A stretch of DNA of 64,000 bases from Epithemia pelagica (taxonomy: Eukaryota; Protista; Bacillariophyta), in the NCBI GenBank assembly GCA_946965045.2, contig OX337240.1, positions 2,728,001 to 2,792,000 on the forward strand. The letters run 5' to 3'. A program made the translations under genes and the position numbers. Shown piece after piece: positions 1 through 64,000 of this stretch. The first letter of the stretch is position 1. Every line of letters starts with the position of its first letter. The notes beneath the pieces are model-generated. The model was not told the origin of the DNA and made no database searches. It saw only the letters and a list, made by a program, of their open reading frames with translations.

Positions 1-419
1 AGGTCATAATTGGAGATTTATACATAGATCAACTCGTCTTTGAATCCTCTCTTTCAATTTGCTCTGTATATGCCTCGCCAAATTAATATATTCATTTCAA
101 AATATTGGACTAAAGTATGGCGAGCAAAATTTACGTATTCAAAACCCTAATGTGGGATGTGCTACGAGATACGTAGAAAAGGTACTGCAGTCGCGCACGT
201 GAATGACACTAGGGGTACATCGCGCGCATACCGCGCAAAACTTTAAGGCTTGATTTTTCGAGAAGTGGATTTTTCAAATATCCCGACCCACAATAGAATC
301 AGTCTTAATTATTATCTATGCCGACATAAAGACTACTAAGTACATGTACTGGGAGCTGGGAGTACGAGTGGAAAAAATAAAAAATAATATGGTGTTATTG
401 ATATCCGGTTAACACGGGG

Positions 420-514
420 TTATCCTGGGATAAGGGACCCCTTCCCGCAGTCAATCACGTAGGATACGCGCCGAATTATCCCAGTCCAGAATTGCGAAGC
501 CGAGAAAATTATCC
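420..514. repeat. Left-end TTATCC motif cluster (candidate recombinase binding sites)
   Basis: TTATCC-TG-GGATAA palindrome at 420-433; TTATCC again at 476-481 and 509-514. Confidence 0.45.
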
Positions 515-715
515 GAGTATGGTCGTTTTTAACGTTTTTCCGTTTGATTTTCGCGCATGGCCAACCACAGTCCACATTACAATGCCTGATACCCTTTGGG
601 TATACCGTTATCATTAACCAGTGATGTACTTTGTCAGCGACACTCCTTGCTAGTACATGAGTAGAACAATATGACCGTACAGTAAACTACTATCACAGTC
701 GCACTATCACAGTTT

Positions 716-1087
716 CTATGTTGTTGGTGTTAATTTGTTTGTTTTACGTTGTTTGTTTGTTGTCTTTTGGTATCTTGTGCCTTTTGTTGTTTGGCATGAT
801 GGCTGAAACTGGAGCTTGCGCCTTGCGCTTTTAAGATATGCCTTTGTAGCCTTCCTTGCCTGTCGTCTTGTTATCTCCTTCACTTCTGTAGTGCTCCCAT
901 TCCTTTTCCCTTCCGTAGCTGTTTTAGGATTGCTTTCTTGTTGCTTTTTGTTTCCTGGCAAACTTTTTAGTACTTGATTTGACATTGCCTCAACAAAGAT
1001 CCGATCACATTCCAAGCAATTCCGATCAATACAATCTCCACACCACAGAAAATCCTTCCCCCCTGTGTTGTCCATTGTTGTTTCCAT
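716..1087 (-). CDS. Small hypothetical protein, CxxC-x4-CxxC N-terminus, basic C-terminus
   Basis: 123-aa ATG ORF containing WCGDCIDRNCLECD and a K/R-rich tail, inside the YR block. Confidence 0.4.
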   Translation of the reverse strand: METTMDNTGGKDFLWCGDCIDRNCLECDRIFVEAMSNQVLKSLPGNKKQQESNPKTATEGKRNGSTTEVKEITRRQARKATKAYLKSARRKLQFQPSCQTTKGTRYQKTTNKQRKTNKLTPTT

Positions 1088-1365
1088 GCCTTTTCGTGCT
1101 TTCCCCTTTGGTCATTGATTTCGACAACCGTGCCTTTACTCGGAAACACACATGACCATACAGGCGTCTCCCAGACGTTAAACAGTAGTTAGGGTTGCTA
1201 GGTAGGTAACGCGACCGGACATACAAATACTGGTGGTCGCCGAGCATGGCAACTTGTTGACTACAAATACTTAGACGCGCTGTTATGTTAAGGACTCCAC
1301 GCGCTCTATATAACGGTTGGAATCAATATGACAAACTCAGACCTAAATGAGGAACGAACGATTTG

Positions 1366-1827
1366 ATGGTTCATAGGATTTCGTTCATCATGGCTTCTAT
1401 CAGCGACGACAACTCTATTTCTACGTTTGACGAAATCCTACAGATGAAGATGGAGGAGGACAGTGAGCCGACTCTAGACAACTCCGTAAAAGAAACCGCG
1501 AACAAGGGGCCTAAGGACAAACATGAAGGGACCGAACCAGACCCTGATGATTTTTGGATGGACGAAGAATCCTCTGTGGAGCTTTCTTTTCTCAAGGATC
1601 AACCTGATCCTTCTCCTAAGAAAGGTGACCCTGACTTTATTGACCCAGATGATGTGGATTATGGGCACCCAAATGACAAAATCACCGCCCTCATGCTCCT
1701 TTCCAATGGTGGAGCCATTTTACACTATGGGTCGTCTCGTCGTGTGTACCGTCCGCCGCATGAGGAACGCAACGAAAACCAAATGTCCCAGACGAAGATT
1801 GATTCTTTTTTCCCCTCGAAGAAGTAA
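1366..1827 (+). CDS. Acidic hypothetical protein
   Basis: About 153-aa D/E-rich ORF (first ATG 1366) followed by an AT-rich 3' spacer. Confidence 0.5.
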   Translation: MVHRISFIMASISDDNSISTFDEILQMKMEEDSEPTLDNSVKETANKGPKDKHEGTEPDPDDFWMDEESSVELSFLKDQPDPSPKKGDPDFIDPDDVDYGHPNDKITALMLLSNGGAILHYGSSRRVYRPPHEERNENQMSQTKIDSFFPSKK

Positions 1828-1892
1828 ATTTTCCTATAAATTCCGATATTAAGTAATAATTTTTCCATTATTTTAGTTTTTTTCTGAAATTT

Positions 1893-2594
1893 TTAATATT
1901 TGCGTTTGTGATTGCGTACATTTCGGTTATTTTGCGATTCTCCACGTTTGATATTATCAAAACTATCTCGTTCCACAGGACCCTCTAGACGAGATGCCCA
2001 GTTCACCAGTGGGAGCGCGAAGTAAAAATCTCTTGGATGAACTGTGCTTGGATCTTGATGAGGAATAGTACTCAAATGGTGATACGACAGGCTGATTCCT
2101 GGTTTCAGCTTAGTAGTCATGTCTTCGGAATTCTCTGGCTTTCTAACTTCCGTCAATTTCCTGTTCTCATCGAAAACAAACACTTCCGGTAATACCGTTT
2201 TAATTCGCAGAACGGGATTGCCACTTAAATACAAAACCCTAGAACAGATGGTCTGATACATGACACTTCCGGAACCTGATGAGTTCATCCGGAAAAAATC
2301 CAATGACTTAATATGCGTGCCATCTGGAATCAGTCCGTGGAAACGTGCTTCACTGACAAATGTGTTTGGCGCTCCTGCTTCCAACGTGAATGTCTTCGGA
2401 GTGACATCTTCCCCCATGATATTTAGAATATCACTTACAAAACTTCTCACATGATTTTTGTCTGGAACGTCATCATCGTTGAATGTACAGAATATCTTGA
2501 TACGATCGTTCCAATCATAGCGACGGTCGTTCATTGGTTCCTTGTTATAATCGCGGCCTTCTGCCTGTGGCCAGATTTCGCGTTCTTGGTTCAT
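1893..2594 (-). CDS. Hypothetical cargo protein A (paralogue of 2792-3751)
   Basis: 233-aa ATG ORF. Shares the G-x(0,1)-IP[DN]GxH-x3-LD and LYxxGxxVLR-x5-P motifs with its neighbour. Confidence 0.65.
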   Translation of the reverse strand: MNQEREIWPQAEGRDYNKEPMNDRRYDWNDRIKIFCTFNDDDVPDKNHVRSFVSDILNIMGEDVTPKTFTLEAGAPNTFVSEARFHGLIPDGTHIKSLDFFRMNSSGSGSVMYQTICSRVLYLSGNPVLRIKTVLPEVFVFDENRKLTEVRKPENSEDMTTKLKPGISLSYHHLSTIPHQDPSTVHPRDFYFALPLVNWASRLEGPVERDSFDNIKRGESQNNRNVRNHKRKY

Positions 2595-2791
2595 GTTTGT
2601 GCCGATTATGAGAAATTCTACTCATGTCCATTTTTTCAAACTCGTTCTAAAACTAGGTACCACATAATTATTTAAGTCTTACAAAGACATCGCTAAATTT
2701 GGTCTACAATAATTGGTTTGATTTGATCGGTAATATTGTAGAAGGGAAACAAATTTGTCCTGACATGGCTGTCTGATATATTCCAATAACA

Positions 2792-3751
2792 TCAAGGATG
2801 GGGGTAGTAGGTGAACACAGAATTGTTCGGGCACAACATACCAACAGCGATCTGGCAGGGCACAACAATTTGAGTCGGGTCATTTGGTGATTCAATTAGG
2901 CGTGTTCCAAAATGAATGAATCCTGATACAGTCGCCGTTTCCATGATATGAATTTTAGGTTCCGACATCACAACACGGAGAACCGCGACTCCAGCTGCGT
3001 AGAGTAAGAACGTTTGGACGACCTGACAACTGAATACTCGACGGGGAAAGTCGGGGTGGCGGATGTAATACACATCCAAGCGTACCAAATGCATTCCATT
3101 CGGAATTCCTGTCGCGAAATCTTCGTATTCCGTTACAGATCGGGAGTGCAGGGAGAGGATGTCACCGGGTAAATCCAACCGACGTAAAAAACAATTGATG
3201 AATTTGCGTCCTTCTCCAGTGCTCTTGGGTAAATGTTGAATCCCGTGAAACTTGAAGAATCTCTTAAAAATACCCGGACCAAGATTCGAACCATAGTGCA
3301 ACACTGGCAAATCCACCGGCAAGGGGAAGAAGAGTCGGTGACTGTTTGCATAAGTAGTGTTAGAGCGTAGGGGCTGGGGTGTTAGAGCAGTGGTGTTAGA
3401 CAAGCCCGTGGCCGGTTCTGGCACGGGCAGGGAGATGTCTGTTCCAGTGTTACCAGTCGTGCTTTCCATGTCTGCCTCTCGCACTTTGCGTTTGCGATCC
3501 GGTGGATTTGCGGACGATCCCATTTTCTCGTCGGTTTCGTTTTTGTCGACATCCTCACCAGTTTTGGGTCCATTGTCGTTGTTTTTGTCGGTTTCCTCCT
3601 TCGTTGTCTTAGATTCGTCCATCTTAATTGTCGTAGTCTTGTTGTCCTCACCAATTCCTTTGTCACTATCGTCGGACGATTCCCCTAGGAGAACGATTAC
3701 TGAATCGGCAGGGACCTGTTTTTTCTTAGGAGAGTTGTTATCCTGTTCCAT
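2792..3751 (-). CDS. Hypothetical cargo protein B (disordered N-half, paralogous C-domain)
   Basis: 319-aa ATG ORF with a charged low-complexity N-half and a globular-looking C-half aligning by eye to 1893-2594. Confidence 0.65.
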   Translation of the reverse strand: MEQDNNSPKKKQVPADSVIVLLGESSDDSDKGIGEDNKTTTIKMDESKTTKEETDKNNDNGPKTGEDVDKNETDEKMGSSANPPDRKRKVREADMESTTGNTGTDISLPVPEPATGLSNTTALTPQPLRSNTTYANSHRLFFPLPVDLPVLHYGSNLGPGIFKRFFKFHGIQHLPKSTGEGRKFINCFLRRLDLPGDILSLHSRSVTEYEDFATGIPNGMHLVRLDVYYIRHPDFPRRVFSCQVVQTFLLYAAGVAVLRVVMSEPKIHIMETATVSGFIHFGTRLIESPNDPTQIVVPCQIAVGMLCPNNSVFTYYPHP

Positions 3752-3979
3752 TATTTTTTTATGACTCTATGCACTAGCTGTGTTGTCTGCTTGATTCACC
3801 GTGGAGACTGAGGAGTGTTCATTGACTCCGAGGCACCACCTACTGCCTTGGCAATCGTTGGATTGGCGGTCTACGGTCTCATTGGGTTGCATTGAAATCC
3901 GGTGCATTGGCTTGTCTGTTAGTCCATTACTTGGTTTGGAACCAAGAGCAAAAGATTTTTCCCAGAGTGTGCGTCAACA

Positions 3980-4561
3980 ATGTCGGAATCGTCGCCACGG
4001 AGTTTCGTTGATTCTCCTCGTTTGACACGTTGGGGATTGGGAGATATTGTGGCGGTAAAGTCTGCGTGGTCTACTCGTAAGGATCACTGTGGGTGGGTGA
4101 CGAAACTTCCCGATCCCGAGAAGCGAAAAGCGCGGGTCACAGTTCAGTTCGCCGATGGTCAGAAAATTTCCTACAGCCCCCAAAATCTTCGAGTCCCGCG
4201 AAAGTTGGATGAAGCTCGTTTAAGTATAGAACAGAACCCGCACTATATCGTGTTCTGTAACCAGTACATTATCAAGAAAAAAAAGAATGAAGCCAATGTC
4301 GTGGACACTGGACCGACTACTCGACATCGGAGAGAGGGAATCTCCGTGAATGTGCCGGAAGAAGTGTTCTCAGAAGGAGGGGTGCGTCACGGGACGGGGG
4401 TAGACACCCCAGATGGTATTGGATCTTCTGGTTATGTATCGAAGCGCATGGAAATAATGTTGGAAACGCTGGTGCAGCAGATGGAAGGCTTGACGGTTCG
4501 GCTAGAGAACATGGAAGAGCGAATCAGGGGTCTCGAAGAGGAAGCTATGTCCGAAAACTAA
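3980..4561 (+). CDS. Tudor/KOW-like barrel plus C-terminal coiled-coil protein
   Basis: LGDIVAVKSAW...GWVTKL...RVTVQFADGQKISYSPQNLR resembles an SH3-like barrel. Heptad pattern in LETLVQQMEGLTVRLENMEERIRGLEEE. Convergent with the YR gene. Confidence 0.6.
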   Translation: MSESSPRSFVDSPRLTRWGLGDIVAVKSAWSTRKDHCGWVTKLPDPEKRKARVTVQFADGQKISYSPQNLRVPRKLDEARLSIEQNPHYIVFCNQYIIKKKKNEANVVDTGPTTRHRREGISVNVPEEVFSEGGVRHGTGVDTPDGIGSSGYVSKRMEIMLETLVQQMEGLTVRLENMEERIRGLEEEAMSEN

Positions 4562-4666
4562 AGTACTACTGATTGGAATAGCTCTAGGTATAGAGACTAA
4601 CATATAACTAAGATTAATACTTTTCCCACCACCACCCGCTTTTTGAAAGGCGACATCCTTTGATAG

Positions 4667-7600
4667 TTAGTTCTCTGAACGCTTGCGTTTCCCTTTCTTA
4701 CAAATTTCACCGTTGCTCTGTAAAAAACGAAGTGTCCCCGCAACGCCTTTGGACTTCACCAATTCGTCCCATGCAGTACACTGATTTTCCACTGCGTTGT
4801 TCCACATACCGACATCAACTCCTGCTTTAGCTGCCACTCCTCTCAACAGTGCATGGACGCGAGAAAAAAAATTCTTGTCTGCTGCTGAATATCCTGTGCG
4901 CCACTTAGACTTGTATTTCTGTTCCAATCCAAAAAAACCACCGGTTATAGGAACCCCTTCGTAGATATCCAGACCAAAAAACTCCTTGTAGATATCGGAC
5001 AGACTGAGCATCCTGTTGTTGCCAATGAAACGACAGGACAAAATTTTGTTAGAGACCAAAATAAACTCGTCTTCTTCTTCATTGTTGTTGTCGTCCTGAT
5101 CGTTGTCGTCAGGGTTTGTTCTGTTCGTGGGACTTGTTGTTGCGTCTGTTTCCTGTGGTGAGTACATCTCCGTCATCAAAGCGGGTGGACTGTCGTTGGG
5201 TGTCGCAACATTGGGACTCGTAGATTGGCCAAAAGGAGAAACTGTTGTGTACTCGTTGTTTGTCGTTGAGGTGTTTGTTGTGTTGTTGATGACAAATTCC
5301 TCCATTTCCGTAGCGCGTTCACTGACACCGCGAGAAAAAAAAGAACCAAGTGTCGATGTTAGCTGGATCTGGCGTCGTTTCGCATTCTCTGTCAATCGAA
5401 GCTCTAGTTGATGGAAGTTCTCCGCCGACGAGAGAACACCGTCCTGGATTTGACTGTGTACGTCTTCCATTGACCGTTCCAGCTTGATCACTCCGTCTGA
5501 CACTTGGTCAAAGCGTCGGTTGATACCAGGTAGGAAACGGTCGAGCAAAGCAACACTGGGTTCGTTGTTGACATCGTTGACTTTTTGGAGATGAAGACGC
5601 ATGGTTTCCGTGAACTCGGAAAACGAAGCAGCAGAAAAGAGAGGAAAACGAGAAAAAAGATCGTGAGAAAGTCTTTTTTCAGCACGACTGTCATTCGATG
5701 ATTGTAAAAGAACAATCATCGCAGCCATGTCTTGTAGGAAAACTTTGCGTAGAAACTTGAGCATACGTAGAAATTCAATCGCTGTGGGGTGTTCTGCACG
5801 ACGGAGATCATCTTCGTCTTCCTGATTGCCTTCGTCGTCCACGTAGCCTAAAACAAAATCCTCTGCGCTATCAATCCAGGGCCAAACAAGACTTTCCACC
5901 TCCTCAGGAATTGTCACATTGCCCCGAGGAAGCCAATAACCATCTGCAACCTCAAAGCCGGCCATGCAGCGAATGGCTGAAATCGGTACTTTCGCACTGT
6001 ACCGAGATTCTTGAGTGTCGCGTTCCCAGTTCCCTAGTGTAGTAAAATATAACAGGAAGAGTGAGAGTACGATTGCTGTAAGGGATTGAACAAGAAAAAC
6101 AAAAATAGAGGTCGTACCGAGTTGTTTGACAAAATCTGGAGAGAGTTCTTTGAACTCGCAGTGAGACGGCGCCGTGTGACGACACCAGTGCGTCACATGG
6201 TCTGATACTATACCGAGCTTTTTGAAGACTTTGGAGAGTTCGCGACGGAAGCATTGTTGGTCCATCTGACGACAATCGTCGGACCCAAGTTCGACCAACA
6301 ACTTAATGTCGAACCATGAAGAGTTGTCGCGGAGATCTGGAAAATTGTGTCCAGGGATGAACTCGGTGTTGGCTTGGAAACGGTAGACAAGGTACGTCGC
6401 TAAAGCACCAATCGGGCAGGTGAAAACATCACGGTGACGGGTAGCGCGCGCGAATTGCGAAGGGGAATCCGCTTGCACAGTTTTCCCAGTGAAAAACTGC
6501 ATAAGCATGATATCCATTGAGTCATGGTCCTGCTTGCATTTAATAGGGAACACGCGTAGGTCAGAAAGTTCCGCCATGTGCAAGCTCTCGCTCCGAAGAA
6601 TGGAGGCATAATTCATTAGGAACGAAAAGCGATTGCGCAATGATGTGAAGGTACTGCGAACAACATTTTCTCCACAACCGGCGAGCCAAAAAACTTCTTC
6701 GATCTTGCCTACTAATTTGGTGTGCTCGAAAGGAGAGCATTCCTTCACTTTTTCCCTATAATTCTTCTTAGCCACACGGGCTGATCGACCCTGGGGAGTA
6801 ATTCACTGGTTAGATTTGTATTGCCAAATTCGTTTCAAATTTGTTGTACTTACCTGTACAATTTTCAAAAGATTTTTAACGCTACGCGTGCAGATCTGGG
6901 TGTCCCAGTGAAGCGAGTTGCTTCCATTACCTTCTTCGGCCTGGTAATCATACAATTTGCGAACCGCCGATCGGTAGGTGGATACTGAAGAAAAACCAAG
7001 CGGGTTTCTTGGTTCCAAGGCTTCCAAAATTTCTGTTTCATGGCCAATAATTGTACCATCGTTGTCATCAAGAATTGCTAGGTATTTTTCTCCCAAGCGG
7101 TCGTAGTCCAATTCGTCAAATACTCCCGGGTGTTTGTGACTGGTTTTTTGGTCGCGAAACACTTGATAAAACATGAATTGATAAAGCTTTTCTCCCGTCA
7201 CGGTGTAGCGCGTACATTCCGGTTGAAAGTAGTAGATTGAAGCACAAAATCCTCGAAACTCTAAAATTCGATACTTATAGGCGTCGCGTGTATTCTTTCG
7301 CATAAGCGTATCCATTATCTGGTGGGTCACAGCTCGCATCTCTGTCACACTCATGCGCATGCGGGGCTGGGGAAGCTCTGTGGTACCACGGGCTATCGAA
7401 TATAACGACTGGGATTGCGTACGGCGAGAATTGGATGGGGGGGTGTTGTTGTTGACCGTAACCTCGTCCTCGTTCGGGTTGTTTGGGTTGCTTGGGTTGC
7501 GCGAGTTTGGGGTGGATTGAGCTGCAGTGGTTGTGTTGTTGGTGTTGGTTGTAGGGGTTAAGGCAGATATGTCAGGAAATAGAATACGACGACTATTAGC

Positions 7601-7744
7601 CTCAGGAGTATTCTCAGTCCTTGCCGTAGTAGGTCGGTTCCCATTGAGGGCATCTCCATCATTGTCATTGCGTCCTCTGGAGCGACGAGAAGACGACGAC
7701 GATCTACGAAGGGGAGATGGGTTGGCTCGACTCGTTCGCGGCAT
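4667..7744 (-). CDS. Crypton tyrosine recombinase (NDC10-II-like YR domain + C-terminal GCR1_C), 3 predicted exons: 7744-6854, 6790-6118, 6033-4667
   Basis: Catalytic-type motifs ILRSE (R), TGKT (K), THWCRH (HxxR), LGNW (W) and SRYS (Y), plus RHRDVFTCPIGALATYLVYRF. GCR1_C-like KEFFGL...LEQKYKSKWR...FFSRV. Introns GTAAGT...CCCCAG (6853-6791, 63 nt) and GTACGA...ACTAG (6117-6034, 84 nt) restore a continuous frame. Confidence 0.9.
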
Positions 7745-8040
7745 GTCAAAAGTAACGAAAATAACAGATCTGTATTAATGAAATGAGACCACCTCCTGCT
7801 ACGTTAGGATTTAAAGATCGTAAAGAGAGTCATTCCATTGCATCATTGGATGTTGTTTGTGGTTTTCCAAGAATGACTCAAACGCATTGCCAGTAATTCG
7901 TCTTTGGCCGTGCTTGCGATAGGTATGGGGCAAGTTTGATAGACAGGCGTGGTATTCGAGAATGACCATCCCTATGTATGGAGCGACGGACAGAAGGAAA
8001 ATGAACCTTATCCCACTACAAATAAGACGCTTTATGGCTA

Positions 8041-8213
8041 GGATAATCACCGTTATTGGTTACGAGATAAGCAGTGGCAGGATAAAAATGATGGTTTGTG
8101 CGACTCAAATGAGGATAAAATTACTAAAATTCTTATCCTGGGTACGAATAATACTCTTTAATATATAGAGGTTGGACCTGCACCGCGGTGCTACGGATCG
8201 GATCCGCGGATAA
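8041..8213. repeat. Right-end GGATAA motif cluster
   Basis: GGATAA at 8041, 8080, 8113 and 8208; TTATCCTGGG at 8133-8142. Confidence 0.45.
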
Positions 8214-9159
8214 TATACTCATACATCATACTATGATACGCGTATTGTGTGACGATTTCGAGCCAGGCGGCATAACTTCGAAGGTTCAATCTTCACTCAA
8301 ATTGAACATGGAACAAAAATATCCAAAATGCCCTTTCTCGTTTGACTGTGTATACATCAAGCATGGTCACTGGTTGGCAACTTGCAGTTTTTTGTTTCCA
8401 ACTCTGTCACTGTTCATCAAAGACGCCCCATGTCGCGACAAACAAGGAATTATTTGCTGTCAATGGAGAGAATATTGATTGATTGCCTTGAATCTGTCGC
8501 CATGCCAAGACGGGAAGAAAACTGCTTGATGGTTCATCGCTGACATGACATGACCGGCCAACAACACAGATAAACTTGTGGTTCCGATGCCAGGCGTTTA
8601 ACGGAATCCATCATGGGACGCTTGCTATTGCGCAAACCTTATAGAGGTGCGCAAGACAATAGCTTTGTAGGTGAACGAGAAAGCAGTTTCGTCAAGGACA
8701 TGAATCAAGGCGTCGGAAGTATGGCTTCGTTTCTCGTTATTGGATGCTTTTGATTTGTGGTTCTGCTTCATCTTTTCCATGAAACAACGACAGGGTCAGG
8801 TGGCTAAATGATTGAGCTTGTCACGTGAGGAAAATCGAATGAGATGGTGCACAAATGAATTGAGTCGGATTGGAAATCAAAATGAGATTCCCAGACTTGC
8901 CTTCATTCTGCAGCTTATTGCCTTTATGGTCGCGAAACGCTTTGTTTCACGATCCATAGTCATTATCCCATGTTCAATTTCGATCCTCAGGGACACCTAC
9001 CGTCCAGGTCAGCACCTGCTGTCACAGTCACATAAAAACAAAAGAATAACGAACACTCGCAGCTCTCAGGCATGAATTACCCCAACAAGTGTTGTGTTCT
9101 CGCTGGTGTCCCGTGAGCCAGCAGAGGTATGATACAATGTGAAAGTGGGACTACAGCTC

Positions 9160-10663
9160 TACTACTCACTCTCCATTGTTCACCATTGCTGCTTGACAAT
9201 GGTAGCCGTCAGAAGTCAGGAATGCAACGTAAGAGCAGCATCGGATTCTAGATGCTCAAAATCACTTGATTATCATAAGCGTCACGGGCTCTCTGGGAAT
9301 TGATTATTCATCGTTTTAGGCCAAACAAATTATTCTTTGGTCGATATATGAGCTGTTCTAGAGGGCTACTCATATGCATGTATATGCGTCGACTATGCGG
9401 CACTGTAGTGAGTGTGTTTCACCAACTGGATAGCACATCTTGTACTGATCAAAATGTAAATCGTCTTTTACCTGTTGAGACATTCTAGGAAACCAGCCAT
9501 TGTTGCTTTCTTCTAGATTGTCATGTTATCTACACTTCTGTTCATCCAGCTCACGCGTCGTCCTGCCTCAATATATGACCGAAAACGACTCTCGCACAAA
9601 TCCTTGTTGCATTGTTGAGAAATTTTCGTGGTTGCTAGACTATACTGGGTGGTTGCCTTTGGATCAGAATCCCAAGATAAGGTCACGAATCCTCTAGCCA
9701 TGAAACTATGTCGCATGGCTTTGGCTTTTCGCATAGCTATCAACTCTTCATAGGAGTACATAGCTCCCAATAGCCCACAACTAACTCTCCACTCGAACGA
9801 GTTGTCGACACAAAGATACGCTGTCTTGAAGCTCAAAATGTGGTAAAGAGACGTTGTCGTCAACAAAAAGACCAAGTGACAAGAGAACATCAATGGTTTT
9901 ATGGAAACCGCAGCGGATTGCAATGTTGAAAGTGGAAGGTACGTAGAAGCAAAATGAAGCCAGTGGCTTCTGGTCAAGTGTGGTTCGCTCTCTTATCAGC
10001 TGCCATGTATTCAACGTACTCAGGAATGCGTGGGGAAAAAGTGGAATCGCCACCGCTATTTCAGAGTAGACCATGTCCATTCCAGAGAGTATGTTGCTCG
10101 AAGGATCCGGATGTATTTGGAGTCTCTTGATCCGACCCTCTTTTTTCAAATGGATAGAATGGCATCGTCGAGGTTGATATTCGCACCAACAGATCAGTGT
10201 GCCATACATATGATCGGGTAGCATGCGGAGAAGACGACAAATCATGATTCGTGCTTCGAATCTGCGAGCCATTGCGCCCCCTTCATGGCTTGGTTCTGCC
10301 ATGCTCGGATGATGATATGCTCTCCGTTCACATGTTTGGAATTCACGATGGAGTACAAGGCCCCTTCCAGCTGGAGAAGCAGACAAGCAAGCAGTGATGA
10401 AGACAAGCGGAGCAAGTCATCGTCCGGGCATTGAATCTCCAAGCCATCGAGCATTTTTCCATGGCTTGCTTATTCCACGCGCGGATGATGATTTGCTCCT
10501 TTTGTTTCTCTCATCACCGACGATGGTTGAAAGGACAATGAGCAGAGATATTGCCTCCCTTGACACAGGCCGCCGACGGCAAATCATCGTTCGAGCATTG
10601 ACACTTCATGCCATCGAGTCGTCTTCCATGGCTTGTCTTTTCGACGCTAGGATGATGATTTGC
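9160..10663 (-). repeat. Decayed dispersed repeat, inverted homologue of 49100-51725; holds three ~85-nt palindrome copies
   Basis: 9160-9400 matches the reverse complement of about 51480-51720, 9500-9720 matches about 51080-51300, and 9880-10030 matches about 50710-50890. Palindromes at 10237, 10412 and 10579. Confidence 0.8.
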
Positions 10664-12319
10664 TCTTTTGTTTGGCCTACAGTGCGCAGGGCCTGTGAAA
10701 GCAAGAAAACACAGTCTTATGGATCATCAGCCCATGTCAGATCAAGACCGAGCAATGATTGGAGTGACATAACAAGACGGTTCTCCGAAATGGGCAAACC
10801 ATTCATGTTCCGCATCGTAATATTGATGAGCTGCTCCGAATTCTTCATCCAAAGTGTCCATGGTCAACACCAGTTCAGTTTACGGAGGGAAGGAACAAGG
10901 GTCTTTCCCTCCCGCTGTCCTTCCTCTCTAAGCTCTCTTTCATTATGGCAACTGAACAATCACACCCTTCTGTTGTGGGCTAGAAGACAACAACTTGTGC
11001 AGCCCAGGAATCCTGATGTGGACGTTTGATATTCAAGACGGGTTAGTGAAGGAATTAAGTGATTCGACTCATTGCGTCATTGCAGAAGTCCTCTTTCTTC
11101 ATCATGCGTGGTACTTCGTCCACAGCCACAGAGATATCGATACTGGCATTCGGGAACGGTGTCCATTGGAACCTTGGATAGTCGGACTTTTAACAAGGTT
11201 CGAGAATGGGGAGATTGTTGCTCCGAACTATTCCATGATTTGAATCAGATGCTTATCGATGAGTTGACTTTCAAGAGCATGATTTAGAACATGCGTGCTG
11301 AGTTAGGGACGAGAAGGTGCCAAAATGGCATGCGGTAATGGGAGCATGACAATCACATACATCTCCTCTACCTTTCTATTAGAGATGTATCTGTCCCTCT
11401 CGCAGGGGTAGAGCGAGATGATGGACAGTCATTTTTGTGGTCAGTGGTCGGTTCGGATGCGAGTCGGACTGTGTCGGATACCATGGTTTCTGATTATTTG
11501 CTCAATATGTACTGAAAAGAGTGAGTACGAGTATACATTACTCGTCTTGTCTGTACTGGGTGGAGTGACGTGGCTGATGCTGGCCAGACTCCGCGACCGA
11601 CAACAGAGGTGCGACTGCTCCGCCTCCTCGACGCGAGGCGAGCATCCGATTTGATTCCCACAATCGGAAGTTTTAGGATGACCCTGATGCAGAGTCGTTG
11701 GAGCGTGAGAAGCAGGGTGTGGAAGTCACTAGCGAAAAATTTTCTAAGTTCTGCAACTTTTGAACTTTTTCACCATAATTTCACAAATCAAATCACATTA
11801 CTAGCCTTTCTCAAACGAACTTTTTTCACAAAGTCAAATTGCTCACATTTTTCATCGAAGTTGACTTGGACCCATCCAACTTAGTTATTTACAAGCTCTT
11901 ATTACCGGAACATTGGCACACACCAATGTAATTATCCAAGTTGCAATTTTCTCACATAGTTCAATCAAGTTACATGTCTCCACTTAGTGACTCGAAGTCT
12001 GAAGTCTAATTGCAAGTCTCAAGATTAGAACTAAATTCTCCAAATCAAGTTGTAATTTTACTTCATTGCAACTAGTGTCAGTGTCGACTGTCGACACTTG
12101 ACACTTGGTCACTTCGCACTATCCTACAGTAACAAACACAGTCAACAAGATATAATCGGTACTGGCCCCTTACCTCTTTCTTACCTCTTAACACTGAACC
12201 CAACACACAATCTCTTCACCTCTGCTGTGGCTTGTTGCAGCGTTACAGCACACGAATGAGGTGTGATTTTTCCAGTTGACACTGTCGGAATCAAACAACC
12301 AATCTCTGGTTGAAAGCAC

Positions 12320-15300
12320 ATGTCTTTGTTGCCAATCGAGGACATTGAAGTAGATTTGAACTCCCCTGCTGTTTCCAGTCTTTCATCAGCGACATTCATG
12401 TATGCCATGGCTCCCCAAAGAAAACAGCAGTCATCTCAATCCTCCAAAGAAGCTCGACTATCGTCAGCAACTGGAGGTGACGACAACAATGAAGAACCCA
12501 CGAACCCACCGACAACAACCAATGAAAGAGAAAATGAAAACCAGGCGCCTCCTACAACAGCCAACAATGAAGACAACTCTCAACAAGTTGCTGCTCCTGC
12601 TCCTACGGACGAGGGACCCTTGACACAAAGCCGAAAGGATGAAATCAAACAAGAGAAATCATACGTCTCGTTTTGTCCACCTCCGAAGAAGCTCTTTCGA
12701 AATTGCCAAAATTCGTTCTTTGGAAAAGTTCGTTACCTGAACTTCAAGAAATTGACCAGCACGAAGAAGACCTTAAAATCAAACCCCGCTGTCAATTTGG
12801 GGAAAATGCCAGGTTTATTTTCGTGTCTGCAATTGTTAGAGTCAGCTTCTGACGAAGACAAAGAAATGAACGATGGCTATCATTCCATTGTAAAGAAGCT
12901 TGTTGTTTGTCCACATTGCTTCGACGACCCAACTGTTAGTCTCGACAAATGTCTCCTTGGTCTTGGCAGAGGCCTTTCGTCCAACATCAGCACACACTTT
13001 GGTAAATACCACCCCGAAGTCGTGGAAGATACTGCCTCTGTTGCAACCGACCCTACTCAACAACCCATTTCCATGTATTCTGGCACAATGGTTAGCAAAC
13101 AAGATGCCAGAGTAATGTTTCATCAGTCAATTTATAAGTTCGTGAATGACTGTGGTTTCCCGGCATCAACTGTTGAGAAGGAATCGTTTAGAGATCTTCT
13201 CAAGTGTGCAATTGCCAACGCCCCAAAGCTCAAGGAAAAGGACTGTTCCATAAGCAACAAAGCAATCACTCGGATGAGATTGGAGTCCTACAATGATTTT
13301 CTCAAGACCGTTACGGAACTTGGAGAAAACGTACGACAAGCGTACCATGATCTATGCAACAAACCCATCGCCTTTTCTACGATTACACACGACATCTGGC
13401 AGGGAAATGACAAGGATGTCCTTGGGGTTTGTTTGATGTTCACCGATCCTCGGAACTGTAAATCTTACAGACTCCCGATTGGCCTTTGCTCAACAAAGGG
13501 TCATACAGCAAAACAAGTAGCCGACCACACCTCATCAATCCTCAACGCTGTCGGCTTTACGCAACAAGACCTCTCTGCCTCCGTGAATGACAACACGAAC
13601 TCCGCCGTGTTGGCTGGAAAGTATATAGTGGGTAATAAGACAGGCGGCAAGTGCGACATGCACAGGGCCGAACTGATCTTGAAACACTCCACAGGTCTGG
13701 CAGTCCGGAAAAAAAAGGCGAAGTGGTGGACAGTAACGAGGAATTCATGACTGTTTATAGAAAATTCTTCAAATTTGCAGCATGGATGATGAGTTCGCGT
13801 GCCAAAAGATTTGAAAAGATACGTTCCTACGCCCTAAAACATGGGAGGAAGGTCATCAAAGTCTCTATGCCGAATACAACCCGTGTTGGAGGCTGCATCA
13901 TTACCTTTCATGACCTATTCCGGAACAAATTTGTAACGGATATGTATGCAAAAGAGCAATTTGAGTACAAGGACGACGAATTCATTAAACATTATCCCTC
14001 TGAAGAGGACTGGCAGCTCTTGGCCGAATTCGAGGGAATCTTGGCCCCACTCAAACAAGTCTCCATGTCACTCCAAGTTGACGACCCTTCTGCATCGGCT
14101 TGTTCATTGCTGGAAATCTTCACCAGTAAGCATTGTGTGGAAGTTATGAAAGATAAGGGAGTGCCCGTGTTGACTGTTACTGGGCCTAATGCACGCCCAT
14201 GGGATGCCAGTCTCACCATCGCCAAGCTTCAATCGTATCGAGACATTGTAACATACGACAAATTGTCAGAAAAGAGTCAATTGTTGATCGAGCGAGTACT
14301 TGTGGAATATACAAACTACATTGAGGAAGGCCATGACTCCCACGCTGAACACGCCATGTGTGGACATCCTTTCCTTGCATCTTATGGTCCCAACATACTG
14401 AAAACCATAAATGTTTACGACGATGAGAGTCTTAAACGGATTCGGAAAGAATTTGTGATGGACATTGTCCGCAAGTTCTCGCAGCCAAAGAAGAATGGCA
14501 CCAATCCCCAATCCAAGTCGAATCAGCAGGAACGTGAACAACAAAAGGAAAGTACACCTGTGGAGATCATTGAGGACGAAGAGGAAGAGTCTTCAGTCCC
14601 AAAAGCTGTCTCGAATGTAATGGACTGCTTTAACATCTTCAAGACACATCGCATCACCAAGGAGAAAGAAAATGCTGCACTAATGGAGGCGACGGCGACA
14701 AGTACCAGTACAGATGACCAAGTTGATAGAGCCAAGCTATACAAGATGTGTGATGAACAGTTCGGACGCTATCTCGAATTTTGCGAGAACGTTGTCCATG
14801 GATCCTGGGAGGACTTGATTCGCCAGTATCCCACTGCCGCATTTCTGAAACTATCTGGTTCGTGGAACCCTGAAAAACAACAAGAATTCAAGTTGGCCTG
14901 TACGGAACACTATTTCCATGTCGTTGGGAAATATTTTGACGTCTTGAAATGGTGGTCCGACAACAAGATGCTATTCCCCAAACTCTTTCCTAGTGCCTTG
15001 ATTTGGATATCGAAACCTGCGACAAACGCATTCCAGGAACGCGTGTTCTCTCGGTCGTCGTTCATGGATAGGAATCCCTTAATGAGACGCCAACTAGACA
15101 AGAACTTTGAAATGCGCACTATGGAAAGTATTACAAGGGAGGTGCGCTCTGAGATTGTCAAGAATGAAAAGCTACTCAAACAAGGCGCGACCTCCGACGA
15201 AAAAAAGGCAGCCAGTGGCCGCCAAGCAAAGAAGGTGATAGATCTCAGCCAGGAATCTAAAGGGGAAGAAGTCAGTCAGGTACAACAGACCGCACAACAA

Positions 15301-15978
15301 CGCACTCCGGCAACAGGAACACAAGTTCCTGTTGTCCCACTGGAAAAAGCCACACCGACACAATCCGATATGACTCGGATGGAAACGGTACTACGAGCAA
15401 CGTCGAAGCTGGAACTCTACGAACTGTCCGGAACTATTGGTGCCCACGGCATAGAGGCGGAAACAAGTTACAAGTTCAAGTCGGTCAAAAAGGTTGATAA
15501 GAAGACAGTTGTGAGCGATGCGACATGGGACGACGTCGAATTGGTTGATCTGGTAGACGATCCACGAGATGAAGACCAACTAGAGGCTTTGGATCAAAAA
15601 GTTGCTGCTCCTTACGACGATGACGAAGACAAGGAAGATTCTGACACGGCGTTAAAAGAAGCCATCCAGGAAAGAAAGAATGAACTCATTCAACAAACCG
15701 CGTTGGAGAAGACTGTTGCTAGTCTGCCCGTTGCAAATGCCAATGAAGGCACGAAAGGAGATAGTGGGAAACGTAAAGCCTCTTCAACTATTCAAAAAGG
15801 AAGGAAACGGACGAAGCAGAATTCACTCTCTGAGGCACTCGCAAGAACTGTGGTTAGAACACCACGCAAGAAAGACAATCGCAAACCACCCCCAACCCCA
15901 AACGACTCGCCAACGAGAAGAAGCCCAAGACTTGCAGAGAAGGAAGTCTCAAGTGCGGACAATGACGGTACCAGTTGA
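12320..15978 (+). CDS. hAT transposase split by a frameshift at an A8 run (13709-13716)
   Basis: BED-like finger CPHC...HFGKYH. DDE residues in THDIW, VNDNTNS and FQERVFS. CDMH (CxxH) motif. Two overlapping ORFs (12320-13750, 13651-15978) join as VRKK/GEVVDS. Start may be 12320, 12398 or 12407. Confidence 0.85.
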
Positions 15979-16080
15979 TCTCCGACCACGAACGTCACTG
16001 AAGGTGACAATGGAAGAAACGTCACGGATACTATACATCCATAATCGCAGTGCATTTTGGTAAATATAATATATTGACAG

Positions 16081-17922
16081 TCATTTAGTATATTCTTTTA
16101 TCAACTGCAGAAAGAAATACTTGAGATGGCGAAGATTCGCTGGAGATTTAGATTCGGATTTGTCATGAGAGTGAGCCACAATAAAAGACTCCATTTGTTC
16201 TTGGCACTTGCTTCTGGTCTGTGGTTTGTTAAGTAGTTGTCCTAGAGAACCAAATAAAGGATTGATTTCCTCCCATCGTTCTTTAGGAAGCCATGATTGA
16301 AGGTTCAAAGAGCATTCCATGCCGTCATTGATATGAGACTCCGTCCAATTGAGAACCTTAGTTGATCGGATAACATGAATATCTGAGGGAATTCCTTCCG
16401 TCCGGCCAAATGCCGTTTGTAGAATGATTGTTCCCGTCTTGTGGCCAATTCCAGGTAAGGTCATAAGCTCAGTAAGGGAAATGTCTTTAGGAATGCGACC
16501 TTTGTGTCGCTGGACGAAATAGTCCGCGGCGTTGACTATGCGTTCCGCATTGACACGATACCGTCCTGTTTCTGCAAACAAACTACAGAAAACATCCATC
16601 CCAAAATATGTTGACACTTCAATTGTTCCTTGTGCACTAGTGATGCCCGATTGGAATAAGCGAGGGATCACTTGAGAGAGACTTTGATCTGATGTGGCCG
16701 AGCTCATCAAGATAACAATGAGACACATGAAGGCTGGGTCAGAGTCTTCATATTCCGACATATTGTTGGTAATCCATTCGGACCATGTGTCTCTGGGGGC
16801 TTCCAAACCAGACTGAAGGAAATACCGACGTAAATGGGAAAGATTATCAAGTAAAAACAGCCGGGAATCAATTGTGGATTGGTTTCTAATGGGGATGGAA
16901 GGGCGAAACATTCTGGTCATGACAGGTTTGGTAATTGCAGGTGTCCCAGGCATGTGTCTGTCGCCATAGACTATCTGTTCCTTGGCGGAACATGATTGCA
17001 ATAAAGCATGGCAGAGAACAGTTTTTCTTTGCCGAGTCAAGACATGGGCAGTGGGGGAAAATTGTCGCTTGGTCCAATATTCATCAATGACAGGAGAAGA
17101 AGCCCAATATTCATGGGTGACAGAAGTAGAAGCGTTGTTGCTATTTGGGCCCATGGTAGATTGAGAAGCTTTGGCAACTGGAGTTGATGGAGGACTTGTA
17201 TCAATAGGAGGAGGGGACGTTGTTGTATCCAGTTTCATTGAGTAACGGTCATCCTCCTTCGTGCTCTTCTTAGTATGCGCAACAATGTCCTCAACAACGA
17301 TGTCGATGCTTGGACTAATACAAATAGGACACTCTGTCCGTAGGTCAAAGGAATTTCTAACCTGGATTCTGGCATTGTGTCGGGTCATCCAGGTTAGAAG
17401 ATTCCATTCCACGGAAAGTTTAGTGTAGTTGTTTTGCTGATGGTAATCGGCATTGAATTTTTGAAAAGCTTTGAGACCATTGGAGGAAGGCAAAGAAAAT
17501 ATTGGTCGGCATTTTCCTTCAATGGAGATGAAGGGGAGGTCGTCGGTGGGGGGGTTCATCTCGTATGTGACTTGGAATGAGTCATCTTCTTGGGAATACA
17601 GACCCGTAAACACTATTCGACAGACAGTGTTCAGTAAGCTTTCGAATGACATGCGACTGGGAGATAAACAAGGGTGGCTTGTGTTGGATGGATAGTCGAC
17701 TTGTTGGTAGTGCAGACTTCCATTGTACCGGGTAAGCCACAGCAACACCACATCTTTTATGTTCTCCATTGCCAAGTCTTGTGTCGCCTTTTCCAAGGGA
17801 GTGGTTAACAAAGTTGAGTCCTCTAGCATCATGGTCATGAACGACATTGGAATATGGGTCACAGTGATGACTTGGTGACAAGTCACATGGAGGTCGATGG
17901 TACGGTCATCTGATGCTTCCAT
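16081..17922 (-). CDS. Endonuclease III (Nth)-like HhH-GPD DNA glycosylase/AP lyase with long N-terminal extension and no 4Fe-4S motif
   Basis: 613-aa uninterrupted ORF. FMCLIVILMSSATSD, HhH LPGIGHKT (catalytic Lys position), GIPSDIHV (catalytic Asp position), WLPKERWEEINPLFGSLGQ. C-terminal Cys cluster motif missing. Confidence 0.9.
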   Translation of the reverse strand: MEASDDRTIDLHVTCHQVITVTHIPMSFMTMMLEDSTLLTTPLEKATQDLAMENIKDVVLLWLTRYNGSLHYQQVDYPSNTSHPCLSPSRMSFESLLNTVCRIVFTGLYSQEDDSFQVTYEMNPPTDDLPFISIEGKCRPIFSLPSSNGLKAFQKFNADYHQQNNYTKLSVEWNLLTWMTRHNARIQVRNSFDLRTECPICISPSIDIVVEDIVAHTKKSTKEDDRYSMKLDTTTSPPPIDTSPPSTPVAKASQSTMGPNSNNASTSVTHEYWASSPVIDEYWTKRQFSPTAHVLTRQRKTVLCHALLQSCSAKEQIVYGDRHMPGTPAITKPVMTRMFRPSIPIRNQSTIDSRLFLLDNLSHLRRYFLQSGLEAPRDTWSEWITNNMSEYEDSDPAFMCLIVILMSSATSDQSLSQVIPRLFQSGITSAQGTIEVSTYFGMDVFCSLFAETGRYRVNAERIVNAADYFVQRHKGRIPKDISLTELMTLPGIGHKTGTIILQTAFGRTEGIPSDIHVIRSTKVLNWTESHINDGMECSLNLQSWLPKERWEEINPLFGSLGQLLNKPQTRSKCQEQMESFIVAHSHDKSESKSPANLRHLKYFFLQLIKEYTK

Positions 17923-20859
17923 TGTACTTGAATATAAGATGCATGGGGTTGAGGATGGGGAAATAATAGTGGCAATGAGAAATGAGAAGGGCAGGAAAAC
18001 TGAAGGTTGTGTCGTTGATGGAAAGGAACAGAGGTAAAGGTGACAGGTGACAGTGGATTGGTGAATGTTGAGAGGTTGAGAGTTGTGAGTTGTGAGTGTT
18101 GGTTGAACCTCTGTCGTGAGTCGTGAACGTTCTACTCCTCTGGGAGTGATATTGGTAAATATGTGCAGGAAGAGTGTGAATAAATACGTAGAAACAGATA
18201 AGAGTGAATGGTTCCTCTGAATAAAAGTTGTTGTTTGTGACTACGACAACAAAGAAGTTGCAACTAATAGTTGTAACTATGGAGGTGACAGAGGGATGAA
18301 GTTTAATTACAAGGGGCAAAGTTGCAACTTGGACTTGTTTAGTCTAGTTGCAGACTCAGAAAAGAAACTACGACTTTCAAAGTTAGTCTAAGTTAAGTTG
18401 CAGGTTCTTCATTGGAACCATATTTAATCTAGTCAAGTTAGTACCTTAGTCGTGTTAGACTATTAGTTGCAAGTTCATTCTGTATCGTGGTTTTGTGATT
18501 TGACATGTTGCATTAACTAGTGGGTACAAGTCGCATCACAGTAAACTGTCTAATGAATTATTAGTTGGGAAGTTAAGTCTAATGGCTGATTTTCCAACTT
18601 CCACACCCTGGTGAGAAGAGCTCACTCTTCTTGGGTTCAGCATCTTTGCAACGACTACGAGACGAGTTCGAGATCGCAACGATTCTAGTTAGCTAATCTT
18701 AAAATTTCCCCTTCCCCGCCCTGGAGCCATTTTTGGTTTCAGAGGCCTTCGGCAAAACTATGTGTCTATCGTTTAGATTTAGAATCTTGTTTACAAATCT
18801 CAACGGACCACCAATATTGAATTGGCTGACAGCAAATCATCATCCAAGTATCGACTCAGCAATACGCATTCCACGTAGTACCGATGCAACACTCGGATGA
18901 TGACTTGCCACGAGTAAAACCATGACAATGGCATCTCTGTCATCACGCCCTCTGAGCAACGAATTGTGGCATTGAAGCATGAAAATCACGTTTGGACTCA
19001 CCGAGAAATGAAGATGGTAAACGCGGCCTGTTAGCCCATTGACTAGAGTACTGGAAACAACTTTCAGCGGCTGCATACTGATATCGAACGGCTTTGCACC
19101 ATTGTATGATTTCATCGACGATCTGAGACATTTCATATGCGTATGCGACGAAGTGTGGAAACCGCAGAGGAACCATCTTCTACCTGACGACAAACTTTCA
19201 AAGAACGAGAAGGAATGTGCCAATCAACCTGAGGTGTCACAAAACGGCCATTTCCCGCACGCTGGATCATGTTCGATGTCCCTTGCGGCGGACGTTGCTG
19301 GTTTTGGGTATGTTCTCGTCGACGAGACGAAACTACCACGTCTATACGTAGATGACATTAAGGAGACCGCACGTTACACTTTAGCTTGAACGTTGAGCTG
19401 AAAGCGGCCATAATTATCCCATTACAGATGGAAATGGAACGCCTTATGTCGCTGGCCTTTTCAAGTTGGCAATACAAACCTCTGAGATGCACAGGAGCTA
19501 TTGTATTACGTTTACGGAGCGAGGTGTTACTAATAGGTCTGGGTGCAAAAGTATCACGGACGAGCAACACACTGTTTGTGGACTCCGACACGAGAGGCAG
19601 TGGACATCGGGAACAGGGCCTAGCAAAAGAACATTAACTCTGACCAGAATGTTCAAGAGCATGATACAGCCTGGTCTCAGGCAAGTGCAGGAAGACCGGT
19701 CTACTTATCTGCAAGCCTATACGGTCCTTTGCTGGTATGCATTCCACAGTCGGGAATGAACAAATCCCAATCTCCAATCTCGATACGATCGATCTGTGAC
19801 AGGATCATTTAGCCTGAACCATACTCTTTACAATGATTCCAATAGGAACAGGGAGTCATTTCATGGCCGTGCTAAAGAGGCTTTACGTTAGATAGCGCAC
19901 CTAGCTCTTTCCAAAAAGAGCAGATGTAGGTCTCTTCGCTTTCGTCCCAAAAAAAGTTAACTTTTTGAATTGCGAATGCGTCGCTGACTAAATTCATTCT
20001 TCTCATGTAATGAGCTCTCTGTATCTTTCGGGGGACACACGGTACGTTGAGACCGAATCATGTCTACCAATGTGAGCACAGCGCCGTGCATCGATGTTGA
20101 ACATCCTTGGTGCATGGTAACCGAAAGCGAGAGTTTAATCAAGCTTTCGACCCCCGAGTCCACCGTGGACCTTGTTGCGACCCGGCACGAGTAACAGTTG
20201 AGGTTCATCGAAGGGCTACTGCAATTGTTGTTGAACAAGTTAGCCACAGCAAATTGTATGACCTGGGTTTGTGTGTGGTTCTCTTGTTCGTGGATTCATC
20301 ACATTTGATTTGGTGCGTGATACCATGAGACCTCCTTTGCCTTGACGTGAATAAACCCGTTTCGTGCTTATGACACTGAAAAGCGCATATCCTGGTATCA
20401 ACATTGAACCCATGAGTCATTGAATTCCATCTGACGCCAGAGCGTCCGATTTCCGATAGTCGAACGATGGTTTGCTTGGTTTGGGCTGTTTCTAATATCA
20501 TGAGGACCGGATCGCAGGAACGACGCCAATGACAGGAGATCACAGAGACAGACTCTGAGGAATTACTACAGCTTCATGTCCCAGTGACGAGATCCGACCG
20601 GTAAGATAATGTTTGCAAACATGTGTTTTGTCAGGTCAACTTCCTCATCAACTCAACTCTGTGGAAACCTCTTTTGGATTCATCACTGTTCGGACATGAT
20701 GGATGTACACAGATAGTCTGTGACACGAAGGCGCTTGGTTGCCATTGCCTGGAGGCAATGGCAAATTTGGATCTGATCGCCAGTCCGCGGTGTCTGTAAC
20801 GGAAAACATATCAGTTCCGTCTTCAAGAACTCTGATGGTTATACTTCTTCAAGACGAGA

Positions 20860-21705
20860 GCAAATCATGGTCTGTGCATTGAATTGACATGCCATCGAGT
20901 ATCCTTCTGTGGCCGTGTCGTTTCCATGCGCGGATGATGATTTGCTCTCCATTGGCATGGTGAAGAGTGGTCTCATTTCTGATGTTGGTCTGGTTTGTAG
21001 TTCTCTTAAGGGCAAATCATGGTCTGTGCATTGAACTGGCATGCCATCGAGTATCGTTCCATGGCCGTGTCGTTTCCATGCGCGGATGATGATTTGCTCT
21101 CCATTGGCATGGTGAAGAGTGGTCTCATTTCTGATGTTGGTCTGGTTTGTAGTTCTCTTAAGGGCAAATCATGGTCTGTGCATTGAACTGGCATGCCATC
21201 GAGTATCCTTCTGTGGCCGTGTCGTTTCCATGCGCGGATGATGATTTGCTCTCCATTGGCATGGTGAAGAGTGGTCTCATTTCTGATGTTGGTCTGGTTT
21301 GTAGTTCTCTTAAGGGCAAATCATGGTCTGTGCATTGAATTGGCATGCCATCGAGTATCGTTCCATGGCCGTGTCGTTTCCATGCGCGGATGATGATTTG
21401 CTCTCCATTGGCATGGTGAAGAGTGGTCTCATTTCTGATGTTGGTCTGGTTTGTAGTTCTCTTAAGGGCAAATCATGGTCTGTGCATTGAATTGACATGC
21501 CATCGAGTATCGTTCCTTGGCCGTGTCGTTTCCATGCGCAGATGATGATTTGCTCTCCATTGGCATGGTGAAGAGTGGTCTTATTTCTGATGTTGGTCTG
21601 GTTTGTAGTTCTCTTAAGGGCAAATCATGGTCTGTGCATTGAATTGGCATGCCATCGAGTATCGTTCCATGGCCGTGTCGTTTCCATGCGCGGATGATGA
21701 TTTGC
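20860..21705. repeat. 152-bp tandem array (about 5.6 units), each with an 86-nt imperfect palindrome
   Basis: GCAAATCAT at 20860, 21012, 21164, 21316, 21468 and 21620. Arms GCAAATCATGGTCTGTGCAT and ATGCGCGGATGATGATTTGC. Confidence 0.95.
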
Positions 21706-22441
21706 GCCTGATTACTTTTGCTGGACCACATTGGGCTAGAAAGATCACATCTCTGTACTCGCCGCTTTTCGTCGCATCTGAACGGCGTTGGGACAAAACC
21801 AGTGTTTTTTCTTCATCTTTACTTTGAGATTCAGTTTGACGATGGAGCGCCATAATGCTGCGGAATTTATTGTACTCCAAGATTGCTCGTTCCTCATGGC
21901 TCTATCACCGATTGAATGGCTCCATGTCCTCAATCTAGCAGCGATAGTATGTCGCCCATGTGTTACGAGGACTCGCCATACCACGTATGTAATAGAGTGT
22001 GATATCAATAATGCATGTGGTAGCACTGCTCGGTTTAGATCTTTCCATGTGCCCTGTTTTCGCATAATGGCTACCCTCATGTATCTTGTTATGTGGCAAT
22101 CTCGTGGTATCCCAAGCGACCACAAGACCTCCCATGATGGGTCACGGACAGGAGTCAGCCATGGATGGAGCGCCTTTTGATTATTGTGGAGATCAATGAG
22201 AGTGAATCAAAGCCGCATGTTCACGGCGAAGGCTCCAATTGGCACTACCTAATCTCCTTGGATGTACCGTTGCGGGTAACGGCTTACGGCATGATCAACC
22301 CTGTTGTGCACTATAAAAGTGTCTACGCACGATAGGTAATAGGTACCTCCTTGATGCTTCTTGGCTACCCACTTGCTTTGAGGATGTCCTAGCCTTCTAC
22401 TACCAATCTTTCCACCCATATATAGCGAGTAATAATATCCG

Positions 22442-22704
22442 TGGTCAGTGGTATGGAATGACGGGGAGTCTTAAGATGTACCAGTAACCAGTATCCAGTA
22501 CTCGTATGCTTTAGTGAAGAACTGTATTATGATGTACTTGTAGTACATCCAGGGAACCTCGGAGCTATTGTAGGACAAGTATACGTGGAAACGGTAATGA
22601 AAGGGAAAAGCAGGATATACACTGTGACATAAAGTAGTACAGAAGATCTTATATTTATATTGGTTATATTCGTGAGTCCTCTAGTAGAGATGCTCGATTA
22701 TGGC
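22442..22704 (+). repeat. ~263-bp dispersed repeat, copy 1
   Basis: TGGTCAGTGGTATGG...GATTATGGC, near-identical to 26356-26618 in the same orientation. Confidence 0.9.
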
Positions 22705-23044
22705 GCGAGAGCTTGATTGGAAAAGTCTCGAACATTATTTCGAGTTCCTGAAAAAGGGCTTAACCCTTGCAAGAGTCCGGATATTCCCATACTATTAGTA
22801 CTGTTTGAGGATTCCAGCAAGACCACCCAAGCATTCCATTTCCAGTGGCTCGTTGTTTGTGGTGATGCAGCAGATAATGCACCAAAATGTGGCCGTTTCC
22901 TGTTCTCCCAATCGCGCCAGCCGGCATGCCCGGATGGGCGCGATGGGGTCTCTCTCCGTTAGCGTTTGCTTCATTTCTCATTTCAGCCGTGTCTGTCGAC
23001 AACAACATCTGCAACGACTTCCATGCAATCTGTCTCCATGCTCC

Positions 23045-23860
23045 ATGGTCTTTCGTGCGTCTTCGGTGATTGAATCAATGCCAAAGAACAAATCCATCTC
23101 ACAAACCAAACATAAAACGACGAGAGACGAGGGAAACGAGATTCGAAATACGAATACCTTACCTGCCAAACAACAAGAGTGTGTGCCTGACCATGTTCCT
23201 CTTCCTTTGACCTTGTCTTCTTCTACTTGTCTCTTTCTTGTTGTGTTGTTAGGGACATCCGGTTCTGTTTGCGAAGCAGCATGGTTGCAATCGTTCGGAA
23301 CGTCCAAGACGACGACGACAAGACAACAAGGGGTCGCGACGACGAGGACAATAACATCGAGACTCTTCTCGACCATTGACAAGCAGGGACAAACCAACCT
23401 CGGTGATAGTCAGAGAAACAAGAAAAACCGTGATATTCCGAATCCAGATATGGATCAGGCCCGGAATACTCTGGAAAATCTTGTCGCTTCCACCCATGAC
23501 GTCCACAAAAACCGACTCGACGACGACCACCAAACTGTCCCCGTGACTCTCATGACAAGTGCTGGACGTCGTCGTCGGCAAATCGAAATGGATCTCTTGC
23601 GTCAGCTTGCGGTCGATACCGTCCTGGAAACCGATCATGTCGACGAGGACGAAGACGACTTGTCGTCGTATGAACAAGACAGTGGTAGTAGTAGCATGAT
23701 GGAACCATCGGTCGTGGACGAACTCATGCACTTGTGGATGTACGAGCCTGGACCTGCAACGCAAATGTACACCCGGTATGGCCGTAGAAGAACAAGAGCT
23801 TCGGGACATGATGGCCCAGTATTGCGCAAAAATGAGATTGGAAAGGAGATGTACATGTAA
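23045..23860 (+). CDS. Hypothetical host protein (start uncertain; open frame from 22805)
   Basis: Long open frame with a hydrophobic segment LFLVVLLGTSGSVCEAAW and a helical-looking C-half. Confidence 0.55.
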   Translation: MVFRASSVIESMPKNKSISQTKHKTTRDEGNEIRNTNTLPAKQQECVPDHVPLPLTLSSSTCLFLVVLLGTSGSVCEAAWLQSFGTSKTTTTRQQGVATTRTITSRLFSTIDKQGQTNLGDSQRNKKNRDIPNPDMDQARNTLENLVASTHDVHKNRLDDDHQTVPVTLMTSAGRRRRQIEMDLLRQLAVDTVLETDHVDEDEDDLSSYEQDSGSSSMMEPSVVDELMHLWMYEPGPATQMYTRYGRRRTRASGHDGPVLRKNEIGKEMYM

Positions 23861-23959
23861 TTTTCGGTAGAGTAGGATCTATTCAGAGTATTATTTTTAA
23901 AATCTGCAAACAGACGATAGACACAAAACCAAACAAAAAACACACGAACGATTGGCAAT

Positions 23960-25375
23960 TTACAAAGAAGCTTGGGCAAAGGCACGTCCCAGCTTGGACT
24001 CAATTCCTTTCATGAGGATACTGCGAAGAGGCTTTTCCAGAGACTCGTCGTAGTCCTTTAGCAAAGAAAGAGCCGCTTGTGTGTCGAGCCGTAGAACCGT
24101 GGCTCCACCCGGACCCACAGTCCACGTTTCACCCATGGAGGCATTACTGTCGTCATGAAACAACATACATTCTTGATCCTCCGACTGTATACATCCCAGA
24201 AAACTCAATCGATTCAAAATTCCTGACACGACCAACTCCGTCATGGTTCCATCGAGCGGGGAAGGAGAGGACGATGAGGAGGGCAAGTCCAATTCTCGCA
24301 ACATGTCCAAATCACCCAACAGTCCAGCGTGCAAATCATTGCCCGTCCACTTTCGTGTAATGGCGTTGGATTTCACATTGTACGACGACTTGGACAGTTG
24401 ATTGTGTACTTGGACACTTCCCTTGTACAACCAAAAGAGTGACTCGGGCGATGTTTCAATGACTTGGCCTTCTTCCAAAGAAACCCAATCCATTGCAAAG
24501 GAGGAGAGCGTATTGTACTGGTGCATACTCATGCCACAGGGTTCAAACAGTAATGTAAAGGCTCGATAATTCTTGGCCGAAGTGGACACGGTGCAACCCT
24601 GAGAAAAGAAGTGACTGGCCGCCATGTGCGATACGTGTTTGAAGAGGCTTGAATATGCCACGTAGAGCGCCACGAGTTGAATGACCCATTGTTCGGGTGC
24701 TGTGACAGCGACATTTTGCACTTGAAAGGCCCCCGTGGCGAACAATTGACCCACGACGGTCCATCCTCGAAATTCCATCGTTGCAGACTCGGACAGCGCC
24801 ATACAAAACGGAGCCACAACATCCAAGGCAAAGTGACTCAAATCATTGAGCAGTTTGGATTCCATCATGACTTCATTCACGGGGACTCCAGGAGGAAACA
24901 TGGCGGCATCAGGAGGTACCATACACAAACTATCCATGGCACAGCTCCAGGCATCGCCTAGCTTATCCATGACAGACTGGGCAAAGAGTGTTTGGACAGC
25001 AACGGCTCCAGCGGCCAAGGGGTGGCTCAAATGGGACACAACCTGTCGAGGATGAGGCATGGTAAAGCCATTCATGGATCGAGCCATGAAGAAGTCTCTT
25101 GAAAAGGGGAACGTGCAGGCACTTTGTTCATGTCTTGGCGTGTGAGTCCACTCGTTTGGATGAGGGTGCTGGGTCACCAATGCAGAGGTGTAGTACCGAA
25201 CATGTCCTCGAATAAATGCACGAGAGGTTGGGGGTCGTCGATCAGATGCCAAAAAGGCCTTGCTTGGTGTCATCCACAGGGTAACAGCCAGAATTGAATG
25301 TAGTAAAGGAAAGCGTGTCGACCAGCAGCACTTGAGATTCTTGATGAACCACCAAATGACTTGAAATTGTTGCAT
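23960..25375 (-). CDS. Hypothetical membrane protein, possible plastid-targeting leader, Popeye/cNMP-like C-terminal region
   Basis: 471-aa ATG ORF. Hydrophobic leader ending SKAF, internal hydrophobic segments, and LLFEPCGMSMHQY...LYKGSVQV resembling Popeye-like domains. Confidence 0.7.
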   Translation of the reverse strand: MQQFQVIWWFIKNLKCCWSTRFPLLHSILAVTLWMTPSKAFLASDRRPPTSRAFIRGHVRYYTSALVTQHPHPNEWTHTPRHEQSACTFPFSRDFFMARSMNGFTMPHPRQVVSHLSHPLAAGAVAVQTLFAQSVMDKLGDAWSCAMDSLCMVPPDAAMFPPGVPVNEVMMESKLLNDLSHFALDVVAPFCMALSESATMEFRGWTVVGQLFATGAFQVQNVAVTAPEQWVIQLVALYVAYSSLFKHVSHMAASHFFSQGCTVSTSAKNYRAFTLLFEPCGMSMHQYNTLSSFAMDWVSLEEGQVIETSPESLFWLYKGSVQVHNQLSKSSYNVKSNAITRKWTGNDLHAGLLGDLDMLRELDLPSSSSSPSPLDGTMTELVVSGILNRLSFLGCIQSEDQECMLFHDDSNASMGETWTVGPGGATVLRLDTQAALSLLKDYDESLEKPLRSILMKGIESKLGRAFAQASL

Positions 25376-25552
25376 GGTCGAACCGTATTACATCCGTTGA
25401 ATGTGAATGCCGAGAGGCTCTGTTGAAAAGATTGAAAAGAAATGAGAACATAAAGTTGCATCTTTGTTTGTTCTATGCTCTATGCAGTCAACCAAGCAAT
25501 GTTCTTGGTAGAAGCCAGCACAATGCCAAAACTGGCGCTCCACGGTTGACTA

Positions 25553-26091
25553 CAAGCTGAGTTCAGACAGAATGTTCCTGTCGTAGCGCTCCAGTAGGAA
25601 ATCTACGTAATACGCGCCAGCCATCTTTGTTAATATAGCCCTTATAATTATGCCTCTGTTGTGCAAAGTGCTTCCGAAACTCGACAATCTCGCGTTCCCC
25701 CAGAAAAACTTCGTTTTGTACGAGACTATCGTGCGTGGGGTGCATCCGATGATCATGTTGTTGTGGATGATGCCAACCGTTTGAGCTGTTGCCCCATTGG
25801 TGGTGGTCGAATAACACCCTAAGGCACCTGGATGCAGCTCGGCAACATCTCGAACGGATGGGGTGGCCCTCCACCATGGTCAACACGGTCGACTGTTTTT
25901 TCGTAATTTTTGATGAAAATCTAGCGTTCGGAAGAAATCACACATTACACTAAAGTTAATAAAATATTTATTTCAGCCACTAGGAAGTCGCTAGTCGGAC
26001 GCTAATAACGCAGAACGCTTTCCAGGATTACTCCTCTGGTACAAATTCTACAGGAGTCTACGACAGGAACACACTCCCTGAACTCAGCTTG
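25553..26091 (+). mobile_element. 539-bp MITE, TA target duplication (Tc1/mariner-like), copy 1
   Basis: TIR CAAGCTGAGTTCAG-N6-TGTTCCTGTCGTAG at both ends; flanked by TA at 25551-52 and 26092-93. Confidence 0.9.
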
Positions 26092-26093
26092 TA

Positions 26094-26339
26094 GGAACTG
26101 GATGCTGAGTTTGCATGATTAGCGTTTGCCCCTCTACTCTTCCTTCTTGACCCATTTGTTGAAGCGACTTCACGGTTGACTAGAAACTGGATGTAAGGTT
26201 TGCATGATTTGCGTTTGCCCCTCTACTCTTCCTTCTTGACCCATTTGTTGAAGCGACTTCACGGTTGACTAGAAACTGGATGCTAGGTTTGCATGATTAG
26301 CGTTTGCCCCTCTACTCTTCCTTCTTGACCCATTTGTTG
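26094..26339. repeat. 89-bp tandem repeat (about 2.8 units) abutting the MITE
   Basis: Units start at 26094, 26183 and 26272, joined by CACGGTTGAC-TA, which reproduces the MITE left flank. Confidence 0.9.
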
Positions 26340-26355
26340 CGTAAAGTAATTATCA

Positions 26356-26618
26356 TGGTCAGTGGTATGGAATGACGGGGAGTCTTAAGATGTACCAGTA
26401 ACAGTAACCAGTATCCAGTACTCGTATGCTTTAGTGAAGAACTGTATTATGATGTACTTGTAGTACATCCAGAGAACCTCGAAGCTATTGTAGGACAAGT
26501 ATACGTGGAAACGGTAATGAAAGGGAAAAGCAGGATATACACAGTGACATAGAGTAGTACAGAAGATCTTATATTGGTTATATTCGTGAGTCCTCTAGTA
26601 GAGATGCTCGATTATGGC
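26356..26618 (+). repeat. ~263-bp dispersed repeat, copy 2
   Basis: Matches 22442-22704 apart from small indels. Confidence 0.9.
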
Positions 26619-28158
26619 CCTTTCCTCCTCCTCATATTGGGAACATGCCCTTTCTCACTTTTTCGATTTTGCAGGTGTTGACTGTTGACTGGTTATGGGG
26701 AAGCAATGATAATTATAGATCCAACTTTGTCACTGGTTGCTTCATTTTGTCTCGAATGGATTCTCGTTGGGTGGACCAGAAGGAGCAACATCCAAATGAG
26801 TGAGTTCTGCAAGTTGTTTTTCACACGTGTCGTCACCCAAAAACAAACGGACGACCTAGCCACATCCACATGTGCTGTCGTCCTGTTTGTTTCCTGCTTG
26901 TGTACGGTCATGTGTCCACAGCTTGTCATCCCTCGAGAAATATGCCTGGCTTGTCCTTCAGCCTCTGCTGTGGTCGTTATGAATTCACCATTCCCTCTCT
27001 CTCGTCCTTGGCGCTCGATCCGCAGAGCATCACGCTCTGCTCATGTTTCGGGACCACCTACCTTCTGCCATGATGCGGTAGGAATTCCCTTCCCTCAAAT
27101 CCTTGAAAGGAGCCGTTTTGGTAATCTATGTAGGCCACGCCGTGGTTTCATTCCTCCTCTTCATCCCACAATTTCAGCAACAAGTCCTACGGATCTAGGT
27201 AGTACAAACTGAGTACATACTCGAGTGTCGTCACTGTATGGACTATATTCGCTAGTCGCGGGTCGTTCATCCACAAACAAAGCTCACACCACACGGATGC
27301 ATCTTCGTGCGTTTGTTGCTTCTTCAAGACCTGAAATCGCCTTGCATGGAGACCAAAGTTTGTTGGTGCCGTGCGCCCACCTGGACCTCACTATTACTAC
27401 TTCTAGATGAGTATGAGTACGAATGGTGCTCCGTCTTGGTGGTGAAAACGGAACGCCGAGCAACAACAAAAGCAAATGGGAGGACTACTACTCTGGTGAT
27501 AAGTTGTCTGATCGTCGCCAACGACATTCCGACTCCATCTGTACCGACGAGGAGGAGAATGATAGCAGCCTCCACTCTCTTACCAATCACGAGGCAACTA
27601 CAACTACTTGGGAATGGGAGTGCATAGTATTCAACCTACTACTACCATGGCAGCTCCAAGACTATTCTCCCTGCATCTCCTACGGCATCGTCCCAAGAAA
27701 AATCATGTTTCCGATTCGTCGAATCGTGGGAGTGTGCTTTCCTTCATGCCACCATGCCAGTGGGGACAACAAGACTATTCTCCTCCCTACCTTGTATGTT
27801 TCAATGCTATTGGAATCTACTACTCGTGCGGGATCATGGTTCCCCCCAAGACCTCTGCTCCTTCCCATTCGGATCGTGGGGGACGGATACGTTCCTCCTC
27901 CTTTCACGAGACTACTCCTGCAGGACCTAAACGACCACAGTCTTTCCTCTTTCTCCTAGGATACAATCCATTCCCAAATTGAACCAGCGTAGGATGACGA
28001 CGGACCGAGTGCGTGGCCAGTAGTAAGTAGTAATGGTCGCCACTGCAGATTCCCACTCGTCGGGCATTGGAACTGCTGGCGTCCCTCCTCCAAGTCTCGA
28101 AACGGTTCGGTTCCGTCCTGGAGCGGTTGTTGGTCGAGAATCTTCGGATCCAGACTGG

Positions 28159-28293
28159 GAGGAGGAGGAGGAGGAGGAGGAGGAGGAGGAGGAGGAGGAG
28201 GAGGAGGAGGAGGAGGAGGAGGAGGAGGAGGAGGAGGAGGAGGAGGAGGAGGAGGAGGAGGAGGAGGAGGAGGAGGAGGAGGAGGAGGAGGAG
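28159..28293. repeat. (GAG)45 microsatellite
   Basis: Pure trinucleotide run. Confidence 0.95.
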
Positions 28294-28938
28294 GAAGACG
28301 TCACCACACCTTCCGGACGGTACCATGTTCAACGGAAAGCGATCGAAACAATCGGCACTCTCTCGGTGCAGACGCGCAACACATTTCTCGGATCGTCACT
28401 TTCGTTCGGATGGAACTTCACCAGGACCAGATTCTCACGGTTGGTGTGAGGCCACATTCTGTACCACGTGAGCCGTCGTCGTCGTGGGATTGCAACGGTC
28501 CAGGATAAGGTATGTTGTCCTCGTGCTGCTCTCCAGGCCCTCTCTAGAGTAGTAGGACCCATGGAATGTTCTCTCGGCGGGCTGCACTGCCATACTTGGA
28601 CGAGGACCCACCACCCAATTTTCCTGTTGCGTACGATTGTGGCACTACGGAGGATCCAATCCTGGTCCTGTTTCTCGATTCCATACGGCGATCGAATCCG
28701 GCCGACCGCCGCGTCCCGTCGGTCCGTTTCATCCTCTCGGTGTTCCTCCTCGTGTGGTGGAGAGCCAGCACACACGACTTTTTGTTTTCGAAACTCTCCG
28801 ACCATGGTCGGCCATTGTTTCATGGATGATTCATTTTCTCGTTGCTCCACATTGGAGTCCACCATTTCTCCTCACCATGATTGTGCTTGGTGGTGGTGGT
28901 CCTGTGTTTGGTCCTGGTGTGTGGTCTTTGGTATTTTA

Positions 28939-28996
28939 TATAGCTACTAGAGGCTCTCGGAGGAAATCAATAATAGAATACTGTTGTTATAGCTAC
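28939..28996. repeat. 49-bp-period duplication containing the empty target site of MITE copy 2
   Basis: TATAGCTAC-TA-GAGGCTCTC...CTGTTGT at 28939-28987. TATAGCTAC recurs at 28988-28996 before the MITE and GAGGCTCTC...CTGTTGT at 29540-29577 after it. Confidence 0.9.
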
Positions 28997-28998
28997 TA

Positions 28999-29537
28999 CA
29001 AGCTGAGTTCAGGGAGTGTGTTCCTGTCGTAGACTCCTGTAGAATTTGTACCAGAGGAGTAATCCTGGAAAGCGTTCTGCGTTATTAGTGTCCGACTAGC
29101 GACTTCCTAGTGGCTGAAATAAATATTTTATTAACTTTAGTGTTATGTGTGATTTCTTCCGAACGCTAGTATTTCGTCAAAAATTACGAAAAAACAGTCG
29201 AGTGTGTTGACCATGGTGGAGGGCCGTCCCGACCTGTTGAACTGTTGCCGAGCTGCATCCAGCTCCCTTAGGGTGTTGTTGGACCATCACCAATGGGGCA
29301 ACAGTTCAACGCATCAGCATCATCCACAATAACATGATCATCGGACGCACCCCACGCACGATAGTCTCGTACAAAACGAAGTTTTTCTGGGGGAACGCGA
29401 GATTGTCGAGTTTCGGAAGCACTTTGCACAACAGAGGCATAATTATAAGGGCTATATTAACAAAGATGGCTGGCGCGTATTACGTAGATTTCCTACTGGA
29501 GCGCTACGACAGGAACATTCTGTCTGAACTCAGCTTG
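28999..29537 (-). mobile_element. 539-bp MITE, copy 2 (inverted relative to copy 1)
   Basis: Same TIRs and length as 25553-26091; TA at 28997-98 and 29538-39. Confidence 0.9.
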
Positions 29538-30124
29538 TAGAGGCTCTCGGAGGAAATCAATAATAGAATACTGTTGTTGTGGTTCTGGTATTGCACATTG
29601 AGATAGGGAATGGTGAAGTCGATAGATCGTTGAGTCGTATTCACGACTGGATGTTCCGACTCATGTGCGACTTGTCAGTCCATTTCAGTCGCTCATTTAT
29701 CCTCTGGGTCGCGCAATGGGACGATCGAAAGATCCGGGACTTGTCGATCCCGAGACGCACGCCACCCTACAGCGCACCAGTCATGAACATGACCGGCGCG
29801 ATGGGGGTACGCTTCTCATTCATGGCACCTCTGGAAACCGACAGATGGTGTCACAATCTGCAATCGGTTGTGGCTGTGTGTGGTGGCTTTGTTATTATTG
29901 TTGTGGTGGTGGGCAAGTGGCAACCACAACATCTCCTCCTCCTTCTGTGGATGATTGTGGCACCGCCGGTGGATGTCAGTTGTTCTTCTGTTTCTCTCTC
30001 GGTGTGTCTCGCGCAGCTCGCTCGGATCAAGAAACGAAAAGAATATTGGCCCGCGGTTCCGTTTCGAATTCTCCCTCCCTCCTTCCATCCATCGTTGGCT
30101 GCTTTTGTTGATTGCTCTCCGACG

Positions 30125-30125
<1 letters not shown>

Positions 30126-30176
<51 letters not shown>
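30126..30176. repeat. (CAA)17 microsatellite upstream of the transporter gene
   Basis: Pure trinucleotide run. Confidence 0.9.
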
Positions 30177-30177
<1 letters not shown>

Positions 30178-30267
30178 CCCATTCTTCTTCTTCTTCTTTT
30201 CTTGGTGGGTGAAGGAACGAGGACGACAACGGCAAGGCAGGCAACAACCACAAAAACAGATTGAGCG

Positions 30268-33200
30268 ATGACAATGACAACGACGACTGTCCCTTCTTCT
30301 TACTGGAATGACAGCAGCCGAATTGCTCCACACGAGGAGGAGGAGGACGAGGAGGACAAAGAGGATTGCAATTGTCAAACGGATCCTCGCGAGCATCGAC
30401 TGCAATGGCTGCGTCAGCAATATGCACAGCAGCATGAACCATCAACATCCAAACCACCAAAACAACAACCGGATGCTTCATCTTCTTCGCCACTGTGGAA
30501 TTACTTGTCCAAATCACCCCTCTTGCAACAGCAACACTACAAGTCTTCGACAGCAACAACAACAAGACAAACCAAGAAATGCCTGTCCTTGCCCTCGTCG
30601 CCATTTTCATCCTTTGCCTTTTTGCCAAGCACTGAGAAGGGGAAGGAGAAGGAGGTTTCGGGTTCCACGGCTCCCACTACTCCAACGACGGCCGGTCATG
30701 AAGTGGTCTTGCAACGAGAAGATCATGTCTCGTTGGAGTGTTTGAATCCCGAGTCACACAGTCCCTTGCGGCAATCCTCGCGTCTCGTGGCCATGATGAA
30801 TTTGGTCGCCACCGTCTGTGGCGGCGGCGTCCTGAGTTTGCCCTGGGCCGTGGCGAAAGCCGGCATTGTGCCCACCACACTGTTACTCGTGGCCGGAGCG
30901 ACCGTCACGTATCACAGTCTCGTGTGTTTAATGGATGCCGCGCGGACCATGGGTGGTCGGTCCTATGGTCAAGTCGCCGCCGCCGCCTTTGGCAAGTCGG
31001 CCCAAATTTGGACCAATCTCAGTTTGGCAACAATGCTGTCCGGATCGTTGATTGCCTATCAAGTCTTGGTCAAGGATGTGTGGACGCCCGTCGTGTGGGC
31101 CTTGCTGCAACGACTCGTTGTCGTTGAAGAGGAGGAATCCGACAACAACGACGACCGGTCCAACCACTGGTCCGATGCAATGACAACCACGACGACAACA
31201 CCATTGTACGACACCCACCATTATTCTCCGTTTCACCACCCACCCTCCACGACAAATCCTCCATTGGATCACACGCCGTTGTCGTCGTCGTCAGCCACAC
31301 CGGAACAAGCCAATGTCTTGTTGGCTGTGATTTTACTCGTGGCCTTGCCCTTGTTGTTGCAACACAATTTGCATGCCTTGAGGCATTTTTGTTATATTGG
31401 CTTTGCCAGTTGTCTCGTCTTGGGGGCCGCCGTCGCCTATCGCGCGGCTCAACAAGTGGCGCAAGTGTCGTCCATGTCGTCGTTTTTGGAGGACCCTGAG
31501 GAGGAGGACTCGTCATGGACACGACAATTGCTCCTAATGGCCGGGGGAGGACCATCCAATACCAATGAGGCGGACCGCCATCTCAAGTCGTCGTCGTCGT
31601 TGTCGTCTTCGGCCTGGAGCAAGGACGATGATCATTATCACATGACGGCCGACGATACGTCACTCCTGACCAGCACAACAGCAAGTAGCAGTTCCATACT
31701 GACAATGAGCTCCTCTTCCTTGTCGTCGTCGTCGTCTTTGTGTCAGTTTTGGTCGTCCCTCAATTGGTGGTCGACCGACGTGCACGATTGGCTCGTGGCT
31801 TTTCCCATTGTGATCTTGTGTTATTTTTGTTCCTACAATGTTTTGGCCGTCCAAGCGCAATTGATGCATCCGACCCGACCTCGCATGCAATGGGTACTAC
31901 GGAATAGTCTGCGCTTGTGTTGTGCCCTCTTTTGGAGTGTCGGTGTGGCTGGGTACATTTACACCGCCGCCGTGGCCGTCAATGCGCAACAACAGCATGC
32001 CAGTAACAGCAGCAGCAGCAATAATCCCACCACACCCGACAATTTGCTCGTGGCTTTTGACTTGACGGATCCAGCCATTTTGCTGGGACGCATTGGCTTT
32101 TGCTTTACATTATTGTTTGGATTGCCCCTTATATTGTTGCCCTGTCGCGAAGCCTTTTTGAGTTTGCCCCAGCAAATTCAAGCCTGGCGCCGCGATTCCG
32201 AATTGATTCGTCAATTTCAAACCTTGAATCACGCCTATCAACAACAACAACAACACCAACCACAACACCAACCACAACAGTCTCATCACAAACAATCACG
32301 ACCTGACCATGCACAGCAGCAACACACGTCTTTGTCAAGCATGCAGCCACCCAGTACTACTACTACCAAACCACAACAAGAACGACACCAAGTTTTCTTG
32401 TCCCCCACTGCTGTCCACACCACGACAACGCCTCTTCTTCGAGTGTCGCAGCACGACCACAAGACGACAAACCCTCAACGAGTCACGTCGTCGTCGTCCC
32501 CCACTACTACTAGTAGTAGTCCTCCTCATTTGGTGATTAATGGAGTCGATTTTGATGAAAGTCGACCCGTCCTCATTTCCCAAGATCCCACGCAATGTCA
32601 TGGAACCACTCTCTTGTGGTCAAACAACCACAATAGTCCCAAGAACATGACGACGGGTGGTGGTGCAAGTGGTGGTTCCTACGGATCCCTCTCCACATCA
32701 GTAGTTCCACATCAACAACAGCAACAGCAACCACCACCACACCAGAGCATTTCAACGACGACCACAACATTCCTTCCACCCATCAGGACGACAACGACGA
32801 CAAACCAAACTTTATCCTCCTCCAACAATGCCTTGCAGCACCATGATACGAGTACCACCATCACAGCAAGTGTGACCAACTCGAATCGGTTTCCATCCAC
32901 TTTTGCATCTTCCTCCTCATCCTCACTCGTGCCATTGAGACCGGATGATGATACAACGACCGACTCCCAGCAGCAACACATGAGTGCCCTTGTGGTTCGG
33001 ACCAATCATACCGACGACGACAACACGTTGAGCGTGACCAACTATTATTACAACGATTGCGAACTCCAAGCCGACCACCACAAAAACCAGGAATCACACG
33101 GGAATACACCCTTGTTGAAACGAAGTGCACCAATCGCACTCGACAACATGAACCACCCCAAAACCACCACCAACCACAAACGCAGTGACCATCACGCCAT

Positions 33201-33594
33201 GTCGTCGTCCGAGACGGAAACACCCTTGGAATGGTGGAACGCCGACTCTCCCGTTTCCAATGGTCTTGCCACCATTTTGATTTTGATGGTGACCTACAGT
33301 ATTGCCATTACAGTACCCGGTGTCGCCTTGGTGTGGTCCATTGTCGGATCGTCTCTGGCCATTTGGATTGCCTTTGTCGTACCAGCCGGCTGCTTTTTGC
33401 GAATCCGACAACACAAGGGATTGACCATGCAAGCCCTCAATGCCTGGTTGCTCCTCTTTGGCGCCCTCATTGCCATGGTACTGTGTACCCATCAAGCGGT
33501 GGGAACGGCATTGGCGGCATCCGCTTCGTCGTCTTCTGCTTCTACGACATTGTCCTTGTCCTCCTCCTCCTCCTCCTCCACAGTATCTACGTGA
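30268..33594 (+). CDS. Amino-acid transporter (Aa_trans/SLC38-like) with long low-complexity loops
   Basis: MMNLVATVCGGGVLSLPWAVAKAG, AFPIVILCYFCSYNV, FGLPLILLPCRE, VWSIVGSSLAIWIAFVVPAGCF; about 11 hydrophobic segments. Confidence 0.92.
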   Translation: MTMTTTTVPSSYWNDSSRIAPHEEEEDEEDKEDCNCQTDPREHRLQWLRQQYAQQHEPSTSKPPKQQPDASSSSPLWNYLSKSPLLQQQHYKSSTATTTRQTKKCLSLPSSPFSSFAFLPSTEKGKEKEVSGSTAPTTPTTAGHEVVLQREDHVSLECLNPESHSPLRQSSRLVAMMNLVATVCGGGVLSLPWAVAKAGIVPTTLLLVAGATVTYHSLVCLMDAARTMGGRSYGQVAAAAFGKSAQIWTNLSLATMLSGSLIAYQVLVKDVWTPVVWALLQRLVVVEEEESDNNDDRSNHWSDAMTTTTTTPLYDTHHYSPFHHPPSTTNPPLDHTPLSSSSATPEQANVLLAVILLVALPLLLQHNLHALRHFCYIGFASCLVLGAAVAYRAAQQVAQVSSMSSFLEDPEEEDSSWTRQLLLMAGGGPSNTNEADRHLKSSSSLSSSAWSKDDDHYHMTADDTSLLTSTTASSSSILTMSSSSLSSSSSLCQFWSSLNWWSTDVHDWLVAFPIVILCYFCSYNVLAVQAQLMHPTRPRMQWVLRNSLRLCCALFWSVGVAGYIYTAAVAVNAQQQHASNSSSSNNPTTPDNLLVAFDLTDPAILLGRIGFCFTLLFGLPLILLPCREAFLSLPQQIQAWRRDSELIRQFQTLNHAYQQQQQHQPQHQPQQSHHKQSRPDHAQQQHTSLSSMQPPSTTTTKPQQERHQVFLSPTAVHTTTTPLLRVSQHDHKTTNPQRVTSSSSPTTTSSSPPHLVINGVDFDESRPVLISQDPTQCHGTTLLWSNNHNSPKNMTTGGGASGGSYGSLSTSVVPHQQQQQQPPPHQSISTTTTTFLPPIRTTTTTNQTLSSSNNALQHHDTSTTITASVTNSNRFPSTFASSSSSSLVPLRPDDDTTTDSQQQHMSALVVRTNHTDDDNTLSVTNYYYNDCELQADHHKNQESHGNTPLLKRSAPIALDNMNHPKTTTNHKRSDHHAMSSSETETPLEWWNADSPVSNGLATILILMVTYSIAITVPGVALVWSIVGSSLAIWIAFVVPAGCFLRIRQHKGLTMQALNAWLLLFGALIAMVLCTHQAVGTALAASASSSSASTTLSLSSSSSSSTVST

Positions 33595-34190
33595 CGTGTG
33601 TGTTTCTCCTGTATCCCCCTTACTGTTTCAAGCTCAAGAACTAGAATAAAAAAATGCCTATCTTCTCTAGAAAGGCCTTGTTGCACCTATAAATCTTGGT
33701 TTAACGTCCACTCGTATCCTGTGGTTCACCAAGAGTGGAACTATATAGATGCAACATGTACTATATGTTATGTCATAACCCTAGTTTTCATTTGACAGCA
33801 TGCGTTGTTGTTGTTGTTGGAATTGTGTCAGTCTTGTGTACTGTAAACAGGATATATTGTGTGGCAGAGTGGTTTGGTTGAGTATTCCCCCCAGTTCAAC
33901 CAATCGCGACAAAAGGTGTATACAATGGATTTGTGCTGCTCTTGTGATCATATGCGCGCGTGTGTGTGTACATAAATAGGAAAAGCATCAACTGCAATTC
34001 ATTCATCTCCAGAATCCTCCAGTGCCCCAATGTCCATTTCCTTGACAGGAAGAAGGATACAACATTCGACCATGACAAGCACGAAAGGGCCTGAAATGTA
34101 AGAATTTGCCATGCTGTACCAAAGCTAGCCACGTCGATACAAGCATCGACAAGGCTACAGAGGAAGCGATTAACAATGCAGAGAGAGGAT

Positions 34191-37100
34191 TCAAAGGCGG
34201 TGATAGCGGTATTTGAACAAAGGCGGTGATAGCGGTATTTGAACCATGATAGTTCTTTCGGCAGGATCTATCGAACCGTCATTTTCCTGGAGGAGGGAAA
34301 GGATACTGTGGTAAGAAGGGTTAGCGTCGGTGTTGTTGGAAACAAAGACATGCTGGTAACGTTTCTTACCTTGTTCGTCGTCACTGCTATTCACCTCCAT
34401 AACAGCCGAGTGAAAGGAGAGATCCAAATCATCTCCACTCCTACTACTCGTTGTGTTTGCCGTCGTTGTTGTGGTTTCGTGTTCCTTGACCACCGAGGCT
34501 TCCGAGTGTTTGCTCATCATGACCAGCGATGATGACGGCGCCGAACTGGCAGTGATGGATCGTCCCGATCGAGCATCTCCGTCCCCGCTCGTTCCAAGCA
34601 AAAAGGCTTGGGACGACGAAGACTGTTCTGCCGCAGCTTCGGTCAACACTTGAATCACTGAAGTTCCACTCAACAATGCTGGAGGATTGGCTGGACCCGT
34701 TCCATCGTTGGTATCCTCATTGGCTCTGGCGGACGAAGGTGTAGGTTCGGGATGATCGTCTCGTGAGCTGTTCCAAAAGAGATTTCGTCGGCTGCTGTGT
34801 TGTCGTTGTCGTCTCCGTTGTTCACTGCGAACGCTATCGTTACTTGTGGATCGGCTTCGAGTTTTCCAGCTACCCCAGCTAAGACCTCGTTGTCGTTGAC
34901 GTCCATCCGTACTTCGACTTCTCGATCTCCCTCGAGGAGACGAAAAAGAATCGGACCGTTGGAAGAGTGCCAATCGTGGAAAGAAGGAAAACCTTCTTGT
35001 TCGTTTCATGGAGAGATCATCATCCTTATCTCCTTCTTGTTGCTCTTCTCCATCTTTCTTGTCGCCTTGACATGGTGACGATGGTACCGAGGATGATCCT
35101 GTCGCTTTGGATGGTGTCTTGTTGTTGTTGTTGTCCCATGGAAAGCCCCATGAGGACGATGAAGACGTTTTGCTTCGGGTCGTTGACGCGGCTCCTCCCG
35201 TTGCTGCACGAGTATCGGCCGTGGCCACATCTTTGGTATCTTCGACACTACCTTCACAGACTGCGGTGGATTCCGGTGAAGCACTTGTTGTTGTTGTCGT
35301 CGTCGTAGCAGTAGTGGTTGGAACATCGCCCTGAAGGGCCTGGATAATTTGTTGCAATTCCACCACAATTTGCGAAAAGGGTGGTCGTTGTGGTGGAAGG
35401 GCGGACCAACAATTTTTCATCAAGGTTTGCAACTCTGCGGGCCAATATCGTGTATTGGCATGTTCCATTTTGGGTCGTTCCCCACCCAATACCACCAATT
35501 GCGTATGCTTGTTACTGCTGTATCCATAAAAAGGCTTTTGGGCACAACACAATTCCCACAACATGATACCAAAACCATATACGTCTACCGACAAGTCGTA
35601 ATCACTCGAACCCTTGGCCACCTCGGGAGCCTGTCAATCGACAAGGACGGCAACAATCACACGGACAATCAAATAATTTGAGAAACTAATTTCATTTTCA
35701 CAAAAGTACACAAGAGAATTGCTCTGGACAACCACTCTCTCACAAACACATCTATTTACGTACCATGTATCGTCTCGATCCGGTATGGCCCGTCAATCGG
35801 TACGTGCCGGGTGGCCCCTTGATTTCCTTGGCCAATCCAAAATCAAACAATTTGAGTGTCCCCTCGGTATTGAAACCAATGTTGCTGGGTTTCAAATCTC
35901 GAAACATGACAGACAAGGAATGCAAATAGGCCATGGCATGCGCCACCTCCAAGGCAATTTCCAATCGTTCGCGCAATTGCGCCCGTTTGGCCTGTCGCGT
36001 CCACGTGGCGGCCCCAAACAAGCTGGTGACGACACGAGTGCCCGTACCAGCCGTACCGCCGGCGGGGCGTCGTCGGCGTCGGTGTGGAAGACCACCGCGA
36101 CGTTTCATCCAAAACGAAAAGGCCGTCGTTGTCGCCGCCGTAGTCGCCAAGTGATTGTTGTTATTATTGTTGTTGTTGGTAGTGGCACCTTGGATGCAAA
36201 ATCCCGACGACGATGCTGCTGCTGGAGACGAACGACGTCGCGCCCATACCACATTGGAGGCTGTATTGCGAATCATGTTGGACCACATGGTGGCCAAACT
36301 CATGGTCCATGTCGACATCCACGTCGAACCCGGTCGTCGGATTCGTGGAGTGGTTGTGAGTTGTTGTTGTTGCTGATTGATGGACCGTGCCGTAAAGGGA
36401 CCCTTGAGATTCAGAGTGTTCGTAGTGTTGGATGCGGCAGTCGTTCGGTGGTGTTTGTTGTGGTGGTTCGCCGACGATGGTGCCAAGAGGGGTGCCGTGA
36501 CATCTTGTTTTTTCCATCCATCAATGCGTTGTTCCAGTGTTTCCACGAGTCGATCCAGGACCAAAAAGCATCCACCCAATCCTCCATTGCGACTGAGAAT
36601 ATTGGCTTGCATGGACCCGGCGGCAATTCCATGCAATTGAATAATGTTGCGGTGCGACAAGGTTTGCAAAAAGTAGGCCTCGACGGCCAAATCGGCCGCT
36701 CCATGTTTGAAATGATGATAATCTACCATGGCGCGTCGCCGCAAATATTTAATGGCCAATTCCAACGTTTTGGTAGTGGTAGCAGTAGTCGTTGTGGTGG
36801 TAGCCGAATGGCTGTCGACATCGTCCTCCAAATCGTCTGATTCTTCTCGCTTTTCTTCTTCCTCCTCCTCCTCCTCCTTTTCGTTTGCTGCTACTCCAGT
36901 ATCCTTACCACTATCCTCGGTTTCTTGTGGTTTCGTCGTCGTTGTTGTTACGGTACATTGACTGACAATGGAAAAGCCTCCTTCGCCCAATTTGGGACCA
37001 AGAGTAATTTGATGGGGTGCAAATTGGGTAAAGGAAATGTCGTCGTGGTGGGTAAACAAGCGCGATCCGACAAAGAGTTCTTGCACCGTTTTTTGCGTGG

Positions 37101-37449
37101 TCCGTGCCGCCACCAAGGCGGCCCAGGGACATACCACGCCATAGGCTTCGCACAAATTGACACATTTCTTGGCCGTGGCGCAACATGTGGTTATTGTGGT
37201 TGTGGTTGGACTGGTGGTGCACGTGGCCAATGTGCCCGTGGTCGAGGAGGCAAATGGTTTGGGAGTGCCACTGGAGGTGCTCGTACTACCGGTAGTAGTG
37301 CGTCCAACCAACCGGGGAGAGGAGCCTGTGGAGATTGCTCCTGCTGCCGTGAGTTTGGAAGAATGGTGATGGTGTGACGGTTTGGTGGTGGTGGTTTGCT
37401 TCCCAGAAGAAAGCAGGGAAGAAGTTGTGGTGGTTGTTGGTTGCTTCAT
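34191..37449 (-). CDS. Protein kinase (TKL-like), exons about 37449-35764 and 35630-34191
   Basis: LGEGGFSIV, LAIKYL, FRDLKPSN, DFGLAKE, RRYM/APE across a 133-nt GTACGT...GACAG intron (35763-35631), DVYGFG. First ATG at 37449. Confidence 0.92.
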
Positions 37450-38773
37450 GTTGCTGGTGTCTAGAATTTGCCAAACCGGAGCTTGTTGTTTCGTTCTACG
37501 ATTCGTCTCTTCTTCTTCTTCTTCTTTTGGTGTGTGTCGCTCGAACCAGAGAGCGCACAGTGCAGCCAGAAGAATCAAGTATCTGGTGTAGAGCAACTCT
37601 CTCTCTCTCTCAATCGTGAAACTCAATCCACAAAGGGAAAAAGATTATGGTTGCCTTTTTTGGGGATTGGTTGTGGTTGGATATTATTCGCGCGCTCGCT
37701 GCTCTTCCACCATCGAACACACTGCCACTATACACAGACTCTGGTTGTTGTTGTTGTTGTTGTTGTTGTTTTCGGTGTTGGTTGCTATACTATAGCCAGG
37801 AGGAGGATCCTGCTCTCCACAGCAACTCTAGGTTGAATCAAAAGTCTGTGGAACACGAGAGACAGCAGCCACAACACTACACAAGAACACGTTTGCCTCT
37901 TCTTGTCTGTATTGTTCGGGTTACGTGTGGTGCAACGTAAGATGATCTGCCTCTCTATTCTTCTCTTGTTCTGTTGGTGTGTCTGTGTGCGTGTGTATGG
38001 TTCTGGTTCCTTCCTTCTCTGGTTGGAAGACAAGAGGTTTTTCGATTTTGTGGTTTTGTGGTGCTGGTGGTGCTGCCACCACCACCAGCCGCACCACCGA
38101 CGCTTCTTCCACTGTCTCGTTTTTTCTTCGCCCCTTTTGAAACACAAGACAAAGTGAAGGATAACGACGTCCCACCGACTGCAACAGGCACTCCCTCGTC
38201 GCTCCCAAAGAGTACACCCAACCGCACGTCCTGCTCTGCCATGGAAACCCCAGCGAGATATATTCCGAAACAACGGATTGGACCTTTTGTCGAATCCGTT
38301 TTTATGGGACCAGAATCTGACGATACCCGCTCAGGTGTCCAAATTAACGCGAGCACGCCTTCTTCGCTCTTGGCTCGCGGTTCGTACGGAATCGGACACG
38401 TCCGCCAAATGGGCCAACCAAAACCACACACACACCACACACACCAATGGTCGTTCGTTTTCTTCTTCCCACTCCAAACCGAGAACTTATTGGCCACCTG
38501 GACGAGGGGTGCGTCGTCCCCGCTGGGGGATCTGACAGACGGACCGAAGGAGGTGAGTGAACCACAAGGCTATCATGCCTACAATATGCCTATGGCTCTC
38601 TCGTTCTACTAGAGGAGTACTACTCCTAACTACTCCTACTCGTGAGAGCACATTCGATGGGACAAACCAACACACAAGATAAGTCTGTCCGCGAGAAATG
38701 CAGATTCCTTCATCCTTCTTATCGAGATTGTTGCGGAGGATGTGTGCTATTATAAATCCAACGTCGCTCAAAG

Positions 38774-38899
38774 CTTTCGAACAGGTGCATCTGTAGATCG
38801 ACCTCTCTTTGACTGTTGCTCCGTATTCAGCCTAGCAGCATTCGAATATTATTACTTGTCGTACCCTTTCCCTCACCACGTACTAGTGCTCCCCAGGTA
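38774..38899 (+). repeat. Inverted homologue of the intron region at 41878-42012
   Basis: TTTCGAACAG/GTGCATCTGTA...GACTGTTGCTCCGTATTCAGCCTAGCAG...GCTCCCCAG/GTA shared with the reverse complement of 41878-42012. Confidence 0.8.
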
Positions 38900-39145
38900 C
38901 TACTTCCTCACGTCACCATCCAAAGGCTTACGTACCAACCACTGCTGAAATACTTAAGATTTACCACCATGAACCACGTTCCGAATGTACCTGTCCGACT
39001 TGAAGGGAATTTTCGCATATTGTGTCCGTTTGTAGGATCTACGTGGCCACAATAGAGTTGCGAGTAAAACACAACAACACCAGACGCGAGGGACTGGGGT
39101 AACATGGAAAACTCGTCGAGAGCAGCGACAGTGAGGAATTGTGAC

Positions 39146-40749
39146 TTTTGGATGGACCGACCAACTATGTTGGGACTGGATGGATATCGTGATTCTGGTG
39201 GGCTCTAATATTCTCAGTCAAGTGTGCTTTTGCGCTTTTTGGAGTTCTGCAATTCCACGGCAGCAACCACACATTCGCCTCGAAAGGATGCAGCTGGCTT
39301 GAGTTGCTTTGCAACAAAATCGCAAACAAAGAAAAAGGGGCCCTCAAGCTCTTTGGATGAGGACTTGGGCCGGACATACATTTCATAGCTGTCATGCGCA
39401 GCTGAAACCACCAAGCCAATGACTTCGAGTCGTTCCGCCCGGACGCATGTTTCGTTCACACGGTTGCAAACAGTCTCTCGGTCCAAACCAATAACGATCA
39501 ACCCTTGCAACGTTGCCTTGAAATAATCAGAGTTTTCAGCATTCGCAAAGCGCGCCGCGTACTCGTTGTGATCGTGCTGAAATAAAGAAGCAAAGGAGCG
39601 TGAGGCACCGGACAGAGCAAAAAGAGTGACAGAGGCACGGTACAAACATACCGCTGATCGAGATGCCATGATGCATTCCAGACCACATGTTTTCTGTTCA
39701 TTATATGTAACAACCACATCTATTTTCCCATGAGTATCAAGGGGTGTTGACACGTTGTAATGGAGATTACTCAGCACTTGGACCAGGGCCTGATTGTAAT
39801 TGTCTTCCAAGGGTAAGCCACTCTTGGAGAGTGGTGTTTTCAACTTCTCGGTTTGGGACAGCTCCTTGTCAACGCCCTCCCTGTCAGGCAACGGGTTACC
39901 CACCACCACCGTTGAGAAGGACATGTAGGGAAGGGCCCGAGCCACCATTTTGGATGGACCGACCAACTATGTTGGGACTGGATGGATATCGTGATTCTGG
40001 TGGGCTCTAATATTCTCAGTCAAGTGTGCTTTTGCGCTTTTTGGAGTTCTGCAATTCCACGGCAGCAACCACACATTCGCCTCGAAAGGATGCAGCTGGC
40101 TTGAGTTGCTTTGCAACAAAATCGCAAACAAAGAAAAAGGGGCCCTCAAGCTCTTTGGATGAGGACTTGGGCCGGACATACATTTCATAGCTGTCATGCG
40201 CAGCTGAAACCACCAAGCCAATGACTTCGAGTCGTTCCGCCCGGACGCATGTTTCGTTCACACGGTTGCAAACAGTCTCTCGGTCCAAACCAATAACGAT
40301 CAACCCTTGCAACGTTGCCTTGAAATAATCAGAGTTTTCAGCATTCGCAAAGCGCGCCGCGTACTCGTTGTGATCGTGCTGAAATAAAGAAGCAAAGGAG
40401 CGTGAGGCACCGGACAGAGCAAAAAGAGTGACAGAGGCACGGTACAAACATACCGCTGATCGAGATGCCATGATGCATTCCAGACCACATGTTTTCTGTT
40501 CATCATATGTAACAACCACATCTATTTTCCCATGAGTATCAAGGGGTGTTGACACGTTGTAATGGAGATTACTCAGCACTTGGACCAGGGCCTGATTGTA
40601 ATTGTCTTCCAAGGGTAAGCCACTCTTGGAGAGTGGTGTTTTCAACTTCTCGGTTTGGGACAGCTCCTTGTCAACGCCCTCCCTGTCAGGCAACGGGTTA
40701 CCCACCACCACCGTTGAGAAGGACATGTAGGGAAGGGCCCGAGCCACCA
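39146..40749. repeat. 802-bp tandem duplication of the 3' end of the NTPase-REase gene
   Basis: 39146-39947 and 39948-40749 near-identical, giving a second REase-coding segment at 39214-39947. Confidence 0.95.
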
Positions 40750-41893
40750 AGTCAGCTGCAGTGCTGGGACATGGTGAGATCAATTTTTGCGTGCAGTAGA
40801 AAGGTTCCACCGAGGAGAAAACGTCGTTGTAGTATTCTGCCATCAGAGAATTCGCTAACCCATAACGTTGCCCTATATTGGTCCAATCCAAGCTAACAAA
40901 CTCCTCATTGCTCGTTTTCCGCAGGGGCGCCAAAAACCCTCCAATGGTGAGTGACCTCAGATGTTCGCCAAAGAATTCTTTCCTCTTGGCACCACCAAAG
41001 ACAGCTTCAATCAACTCGGCTGGGATATTAAGAAGATCACTGAAATACCCATTGACGTGAAGAGCTCGAGATTCCATCATGGATCTTCGAAGGCCTGTGC
41101 TCCAGCCTATCTTCGTCTGACCTTTGGCCTTTGCGAATGAAGCCTTGACGAAAGACACAGTGTCATGGATGTTCCACGAAGTGTTGTTCTCTTGCTTACG
41201 TTGAACCCAATCCATAGCCTTCATAAAAATTCCTCGATGGCCAGAGCACAGTTTCAAAAAGAATAGGACTGATGCCTCATCCAAGACAATTCCTGCTTCC
41301 ATCAACCTTTCGGCCAGATCTTTCGCGTCCGGCATGGGGGGATACCACATCTACCTTTTGATCATCTCTAGACGAGACATGTTTTGTTCTGCTTTGTATT
41401 CGTCGGCAGCTGAAAAGAGGAGAATCTTCAGGCGTGGGGCATTGCGCCATTGTGTTGGATGCTTGAAGAGTTGATTTGCCAGGCGGGGAAAGGAGAAGAT
41501 AAGGTGGGCCTCATCCAAGATGAGTGTCTTCTTACTCCTCGACATTGCTTTCAAGACATCCTTGAAATTCGAATCGTTGGGTATGTCTGGGACGTTTTCT
41601 TTGATTGCTTGAGCAATTTCTTTGCGCAGGCCCTCTTCGTCAACAGCAAGGTCCACCATGACGAATTCATGCTTGTGCTTTATTGCAAGATACAGAGCAA
41701 GAGTCGTCTTACCTGCAGCTACCGGCGCACGAATAAAGGTGGGAGCACCGTCTTCTTCCTCAATGATCTTTTTCAAGGCCTCCACGGTACTTTCTAGAGG
41801 AATGAAGACATCGTCTGCCTCTCTCGCTGGCTCTGACAGGGCAAGTTCCTTCGTTCCAGGCATTTTAGCATTGGTATTACCTGGGGAGCACAA
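40016..41893 (-). pseudogene. Crinkler/RHS-like P-loop NTPase + restriction-endonuclease-fold gene with in-frame TAG
   Basis: Walker A APVAAGKTT, Walker B LILDEAH, REase-like LEDNY...GKIDVVV...GLEC. TAG at 41351-53 lies directly before in-frame ATG. In-frame 75-nt intron at 40453-40379. Further intron at 42001-41881 with the upstream exon unresolved. Confidence 0.7.
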
Positions 41894-43090
41894 GAACGCG
41901 GTGAGAGAAAGGGTAAGACAAAAAATAATATTCGACTGCTAGGCTGAATACGGAGCAACAGTCAAAAGGCTGTGCTCCATACACTCCATGTACAGATGCA
42001 CCTGTTCGAAAGACGCCATGAGCTGTGTACGAATTCGGCTTTCTAGCTCCACATCCTCAGTAACTGAGTCTCGATGACACGGCCCCTCACTGTCGTACTT
42101 ACGGGATGAGGGAATCGGCATTTCTCGCGGACAGACCGATCTCATTCTCACGTCTTGTGGCGCAGTCTGAGATGGATGGTTCCTGGGAGAACGGTTTCTC
42201 TGGACCCAAATCGAACGTTGACCGTTCGTGGCAAAGGAATGACTCCTCCTCTTGAATCTCACCCTCGCAATCTCTTGATATTAGTCGTGTCAAGAGATGT
42301 AACTCGAACGGTGATCCTCCTTCAACAATGAGATTCGAGCACAAAAAAACCGTGTCGGTTCGTTTCTGTGGATGAGGGGAGTACATGTGCGAAACATGAT
42401 ATGGGCGGAGCTTCGTCTTTCTCCTCAAAGCCCCAGAAATACGATATAACGTGCCCTTGAATGACTCCGCCACGGATGGACTGCATATTCTGGACCTTTC
42501 ACACCAAAACCGGAACGAAAGACAACAGCAACGACGGACGGTCCTCGACGACGGCGATTTCAATCATCATGGTGATGGCCTTGGACAGCGATGAACGGTT
42601 TTCTGCCATGGCCAAAAACCCGGATATAGAGCCGTTGAACGACGTGCAATGGAGAGACCGCTTCTCCGCCCAATCCTAACTATTCGTTATGGGTGATCCT
42701 TCTCGTACGAGTAGGAGTACATTCGACAAGAGCAGTTCAGCGGGATCCTCGAGACAGGAACGATTAATGAGAGCACGAGTCTACTCTTTACTGGGTGAAG
42801 AGAGTGGAGAATTTCATTGTTTATAAGTAGTATCAAGAAGTACCTAGAGTAGTAGTAGAAGTTTTGGGTTTCTGGAACGAATAAAAAAAAGAATCTTCTC
42901 CCATCTATCCTTCTGTGGAATGGAGGGGAAAACGAAAAAGAAGAAATGGTGGTCGTTTGCGTGTCTGTCACTGTGCGGATGAGGCTTTGCAATGGGTGTC
43001 GGGTTCCGTCTCTGTTGCTATGTTGGTGTTGTCCTGTGTCAAGAATCTCGGCCACAATGCGCGCATGGACAAGAACCGTCTCTTGCTTGT

Positions 43091-44392
43091 TTATTCCCAT
43101 GACAAGAAGGATTGTGGTTGTTGTTGTTGTTGAAGAGAGTCTTGACGCATTTCGGCATCGTCCACCGAAGCCATGAGAGCATCCAAGAGTTCCCCTTGAA
43201 TGGTTTCCAACTTTTTCAAGAGTCGAATCATGCGACAACTTCGTGCGGCTTGATGATACAAGAGATTGTCGTCGGCCGACGAACAACTGGACGGCACCAT
43301 CGCTTGGTGAGTGAGGGGTGTGGTGGTCGTAGGCGCATGGACGAAGCAAGGAGCGGAATCCTGGGTAGTAGTAGCAGCATTGTCCTTTGGTTCGGAACAG
43401 GCGTCCTCCTTTGGTTCGGAACAGGCTGTAGTAGGAGTGGGAGACTTGTCGTCGTCGTCGTCTTTGTTGTTATCCTTGACGTCCATCTTGGTTGCATCTG
43501 AATGGCTGCCATCCGTTGACTCATTCCCAGCGGTTGCTTGGGTGGAATTGGTGGTGGTTGTGCAAGAGACCGTGGCTTCTGCTGCCTTGGAGGAGACTGG
43601 AGGATTCGGGCGTTCAATCGCATTGTCCTCGTTTGACAGGGGATTCTTGGTATTCGTATCATCAGCATCCTCCTCCTGGTGCGAATCCTCCGGCGAAGAC
43701 AGTTTGCGTCGTTTCCCCAGGGGCATGGCAAGTGACACTCGTCGACATTGTTTCCTGTTATGAGTGCTGCTGGATTGTCCCCCTTGTTGTTCGTCTTGAT
43801 CTTGTAGTCGTAGTGGTTCTTGGGTCGAGTAGTCTTGTGATTGCTCGGGCGAATATCGTTGTTCTTGTTCTTGTTCTTGTTGGTGTTGCTGCTGCTGCTG
43901 AAACTGGAGTAGCATGGAATTGACTCGCATGGCTTCTTGACAAATGGCCGACCGTGCCAAGGATCGAGATCGTCTCATGCTCTTTTCCAATTTGCCCAAC
44001 ACTTGGTCCATGGGATAACCAAACTCGAGGATACCAGAAGACGAAGGAGGAAGAGGTCCCACCAAGGGAGCCTGTGGAGCAGCAGCCGCAGCGGCTGGTA
44101 GGGAAACTCGTGCTTGCATCTTTCTCGAATTCTTGGTTCGGTAGTGACTGCTACTCTTGGTTCGGGGAGACGCGGTACGAGAAAGACTGTGGACACGATC
44201 CTTTTTGGCCGCCGCAATGACGGCCGTCATGGGAGAGGGGCACGATGATCGACTTGTAGACATGGGTGGCAACCAGGACGTGGAAGATCTGGACTGTGGA
44301 TGATAATGATGGTGGTGAGCAGGAGGATGAGGAGCACACTGGGGAAATTCTTCTTCTTCCAGGATAATGGCAATTTCACCGGTACGTGACAT
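43091..44392 (-). CDS. Low-complexity hypothetical host protein
   Basis: Long open frame, first ATG 44392, Q/S/T-rich like neighbouring host genes. Confidence 0.65.
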   Translation of the reverse strand: MSRTGEIAIILEEEEFPQCAPHPPAHHHHYHPQSRSSTSWLPPMSTSRSSCPSPMTAVIAAAKKDRVHSLSRTASPRTKSSSHYRTKNSRKMQARVSLPAAAAAAPQAPLVGPLPPSSSGILEFGYPMDQVLGKLEKSMRRSRSLARSAICQEAMRVNSMLLQFQQQQQHQQEQEQEQRYSPEQSQDYSTQEPLRLQDQDEQQGGQSSSTHNRKQCRRVSLAMPLGKRRKLSSPEDSHQEEDADDTNTKNPLSNEDNAIERPNPPVSSKAAEATVSCTTTTNSTQATAGNESTDGSHSDATKMDVKDNNKDDDDDKSPTPTTACSEPKEDACSEPKDNAATTTQDSAPCFVHAPTTTTPLTHQAMVPSSCSSADDNLLYHQAARSCRMIRLLKKLETIQGELLDALMASVDDAEMRQDSLQQQQQPQSFLSWE

Positions 44393-45989
44393 TGTCTTCT
44401 TCTTTTTTATTTGGCGCAAAGATGAACAACAACTGTCCCAAGCGTTGTCGTTTCTGTTGGTTTGGAGTAGGTTGCCAAACGAGTGGACCAAAAGATTATG
44501 AGAGGATGCCGCAATGGAATGCTTTTTTTGGATTTGGATTTGACACCTCTTGCCACTCTGTTTTTCAGTTTGTTTGGAAGAATGAATGAATGTGAGACGA
44601 TTTCAATAACAAAACAATGCCAAGCAGTGTACATGCACCATCCATTCACACGGATTGTTTTGTAGGAGTTGATTGGATAATGTCGATAGAGTTCTCACTT
44701 GATTCCAATGAGATACAACCCTTCTTTGTTCCCTCTTATTGTCTTTTTTTTCGTTCTACAATAGCATACCGCAAAGACAAATTGTGTGTCCCTTTGGTGG
44801 ATAGTTCTGCTTATGTGACTCAACAGTCTCACTCTGGGAGACAATAATTGTGGAGAGGTCACTGTCCAGTAGAAAGTAGTATGTTTGGATCGACTTGGAA
44901 TTTGTGGAGGGCCATTCCCACGACTGGTCTCTTTCAACGGGCGGAAGGAGGGTCTCGCGCAGTGAGACGACCGAGGATACAACACAAACTAGACTGGAAG
45001 ACGAGGTATTCAGAAAGATGCTCGTCCACCCGACCAAGCATTGCTCCACCATACAATGTTGCGCATTCGTGTGGGATGCCAATAAAATGTGAGACGGTCG
45101 GGTTTTCCAAAAGTGTCTCTTCCGGCTTGTTCCGGATTGAATTTTATTGCCCCTAATTCCCGTTGGTGTCTCAGGCTATTGAGACGATTCAATCACGCAT
45201 TGGATCCTAAATGCACTGTTACCTGCCCCGCGCATGCACGAAATTGCCCAGTCACGAGTGCGCCATAGAAGCGTGTCTGGCCAGAGTTTGTCGATTTAGA
45301 GAGATAGAGTCCATAGTCTCTTTCCGCAACAATCCGTCGGAACCACATCTTTATCAGCTAGCATCTGAATCAAGTCCATGATTCAATGCCGTGCCCACTC
45401 CCAGGTTTGTATACCAGCAGGTCACACAATAATTGTTCACAATTCCCTCACATCTCTTCCACGCCCAGTTCACTACGTTCTCTTTCACTTGTTTCTTCAC
45501 CGACGCGGGATTAAAGATTCAGTCTAGGTACAAAAGATAGATGCTGCAGGTAGATACTCTCATCATCCTTACATCATCGACGTCTTTCTCGACAGCAGAG
45601 GAGCATCTGGATGGGGCACACATACGCACAAATGTCGTCATGCCTCTTCACTTTTTTGTTTTTGTTCGTCCCCCTTCCAATCAGTCCCGAGCGCGACACA
45701 AGGACGATGCCCACAATCAAAACACAATCGTGCGTAGTGATAGAATGTCTATCGTGCCAAAAATACAACCACAACAGCAATAACAACAACAACAATAACA
45801 GGTGACTGGAATCGTAAATCCTACCACACAGTTGTGCCCACTAACTTCGTAGACACATCCGCACCGCTTTTGCTCGTAGTTCCGACTATTGTCCGACCTC
45901 AGAGAGTGTCTCTACTTCTAGCATGATAGTTTCGGGGGTGCCGTACACCCAATTGGGATTCTATAAATTTAACAAAAGAGAGTCTACCA

Positions 45990-46205
45990 CACCTGTTGGA
46001 TTCGCATTTGGTGTGTAGCTCTACGGTTTGCTGCTGGAAGAAACACAAGCCAACGGCTCTAATAGTAGAGAATCATTCTACGTCGTATCAAGAGCGTCCA
46101 TTGCACCTCATGGATTCGCATTTGGTGTATGGCTATACGGTTTGCTGCGGAAAGGGACACACAAGCCCACGCCTCTACAAGTAGAGAATCATTCAACGTC
46201 GCATC
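45990..46205. repeat. Two diverged tandem copies, period about 114 bp
   Basis: TGGATTCGCATTTGGTGT...AGTAGAGAATCATTC at 45997 and 46111. Confidence 0.75.
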
Positions 46206-46829
46206 CTCATCACGAATTCTTGACCAATCTCTACCACCACCTGTAGTACCAAAATCGTGGAAACGTTTTTTTCTTGGTCCAGTCTTTGGCAAGAGTAGTA
46301 GGCGTTTATCTCGTCCCTGGAGCCTCTCTTGATCCCCATTCGTATCATTTTGCTCGTTGTAGGTGTGTGAATGAGAGAGGGAAGGAGTTTCACCGCCGAC
46401 ACATTCGAGTTTTGGTCGTCGTCCTGCTGTGTAAGTTTGTGGTTGTGGTTGTCCTCCTCTCAAGAACATAGTCGTGTCCGTACCACAACGGTCCACCCAA
46501 TCCCCAGAAAGCGAAGAGAGAGTAGGTGTGAGTGCTGGGAGCGAATCGACCATCCGATTCTTCATTCTTGTTGTGGTTGTGGTGGTTGTTGTCATTGTTC
46601 TCGTCCACATGCTCCGTATAGAAAAACGACTCGTCGTGTATCGTTGGTTTGAACCAAACTTGGAGAGGAGGAGGTGTCTCTCCACACACTCTCCAGCCTG
46701 TTCTGGTCGTCTTGTCGTTTTTCCTCTGGCTCCGCGTTGGTTCCTCTTTCGTTGTCGCTGCAGTCTGCAGGAGAACTGTTGGTTCTTGTCGTCGTCGTCG
46801 TCGTTAGGAGTAGAGTGTCGTCCTTCGTG

Positions 46830-48365
46830 TCATGGATCACCACCACGACGACGACGCCACCCAATTGCAATGGTCGTACACAACAGGACGACGACTGTCA
46901 GAACGGGTCGAATCAAGTGTCCATCCATACAGTCGGCCGCGGTCCATTTGGCAGCCGTCGTAGTGTCATCTTCCTCAACGTCGAGCGACAAGAGACCCGT
47001 CGAAAGGACCGCCTTTCCTGACGTGGCATCGTGAATCGAAACCTCCACCTGTCGACTCGTCCAATTCACGAGCAATTGTCCAAAATTGCGACCGGCAAAA
47101 TAACCGTTGTAGCGATGTTGGTGAAACCACGACAACAATCCATCGCAGAGGAACCATCCATACCATCCGGCCTTGCGACACGTGTGCGTCAATCCGGACG
47201 ACGTGACTTCGACAATGCGAGGCAATTGTGGTTCTTGTGGTTCATTGGATTGTTGGGAGGAAGCACCGCGACGGGGACCGAGAATTTCAGCGGAATGGAC
47301 ATCGCCCGACACCACCACCACACGACTTTGACAAGATTCCAACAACTCCAACAAGCGTTGTCGTTCGGAGGGATACTGACCCCAACTTTCCACGACTGGA
47401 TTGGTCGTCCACACTTGAATGCTACTCACCACAACCATCAGGGACGCCGGCGAGTGTTGCACTTGCTGCTCGAGCCACGTCCATTGTTCGGGGCCCAAGA
47501 TCGTGGCTTTGCGATTCCGACACCACCCCGCAAACAATCCGGCCACCATCCATCGTGTGACACAGGCCAAGCCGGCCGCCAAGCTCGAGGGCAACAGGGA
47601 GGATGCCAGGGGCCACGTGGCGAAACTGGAAATGCCACAATGATCGTCGCGATGCCATCGCGTATCCAACAAGAGCAAGTGCACCAGTTTGTTCTTGTTC
47701 CTGTTGTTGTTGTTGTTCGCTTCGTTTGTTTCATTGTGGTTGCCCCAGAGAATGGACGCATAGGTACCATTGCGTGATTTCAAGTGGGGAAGCGTGGACA
47801 AGGGTTCGCCCAAAAATTGTCGAAACAATCGAGCTCGGTCGTGCTTGTCGGGCATGGCCTTGCCATAATCGTTGCCTCCATAATCGTGATCGTCCCAACT
47901 GCCCAAAACCACGAGTGGAGTTGTGGTAGTAGTGTTTTCCAGTGCTTGTTCTTGTCGTTGAGCTATCGCTGGACCGTAGCCAATCGTGGTATTGAGCGGA
48001 TCCTTCATTTTGGTATATTCGTCTTGCAATTCCGTCAAGGAAGCAATGCCTGGTACGGGTGGATAAATGGCATCGCCCGTCCACACCCATACTTGAGGCA
48101 ACAGAGATTGCTTGTTGTCGGTGGTATTGTCAATGTGTTGGTTGTGCAAAATCAAGGGCCACAAGTCCGGACGGGCATATTTCGTCTTGTGACAACTGCC
48201 AAAGCGCAAATGGGTCAATGGCGACGACATGTGCCAATCGACGGCTCGGGTGCTTGTCGGAAGCAGCAACAGCAGCAGCAGCAACCACCGCCAAACGACA
48301 CTCCATTCACGGAAGGATCCTTGTCTCGTAACGGATGGGAGGATCCAGCAGCATGGTTGCGACAT
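46830..48365 (-). CDS. phoD: PhoD-like alkaline phosphatase, signal peptide and C-terminal membrane anchor
   Basis: RFGSCH, WTGDAIY, WDDHDYGGND, LDTRWHR, SGDVH, EVTSSGL. Likely start MSQP at 48365 (frame open from 48533). Confidence 0.9.
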   Translation of the reverse strand: MSQPCCWILPSVTRQGSFREWSVVWRWLLLLLLLLPTSTRAVDWHMSSPLTHLRFGSCHKTKYARPDLWPLILHNQHIDNTTDNKQSLLPQVWVWTGDAIYPPVPGIASLTELQDEYTKMKDPLNTTIGYGPAIAQRQEQALENTTTTTPLVVLGSWDDHDYGGNDYGKAMPDKHDRARLFRQFLGEPLSTLPHLKSRNGTYASILWGNHNETNEANNNNNRNKNKLVHLLLLDTRWHRDDHCGISSFATWPLASSLLPSSLAAGLACVTRWMVAGLFAGWCRNRKATILGPEQWTWLEQQVQHSPASLMVVVSSIQVWTTNPVVESWGQYPSERQRLLELLESCQSRVVVVSGDVHSAEILGPRRGASSQQSNEPQEPQLPRIVEVTSSGLTHTCRKAGWYGWFLCDGLLSWFHQHRYNGYFAGRNFGQLLVNWTSRQVEVSIHDATSGKAVLSTGLLSLDVEEDDTTTAAKWTAADCMDGHLIRPVLTVVVLLCTTIAIGWRRRRGGDP

Positions 48366-49099
48366 GATGTTCGATTCGCAATCGTCGTCGTTTTGGTTGT
48401 TGTTGTTGTTTGGAAGGCAACACAGCAAAAGAAAGGAAATGGTCTCTTCGCTGCGTTGGACTTTTGTCTCTAGAATATACAAGCTACGATATTGCTGGTA
48501 TGTTTGTTTGGTGGATTGATTGGATGGTTGCATGAGGGGTGTACCGCTGTGTCAGGTATCTGGAACGTAAAACTGTGGATGGATCACGCCCTAGCGCCTG
48601 GGATTCAGAGGACGAAACTTGAGGACGATGCTCGAGGGAGTTTCGGAATGTTTAGCGCTGGGACGTAAACCTGTGATGTACCACCCCCTAGCGCGGTTGT
48701 TGCGTAGGTAAAGGTTTATTATTAGGCCCCCTTTACCTAAAGGGTGAGTCGTGGGGTTTCGTGATTCGGCTATGGACTCCTCCGAATCTACGGGATCACA
48801 TATCATTATAAGCCGAAACCACAACACAGCGTGACCCACTTCTTGATTGTCGGCTATGGGAACAATGCCGCCATGGTTCATACCACAACAATGAGGACAT
48901 TACTCGTATGGGACTTGGCGACCAAACGCCTTTCAGGTGGGGAATCGTCGCCTTGGCATCACTGTGGAACCATGTAAGTCGTCACGTTTAGTCAGATCAT
49001 ACTACTCACATATCGTTGACCAACGACGGTGGCCACGGTCCAGAGTAAAACCCTGCCTACGGACATCGAATCCACCTATTCTTGCTTCCGCCCGTTGAG

Positions 49100-52000
49100 A
49101 AAGTGCAAATCATCATCCGCGCGTTGCGTAAAGGAGCCACAAAAGTACACTCGGTTGCTCATAGATGCAAGGCGTGGATAATGATTTGTACTCGAACAAC
49201 ACGGCGAAAGAAAGGATATTGGTACTCACCCTCTTTTTGTTTCGTTTCTGTTGAACCTATATCAACATCAGATCAATGGGAAAAAATCAACCATGAGGTG
49301 AGTCACAGATTCGTTGTATCGATCATGACTTACTTTGGCAACATATGAAAGGAATCCAGGAATTGGTCCTTTTCGTCGGTCGTAACACCACACATTATGC
49401 AGAAGTGAGGAGACAAAATAGGGTTCGGACTGTTGAACAAGACGCATGCATGCGTCGGAGTCTCGTGTTTGGAGAAATAGAGCAAAGAACAATCGAAACG
49501 TTGAACACATGGGCCATGAAATACACTCGATAGCTCATCGATTGAAGGCTCGAACTATGACTTGCTCAACCCCCTCCGTTCGGGAGAAACCATCGGACAG
49601 ATTGATCACCATCCGAACACGAGGGTCTCTTTTCTCTGGAACAAGGGCATATCATCATCCGAGCGTGGAAAAGACGAGCAATGAAATTGACTTGATTGCT
49701 TGAAGAGTCAATGTTTGGTCAAGGACTTGTAGTAGCCCCAGATGAATCTGAGGCTATCCGAAAAAGTGTCGCTGTCACAATTCCTCTTCCATGCTTCAGA
49801 CACTGCTTCGGTATTCGTCTTGTATGACAAGAGCAAGGATGGCCACATTGCGAGAATAAGGTTTCCCAGAAAATGGGCGACCTTTGTGGCACTTCTACGG
49901 ACTGTCTTGAACCGGCATCTCAATGAACTATCTTCTGGACAACTACGTCGGTAAAAAGAATGCTCGGGAAAGAGGTCTCTTCACGACCTTAGAAGGAATA
50001 TGCGTGCGTTCCAAGTCCCAAGGCACGGTACTTGTCGGGCTCTTGTCAGCTAATCCAGTGTTATGTCTGCTTCAAGGAATGGTTCTAACCAGAGGGTGTG
50101 ATTGGTCTTCTGGTCTTATGGATAACGTTCCGCCAATCTATTCGTCGAAAAACCTGCTCGGGAGAGAGGCCTCATCACGCCCGAACAGGGAGTACGCATA
50201 CCGTCATGCTGTAATGTTTGTCGGGCTCTTGTCAGGTTATCCAAGGCTGGCGCCTGCTTTCCAGACTGATTCTCGGGAAGGCGCGGTTTCCGTCACTGGA
50301 ATGAACATTGTGATTTCTCGGTCACCGTTAGAGCAACCAGATGCTTCAAGAGAAAATATCAGTTCAGGAGATCGACACGTACCATACCACGATTTCTCGG
50401 TCACCGATTGAACAAGCAGATGCTTCATTATCAGTTCAGGAGATCGACACGTACCTTACCACCAAATGAACGGACCTTTGCGTTAGTCAGCATTCGATGC
50501 GATGTGTTGAAGCACTTTGCCTTACCGGTGAAGGTCTGTGAGCATCACTTTCATATCTTCACCAGCTCATCACGTATTTCTATCTTTTCGAATCGACACG
50601 GTGTGTCAACTTGGACGACAACAGTTCTTTCAGATCATCTGGTATTACACATTCCAACCGGTGCTTCCATTTCCGACGACAAAGACTCTTTCATGGAAGG
50701 GTCACCACTTTCCCCGCGCATTCCCGAGTACGTTGAATACATGGCATCGGTCGAAGCGGTGATGTGGGGGATAAGAGAGCGACCCACACTTGACTAGAAG
50801 CCACTGGCTTCATTTTGCTTCTACGTACCTTCCACTTTCAATATGGCAATCCGCTGCGGCTTCTATAACAAAGTTGATGTTCTCTTGTCCAATGGTCAAT
50901 TCTTGACGACAACGTCTCTTGACCACATTCGGAGCTTCAAGACAGCGTATCTTTGTGTGGTACCGACGGCAACTCGTTCGCGCCGTATGGAGTGAAGAGG
51001 TAATTGTGGGCTATTGCGAACTATGTGCCTCAAAGAAGAAAAGTTGGTAGATATCTCATTCTTCGCGAAACTATGCGAAAACCACAGCCATGAGACATAG
51101 TTTTCATAGCTAGAGGATCCGTGACCTTCTTGGGACCATGATCTCTTGGCAAGCACGAAGGATTTCTCAACAATGCAAGAAGGATATGTGGAATAGTGGT
51201 TTTCGGTCGTATATTGAGCAAGACCGGATGCGTGAGCTGGATGAACAGAAGAGTGTAGATAGCTGCAAGTCAAAACATGACAAGCTAGAAAAAAGAGAAA
51301 TCGTCGTTGCTCCCACCACCGGGACAATGGCTGGTTTCCTAATAAGTCACAACAAAAGGTAAAAGACGATCTACATTATGATATACATCACAAAAGGTAA
51401 AAGAAGATTTACATTATGATCAGTTTTAGTCCCCCAAAAGATGTGCTCGCCAGAGATGGTGAAACACACTCTCTATTGTGCCGTATAGTCCACGCATGTA
51501 CATGCATAGGAGTAGCCCTATAGAACAGCTCGTATATGGACCAATGAATAATTTGTTTGGCCTAAAACGATGAATAATCAATTCCCAGAGAGCCCGTGAC
51601 GCTTATCATAATCAAGTGATTTTGGAGCATCTAGAAGCCGATAATGATATTACGTTGCACTTCTGACTTCTGACGGCTGCTATTGTCAAGCAGCAATGGT
51701 GAGCAATGAAAAGTTAGTAGTAACACGGCGAACGAAAGGGTATTGGTACTCACCCTCTTTTGTTGTTTCCTTTTTATTGAACCTATGTCAGCATCAGATC
51801 AATGAGAAAAACGCAACCATCTCACAGATTCAATGTGTCGATCATGACTTACTTCGGCAACACATGAAAGGAATCCAGGAATTGGTGAGGAGACAAAAAA
51901 AGGGCTCGGACTCTCGAACACGACACACACAGTCTCTTGATTGAAGGAATAGGAGCAAAACACTATCGAAACGTTGGAAAAATGAGCCATGAAATACACT

Positions 52001-53120
52001 CGATAGCTCATCGATTGGAGGCTCGAACTATGATTTGCTCGGCCCCCTCCATTCGGGAGAAACCATCGGACAGGTTCTTGGTCACAATCCGAACAAGAAG
52101 GTCTCTCTTTTCTGGAACAAGGGCAAGTCATCATCCGAGCGTGGAAAAGGCGAGCACATAATAGACTTGATGGCTTGAAGAGTCAATGTTTGGCCAAGGA
52201 CATGCACTAGCCCCAGATGAATCTAATTCTGTCCGTCAAACTTGAAAAGTCTCGCTCACACAATTCCTCTTCCATGCTTCAGACACTGCTTTGGTATTCG
52301 TCTTGTATGACAAGAGCAAGGATGACCAGATCGCGAGAATATTCACACGACAAGGTTTCCCAGAAAATGGGCGACCTTTGTGGCACTTGTGCGGACTGTC
52401 TTGAACCGGCATCTCAATGAACTATCTTCTGAACAACGTTCAACCAATTACGTCGATGAAAATAATGCTCGGGAAAGAGGTCTCTTCACGACCTTAGAAG
52501 GAATATGCGTGTGTTCCAAGGTATGGTACTTGTCGGGCTCTTGTCAGCTAATCCAATGTTATCTCTGTTTCGAGGAATGGTTCTAACAAGAGGGTGCGAT
52601 TGGTCTTCTGGATAACGATCCGCCAATCTATCGTCGAAGAACCTGCTAGAGAGAGACGACTCATCACGCCATAACAGGGAGTTTGCATACCTTTCAGGCT
52701 GTGATGTTTGTCGAACTCTTGTCAGGTTATCCAAGGCTGTGCCTGCTTTCCAGACCTGGTTCTCGGGAAGGCGCAATCGCCGTCACTAGAATGAACATGT
52801 TGATTTCTCGGTCACCGATTGAGCAAGCAGATGCTTCAATATCAGTTCAGGAGATCGACACGTACCACGAAATGAACGGACCCTTGTGTTCGTCAGCATT
52901 CGATGCGGTATGTTGGAGCACTTTACTTTATCGGTGAGGGTCTGTGATTGTCAATTTCATATCTTCACCAGCTTCATCACGTGTTTCTTTGTATCCGAAT
53001 CGACATGGTGTGTCAACTTGGACGACAACAGTTCTTTCAGATCATCTGGTATGACACATTCCAACCGGTGCTTCCATTTCCAACGACGATGAATAAAGAC
53101 TCTTTGTCGTCGAAGGGTCA
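49100..53120 (+). repeat. Decayed tandem macro-repeat, period about 2.5 kb (51720-53120 repeats 49195-50705)
   Basis: Collinear blocks, e.g. AACACGGCGAA...GGTACTCACCCTC at 49196 and 51722 and GATCATCTGGTAT...GGGTCACC at 50634 and 53040. Palindrome copies at 49105, 49482, 49647, 51955 and 52123. Confidence 0.85.
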
Positions 53121-53179
53121 CCAGTCACCGGAAAAGGCTTTTCCTAGAGAGGCGGAGGAACAACGAGGAAGGGAGGAAA

Positions 53180-53240
53180 ACGGTTTGACCTAAAATCCTA
53201 AACTCCTTCCCCCCTCAAATAGGATTTTAGGACAAACCGT
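53180..53240. other. 21-bp stem hairpin (one mismatch, 19-nt loop)
   Basis: ACGGTTTGACCTAAAATCCTA (53180-53200) pairs with TAGGATTTTAGGACAAACCGT (53220-53240). Confidence 0.8.
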
Positions 53241-53865
53241 GTTGACCCCCAATTTAACCTAAACTTATTCGTAGTCTGACCTTCGTAGGAGCTAGCACCT
53301 CTATGTAGGTTCCGAATGAAGTCAAGATTCCCACGAGAATTTGTCAATGCGATCCCATTTTTCCCGAACAATGCCAACGGAAGATCAAACCAAGCGAAGA
53401 AGATCAAGGATATGATCGCGGCACAGGAATTGTCCACTGCGGCTGTATTGTAGTCCCAGCTGCAGAGACTTCCAGTGCTGCAATGCAGTGCATTGAAACA
53501 ATGGGAGACAAGCTTGATGTCGTTCTCCAAGCCATCCAGTTCTATAGAAAACATGCTAGAGTAGAACTAATGAGGATTCGGTCTGTTGCTAGTCATGTAC
53601 TTCTTCCTTATCATCATTTTCCTCTACTTCTTGTTCTTCATCAAATTGTTCATCATCAGAGCGGCTTGTTGCATTAGGTTTTCGCTCGACATGTCAGCTG
53701 AGCTACACCGCCAACCAAGCCGCAGTAGACCACGGATCCAAAACTTGTCGTTAACCCTGACATCACAAGAGCAGCCAGAAAGCATAGCCACGAGCATACG
53801 GATGAATTTGTCATGGCGATAGTTTGCCAAGGCACCCAAGAAACAAGACCATGGTTTGGACCAAG

Positions 53866-54630
53866 TTAAAGTACGGCTAGCTATAGACCTAGAACTACCT
53901 TTCGAAGAACAACACCTAGACTCTATGAGAGTACACGTCTACCATGACATAGCTGTGCCATCTGTCCTGCAAGCTTGTGCGAACACGTGCGTGGACGGCT
54001 GACGAAGCTGTGCCCATGTATGTGACATGTCCGAGCCTGCGGCACAATGTTCCCTCTCTGAATAACCCTGGTGTTTTGTGATACACATTTACATATGCCC
54101 ACTACTATCTACGACAGGCAAAAGCCGGACGAGCTCCACTCGGAAGCAAAGTCCAGGCTATGTCTCACCTAAAACATACACGTCTCCAACTTACAACAAG
54201 ATTCACCAAAGGATCATGGATACTTGGTTCAAGCCAATAGTTCCGCCTTTATCCCTCACAGTTTGAGTATATGGAACAGGTTCTATGCACTAAGAGAACA
54301 GGTTCCATTAGTCCCTAAACGTAGAGCGTCTGTAGCGCCTTACCTAGAAGTCAAAGATGTTTCTTCACCGGGCCCAACGATTCGGGAAAAGTAAACTCTT
54401 TATGACTGAAAGGAAGTAATGAAAGAGCAATCATGAGAAACAAACACTTTCGATAGAATAAGCTCACTTCTTATAAAAACCTGAAAGTTGTAAGCAACCT
54501 TTAGGAAGGAGTCAACCATACTAACCTAGTACAAGGTGAGGGCCCCATCGTGTACCGAGTGAACTGGTTGACTACAGAAGTTCAGAGCACTAACCATCAC
54601 GTCTTACGTTAGTTTTTCTACATACATTAA
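53866..54630 (+). repeat. 5' LTR (about 765 bp)
   Basis: Matches 63590 onward as far as the window edge. Terminal imperfect IR TTAAAGTACG...CATACATTAA (8/10), followed after 2 nt by the PBS. Confidence 0.8.
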
Positions 54631-54632
54631 GT

Positions 54633-54645
54633 GGTTATTGAGCCC
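54633..54645 (+). promoter_or_regulatory. Primer-binding site of the initiator tRNA-Met half-molecule type
   Basis: GGTTATTGAGCCC equals the Ty5/copia-type GGTTATGAGCCC plus one extra T. Confidence 0.7.
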
Positions 54646-54892
54646 AAAGAGGCTGACGAACCGTACGCCTCCTCTATCGTATTGCCGACAAGACCGACGG
54701 ACCGAACCAACCTCTCTTCAGTGTGAATTATTGTATTCATCAGGAAGGGAACGACGAATCTCCATTGCTACGTGGTTATCGACCCACTAGCATCCAACCA
54801 AGCGCGCCGGAAGCCATCAAGGCTCCAACCAAGGTACCAACACGAGCGACGAGGACTCACCAACTTCCAGTGGTGCAGGAAGCTTCGACCTC

Positions 54893-57800
54893 GTGTCCAT
54901 ACCAGGTGACGAAGACACCGTATCCAGTACCGTTGATCTTCCAACACCTGTAGCCAATCCGACGAACGAAGACGCCCTTGTTGACGAACAAGGACAGAGC
55001 ATTGCTGCTTCGGAATCGCAGATTGTTGAGTCTCCACCAGGTCCATCTAACAACGACACCCAACATCAGGGTTTGATTGTTGCATCTCAACGACAAAGAA
55101 GGAAGACCACCATGAGTGACGAGACTCCTACTCCTCCACCCGGTATCGATTACCGCCCCGACCCGCCGAAGATTGGCGGACTGGTCCGAAGCAAGAAGGA
55201 CGAATGGGTGGCCTGGACTGGAGGAAAACCCACGTACAAGTGGGATGGGTTAGAGGTAAAGGCGACAGAACCACTGCGAACGATGCAGATACGTACCCTG
55301 ACCGACAAGAAATACTACGATCGTATCTCCGGGCCTGACGAAAAGTACAGCAAGAAGACCGGTGATTTTAGCCGTCTCCAGGATGAAATCAAGCAGCACT
55401 TGATTAAACACGGCATGGATTCGATCGCATACCTCCCCAATCCTCATGATCCCAAAGACATGTTGTTCATTGTAATCGAGCACCCAAAATATACGATGAG
55501 CAAGGTGAAGGAATTGATGAAGACGCAGATTGTGAGTTATGACAAGTACGACAGAAACAACGACGTCAGTGCCCAGGACTACTTACTGGACTGTCTGGAA
55601 AAGTCCTTTAGGCACGAAGTTGAGGACCAGAGTCGGGAAGTGACGTGCTTCCCCGAGCTCTTCATGGTCCTTGTCACCATCGTGACACATGATTCCCCGC
55701 AGCACTGGGAACAAGTGAAGCACGAGATGCGAGCTCTTGTGCCTCACAAGTACCCTGGCCACGATATTATGGCGTTGACTAAAGATTTTTCGGAAAAAGC
55801 GCGACCGTTGATCGCAGCTGGACAGTACGACCACACTCTGACTGGGAACCTCCTAGCTAACATCCTCAAGACTGAATGGCCTGACACACCTAAGTTCGAC
55901 CTACTTACTCTGAACAAGCGTGTCAATGACGGTATTATCCATATTCGGTTTCTAGATCGCTCTATCGGAGACAGTCATATGAAGAAAGAGCGTCTTTTGT
56001 ACACAGATGTTATCGAAGAGGCGAACAAGAAGTACCTAATCTGTGTCAAGGAAGGTGAATGGTCACCTAAACGAAGTTCTCCTGATTCTAAATCCGTCCC
56101 CTCGTCGTTCACCGCTAACAAGGCTACCGTTTCGAAGACTAAGAAGAAACGGCATTCTATTATGACTCAAGCTAGTCTTAATGCACTCATTCAGACACTT
56201 CGAAACCCGCCGGGTTCCAATCCGACTCCAAGCAATGGACCAAACACCCAGCCTGGCTCCAATCACCGCGACAGGAAGGGAAAGCCGATTCACAAGCGTA
56301 ACAACACTCGCGTCGATCGATCGCAGGCTCACCCTTGGAAGAAGATCCCTCCTGCTCCTGGTGCACCTGAGCAGCAGACGATCCAGGGTCAGCGGTGGTT
56401 CTGGTGTGGTGTTTGTACCCGTTGGAACACCTCTCACACCACGGCAAACCATATTGTTGGGTATAAAAAGTCTCCTGGCGACAAGGACAAAGCAAAACCT
56501 CGGAATGCCACCCATGCGAAGAAACTTGAACTCGAAGTATCCGCTTGGCAGACCGAATTCGATCTCGACCAACTTGATCCTCCTGCCTTGCCCGTCGCTG
56601 CTTTACCCGACTGTATGTCCCTTGCCTCTGTGGATTGTTGCGAAGCTCTGATGAATGATGATGATGATTGTTGCGATTCGGTTGATTGTTGCAAGGACAC
56701 CGTCGACCACTACGTCTTCTTCACCATTTGGGACATGTCACCATCCGATGACAGCTCGTCCATGGACTGCAGTTCCACCAACTCTGGAAACGACGATGAT
56801 GACACTGACCGGACACCGCCTATTCCGTTTGACGAATTGCGCCGCATCCTGTCACCCAACAACAATGAACCAACCGCCACCAATCACAACGATAGCGACC
56901 ACAAGGATGATGACAATGAACCATGCACTTGCAACACAGAAACAAAAGAAAAGAAAACAAGCACAAATAATGAAACAGTCTCGATCTGTCGACCTCACAA
57001 GGACGATGACAGCTCCACTGAAAGTGAAGACAACGAAGATGAGTATGCTGATATGCCACCACTTGTGGCACAAAAACTCACACCAGTTGTGGCAAACAAA
57101 GACTTACCGAGCTCGGCAAGTAACAAGGAAGAAGAACAAGAAAAGAAAAAGGGAAAGTTGAGTGGATCGCATGCCAAGACACTGTACTTCGACAGGTGGG
57201 ACGACATCGATATGTGGTACGGCAGTGACCACAGTCCCACAGACCAACGTACCTTCTCTAGCGTTGAAGCCAACGCAGCTGTGCACGACAAAAGCTTCGA
57301 CAGCACCAAGATCAAGCAGGAGGACGAACAGGATAGTGATGAGAATGCTGGTGGTTTGGACACAACCATGGATACACAAGAAGGATCGCTTATCAGCCAT
57401 GACAACAGCAGCGACCTTACCCACCTCAAGAACCTGCAAGAAGGACTCCTGGACGACTCGAAGCCGCCAGCTCTTCGGCGACCCGAGATCTCACCGGTGA
57501 CGAACCCGACGCCATTGCGCCATGACCAATTCCCGACTCCTGCCACTGAAGCTCTCGAGCAGTGGACTCGAGGTTTTGTACCTCGGCCACGTCCACGTGA
57601 TCCACGCATCTCCATCGAGCAAGAAGCCAACACAGCAAAAAGAGATGGAATGAGGTACGAAAGGGCGCAGTACACGGTGTACGCTCTTCGACACCAAGAA
57701 CCAGAACTTACCGTGGCTGTCGCCTACCAGCGAGTCAAGGACGAAGAATGGTTTGTGGGATGGTTCATTGATGGAACCAGAATCCCGAACCATCCGAATC

Positions 57801-60800
57801 CAGCTCCCGTCTGGCCCGAGATGAGTGTGCACTCAACTCCTCTTCCTTGCCTTCTTCGCTCTCGAATCATGGAGCACCGACCCATTGACCAGAAATATGA
57901 TCAATTTGTCTCGTTCTTGAATCAAAGTAACGCCACGCCTTCTCCCGTGAATATTTCCGATCCACCGCCCGTCGATCTACATTCAAGAAGCACAGCGTGT
58001 GAGACCTTGGAGAACATGGCTGATGAATCTGTCTCATCCACCTCTTTCGTCGACAACAGTCAACTTGGTGCACTGTACGTACCAACAGATACCAGCGAAA
58101 CCGACGACGACTCTAGGACCAAAAGGCGCAGCGAAAATCCATTTGCAAAATACTATGCCTGTGCTGCCATGGTGGATCTCGACGACACCACAAACTTGCA
58201 AGGAGACGATGCTGCAGAAAATGAAGCCGAACTGGCTCGCCATCCTGACACCATGGATGAGCTGATCACAAGTGCGGCCGACCACTTATGGTTTTTGTAT
58301 GCTGAGTATTCCCATGCAGCTGACCCGGGACTCAAAGATCTTTTGACTCTTCGGATTCAAAATACCCGTCGCATGATTCGCGACATGTGGTATTTTATTC
58401 TTGAGTGCGAACAAACACCAGGATCGCCCTACGAACATGCAGGATTGAGTCTCGTACATGATGTAGCCTATGAACTGACGAAATGTGGACCAATTTCACC
58501 ACCGAGGTACAACTTGGATCGCCCCTGTCTTACGGTCACTCCCGATCGAGTCTCTTCTAATGACTCCATCTCTACTGTGACTGTTGACCAAGACAGGTCC
58601 TATCCTACAGATGACCACGCGAAGGTTTATATGGCTGCCTTTGACATGTCATACACCGAGTCAACCCGCCGTGATCGCCCTTACGTGACTCCGCCACGCG
58701 CTCCCGCGCCTGTCGACACTACTGTTGACTCAAGATCCCTGCGCCGTCACATGTTACGTGCTAGCTTCATCACGTTGGTTGTGGTGGTACCCAGTGTCCT
58801 CTATCTTCTGCCATCACCCCAACCCTCCACCTATGCAACTACAGTCTTCACAGACGGAATGGCCTCTCTCATGTCTAGCTTTGGCTACTACTGGATGGGA
58901 ACCAAGACTTTATTTTATGGACTATGGGCTTTGCTCTGGAGCGTTTTGGCTCATCCATCATGCCAACCTGCCTTCTTTACTTGGCTTTCCTGCTGGATTG
59001 TTGTTTTGATCTTGCTTCCCAAGACCATTTCACCCGTGACAGGCCATCCTTCTCCTTTGTTCAACTCCACATCGACACCTTCCGTCCACCATTTCCGTGC
59101 CACTCTCCATCCGGTACCTCCGCCCTCTTCTACCTTATCATCTGGTGGATTGTGGAGTGTGGTGAGCAATGGACTGGCCTATGCAATGAGCCGCCGTTTC
59201 CCGCTCATTTACATCCGTTTGATTGTTGGGTCGTTTTGTAAGTTGTTGCATCTGGACTCTTTTGGGTCCACTCACGCTGCTCCTCCGTGTGCACCAGTCA
59301 GTACCCGTCCGAAAAGAGGGAAGAACACTGCATTCCCTTTGAATCACCCTCGTGTCAAACGAAAGCCGTCGTTTCGATCCGTGACTTCTTCACCGGCACA
59401 CAAGCGAGCACGTATGCGACAACGGATGCCGCGACCAATCCCTCTCCGTCGTCGCGCAACTCCGTACAACAACAACAACAACTCAGCACGTACCAGGTTT
59501 AATCCACCCATGGGAACCCGCAGCTCTGTGATTCCCACGAATAGCTACCAGCGCTTCCATTACAACAACCGAACCTCGTTCACGACGCCCAATCGTCGTA
59601 ACAGAAACACCGATAACCACTCACCCACTCGAAGTGAAGCCTTGAGGAGCAACCGACAGTCATCAACCCCAAGACAAGTCTTTGGTTTGACTGCATACCT
59701 TGAGGAACTCCGCTCCCTCAACGCCTTTCAAGTCTTGGGGAACACACGCAACTACGACTCATGGAGGTACATCACTCCTGCTGGCTTGGAAGCGTGCCTT
59801 CAGGATCCAATGGCCTTGAGGAGCGCAATGCCGAATGATGCGTCTTATCCCATCATCTGGGATAGTGGCGCCAGCATCTCCATTACCAACAACGAAAAAG
59901 ACTTCGTGGGCAAGATCGAACCACTACCAAACTTCAAGGTGAAAGGCATTGCCAATCGCATGAAAGCGATTGGCCGCGGACAGGTCTTGTGGAGCATCCT
60001 TGATTCTTCTGGGAACATCCGACAACTTCGAATTCCTGCTTTCCTGGTACCCAAGACAAGTGTCAGACTGTTATCGACACAGAGTTTGCTTCAGACGTAT
60101 GACGGCGAAAAGATTGTGCAAGACGGTAAAACATTGGTACTCACCGGTTTACCTGAAGACACAACACGAACACAAGTCACTGTCGTTGTGAATCCGCAAA
60201 ACAATCTCCCAATGTCGTACGGTTACAACCATGAGGAAGTAACCAAGAGTTCGCATGCTCTCAACACAATCGTCAACGAAACATCAGAACAAAACAAGAA
60301 TCTTAGTGAGACACAGAAGGAACTGGTACGTTGGCATCTACGCCTTGGGCACCTATCGTTTCGTCGAATCCAGTTCATTATGAGAACTGGAATTCTCGCA
60401 AAAACTGAGCAACAGCGTCGTTTGCACACAAAAGCAGCATCACTCACCGACTTACCTCTTTGTGCAGCGTGTCAATATGGAAAACAAAAGAGACGTCCAT
60501 CACCTGGAACCTTGAGTTCCATTGTAAAAGACAGACGGGGAATAACAAAAGCCAGAAATCTTTACCCTGGTCAGTGTGTAAGCGTAGATCACTTTGTATG
60601 CTCCACTAAAGGACGCTTATTTACATCCCGAGACAAGTCAAAATCTTCCGACCTGTACATGGGCGGCGCAATCTTTGTAGACCACGCTTCGGGGTACACC
60701 TGGATTGGGTTCCAGAGTCATCTAAACACCCATGAGACCCTACGAGTAAAAGACTCATTCGAACTTTTCTGTAGAGATGTGGGAGTTGTGCCCCTACAGT

Positions 60801-63538
60801 ACCTAACTGACAATGGCTCTGCCTTTACATCGGCTAAATATACGGAGTCCCTACAAAATTTTGCACAAACTTATCGATTTGCGGGAGTTGGGGCACATCA
60901 CCATGCCGGTATAGCCGAACGTGCAATACAAACCATTATGTCTATAGCAAGAACGATGATGCTACACGTGGCCATACAATGGCCCGAAATGGCTGATCCT
61001 TCTCTATGGCCAATGGCAGTCGCACATGCAACTTTCTTAAGTAACCATGTCCCAAGCCTCGACACGGGCATAAGTCCCCATGACTTGTTTACACGAACAA
61101 GATGGGAGCAACGGAAATTCCATGACTTACATGTGTGGGGTTGTCCCGTCTATGTATTGGACAAAGCCATGGCTGACGGTAAGAAGCTTCCACGATGGAA
61201 GCCCCGCTCCACGCGAGGAATTCTCATGGGCCTAAGTACCCGTCATGCTACAACTGTACCACTGGTACTCAACCCCAATACGGGGTATATTACCCCTCAA
61301 TTCCACGTTGTCTTCGACGACTGGTTTAGTACAATTGCCACATCCGTTGAAGACCTTCCTGACCTTACCAGTCACGAATGGGACCGACTTTTTGGTGACT
61401 CACACTACCAATACATTGAGGACGATGATGATCTAGACTATGAGTCTCCAGCTCCACATGATGTTCTACATCATTCCGACTTTGGCAACAAACAGACCAC
61501 TGTAACTCGATCTATTGAGACTCACGACCCCCCTTCCGTCCTCCCTAGTCATTCTAACTCTCCTGGTATCTACCCTCTTAATACTCCTGGCTCTGCTCCA
61601 GGCGAGAAACCGGTGCCGTTGTCAGAGGGAGTAACCCCTCTTTCTCCATCGACGCCCCTTTCTCAGAGGGAAACAGTCCGTACCACTCCTACCAAACTAC
61701 CTACTATCGCAGAGCAACCTTCTCCTATGACCCCTTCTTTGCCTGCACCCCCTTCTTTCGAGCCATCCACTCCTCAGAGGGAGCAACCACAATCGCCTCG
61801 CATCCCTACTCCAGCTCCCACACCTGGTCCAACTATGGTGTCTAGGCGTTCCGGACGAACTATTCGACCGCCCAAACGCTATGTACAAGACCTATGTAGT
61901 TTCCCAGCCTCTGTCCAGTCTAGTGACCTTCTCTCCATGATGAAAGCTTCCTTATCAGATCCTGACACCCTCAGTTATGATGAAGCTATGCGAGATAAGG
62001 ATCTCACCAAGTGGCAGGCTGCAGCCAGCAAAGAAATCCGAGAACTAGAAGAAAAGGGAACATGGGTAGAGGTGCAGCAGAGTGAAGCAACTACGCGAAT
62101 TTTACCCGGTACCTGGGTGTTTAAACGCAAAAGAACCCCTGACGGAGAAATTTCCAAGTTCAAAGCACGATATTGCGTTCGCGGTGACCTCCAGGAGTCA
62201 GAGCAAGAGAACTATTCCCCTGTAGTCAACTGGAGTACTATTCGCATTGTACTCACCCTCAGTCTGATTCTAGGATGGGAACTTGCATGCATTGACTTCA
62301 ATAACGCTTTCGTGCAAGCCACTTTGAATGAACCCGTATGGATCCATCTGCCTAGAGGATTTCGATCATCGTTAAAAGGAACTACATGCCTTAGGTTGGT
62401 CAAAAGCCTCTATGGATTGTCATCGGCACCTAGACTGTGGTATGACCACCTAATACAGGCCCTCAAGGAAGACGGATTCCAAATGAGTAAACACGACCAA
62501 TGTTTACTGTACAAGGAAAACATAATCATCTTTCTATGGGTAGACGACTGTGGAGTGTGCGCACCTACAATTACCTTAATTGACGAACTAGTTGAACGAT
62601 TGAAGAAAAAGGGCTTATCACTGGAAAAAGAAGGAAATTTCACCAATTATTTGGGGATCAACTTTGTCCGAGATGAAAAGACCAATTCGATCACCATGAC
62701 TCAAAAGGGACTTATCAACAAGGTAATTGACGCTACCAATATGCAGGACTGCAACCCGAATTGGACCCCTGCTACACAATTAGCATTGGGAAGCGATCCT
62801 GATGGGGAACCCATGAAAGAGAAATGGCAATACAGCTCTATCGTGGGAATGTTACTGTACCTTGCAACTAACACCCGACCAGATATAGCCTTCGCTGTGA
62901 GCCAAGTAGCACGATTCAACTCTAATCCGAAGAAATCACATGCGGCAGCAGTGAAAACTATAGTGCGCTATCTAGCACGCACCAAGGATAAAGGAACCAT
63001 CTTTACGCCAACTAAAGATTTCAAGCTAGATTGCTATGTAGATGCCGATTTCGCAGGACTACATGGAAGGGAGCCTCAAGACAACCCAGTAAGTGCTAAG
63101 TCCAGGACTGGTTACATTCTTAGCTTTTGTGGGTGTCCTCTTATTTGGCGGTCGCAGCTACAATCATCAGTTGCACTAAGTACCCTCCAAGCCGAGTACC
63201 ACGCTCTCTCCCAAGCCATGCGAAGTGTGATAGCTACAAGACGCGTGATAGAGGAACTTCTAGCAAACCTAGACCTGCCATTTGAGAAGCCGACCATCTT
63301 CTCTGAAGTATTTGAAGACAATACAGGTGCCTTCTATCTTGCAACTAAGCAAAGATTGACACCTAGGACAAAACACTTCAACACGTACTTACACTTCTTC
63401 TGGGAACATGTAGGTGATCACCCAGGCGGAGTGAAGGTAAGCATGGTAGGAACCGAGGAACAAAGGGCAGATTATTTCACCAAGTGCCAAACTCGGGAAC
63501 TCTTCGAAAAGTGCCGTAAGCTCAATCAAGGATGGTAA
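54893..63538 (+). CDS. Gag-Pol polyprotein (2881-codon frame; first ATG 55112)
   Basis: Knuckle-like WCGVCTRWNTSH-x4-H, protease IIWDSGAS, WHLRLGH...CxxC, integrase VSVDHF/LTDNG/AERAI, RT LYGL/WVDD, RNase H YVDADF/QAEY/FEDN/RADYFTK. Confidence 0.97.
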   Translation: MSIPGDEDTVSSTVDLPTPVANPTNEDALVDEQGQSIAASESQIVESPPGPSNNDTQHQGLIVASQRQRRKTTMSDETPTPPPGIDYRPDPPKIGGLVRSKKDEWVAWTGGKPTYKWDGLEVKATEPLRTMQIRTLTDKKYYDRISGPDEKYSKKTGDFSRLQDEIKQHLIKHGMDSIAYLPNPHDPKDMLFIVIEHPKYTMSKVKELMKTQIVSYDKYDRNNDVSAQDYLLDCLEKSFRHEVEDQSREVTCFPELFMVLVTIVTHDSPQHWEQVKHEMRALVPHKYPGHDIMALTKDFSEKARPLIAAGQYDHTLTGNLLANILKTEWPDTPKFDLLTLNKRVNDGIIHIRFLDRSIGDSHMKKERLLYTDVIEEANKKYLICVKEGEWSPKRSSPDSKSVPSSFTANKATVSKTKKKRHSIMTQASLNALIQTLRNPPGSNPTPSNGPNTQPGSNHRDRKGKPIHKRNNTRVDRSQAHPWKKIPPAPGAPEQQTIQGQRWFWCGVCTRWNTSHTTANHIVGYKKSPGDKDKAKPRNATHAKKLELEVSAWQTEFDLDQLDPPALPVAALPDCMSLASVDCCEALMNDDDDCCDSVDCCKDTVDHYVFFTIWDMSPSDDSSSMDCSSTNSGNDDDDTDRTPPIPFDELRRILSPNNNEPTATNHNDSDHKDDDNEPCTCNTETKEKKTSTNNETVSICRPHKDDDSSTESEDNEDEYADMPPLVAQKLTPVVANKDLPSSASNKEEEQEKKKGKLSGSHAKTLYFDRWDDIDMWYGSDHSPTDQRTFSSVEANAAVHDKSFDSTKIKQEDEQDSDENAGGLDTTMDTQEGSLISHDNSSDLTHLKNLQEGLLDDSKPPALRRPEISPVTNPTPLRHDQFPTPATEALEQWTRGFVPRPRPRDPRISIEQEANTAKRDGMRYERAQYTVYALRHQEPELTVAVAYQRVKDEEWFVGWFIDGTRIPNHPNPAPVWPEMSVHSTPLPCLLRSRIMEHRPIDQKYDQFVSFLNQSNATPSPVNISDPPPVDLHSRSTACETLENMADESVSSTSFVDNSQLGALYVPTDTSETDDDSRTKRRSENPFAKYYACAAMVDLDDTTNLQGDDAAENEAELARHPDTMDELITSAADHLWFLYAEYSHAADPGLKDLLTLRIQNTRRMIRDMWYFILECEQTPGSPYEHAGLSLVHDVAYELTKCGPISPPRYNLDRPCLTVTPDRVSSNDSISTVTVDQDRSYPTDDHAKVYMAAFDMSYTESTRRDRPYVTPPRAPAPVDTTVDSRSLRRHMLRASFITLVVVVPSVLYLLPSPQPSTYATTVFTDGMASLMSSFGYYWMGTKTLFYGLWALLWSVLAHPSCQPAFFTWLSCWIVVLILLPKTISPVTGHPSPLFNSTSTPSVHHFRATLHPVPPPSSTLSSGGLWSVVSNGLAYAMSRRFPLIYIRLIVGSFCKLLHLDSFGSTHAAPPCAPVSTRPKRGKNTAFPLNHPRVKRKPSFRSVTSSPAHKRARMRQRMPRPIPLRRRATPYNNNNNSARTRFNPPMGTRSSVIPTNSYQRFHYNNRTSFTTPNRRNRNTDNHSPTRSEALRSNRQSSTPRQVFGLTAYLEELRSLNAFQVLGNTRNYDSWRYITPAGLEACLQDPMALRSAMPNDASYPIIWDSGASISITNNEKDFVGKIEPLPNFKVKGIANRMKAIGRGQVLWSILDSSGNIRQLRIPAFLVPKTSVRLLSTQSLLQTYDGEKIVQDGKTLVLTGLPEDTTRTQVTVVVNPQNNLPMSYGYNHEEVTKSSHALNTIVNETSEQNKNLSETQKELVRWHLRLGHLSFRRIQFIMRTGILAKTEQQRRLHTKAASLTDLPLCAACQYGKQKRRPSPGTLSSIVKDRRGITKARNLYPGQCVSVDHFVCSTKGRLFTSRDKSKSSDLYMGGAIFVDHASGYTWIGFQSHLNTHETLRVKDSFELFCRDVGVVPLQYLTDNGSAFTSAKYTESLQNFAQTYRFAGVGAHHHAGIAERAIQTIMSIARTMMLHVAIQWPEMADPSLWPMAVAHATFLSNHVPSLDTGISPHDLFTRTRWEQRKFHDLHVWGCPVYVLDKAMADGKKLPRWKPRSTRGILMGLSTRHATTVPLVLNPNTGYITPQFHVVFDDWFSTIATSVEDLPDLTSHEWDRLFGDSHYQYIEDDDDLDYESPAPHDVLHHSDFGNKQTTVTRSIETHDPPSVLPSHSNSPGIYPLNTPGSAPGEKPVPLSEGVTPLSPSTPLSQRETVRTTPTKLPTIAEQPSPMTPSLPAPPSFEPSTPQREQPQSPRIPTPAPTPGPTMVSRRSGRTIRPPKRYVQDLCSFPASVQSSDLLSMMKASLSDPDTLSYDEAMRDKDLTKWQAAASKEIRELEEKGTWVEVQQSEATTRILPGTWVFKRKRTPDGEISKFKARYCVRGDLQESEQENYSPVVNWSTIRIVLTLSLILGWELACIDFNNAFVQATLNEPVWIHLPRGFRSSLKGTTCLRLVKSLYGLSSAPRLWYDHLIQALKEDGFQMSKHDQCLLYKENIIIFLWVDDCGVCAPTITLIDELVERLKKKGLSLEKEGNFTNYLGINFVRDEKTNSITMTQKGLINKVIDATNMQDCNPNWTPATQLALGSDPDGEPMKEKWQYSSIVGMLLYLATNTRPDIAFAVSQVARFNSNPKKSHAAAVKTIVRYLARTKDKGTIFTPTKDFKLDCYVDADFAGLHGREPQDNPVSAKSRTGYILSFCGCPLIWRSQLQSSVALSTLQAEYHALSQAMRSVIATRRVIEELLANLDLPFEKPTIFSEVFEDNTGAFYLATKQRLTPRTKHFNTYLHFFWEHVGDHPGGVKVSMVGTEEQRADYFTKCQTRELFEKCRKLNQGW

Positions 63539-63578
63539 ACTGAGTCTACGGCATGTCGTAATTCCCCAATCACTCCAT

Positions 63579-63589
63579 GAGAGGGAGAG
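63579..63589 (+). promoter_or_regulatory. Polypurine tract
   Basis: GAGAGGGAGAG immediately before the 3' LTR. Confidence 0.8.
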
Positions 63590-64000
63590 TTAAAGTACGG
63601 CTAGCTATAGACCTAGAACTACCTTTCGAAGAACAACACCTAGACTCTATGAGAGTACACGTCTACCATGACATAGCTGTGCCATCTGTCCTGCAAGCTT
63701 GTGCGAACACGTGCGTGGACGGCTGACGAAGCTGTGCCCATGTATGTGACATGTCCGAGCCTGCGGCACAATGTTCCCTCTCTGAATAACCCTGGTGTTT
63801 TGTGATACACATTTACATATGCCCACTACTATCTACGACAGGCAAAAGCCGGACGAGCTCCACTCGGAAGCAAAGTCCAGGCTATGTCTCACCTAAAACA
63901 TACACGTCTCCAACTTACAACAAGATTCACCAAAGGATCATGGATACTTGGTTCAAGCCAATAGTTCCGCCTTTATCCCTCACAGTTTGAGTATATGGAA
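63590..64000 (+). repeat. 3' LTR (partial, window edge)
   Basis: No differences seen by eye from 53866-54276. Confidence 0.9.

Follow-up and report, generated by a model that had tools for sequence, protein, structure and literature searches.

Near the left edge of the window, the whole 64,000-nt stretch of DNA that was analysed, lies an element with sharp boundaries that spans positions 384–8153 (7,770 bp) and has a coding density of 77%. It holds a tyrosine recombinase (YR) gene together with five intact ORFs in one unit, as a first-pass annotation had described. The limits proposed there (420–8142) captured a real unit, but the true ones lie 36 bp and 11 bp further out. Similarly, the gene orientation is indeed mixed, but it does not strictly alternate (- + - - + - from left to right), and the spacers described as AT-rich are so only between convergent and tandem genes (GC of 0.17, 0.32 and 0.38), whereas the two divergent spacers have a GC of 0.46. 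The features are listed below, where A denotes the copy in the window, B and C two further copies in the same genome, and L034 and L050 two copies in the ENA assembly ERZ21939226.

384–389, left terminal repeat ATAATA, putative crossover core; homology of copies A, B and C begins here
390–640, left subterminal region, ~80% conserved versus ~70% elsewhere; four TTATCC/GGATAA motifs
716–1087, minus strand, ORF1, 123 aa; intact in A, B and C
1390–1827, plus strand, ORF2, 145 aa; C-terminal PIP box kept in A, B and C
1893–2594, minus strand, ORF3, 233 aa; alpha+beta core domain common to ORF4, C-terminal extension (..RGES.NNRNVR....Y)
2792–3751, minus strand, ORF4, 319 aa; SIM-type motif, disordered linker, core domain paralogous to ORF3
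3980–4561, plus strand, ORF5, 193 aa; SH3-like (KOW/Tudor-type) beta-barrel at residues ~20–72, long C-terminal helix at 151–192
4667–7744, minus strand, YR gene in three exons, tyrosine recombinase
4667–6033, minus strand, YR exon 3 (stop codon 4667–4669); W250 and catalytic Y259, Pfam NDC10_II 3e-10
6034–6117, minus strand, YR intron 2, 84 nt, GT..AG, stop-free and in frame; boundaries shared in position by A, B and C
6118–6790, minus strand, YR exon 2; catalytic R61, K98, H196 and R199, from Pfam NDC10_II (8e-18) and conserved columns
6791–6853, minus strand, YR intron 1, 63 nt, GTAAGT..CAG, contains a stop; position the same in A, B and C
6854–7744, minus strand, YR exon 1; disordered N-terminus and SAM-like N-terminal domain (weak Phage_int_SAM_1 match)
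8004–8147, right subterminal region, the best-conserved stretch (~89% among copies); five TTATCC/GGATAA motifs
8148–8153, right terminal repeat ATAATA; present in A, B, C and L050

Each end of the element carries ATAATA as a 6-bp direct repeat, and comparison of copies placed the hexamer at both ends in A, B, C and L050. Terminal inverted repeats, LTRs and long terminal direct repeats were searched for at the element ends and a long palindrome at the junction, and none was found. Among copies, conservation was 80–91% at the ends versus 64–74% internally. The TTATCC/GGATAA motifs of the left region start at 420, 428 (minus strand), 476 and 509, with two of them paired in a near-palindrome at 420–433, and those of the right region at 8008, 8041, 8080, 8113 (these last three on the minus strand) and 8133. 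TTATCC is enriched at the ends, with 9 of the 10 matches in the element falling inside its terminal 131 and 146 bp; for the window as a whole, shuffles give an expectation of ~22 per 64 kb. Beside the crossover the TTATCC motifs stand in direct orientation, whereas classical YR core sites are inverted.

For the YR, Pfam gave NDC10_II (6e-30) as the sole strong match, and no element ORF matched an RT, RNase H or other transposase domain. The description of the enzyme as catalytically complete-looking was borne out: R61, K98, H196, R199, W250 and Y259 (residue numbers refer to window positions 4670–6775, minus strand) are conserved in an alignment with seven homologs, with R199 replaced by C in P0017. 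The 28-aa read-through product of intron 2 is missing in all aligned homologs. Compared by eye, the exon-1 translation resembles the N-terminal motif of the homologs, NT.KAY.PK..E...FCD...FMFYQ.FR. Exon 3 completes the NDC10_II-type core and continues with a helical middle part and a GCR1_C-like DNA-binding tail (~4763–5026). Searched directly, GCR1_C scored below the Pfam threshold on this tail (E = 0.12, 13 bits versus 23 needed). Residues 49–136 of the tail align to residues 692–776 of the relative P0010 at E = 2e-15, and this stretch of P0010 is itself a GCR1_C match above threshold (1e-8). The first-pass assignment to the YR+GCR1_C type is upheld in this way, with the putative GCR1_C domain recognised by transitive homology only. 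Judged from these comparisons, the R-K-HxxR-W-Y set of the YR is complete, and the enzyme has its domains laid out as in CryptonF (NDC10_II-type core, GCR1_C-like tail). Its nearest named relative comes from the diatom Seminavis robusta, consistent with the stramenopile host that had been proposed.

The five accessory proteins carry several conserved putative docking motifs, which are short and were read by consensus only. ORF1 gave no Pfam match; it has an N-terminal four-cysteine motif (LWCGxC..CxxC, ~1007–1042), a basic tail and an invariant YL....RKLxF motif, here with RKLQF (~806–820), and these motifs are unchanged across four lineages including the distant C5 family. ORF2 has an N-terminal TFD[KER]IL.M motif with an acidic tract, a conserved core (GHPNDK..ILHYGS) and, four residues before the stop, the canonical PIP box QTKIDSFF (1789–1812), which reads QMKMEDFF in B and QKNIKDFF in C; in the C9 family the corresponding column reads QLKMEMFL. 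Sequence comparison showed that ORF3 and ORF4 are paralogous in their core domain, and the AF2 model of ORF3 (pLDDT 69) gave no convincing fold match. The SUMO-interaction-type motif of ORF4 consists of VIVL followed by a Ser/Asp run (~3662–3703); each of the five long paralogs (A, B, C, C9 family and C5 family) has such a hydrophobic core with acidic residues, in an N-terminus that is otherwise unconserved. The ORF5 proteins of A, B, C and the C9 family are 37–60% identical. AF2 modelled the ORF5 barrel at a pLDDT of ~90, ribosomal KOW barrels matched it best (rmsd 2.0 Å over 54 residues, E ~4e-3), and the C-terminal helix 151–192 is possibly a coiled coil. No peptidase domain matched any of the five ORFs in Pfam.

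The prediction of a multi-gene YR element family was supported by other copies with the same gene order and ends. The two full copies elsewhere in the genome, B and C, are diverged (~70% nucleotide identity), and copies A, B and C measure 7,770, 7,807 and 7,968 bp with every ORF intact. Between these copies, pN was 0.21–0.41 versus a pS of 0.67–0.87 across all genes, with values of 0.39–0.41 versus 0.78–0.87 for ORF1 and 0.21–0.27 versus 0.67–0.79 for YR exon 1. Based on these values, every ORF is evidently under purifying selection, with synonymous sites saturated. Three colinear copies with sharp ends, whose ORFs are all open despite this saturation, are not a product of chance. Copies are very few in number, and the lineages have each persisted for long.

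Insertion polymorphism was found in ERZ21939226, which contains two copies ~99% identical to that in the window (98.7–98.9%) at other loci, L034 and L050. Empty alleles, the search for which had been suggested, were recovered for both: the corresponding sites in the present genome, C7:2814515 and C1:1773533-69, are empty. The three young copies, at three loci in two assemblies, differ pairwise by a star-like 0.9–1.0%; L034 was followed to a point short of its right junction. As these ~99% identical copies occupy loci that are empty in the present genome, the sequences indicate that the element has moved recently. The empty C7 site contains a single ATAATA. At the C1 site the flanks are only 85% identical and lack ATAATA in the present genome; since this site is too diverged, the case for ATAATA as target is drawn from one clean empty site and five filled sites.

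We consider it quite likely that 384–8153 is an intact autonomous Crypton-class DNA transposon with a CryptonF-like recombinase, belonging to a lineage with five permanent element-specific accessory genes and operating through the circle and accessory roles that follow. The features by which a Crypton is recognised are present: the YR catalytic set, the lack of RT, LTR and TIR, short (4–6 bp) direct repeats matching the target, and insertion polymorphism. The YR would be positioned on the TTATCC arrays by its DNA-binding tail, possibly with help from accessory proteins, and would cut the element out as a circle whose junction holds one ATAATA. This circle would re-integrate by strand exchange at (A)ATAATA in AT-rich target DNA, with the result that ATAATA flanks the element at each side but is no true target-site duplication. 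The accessory proteins would link the element to the host nuclear machinery. ORF2 is predicted to dock on PCNA via its C-terminal PIP box and ORF4 to bind SUMOylated partners via its SIM. ORF1, with its zinc-knuckle-like motif and RKLxF, may be a cyclin-CDK-docking protein or a small directionality factor that binds DNA, and ORF5 may form a dimer that contacts chromatin or DNA to tether the element or choose its target. As a set, they would govern the timing or completion of transposition during replication or repair, or keep the excised circle stable.

The first-pass annotation had called the five genes cargo, and they might be host genes captured by a Crypton and passively carried. An ORF3/4-like gene does occur without a YR gene, in one 2-copy repeat of the genome, and the ORF5 barrel domain is also found outside YR elements, for example beside MULE transposase pieces; the full five-gene set, however, was never found without a YR in the genome search. 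Captured genes would also be expected to vary between copies, whereas here three copies with dS at saturation keep the same five families, in the same order and under purifying selection. The families also adjoin YR genes in the deeper lineages C9, C5 and C2, and within the genome ORF2 relatives occur only at the multi-gene copies A, B, C, C9 and C2 (the C2 context being taken from coordinates). In the searches run, no relatives of the five genes were found outside this genome and ERZ21939226. Run in full against 1.84 billion representatives with the ORF3/4 profile, HMMER returned 13 proteins, of which seven match aligned copies in length and the four looked up are all in ERZ21939226, and the ORF5 profile found five, all from ENA. 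Given the fixed set, the purifying selection, the recurrence in deeper lineages and the lack of outside relatives in these searches, the five genes are, by all appearances, element-specific core accessory genes and not captured host genes. We regard passive carriage of host genes as very improbable.

Alternatively, the excised circle could replicate and segregate as a nuclear episome, in the manner of the yeast 2-micron circle, with the five genes serving replication and maintenance and the chromosomal copies being the integrated form. The compact unit with both strands used and 77% coding, the very low copy number of long-persistent lineages and the gene set fixed across lineages all suit such a life; the conserved PCNA-docking box could bring in the host replisome, and the barrel-plus-long-helix protein ORF5 fits a tether. 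No replication initiator, helicase or polymerase was found in the element, however, nor long inverted repeats as in the 2-micron circle, and a free circular contig was not seen, all copies found being chromosomal with clean junctions. We therefore judge this reading unlikely. There is a slim chance that the five genes make the excised Crypton circle a nuclear episome, short- or long-lived, in which ORF2 would load PCNA and the replisome, ORF5 would tether the circle to chromatin, and ORF4 and ORF1 would plug into SUMO and cyclin-CDK signalling. If so, the element would amount to a diatom nuclear plasmid able to integrate, would bridge eukaryotic transposons and plasmids, and could offer a natural vector chassis for diatoms. 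A small DNA virus or virus-like element that encodes a YR integrase and has inserted into the genome would likewise be a small multi-gene unit with a YR, orphan proteins and the host-factor docking motifs typical of viral proteins, and an Atlas feature search returned phage 'hypothetical protein' clusters at 0.93. Those matches, however, have fewer than 170 features in common, which is in the chance range. The search for viral relatives gave no capsid-like fold and no viral match (BFVD Foldseek E ≥ 0.05; nothing significant in PHROGs; nothing for ORF5 in IMG/VR), and the ORF3 model does not form a jelly roll. A viral origin is extremely unlikely.

As a Crypton with permanent accessory genes, the element bears on the least understood class of eukaryotic DNA transposons, whose ends are considered featureless and whose transposition has, to our knowledge, never been reconstituted. 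Its defined ends, crossover hexamer and candidate protein-binding repeats offer handles on eukaryotic YR transposons, and its five fixed accessory proteins, with motifs predicted to dock on PCNA, on SUMO and perhaps on cyclin-CDK, on how such elements use the host. A set of five such genes is out of the ordinary, since the Cryptons published have a single gene or, rarely and at most, two. Since synonymous sites between copies are saturated, the set has been retained for very long, which shows that small eukaryotic transposons can hold multi-gene 'operating systems' over such times. An intact, recently active element in a probable diatom is also a candidate genetic tool.

The yeast 2-micron circle (FLP, REP1, REP2, RAF1) exists outside the chromosomes as a plasmid with 599-bp inverted repeats and does not integrate. 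The element resembles it as a compact unit of ~6–8 kb in which a YR and a few small proteins would exploit host replication and segregation, but all copies here are chromosomal, and the accessory proteins showed no similarity in sequence or fold. A 2-micron-type plasmid was rejected, as long inverted repeats are lacking and all copies found are integrated. PIP boxes are known in transposon proteins, namely Drosophila pogo transposase and LINE-1 ORF2p. These share with the present element a canonical PCNA-interacting box in a transposon-encoded protein, but there it lies in the transposase or ORF2p itself, whereas in this YR element it lies at the C-terminal end of a small accessory protein distinct from the recombinase. 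The YR retrotransposons DIRS, Ngaro and PAT were rejected for want of an RT or RNase H match in any ORF.

Starships are likewise YR-mobilised multi-gene units, with a DUF3435 captain YR, sizes up to ~700 kb and variable, host-like cargo (e.g. PMC13465315), and a recent preprint reports a circular intermediate for them (bioRxiv 10.64898/2026.09.21.753150). The present element, in contrast, measures 7.8 kb and has a fixed, element-specific gene set; with NDC10_II and not DUF3435 found by Pfam, and the gene set fixed across copies, a Starship was rejected. CryptonS elements share the host group (stramenopiles, namely oomycetes and a diatom) and short terminal direct repeats, but lack GCR1_C, have their own conserved C-terminal region and end in 5–6-bp termini that are mostly TATGG (PMC3212892); the GCR1_C-like tail and the ATAATA termini led us to reject this assignment. 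Some CryptonS carry one extra gene, for a C48/Ulp1-type SUMO peptidase (PMC3212892), which gives a Crypton-SUMO link a precedent, but they have at most this one, and it is unrelated to any of the five here. In its recombinase the element is like CryptonF, described as one-protein elements of fungi and oomycetes from whose YR the NDC10_II family derives (PMC3212892). Both have an Ndc10/Cbf2-type core, a GCR1_C-type C-terminal DNA-binding domain, 6-bp terminal direct repeats without TIRs or LTRs, and a low copy number (Goodwin et al, 2003; Kojima & Jurka, 2011, PMC3212892). The present element differs in that its GCR1_C domain is recognisable only via an intermediate sequence, and in its probable diatom host, its five additional conserved genes and its subterminal TTATCC arrays.

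Pairwise BLAST placed the extent of homology between copies of the Crypton element at window 384 to 8153, with nothing past either limit, and in the end alignments similarity dropped abruptly at both element ends. The first-pass annotation had read 420-8142 as a cargo-carrying Crypton and proposed a search for other copies with conserved gene order and ends. A whole-genome DNA search did recover two more colinear full copies, on contig 8 and contig 1, together with a degraded partial copy on contig 16. Every full copy (A, the window copy; B and C, diverged copies elsewhere in the genome) starts and ends with ATAATA, and their lengths are 7,770, 7,807, and 7,968 bp. The coding density of the element is 77%, and its genes are five small accessory genes and a tyrosine recombinase (YR) gene:

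716-1087, minus strand: ORF1, 123 aa
1390-1827, plus strand: ORF2, 145 aa, with the start at the ATG to which the other copies align
1893-2594, minus strand: ORF3, 233 aa
2792-3751, minus strand: ORF4, 319 aa
3980-4561, plus strand: ORF5, 193 aa
7744 to 4667, minus strand: recombinase gene

The spacers had been described as AT-rich, which held for the convergent and tandem ones (GC 0.17-0.38) but not for the two divergent ones (GC 0.46). Elsewhere in the window, a hAT-type transposase ORF (13651-15978; Dimer_Tnp_hAT, 1e-6) lies within 12320-17922 and adjoins, on the other strand, an ORF of 613 aa whose product has an HhH-GPD glycosylase domain (16081-17922). A very long open frame of 2,881 aa occupies 54893-63538 on the plus strand.

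Conservation within the element is highest at its termini, with identities of 80-91% versus 64-74% internally. Neither terminal inverted repeats nor long direct repeats were found there. The hexamer TTATCC, counted on either strand, has four occurrences within window 420-514, five within 8008-8138, and a single one in the intervening 7.4 kb; shuffles of the whole window gave an expectation of ~22 per 64 kb. In copies B and C most of these hexamers stand at matching positions. When the joined ends were folded, no long palindrome was detected (z -1.3 to -2.7), and the only structures were small hairpins formed by TTATCC/GGATAA pairs.

Evidence for mobility came from a second assembly, ENA ERZ21939226. 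Only three proteins, each of ENA source, matched ORF3 in a word search, and the two that were looked up (P0001 and P0003) were both located in this assembly. One of its contigs, ctg1356l (locus L034), carries an element copy that is 98.85% identical and whose homology ends no more than 2 bp from ATAATA. The L034 flank matches C7:2813118-2814515 in the window's genome at 97% identity, and the element is absent there, making it an empty site. This empty C7 site reads ...GAATAAAATAATA and then directly TATTATGCG, while the filled L034 site reads ...GAATCAAATAATA and then the element's TGGAGTTATTG. The L034 copy is broken by a 5-kb repeat at window-equivalent 7231, and one junction was read in this locus. 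The inserted repeat (L034:236-5355), located in YR exon 1 of the ctg1356l copy, is 98% identical to G000:C7:3238628-3243785 and contains long ORFs (1156 and 555 aa). On ctg1255l (L050) the element is complete at 7,771 bp, with 98.7% identity and ATAATA at both ends, and its flanks map 35 bp apart at C1:1773533-1773569 in the window's genome. As this C1 locus is only 85% identical, with indels and without ATAATA, it demonstrates emptiness and not the target sequence. The L050 flanks also hinted at a 5-bp target duplication, AAAGA, which was rejected because copies A, B, and C show none.

Empty alleles, which had been proposed as a check, were thus obtained at the C7 and C1 loci; for the window's own site, a search of the genome with both flanks found no empty copy of the locus in the assembly. 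The left flank of the element there is a MITE-like repeat of ~350 bp with inverted ends of ~35 bp, which covers window 1-311, reaches ~48 bp upstream of the window, and has at least 16 copies genome-wide (identity 85-95%). The right flank contains a partly palindromic 46-bp dispersed repeat (8165-8211, 12 bp from the Crypton) with at least 28 copies genome-wide at 88-96% identity.

Divergence among the three young copies, those of the window, L034, and L050, is 0.9-1.0% and star-like, with 36, 28, and 30 private changes, indicating that one lineage inserted at a minimum of three different places at about the same time. In L034, ORF5 was called in two pieces, with a 1-bp indel at window 4277 within ORF5, and in L050 ORF4 was split and the YR call was shorter. 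These gene calls suggest that both ERZ21939226 copies are damaged, unlike the window copy, which is intact. The same assembly also holds a B-type copy (L035, ctg1248l, 6980-11616; 88-89% identity), which lies within a few kb of a piggyBac-like gene (DDE_Tnp_1_7). Its internal deletion of ~2.6 kb removes the ORF3-ORF5 region, and this copy may have arisen from the six-gene element by deletion.

The YR gene contains two short GT-AG introns (6791-6853 and 6034-6117), whose positions are shared by A, B, and C. The second intron is in frame, and no homolog has its 28-aa read-through. The product was calculated by arithmetic to have ~976 aa, and its exons were searched separately. Pfam NDC10_II matched exon 2 (8e-18), exon 3 (3e-10), and the read-through ORF (6e-30). 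In an alignment with seven relatives, the catalytic residues R61, K98, H196, R199, W250, and Y259 were conserved.

All six genes are open in all three full copies. The proportion of synonymous differences between copies was 0.67-0.87, which is saturated, and non-synonymous differences amounted to 0.21-0.41 in each gene, including the 123-aa ORF1; in the dN/dS run, YR exon 3 of the B-C pair gave 0.125. The combination of open frames and non-synonymous differences of this size against saturated synonymous sites indicates that the five small ORFs are real, long-maintained genes. Copies A, B, and C are three old sublineages, each with one copy in the assembly.

For the five accessory proteins, Pfam, PHROGs, PDB sequence search, and ESM Atlas yielded nothing usable, and neither Pfam nor PHROGs gave a significant match. 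A canonical PCNA-interacting box lies at the C-terminus of ORF2, separated from the stop by four residues. It is kept in A, B, and C though adjacent residues vary, and the homolog of the C9 family shows a variant form at this alignment column. ORF1 carries the invariant motifs LWCGxC..CxxC and YL....RKLxF, which are also present in the distant C5 family. An RKLxF-type motif is similar to the RxL motifs used in cyclin docking, KRRLIF of p21 among them, and for ORF1 we regard such a role, suggested by sequence, only as a lead. The paralogs ORF3 and ORF4 have an alpha+beta core in common. In all five long members of the ORF4 type, a hydrophobic quartet is followed by a Ser/Asp/Glu run within an otherwise unconserved N-terminus, and as a sequence pattern this is that of a classical SUMO-interaction motif. 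The AF2 model of ORF3 (pLDDT 69) gave no convincing match to a solved or viral fold when Foldseek was run against PDB and BFVD and VIA-align was run wide (best Z 4.0). An NTF2/VirB8-like fold for ORF3/4 appeared in scattered rows at Z 3-4 and was too weak to call. In its model, ORF5 has a confident SH3-like barrel, best matched by ribosomal KOW barrels; the chain continues through helices and a disordered linker to a C-terminal helix of 40 residues.

On the question of cargo, the deeper-lineage loci that were read are C9, C5, C7, C10, and one C2 locus. The C9 locus combines YR with two genes of the ORF3/4 type, ORF5, and genes of the ORF2 type, and their order differs. At C5, YR is accompanied by an ORF2-like gene, two genes of the ORF3/4 type, and ORF1. 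When the ORF3/4 profile was run with HMMER against the full set of 1.84 billion representatives, 13 proteins were retrieved, and seven of them match the aligned copies in length; the four looked up (P0001, P0003, P0029, and P0032) were all in ERZ21939226. The ORF5 profile found five proteins, all of ENA source, and P0034, the one looked up, was in the same assembly. Near YR relatives elsewhere, tblastn found no match to the accessory genes in Seminavis robusta (L048) or a metagenome contig (L049). The presence of the same families beside YR in deeper lineages and their near-absence elsewhere in these searches indicate that the gene set is element-specific and fixed, which is the opposite of variable cargo; this part of the first-pass annotation was not supported.

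Occurrence of the five ORFs without YR, which would have favored cargo, was limited to two exceptions, an ORF3/4-like gene and the ORF5 barrel. Relatives of ORF2 in the genome are confined to multi-gene copies (A, B, C, C9, and C2), with the C2 context taken from coordinates alone. In contrast, an ORF3/4-like gene of 310 aa lies in a two-copy repeat of ~5 kb (97% identity; L044:2898-3827, that is G000:C7:2605898-2606830, and L045, G000:C10:about 2154k), and neither a YR gene nor a TTATCC motif is present in the 6 kb read around it. Possible identities for this gene are a domesticated copy, a non-autonomous relative, or part of another element. The ORF5 barrel also occurs elsewhere, for instance in an ORF of 350 aa that stands immediately upstream of MULE transposase pieces, and this domain may be a module common to unrelated transposon families of this genome. 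That ORF (L053:2348-3400, minus strand; G000:C2:2218848-2219900) is on the same strand as the MULE/ZSWIM RNaseH-like pieces and has a twin 32 kb away. Overall, a cargo or host-cluster reading is unlikely, as is a viral one, for which neither a capsid-like fold nor a viral relative was found.

The observations on a six-gene Crypton comprise its ends with their hexamer repeat, the motif arrays, an intact catalytic recombinase, insertion polymorphism, and one target site already containing ATAATA. Following the accepted Crypton model (PMC3212892), the element would be excised as a circle carrying one ATAATA, and the circle would integrate by strand exchange with an (A)ATAATA target. A plasmid-like episomal phase of the element seems to us a rather improbable addition. 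For the transposing Crypton, the motifs suggest that accessory proteins might dock on PCNA, on SUMO-modified partners, and perhaps on cyclin-CDK, and that ORF5 may bind chromatin or DNA. Such docking would link S phase or repair with transposition or with the lifetime of the circle.

Full-text literature searches retrieved no paper combining Cryptons with PCNA and no description of Cryptons with more than two genes. Among named proteins, the nearest relative of the YR comes from the diatom Seminavis robusta (an 'Ndc10 domain-containing protein', 28% identity), which is consistent with a diatom host. The direct GCR1_C score on the YR tail was only E=0.12, but residues 692-776 of the protein P0010, exactly its above-threshold GCR1_C stretch, align with the tail at E=2e-15. 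CryptonF elements are defined by a YR with GCR1_C and by 6-bp terminal repeats (Kojima and Jurka, 2011; PMC3212892); CryptonS elements are without GCR1_C, have ends that are mostly TATGG, and sometimes carry one added C48 peptidase gene (PMC3212892).
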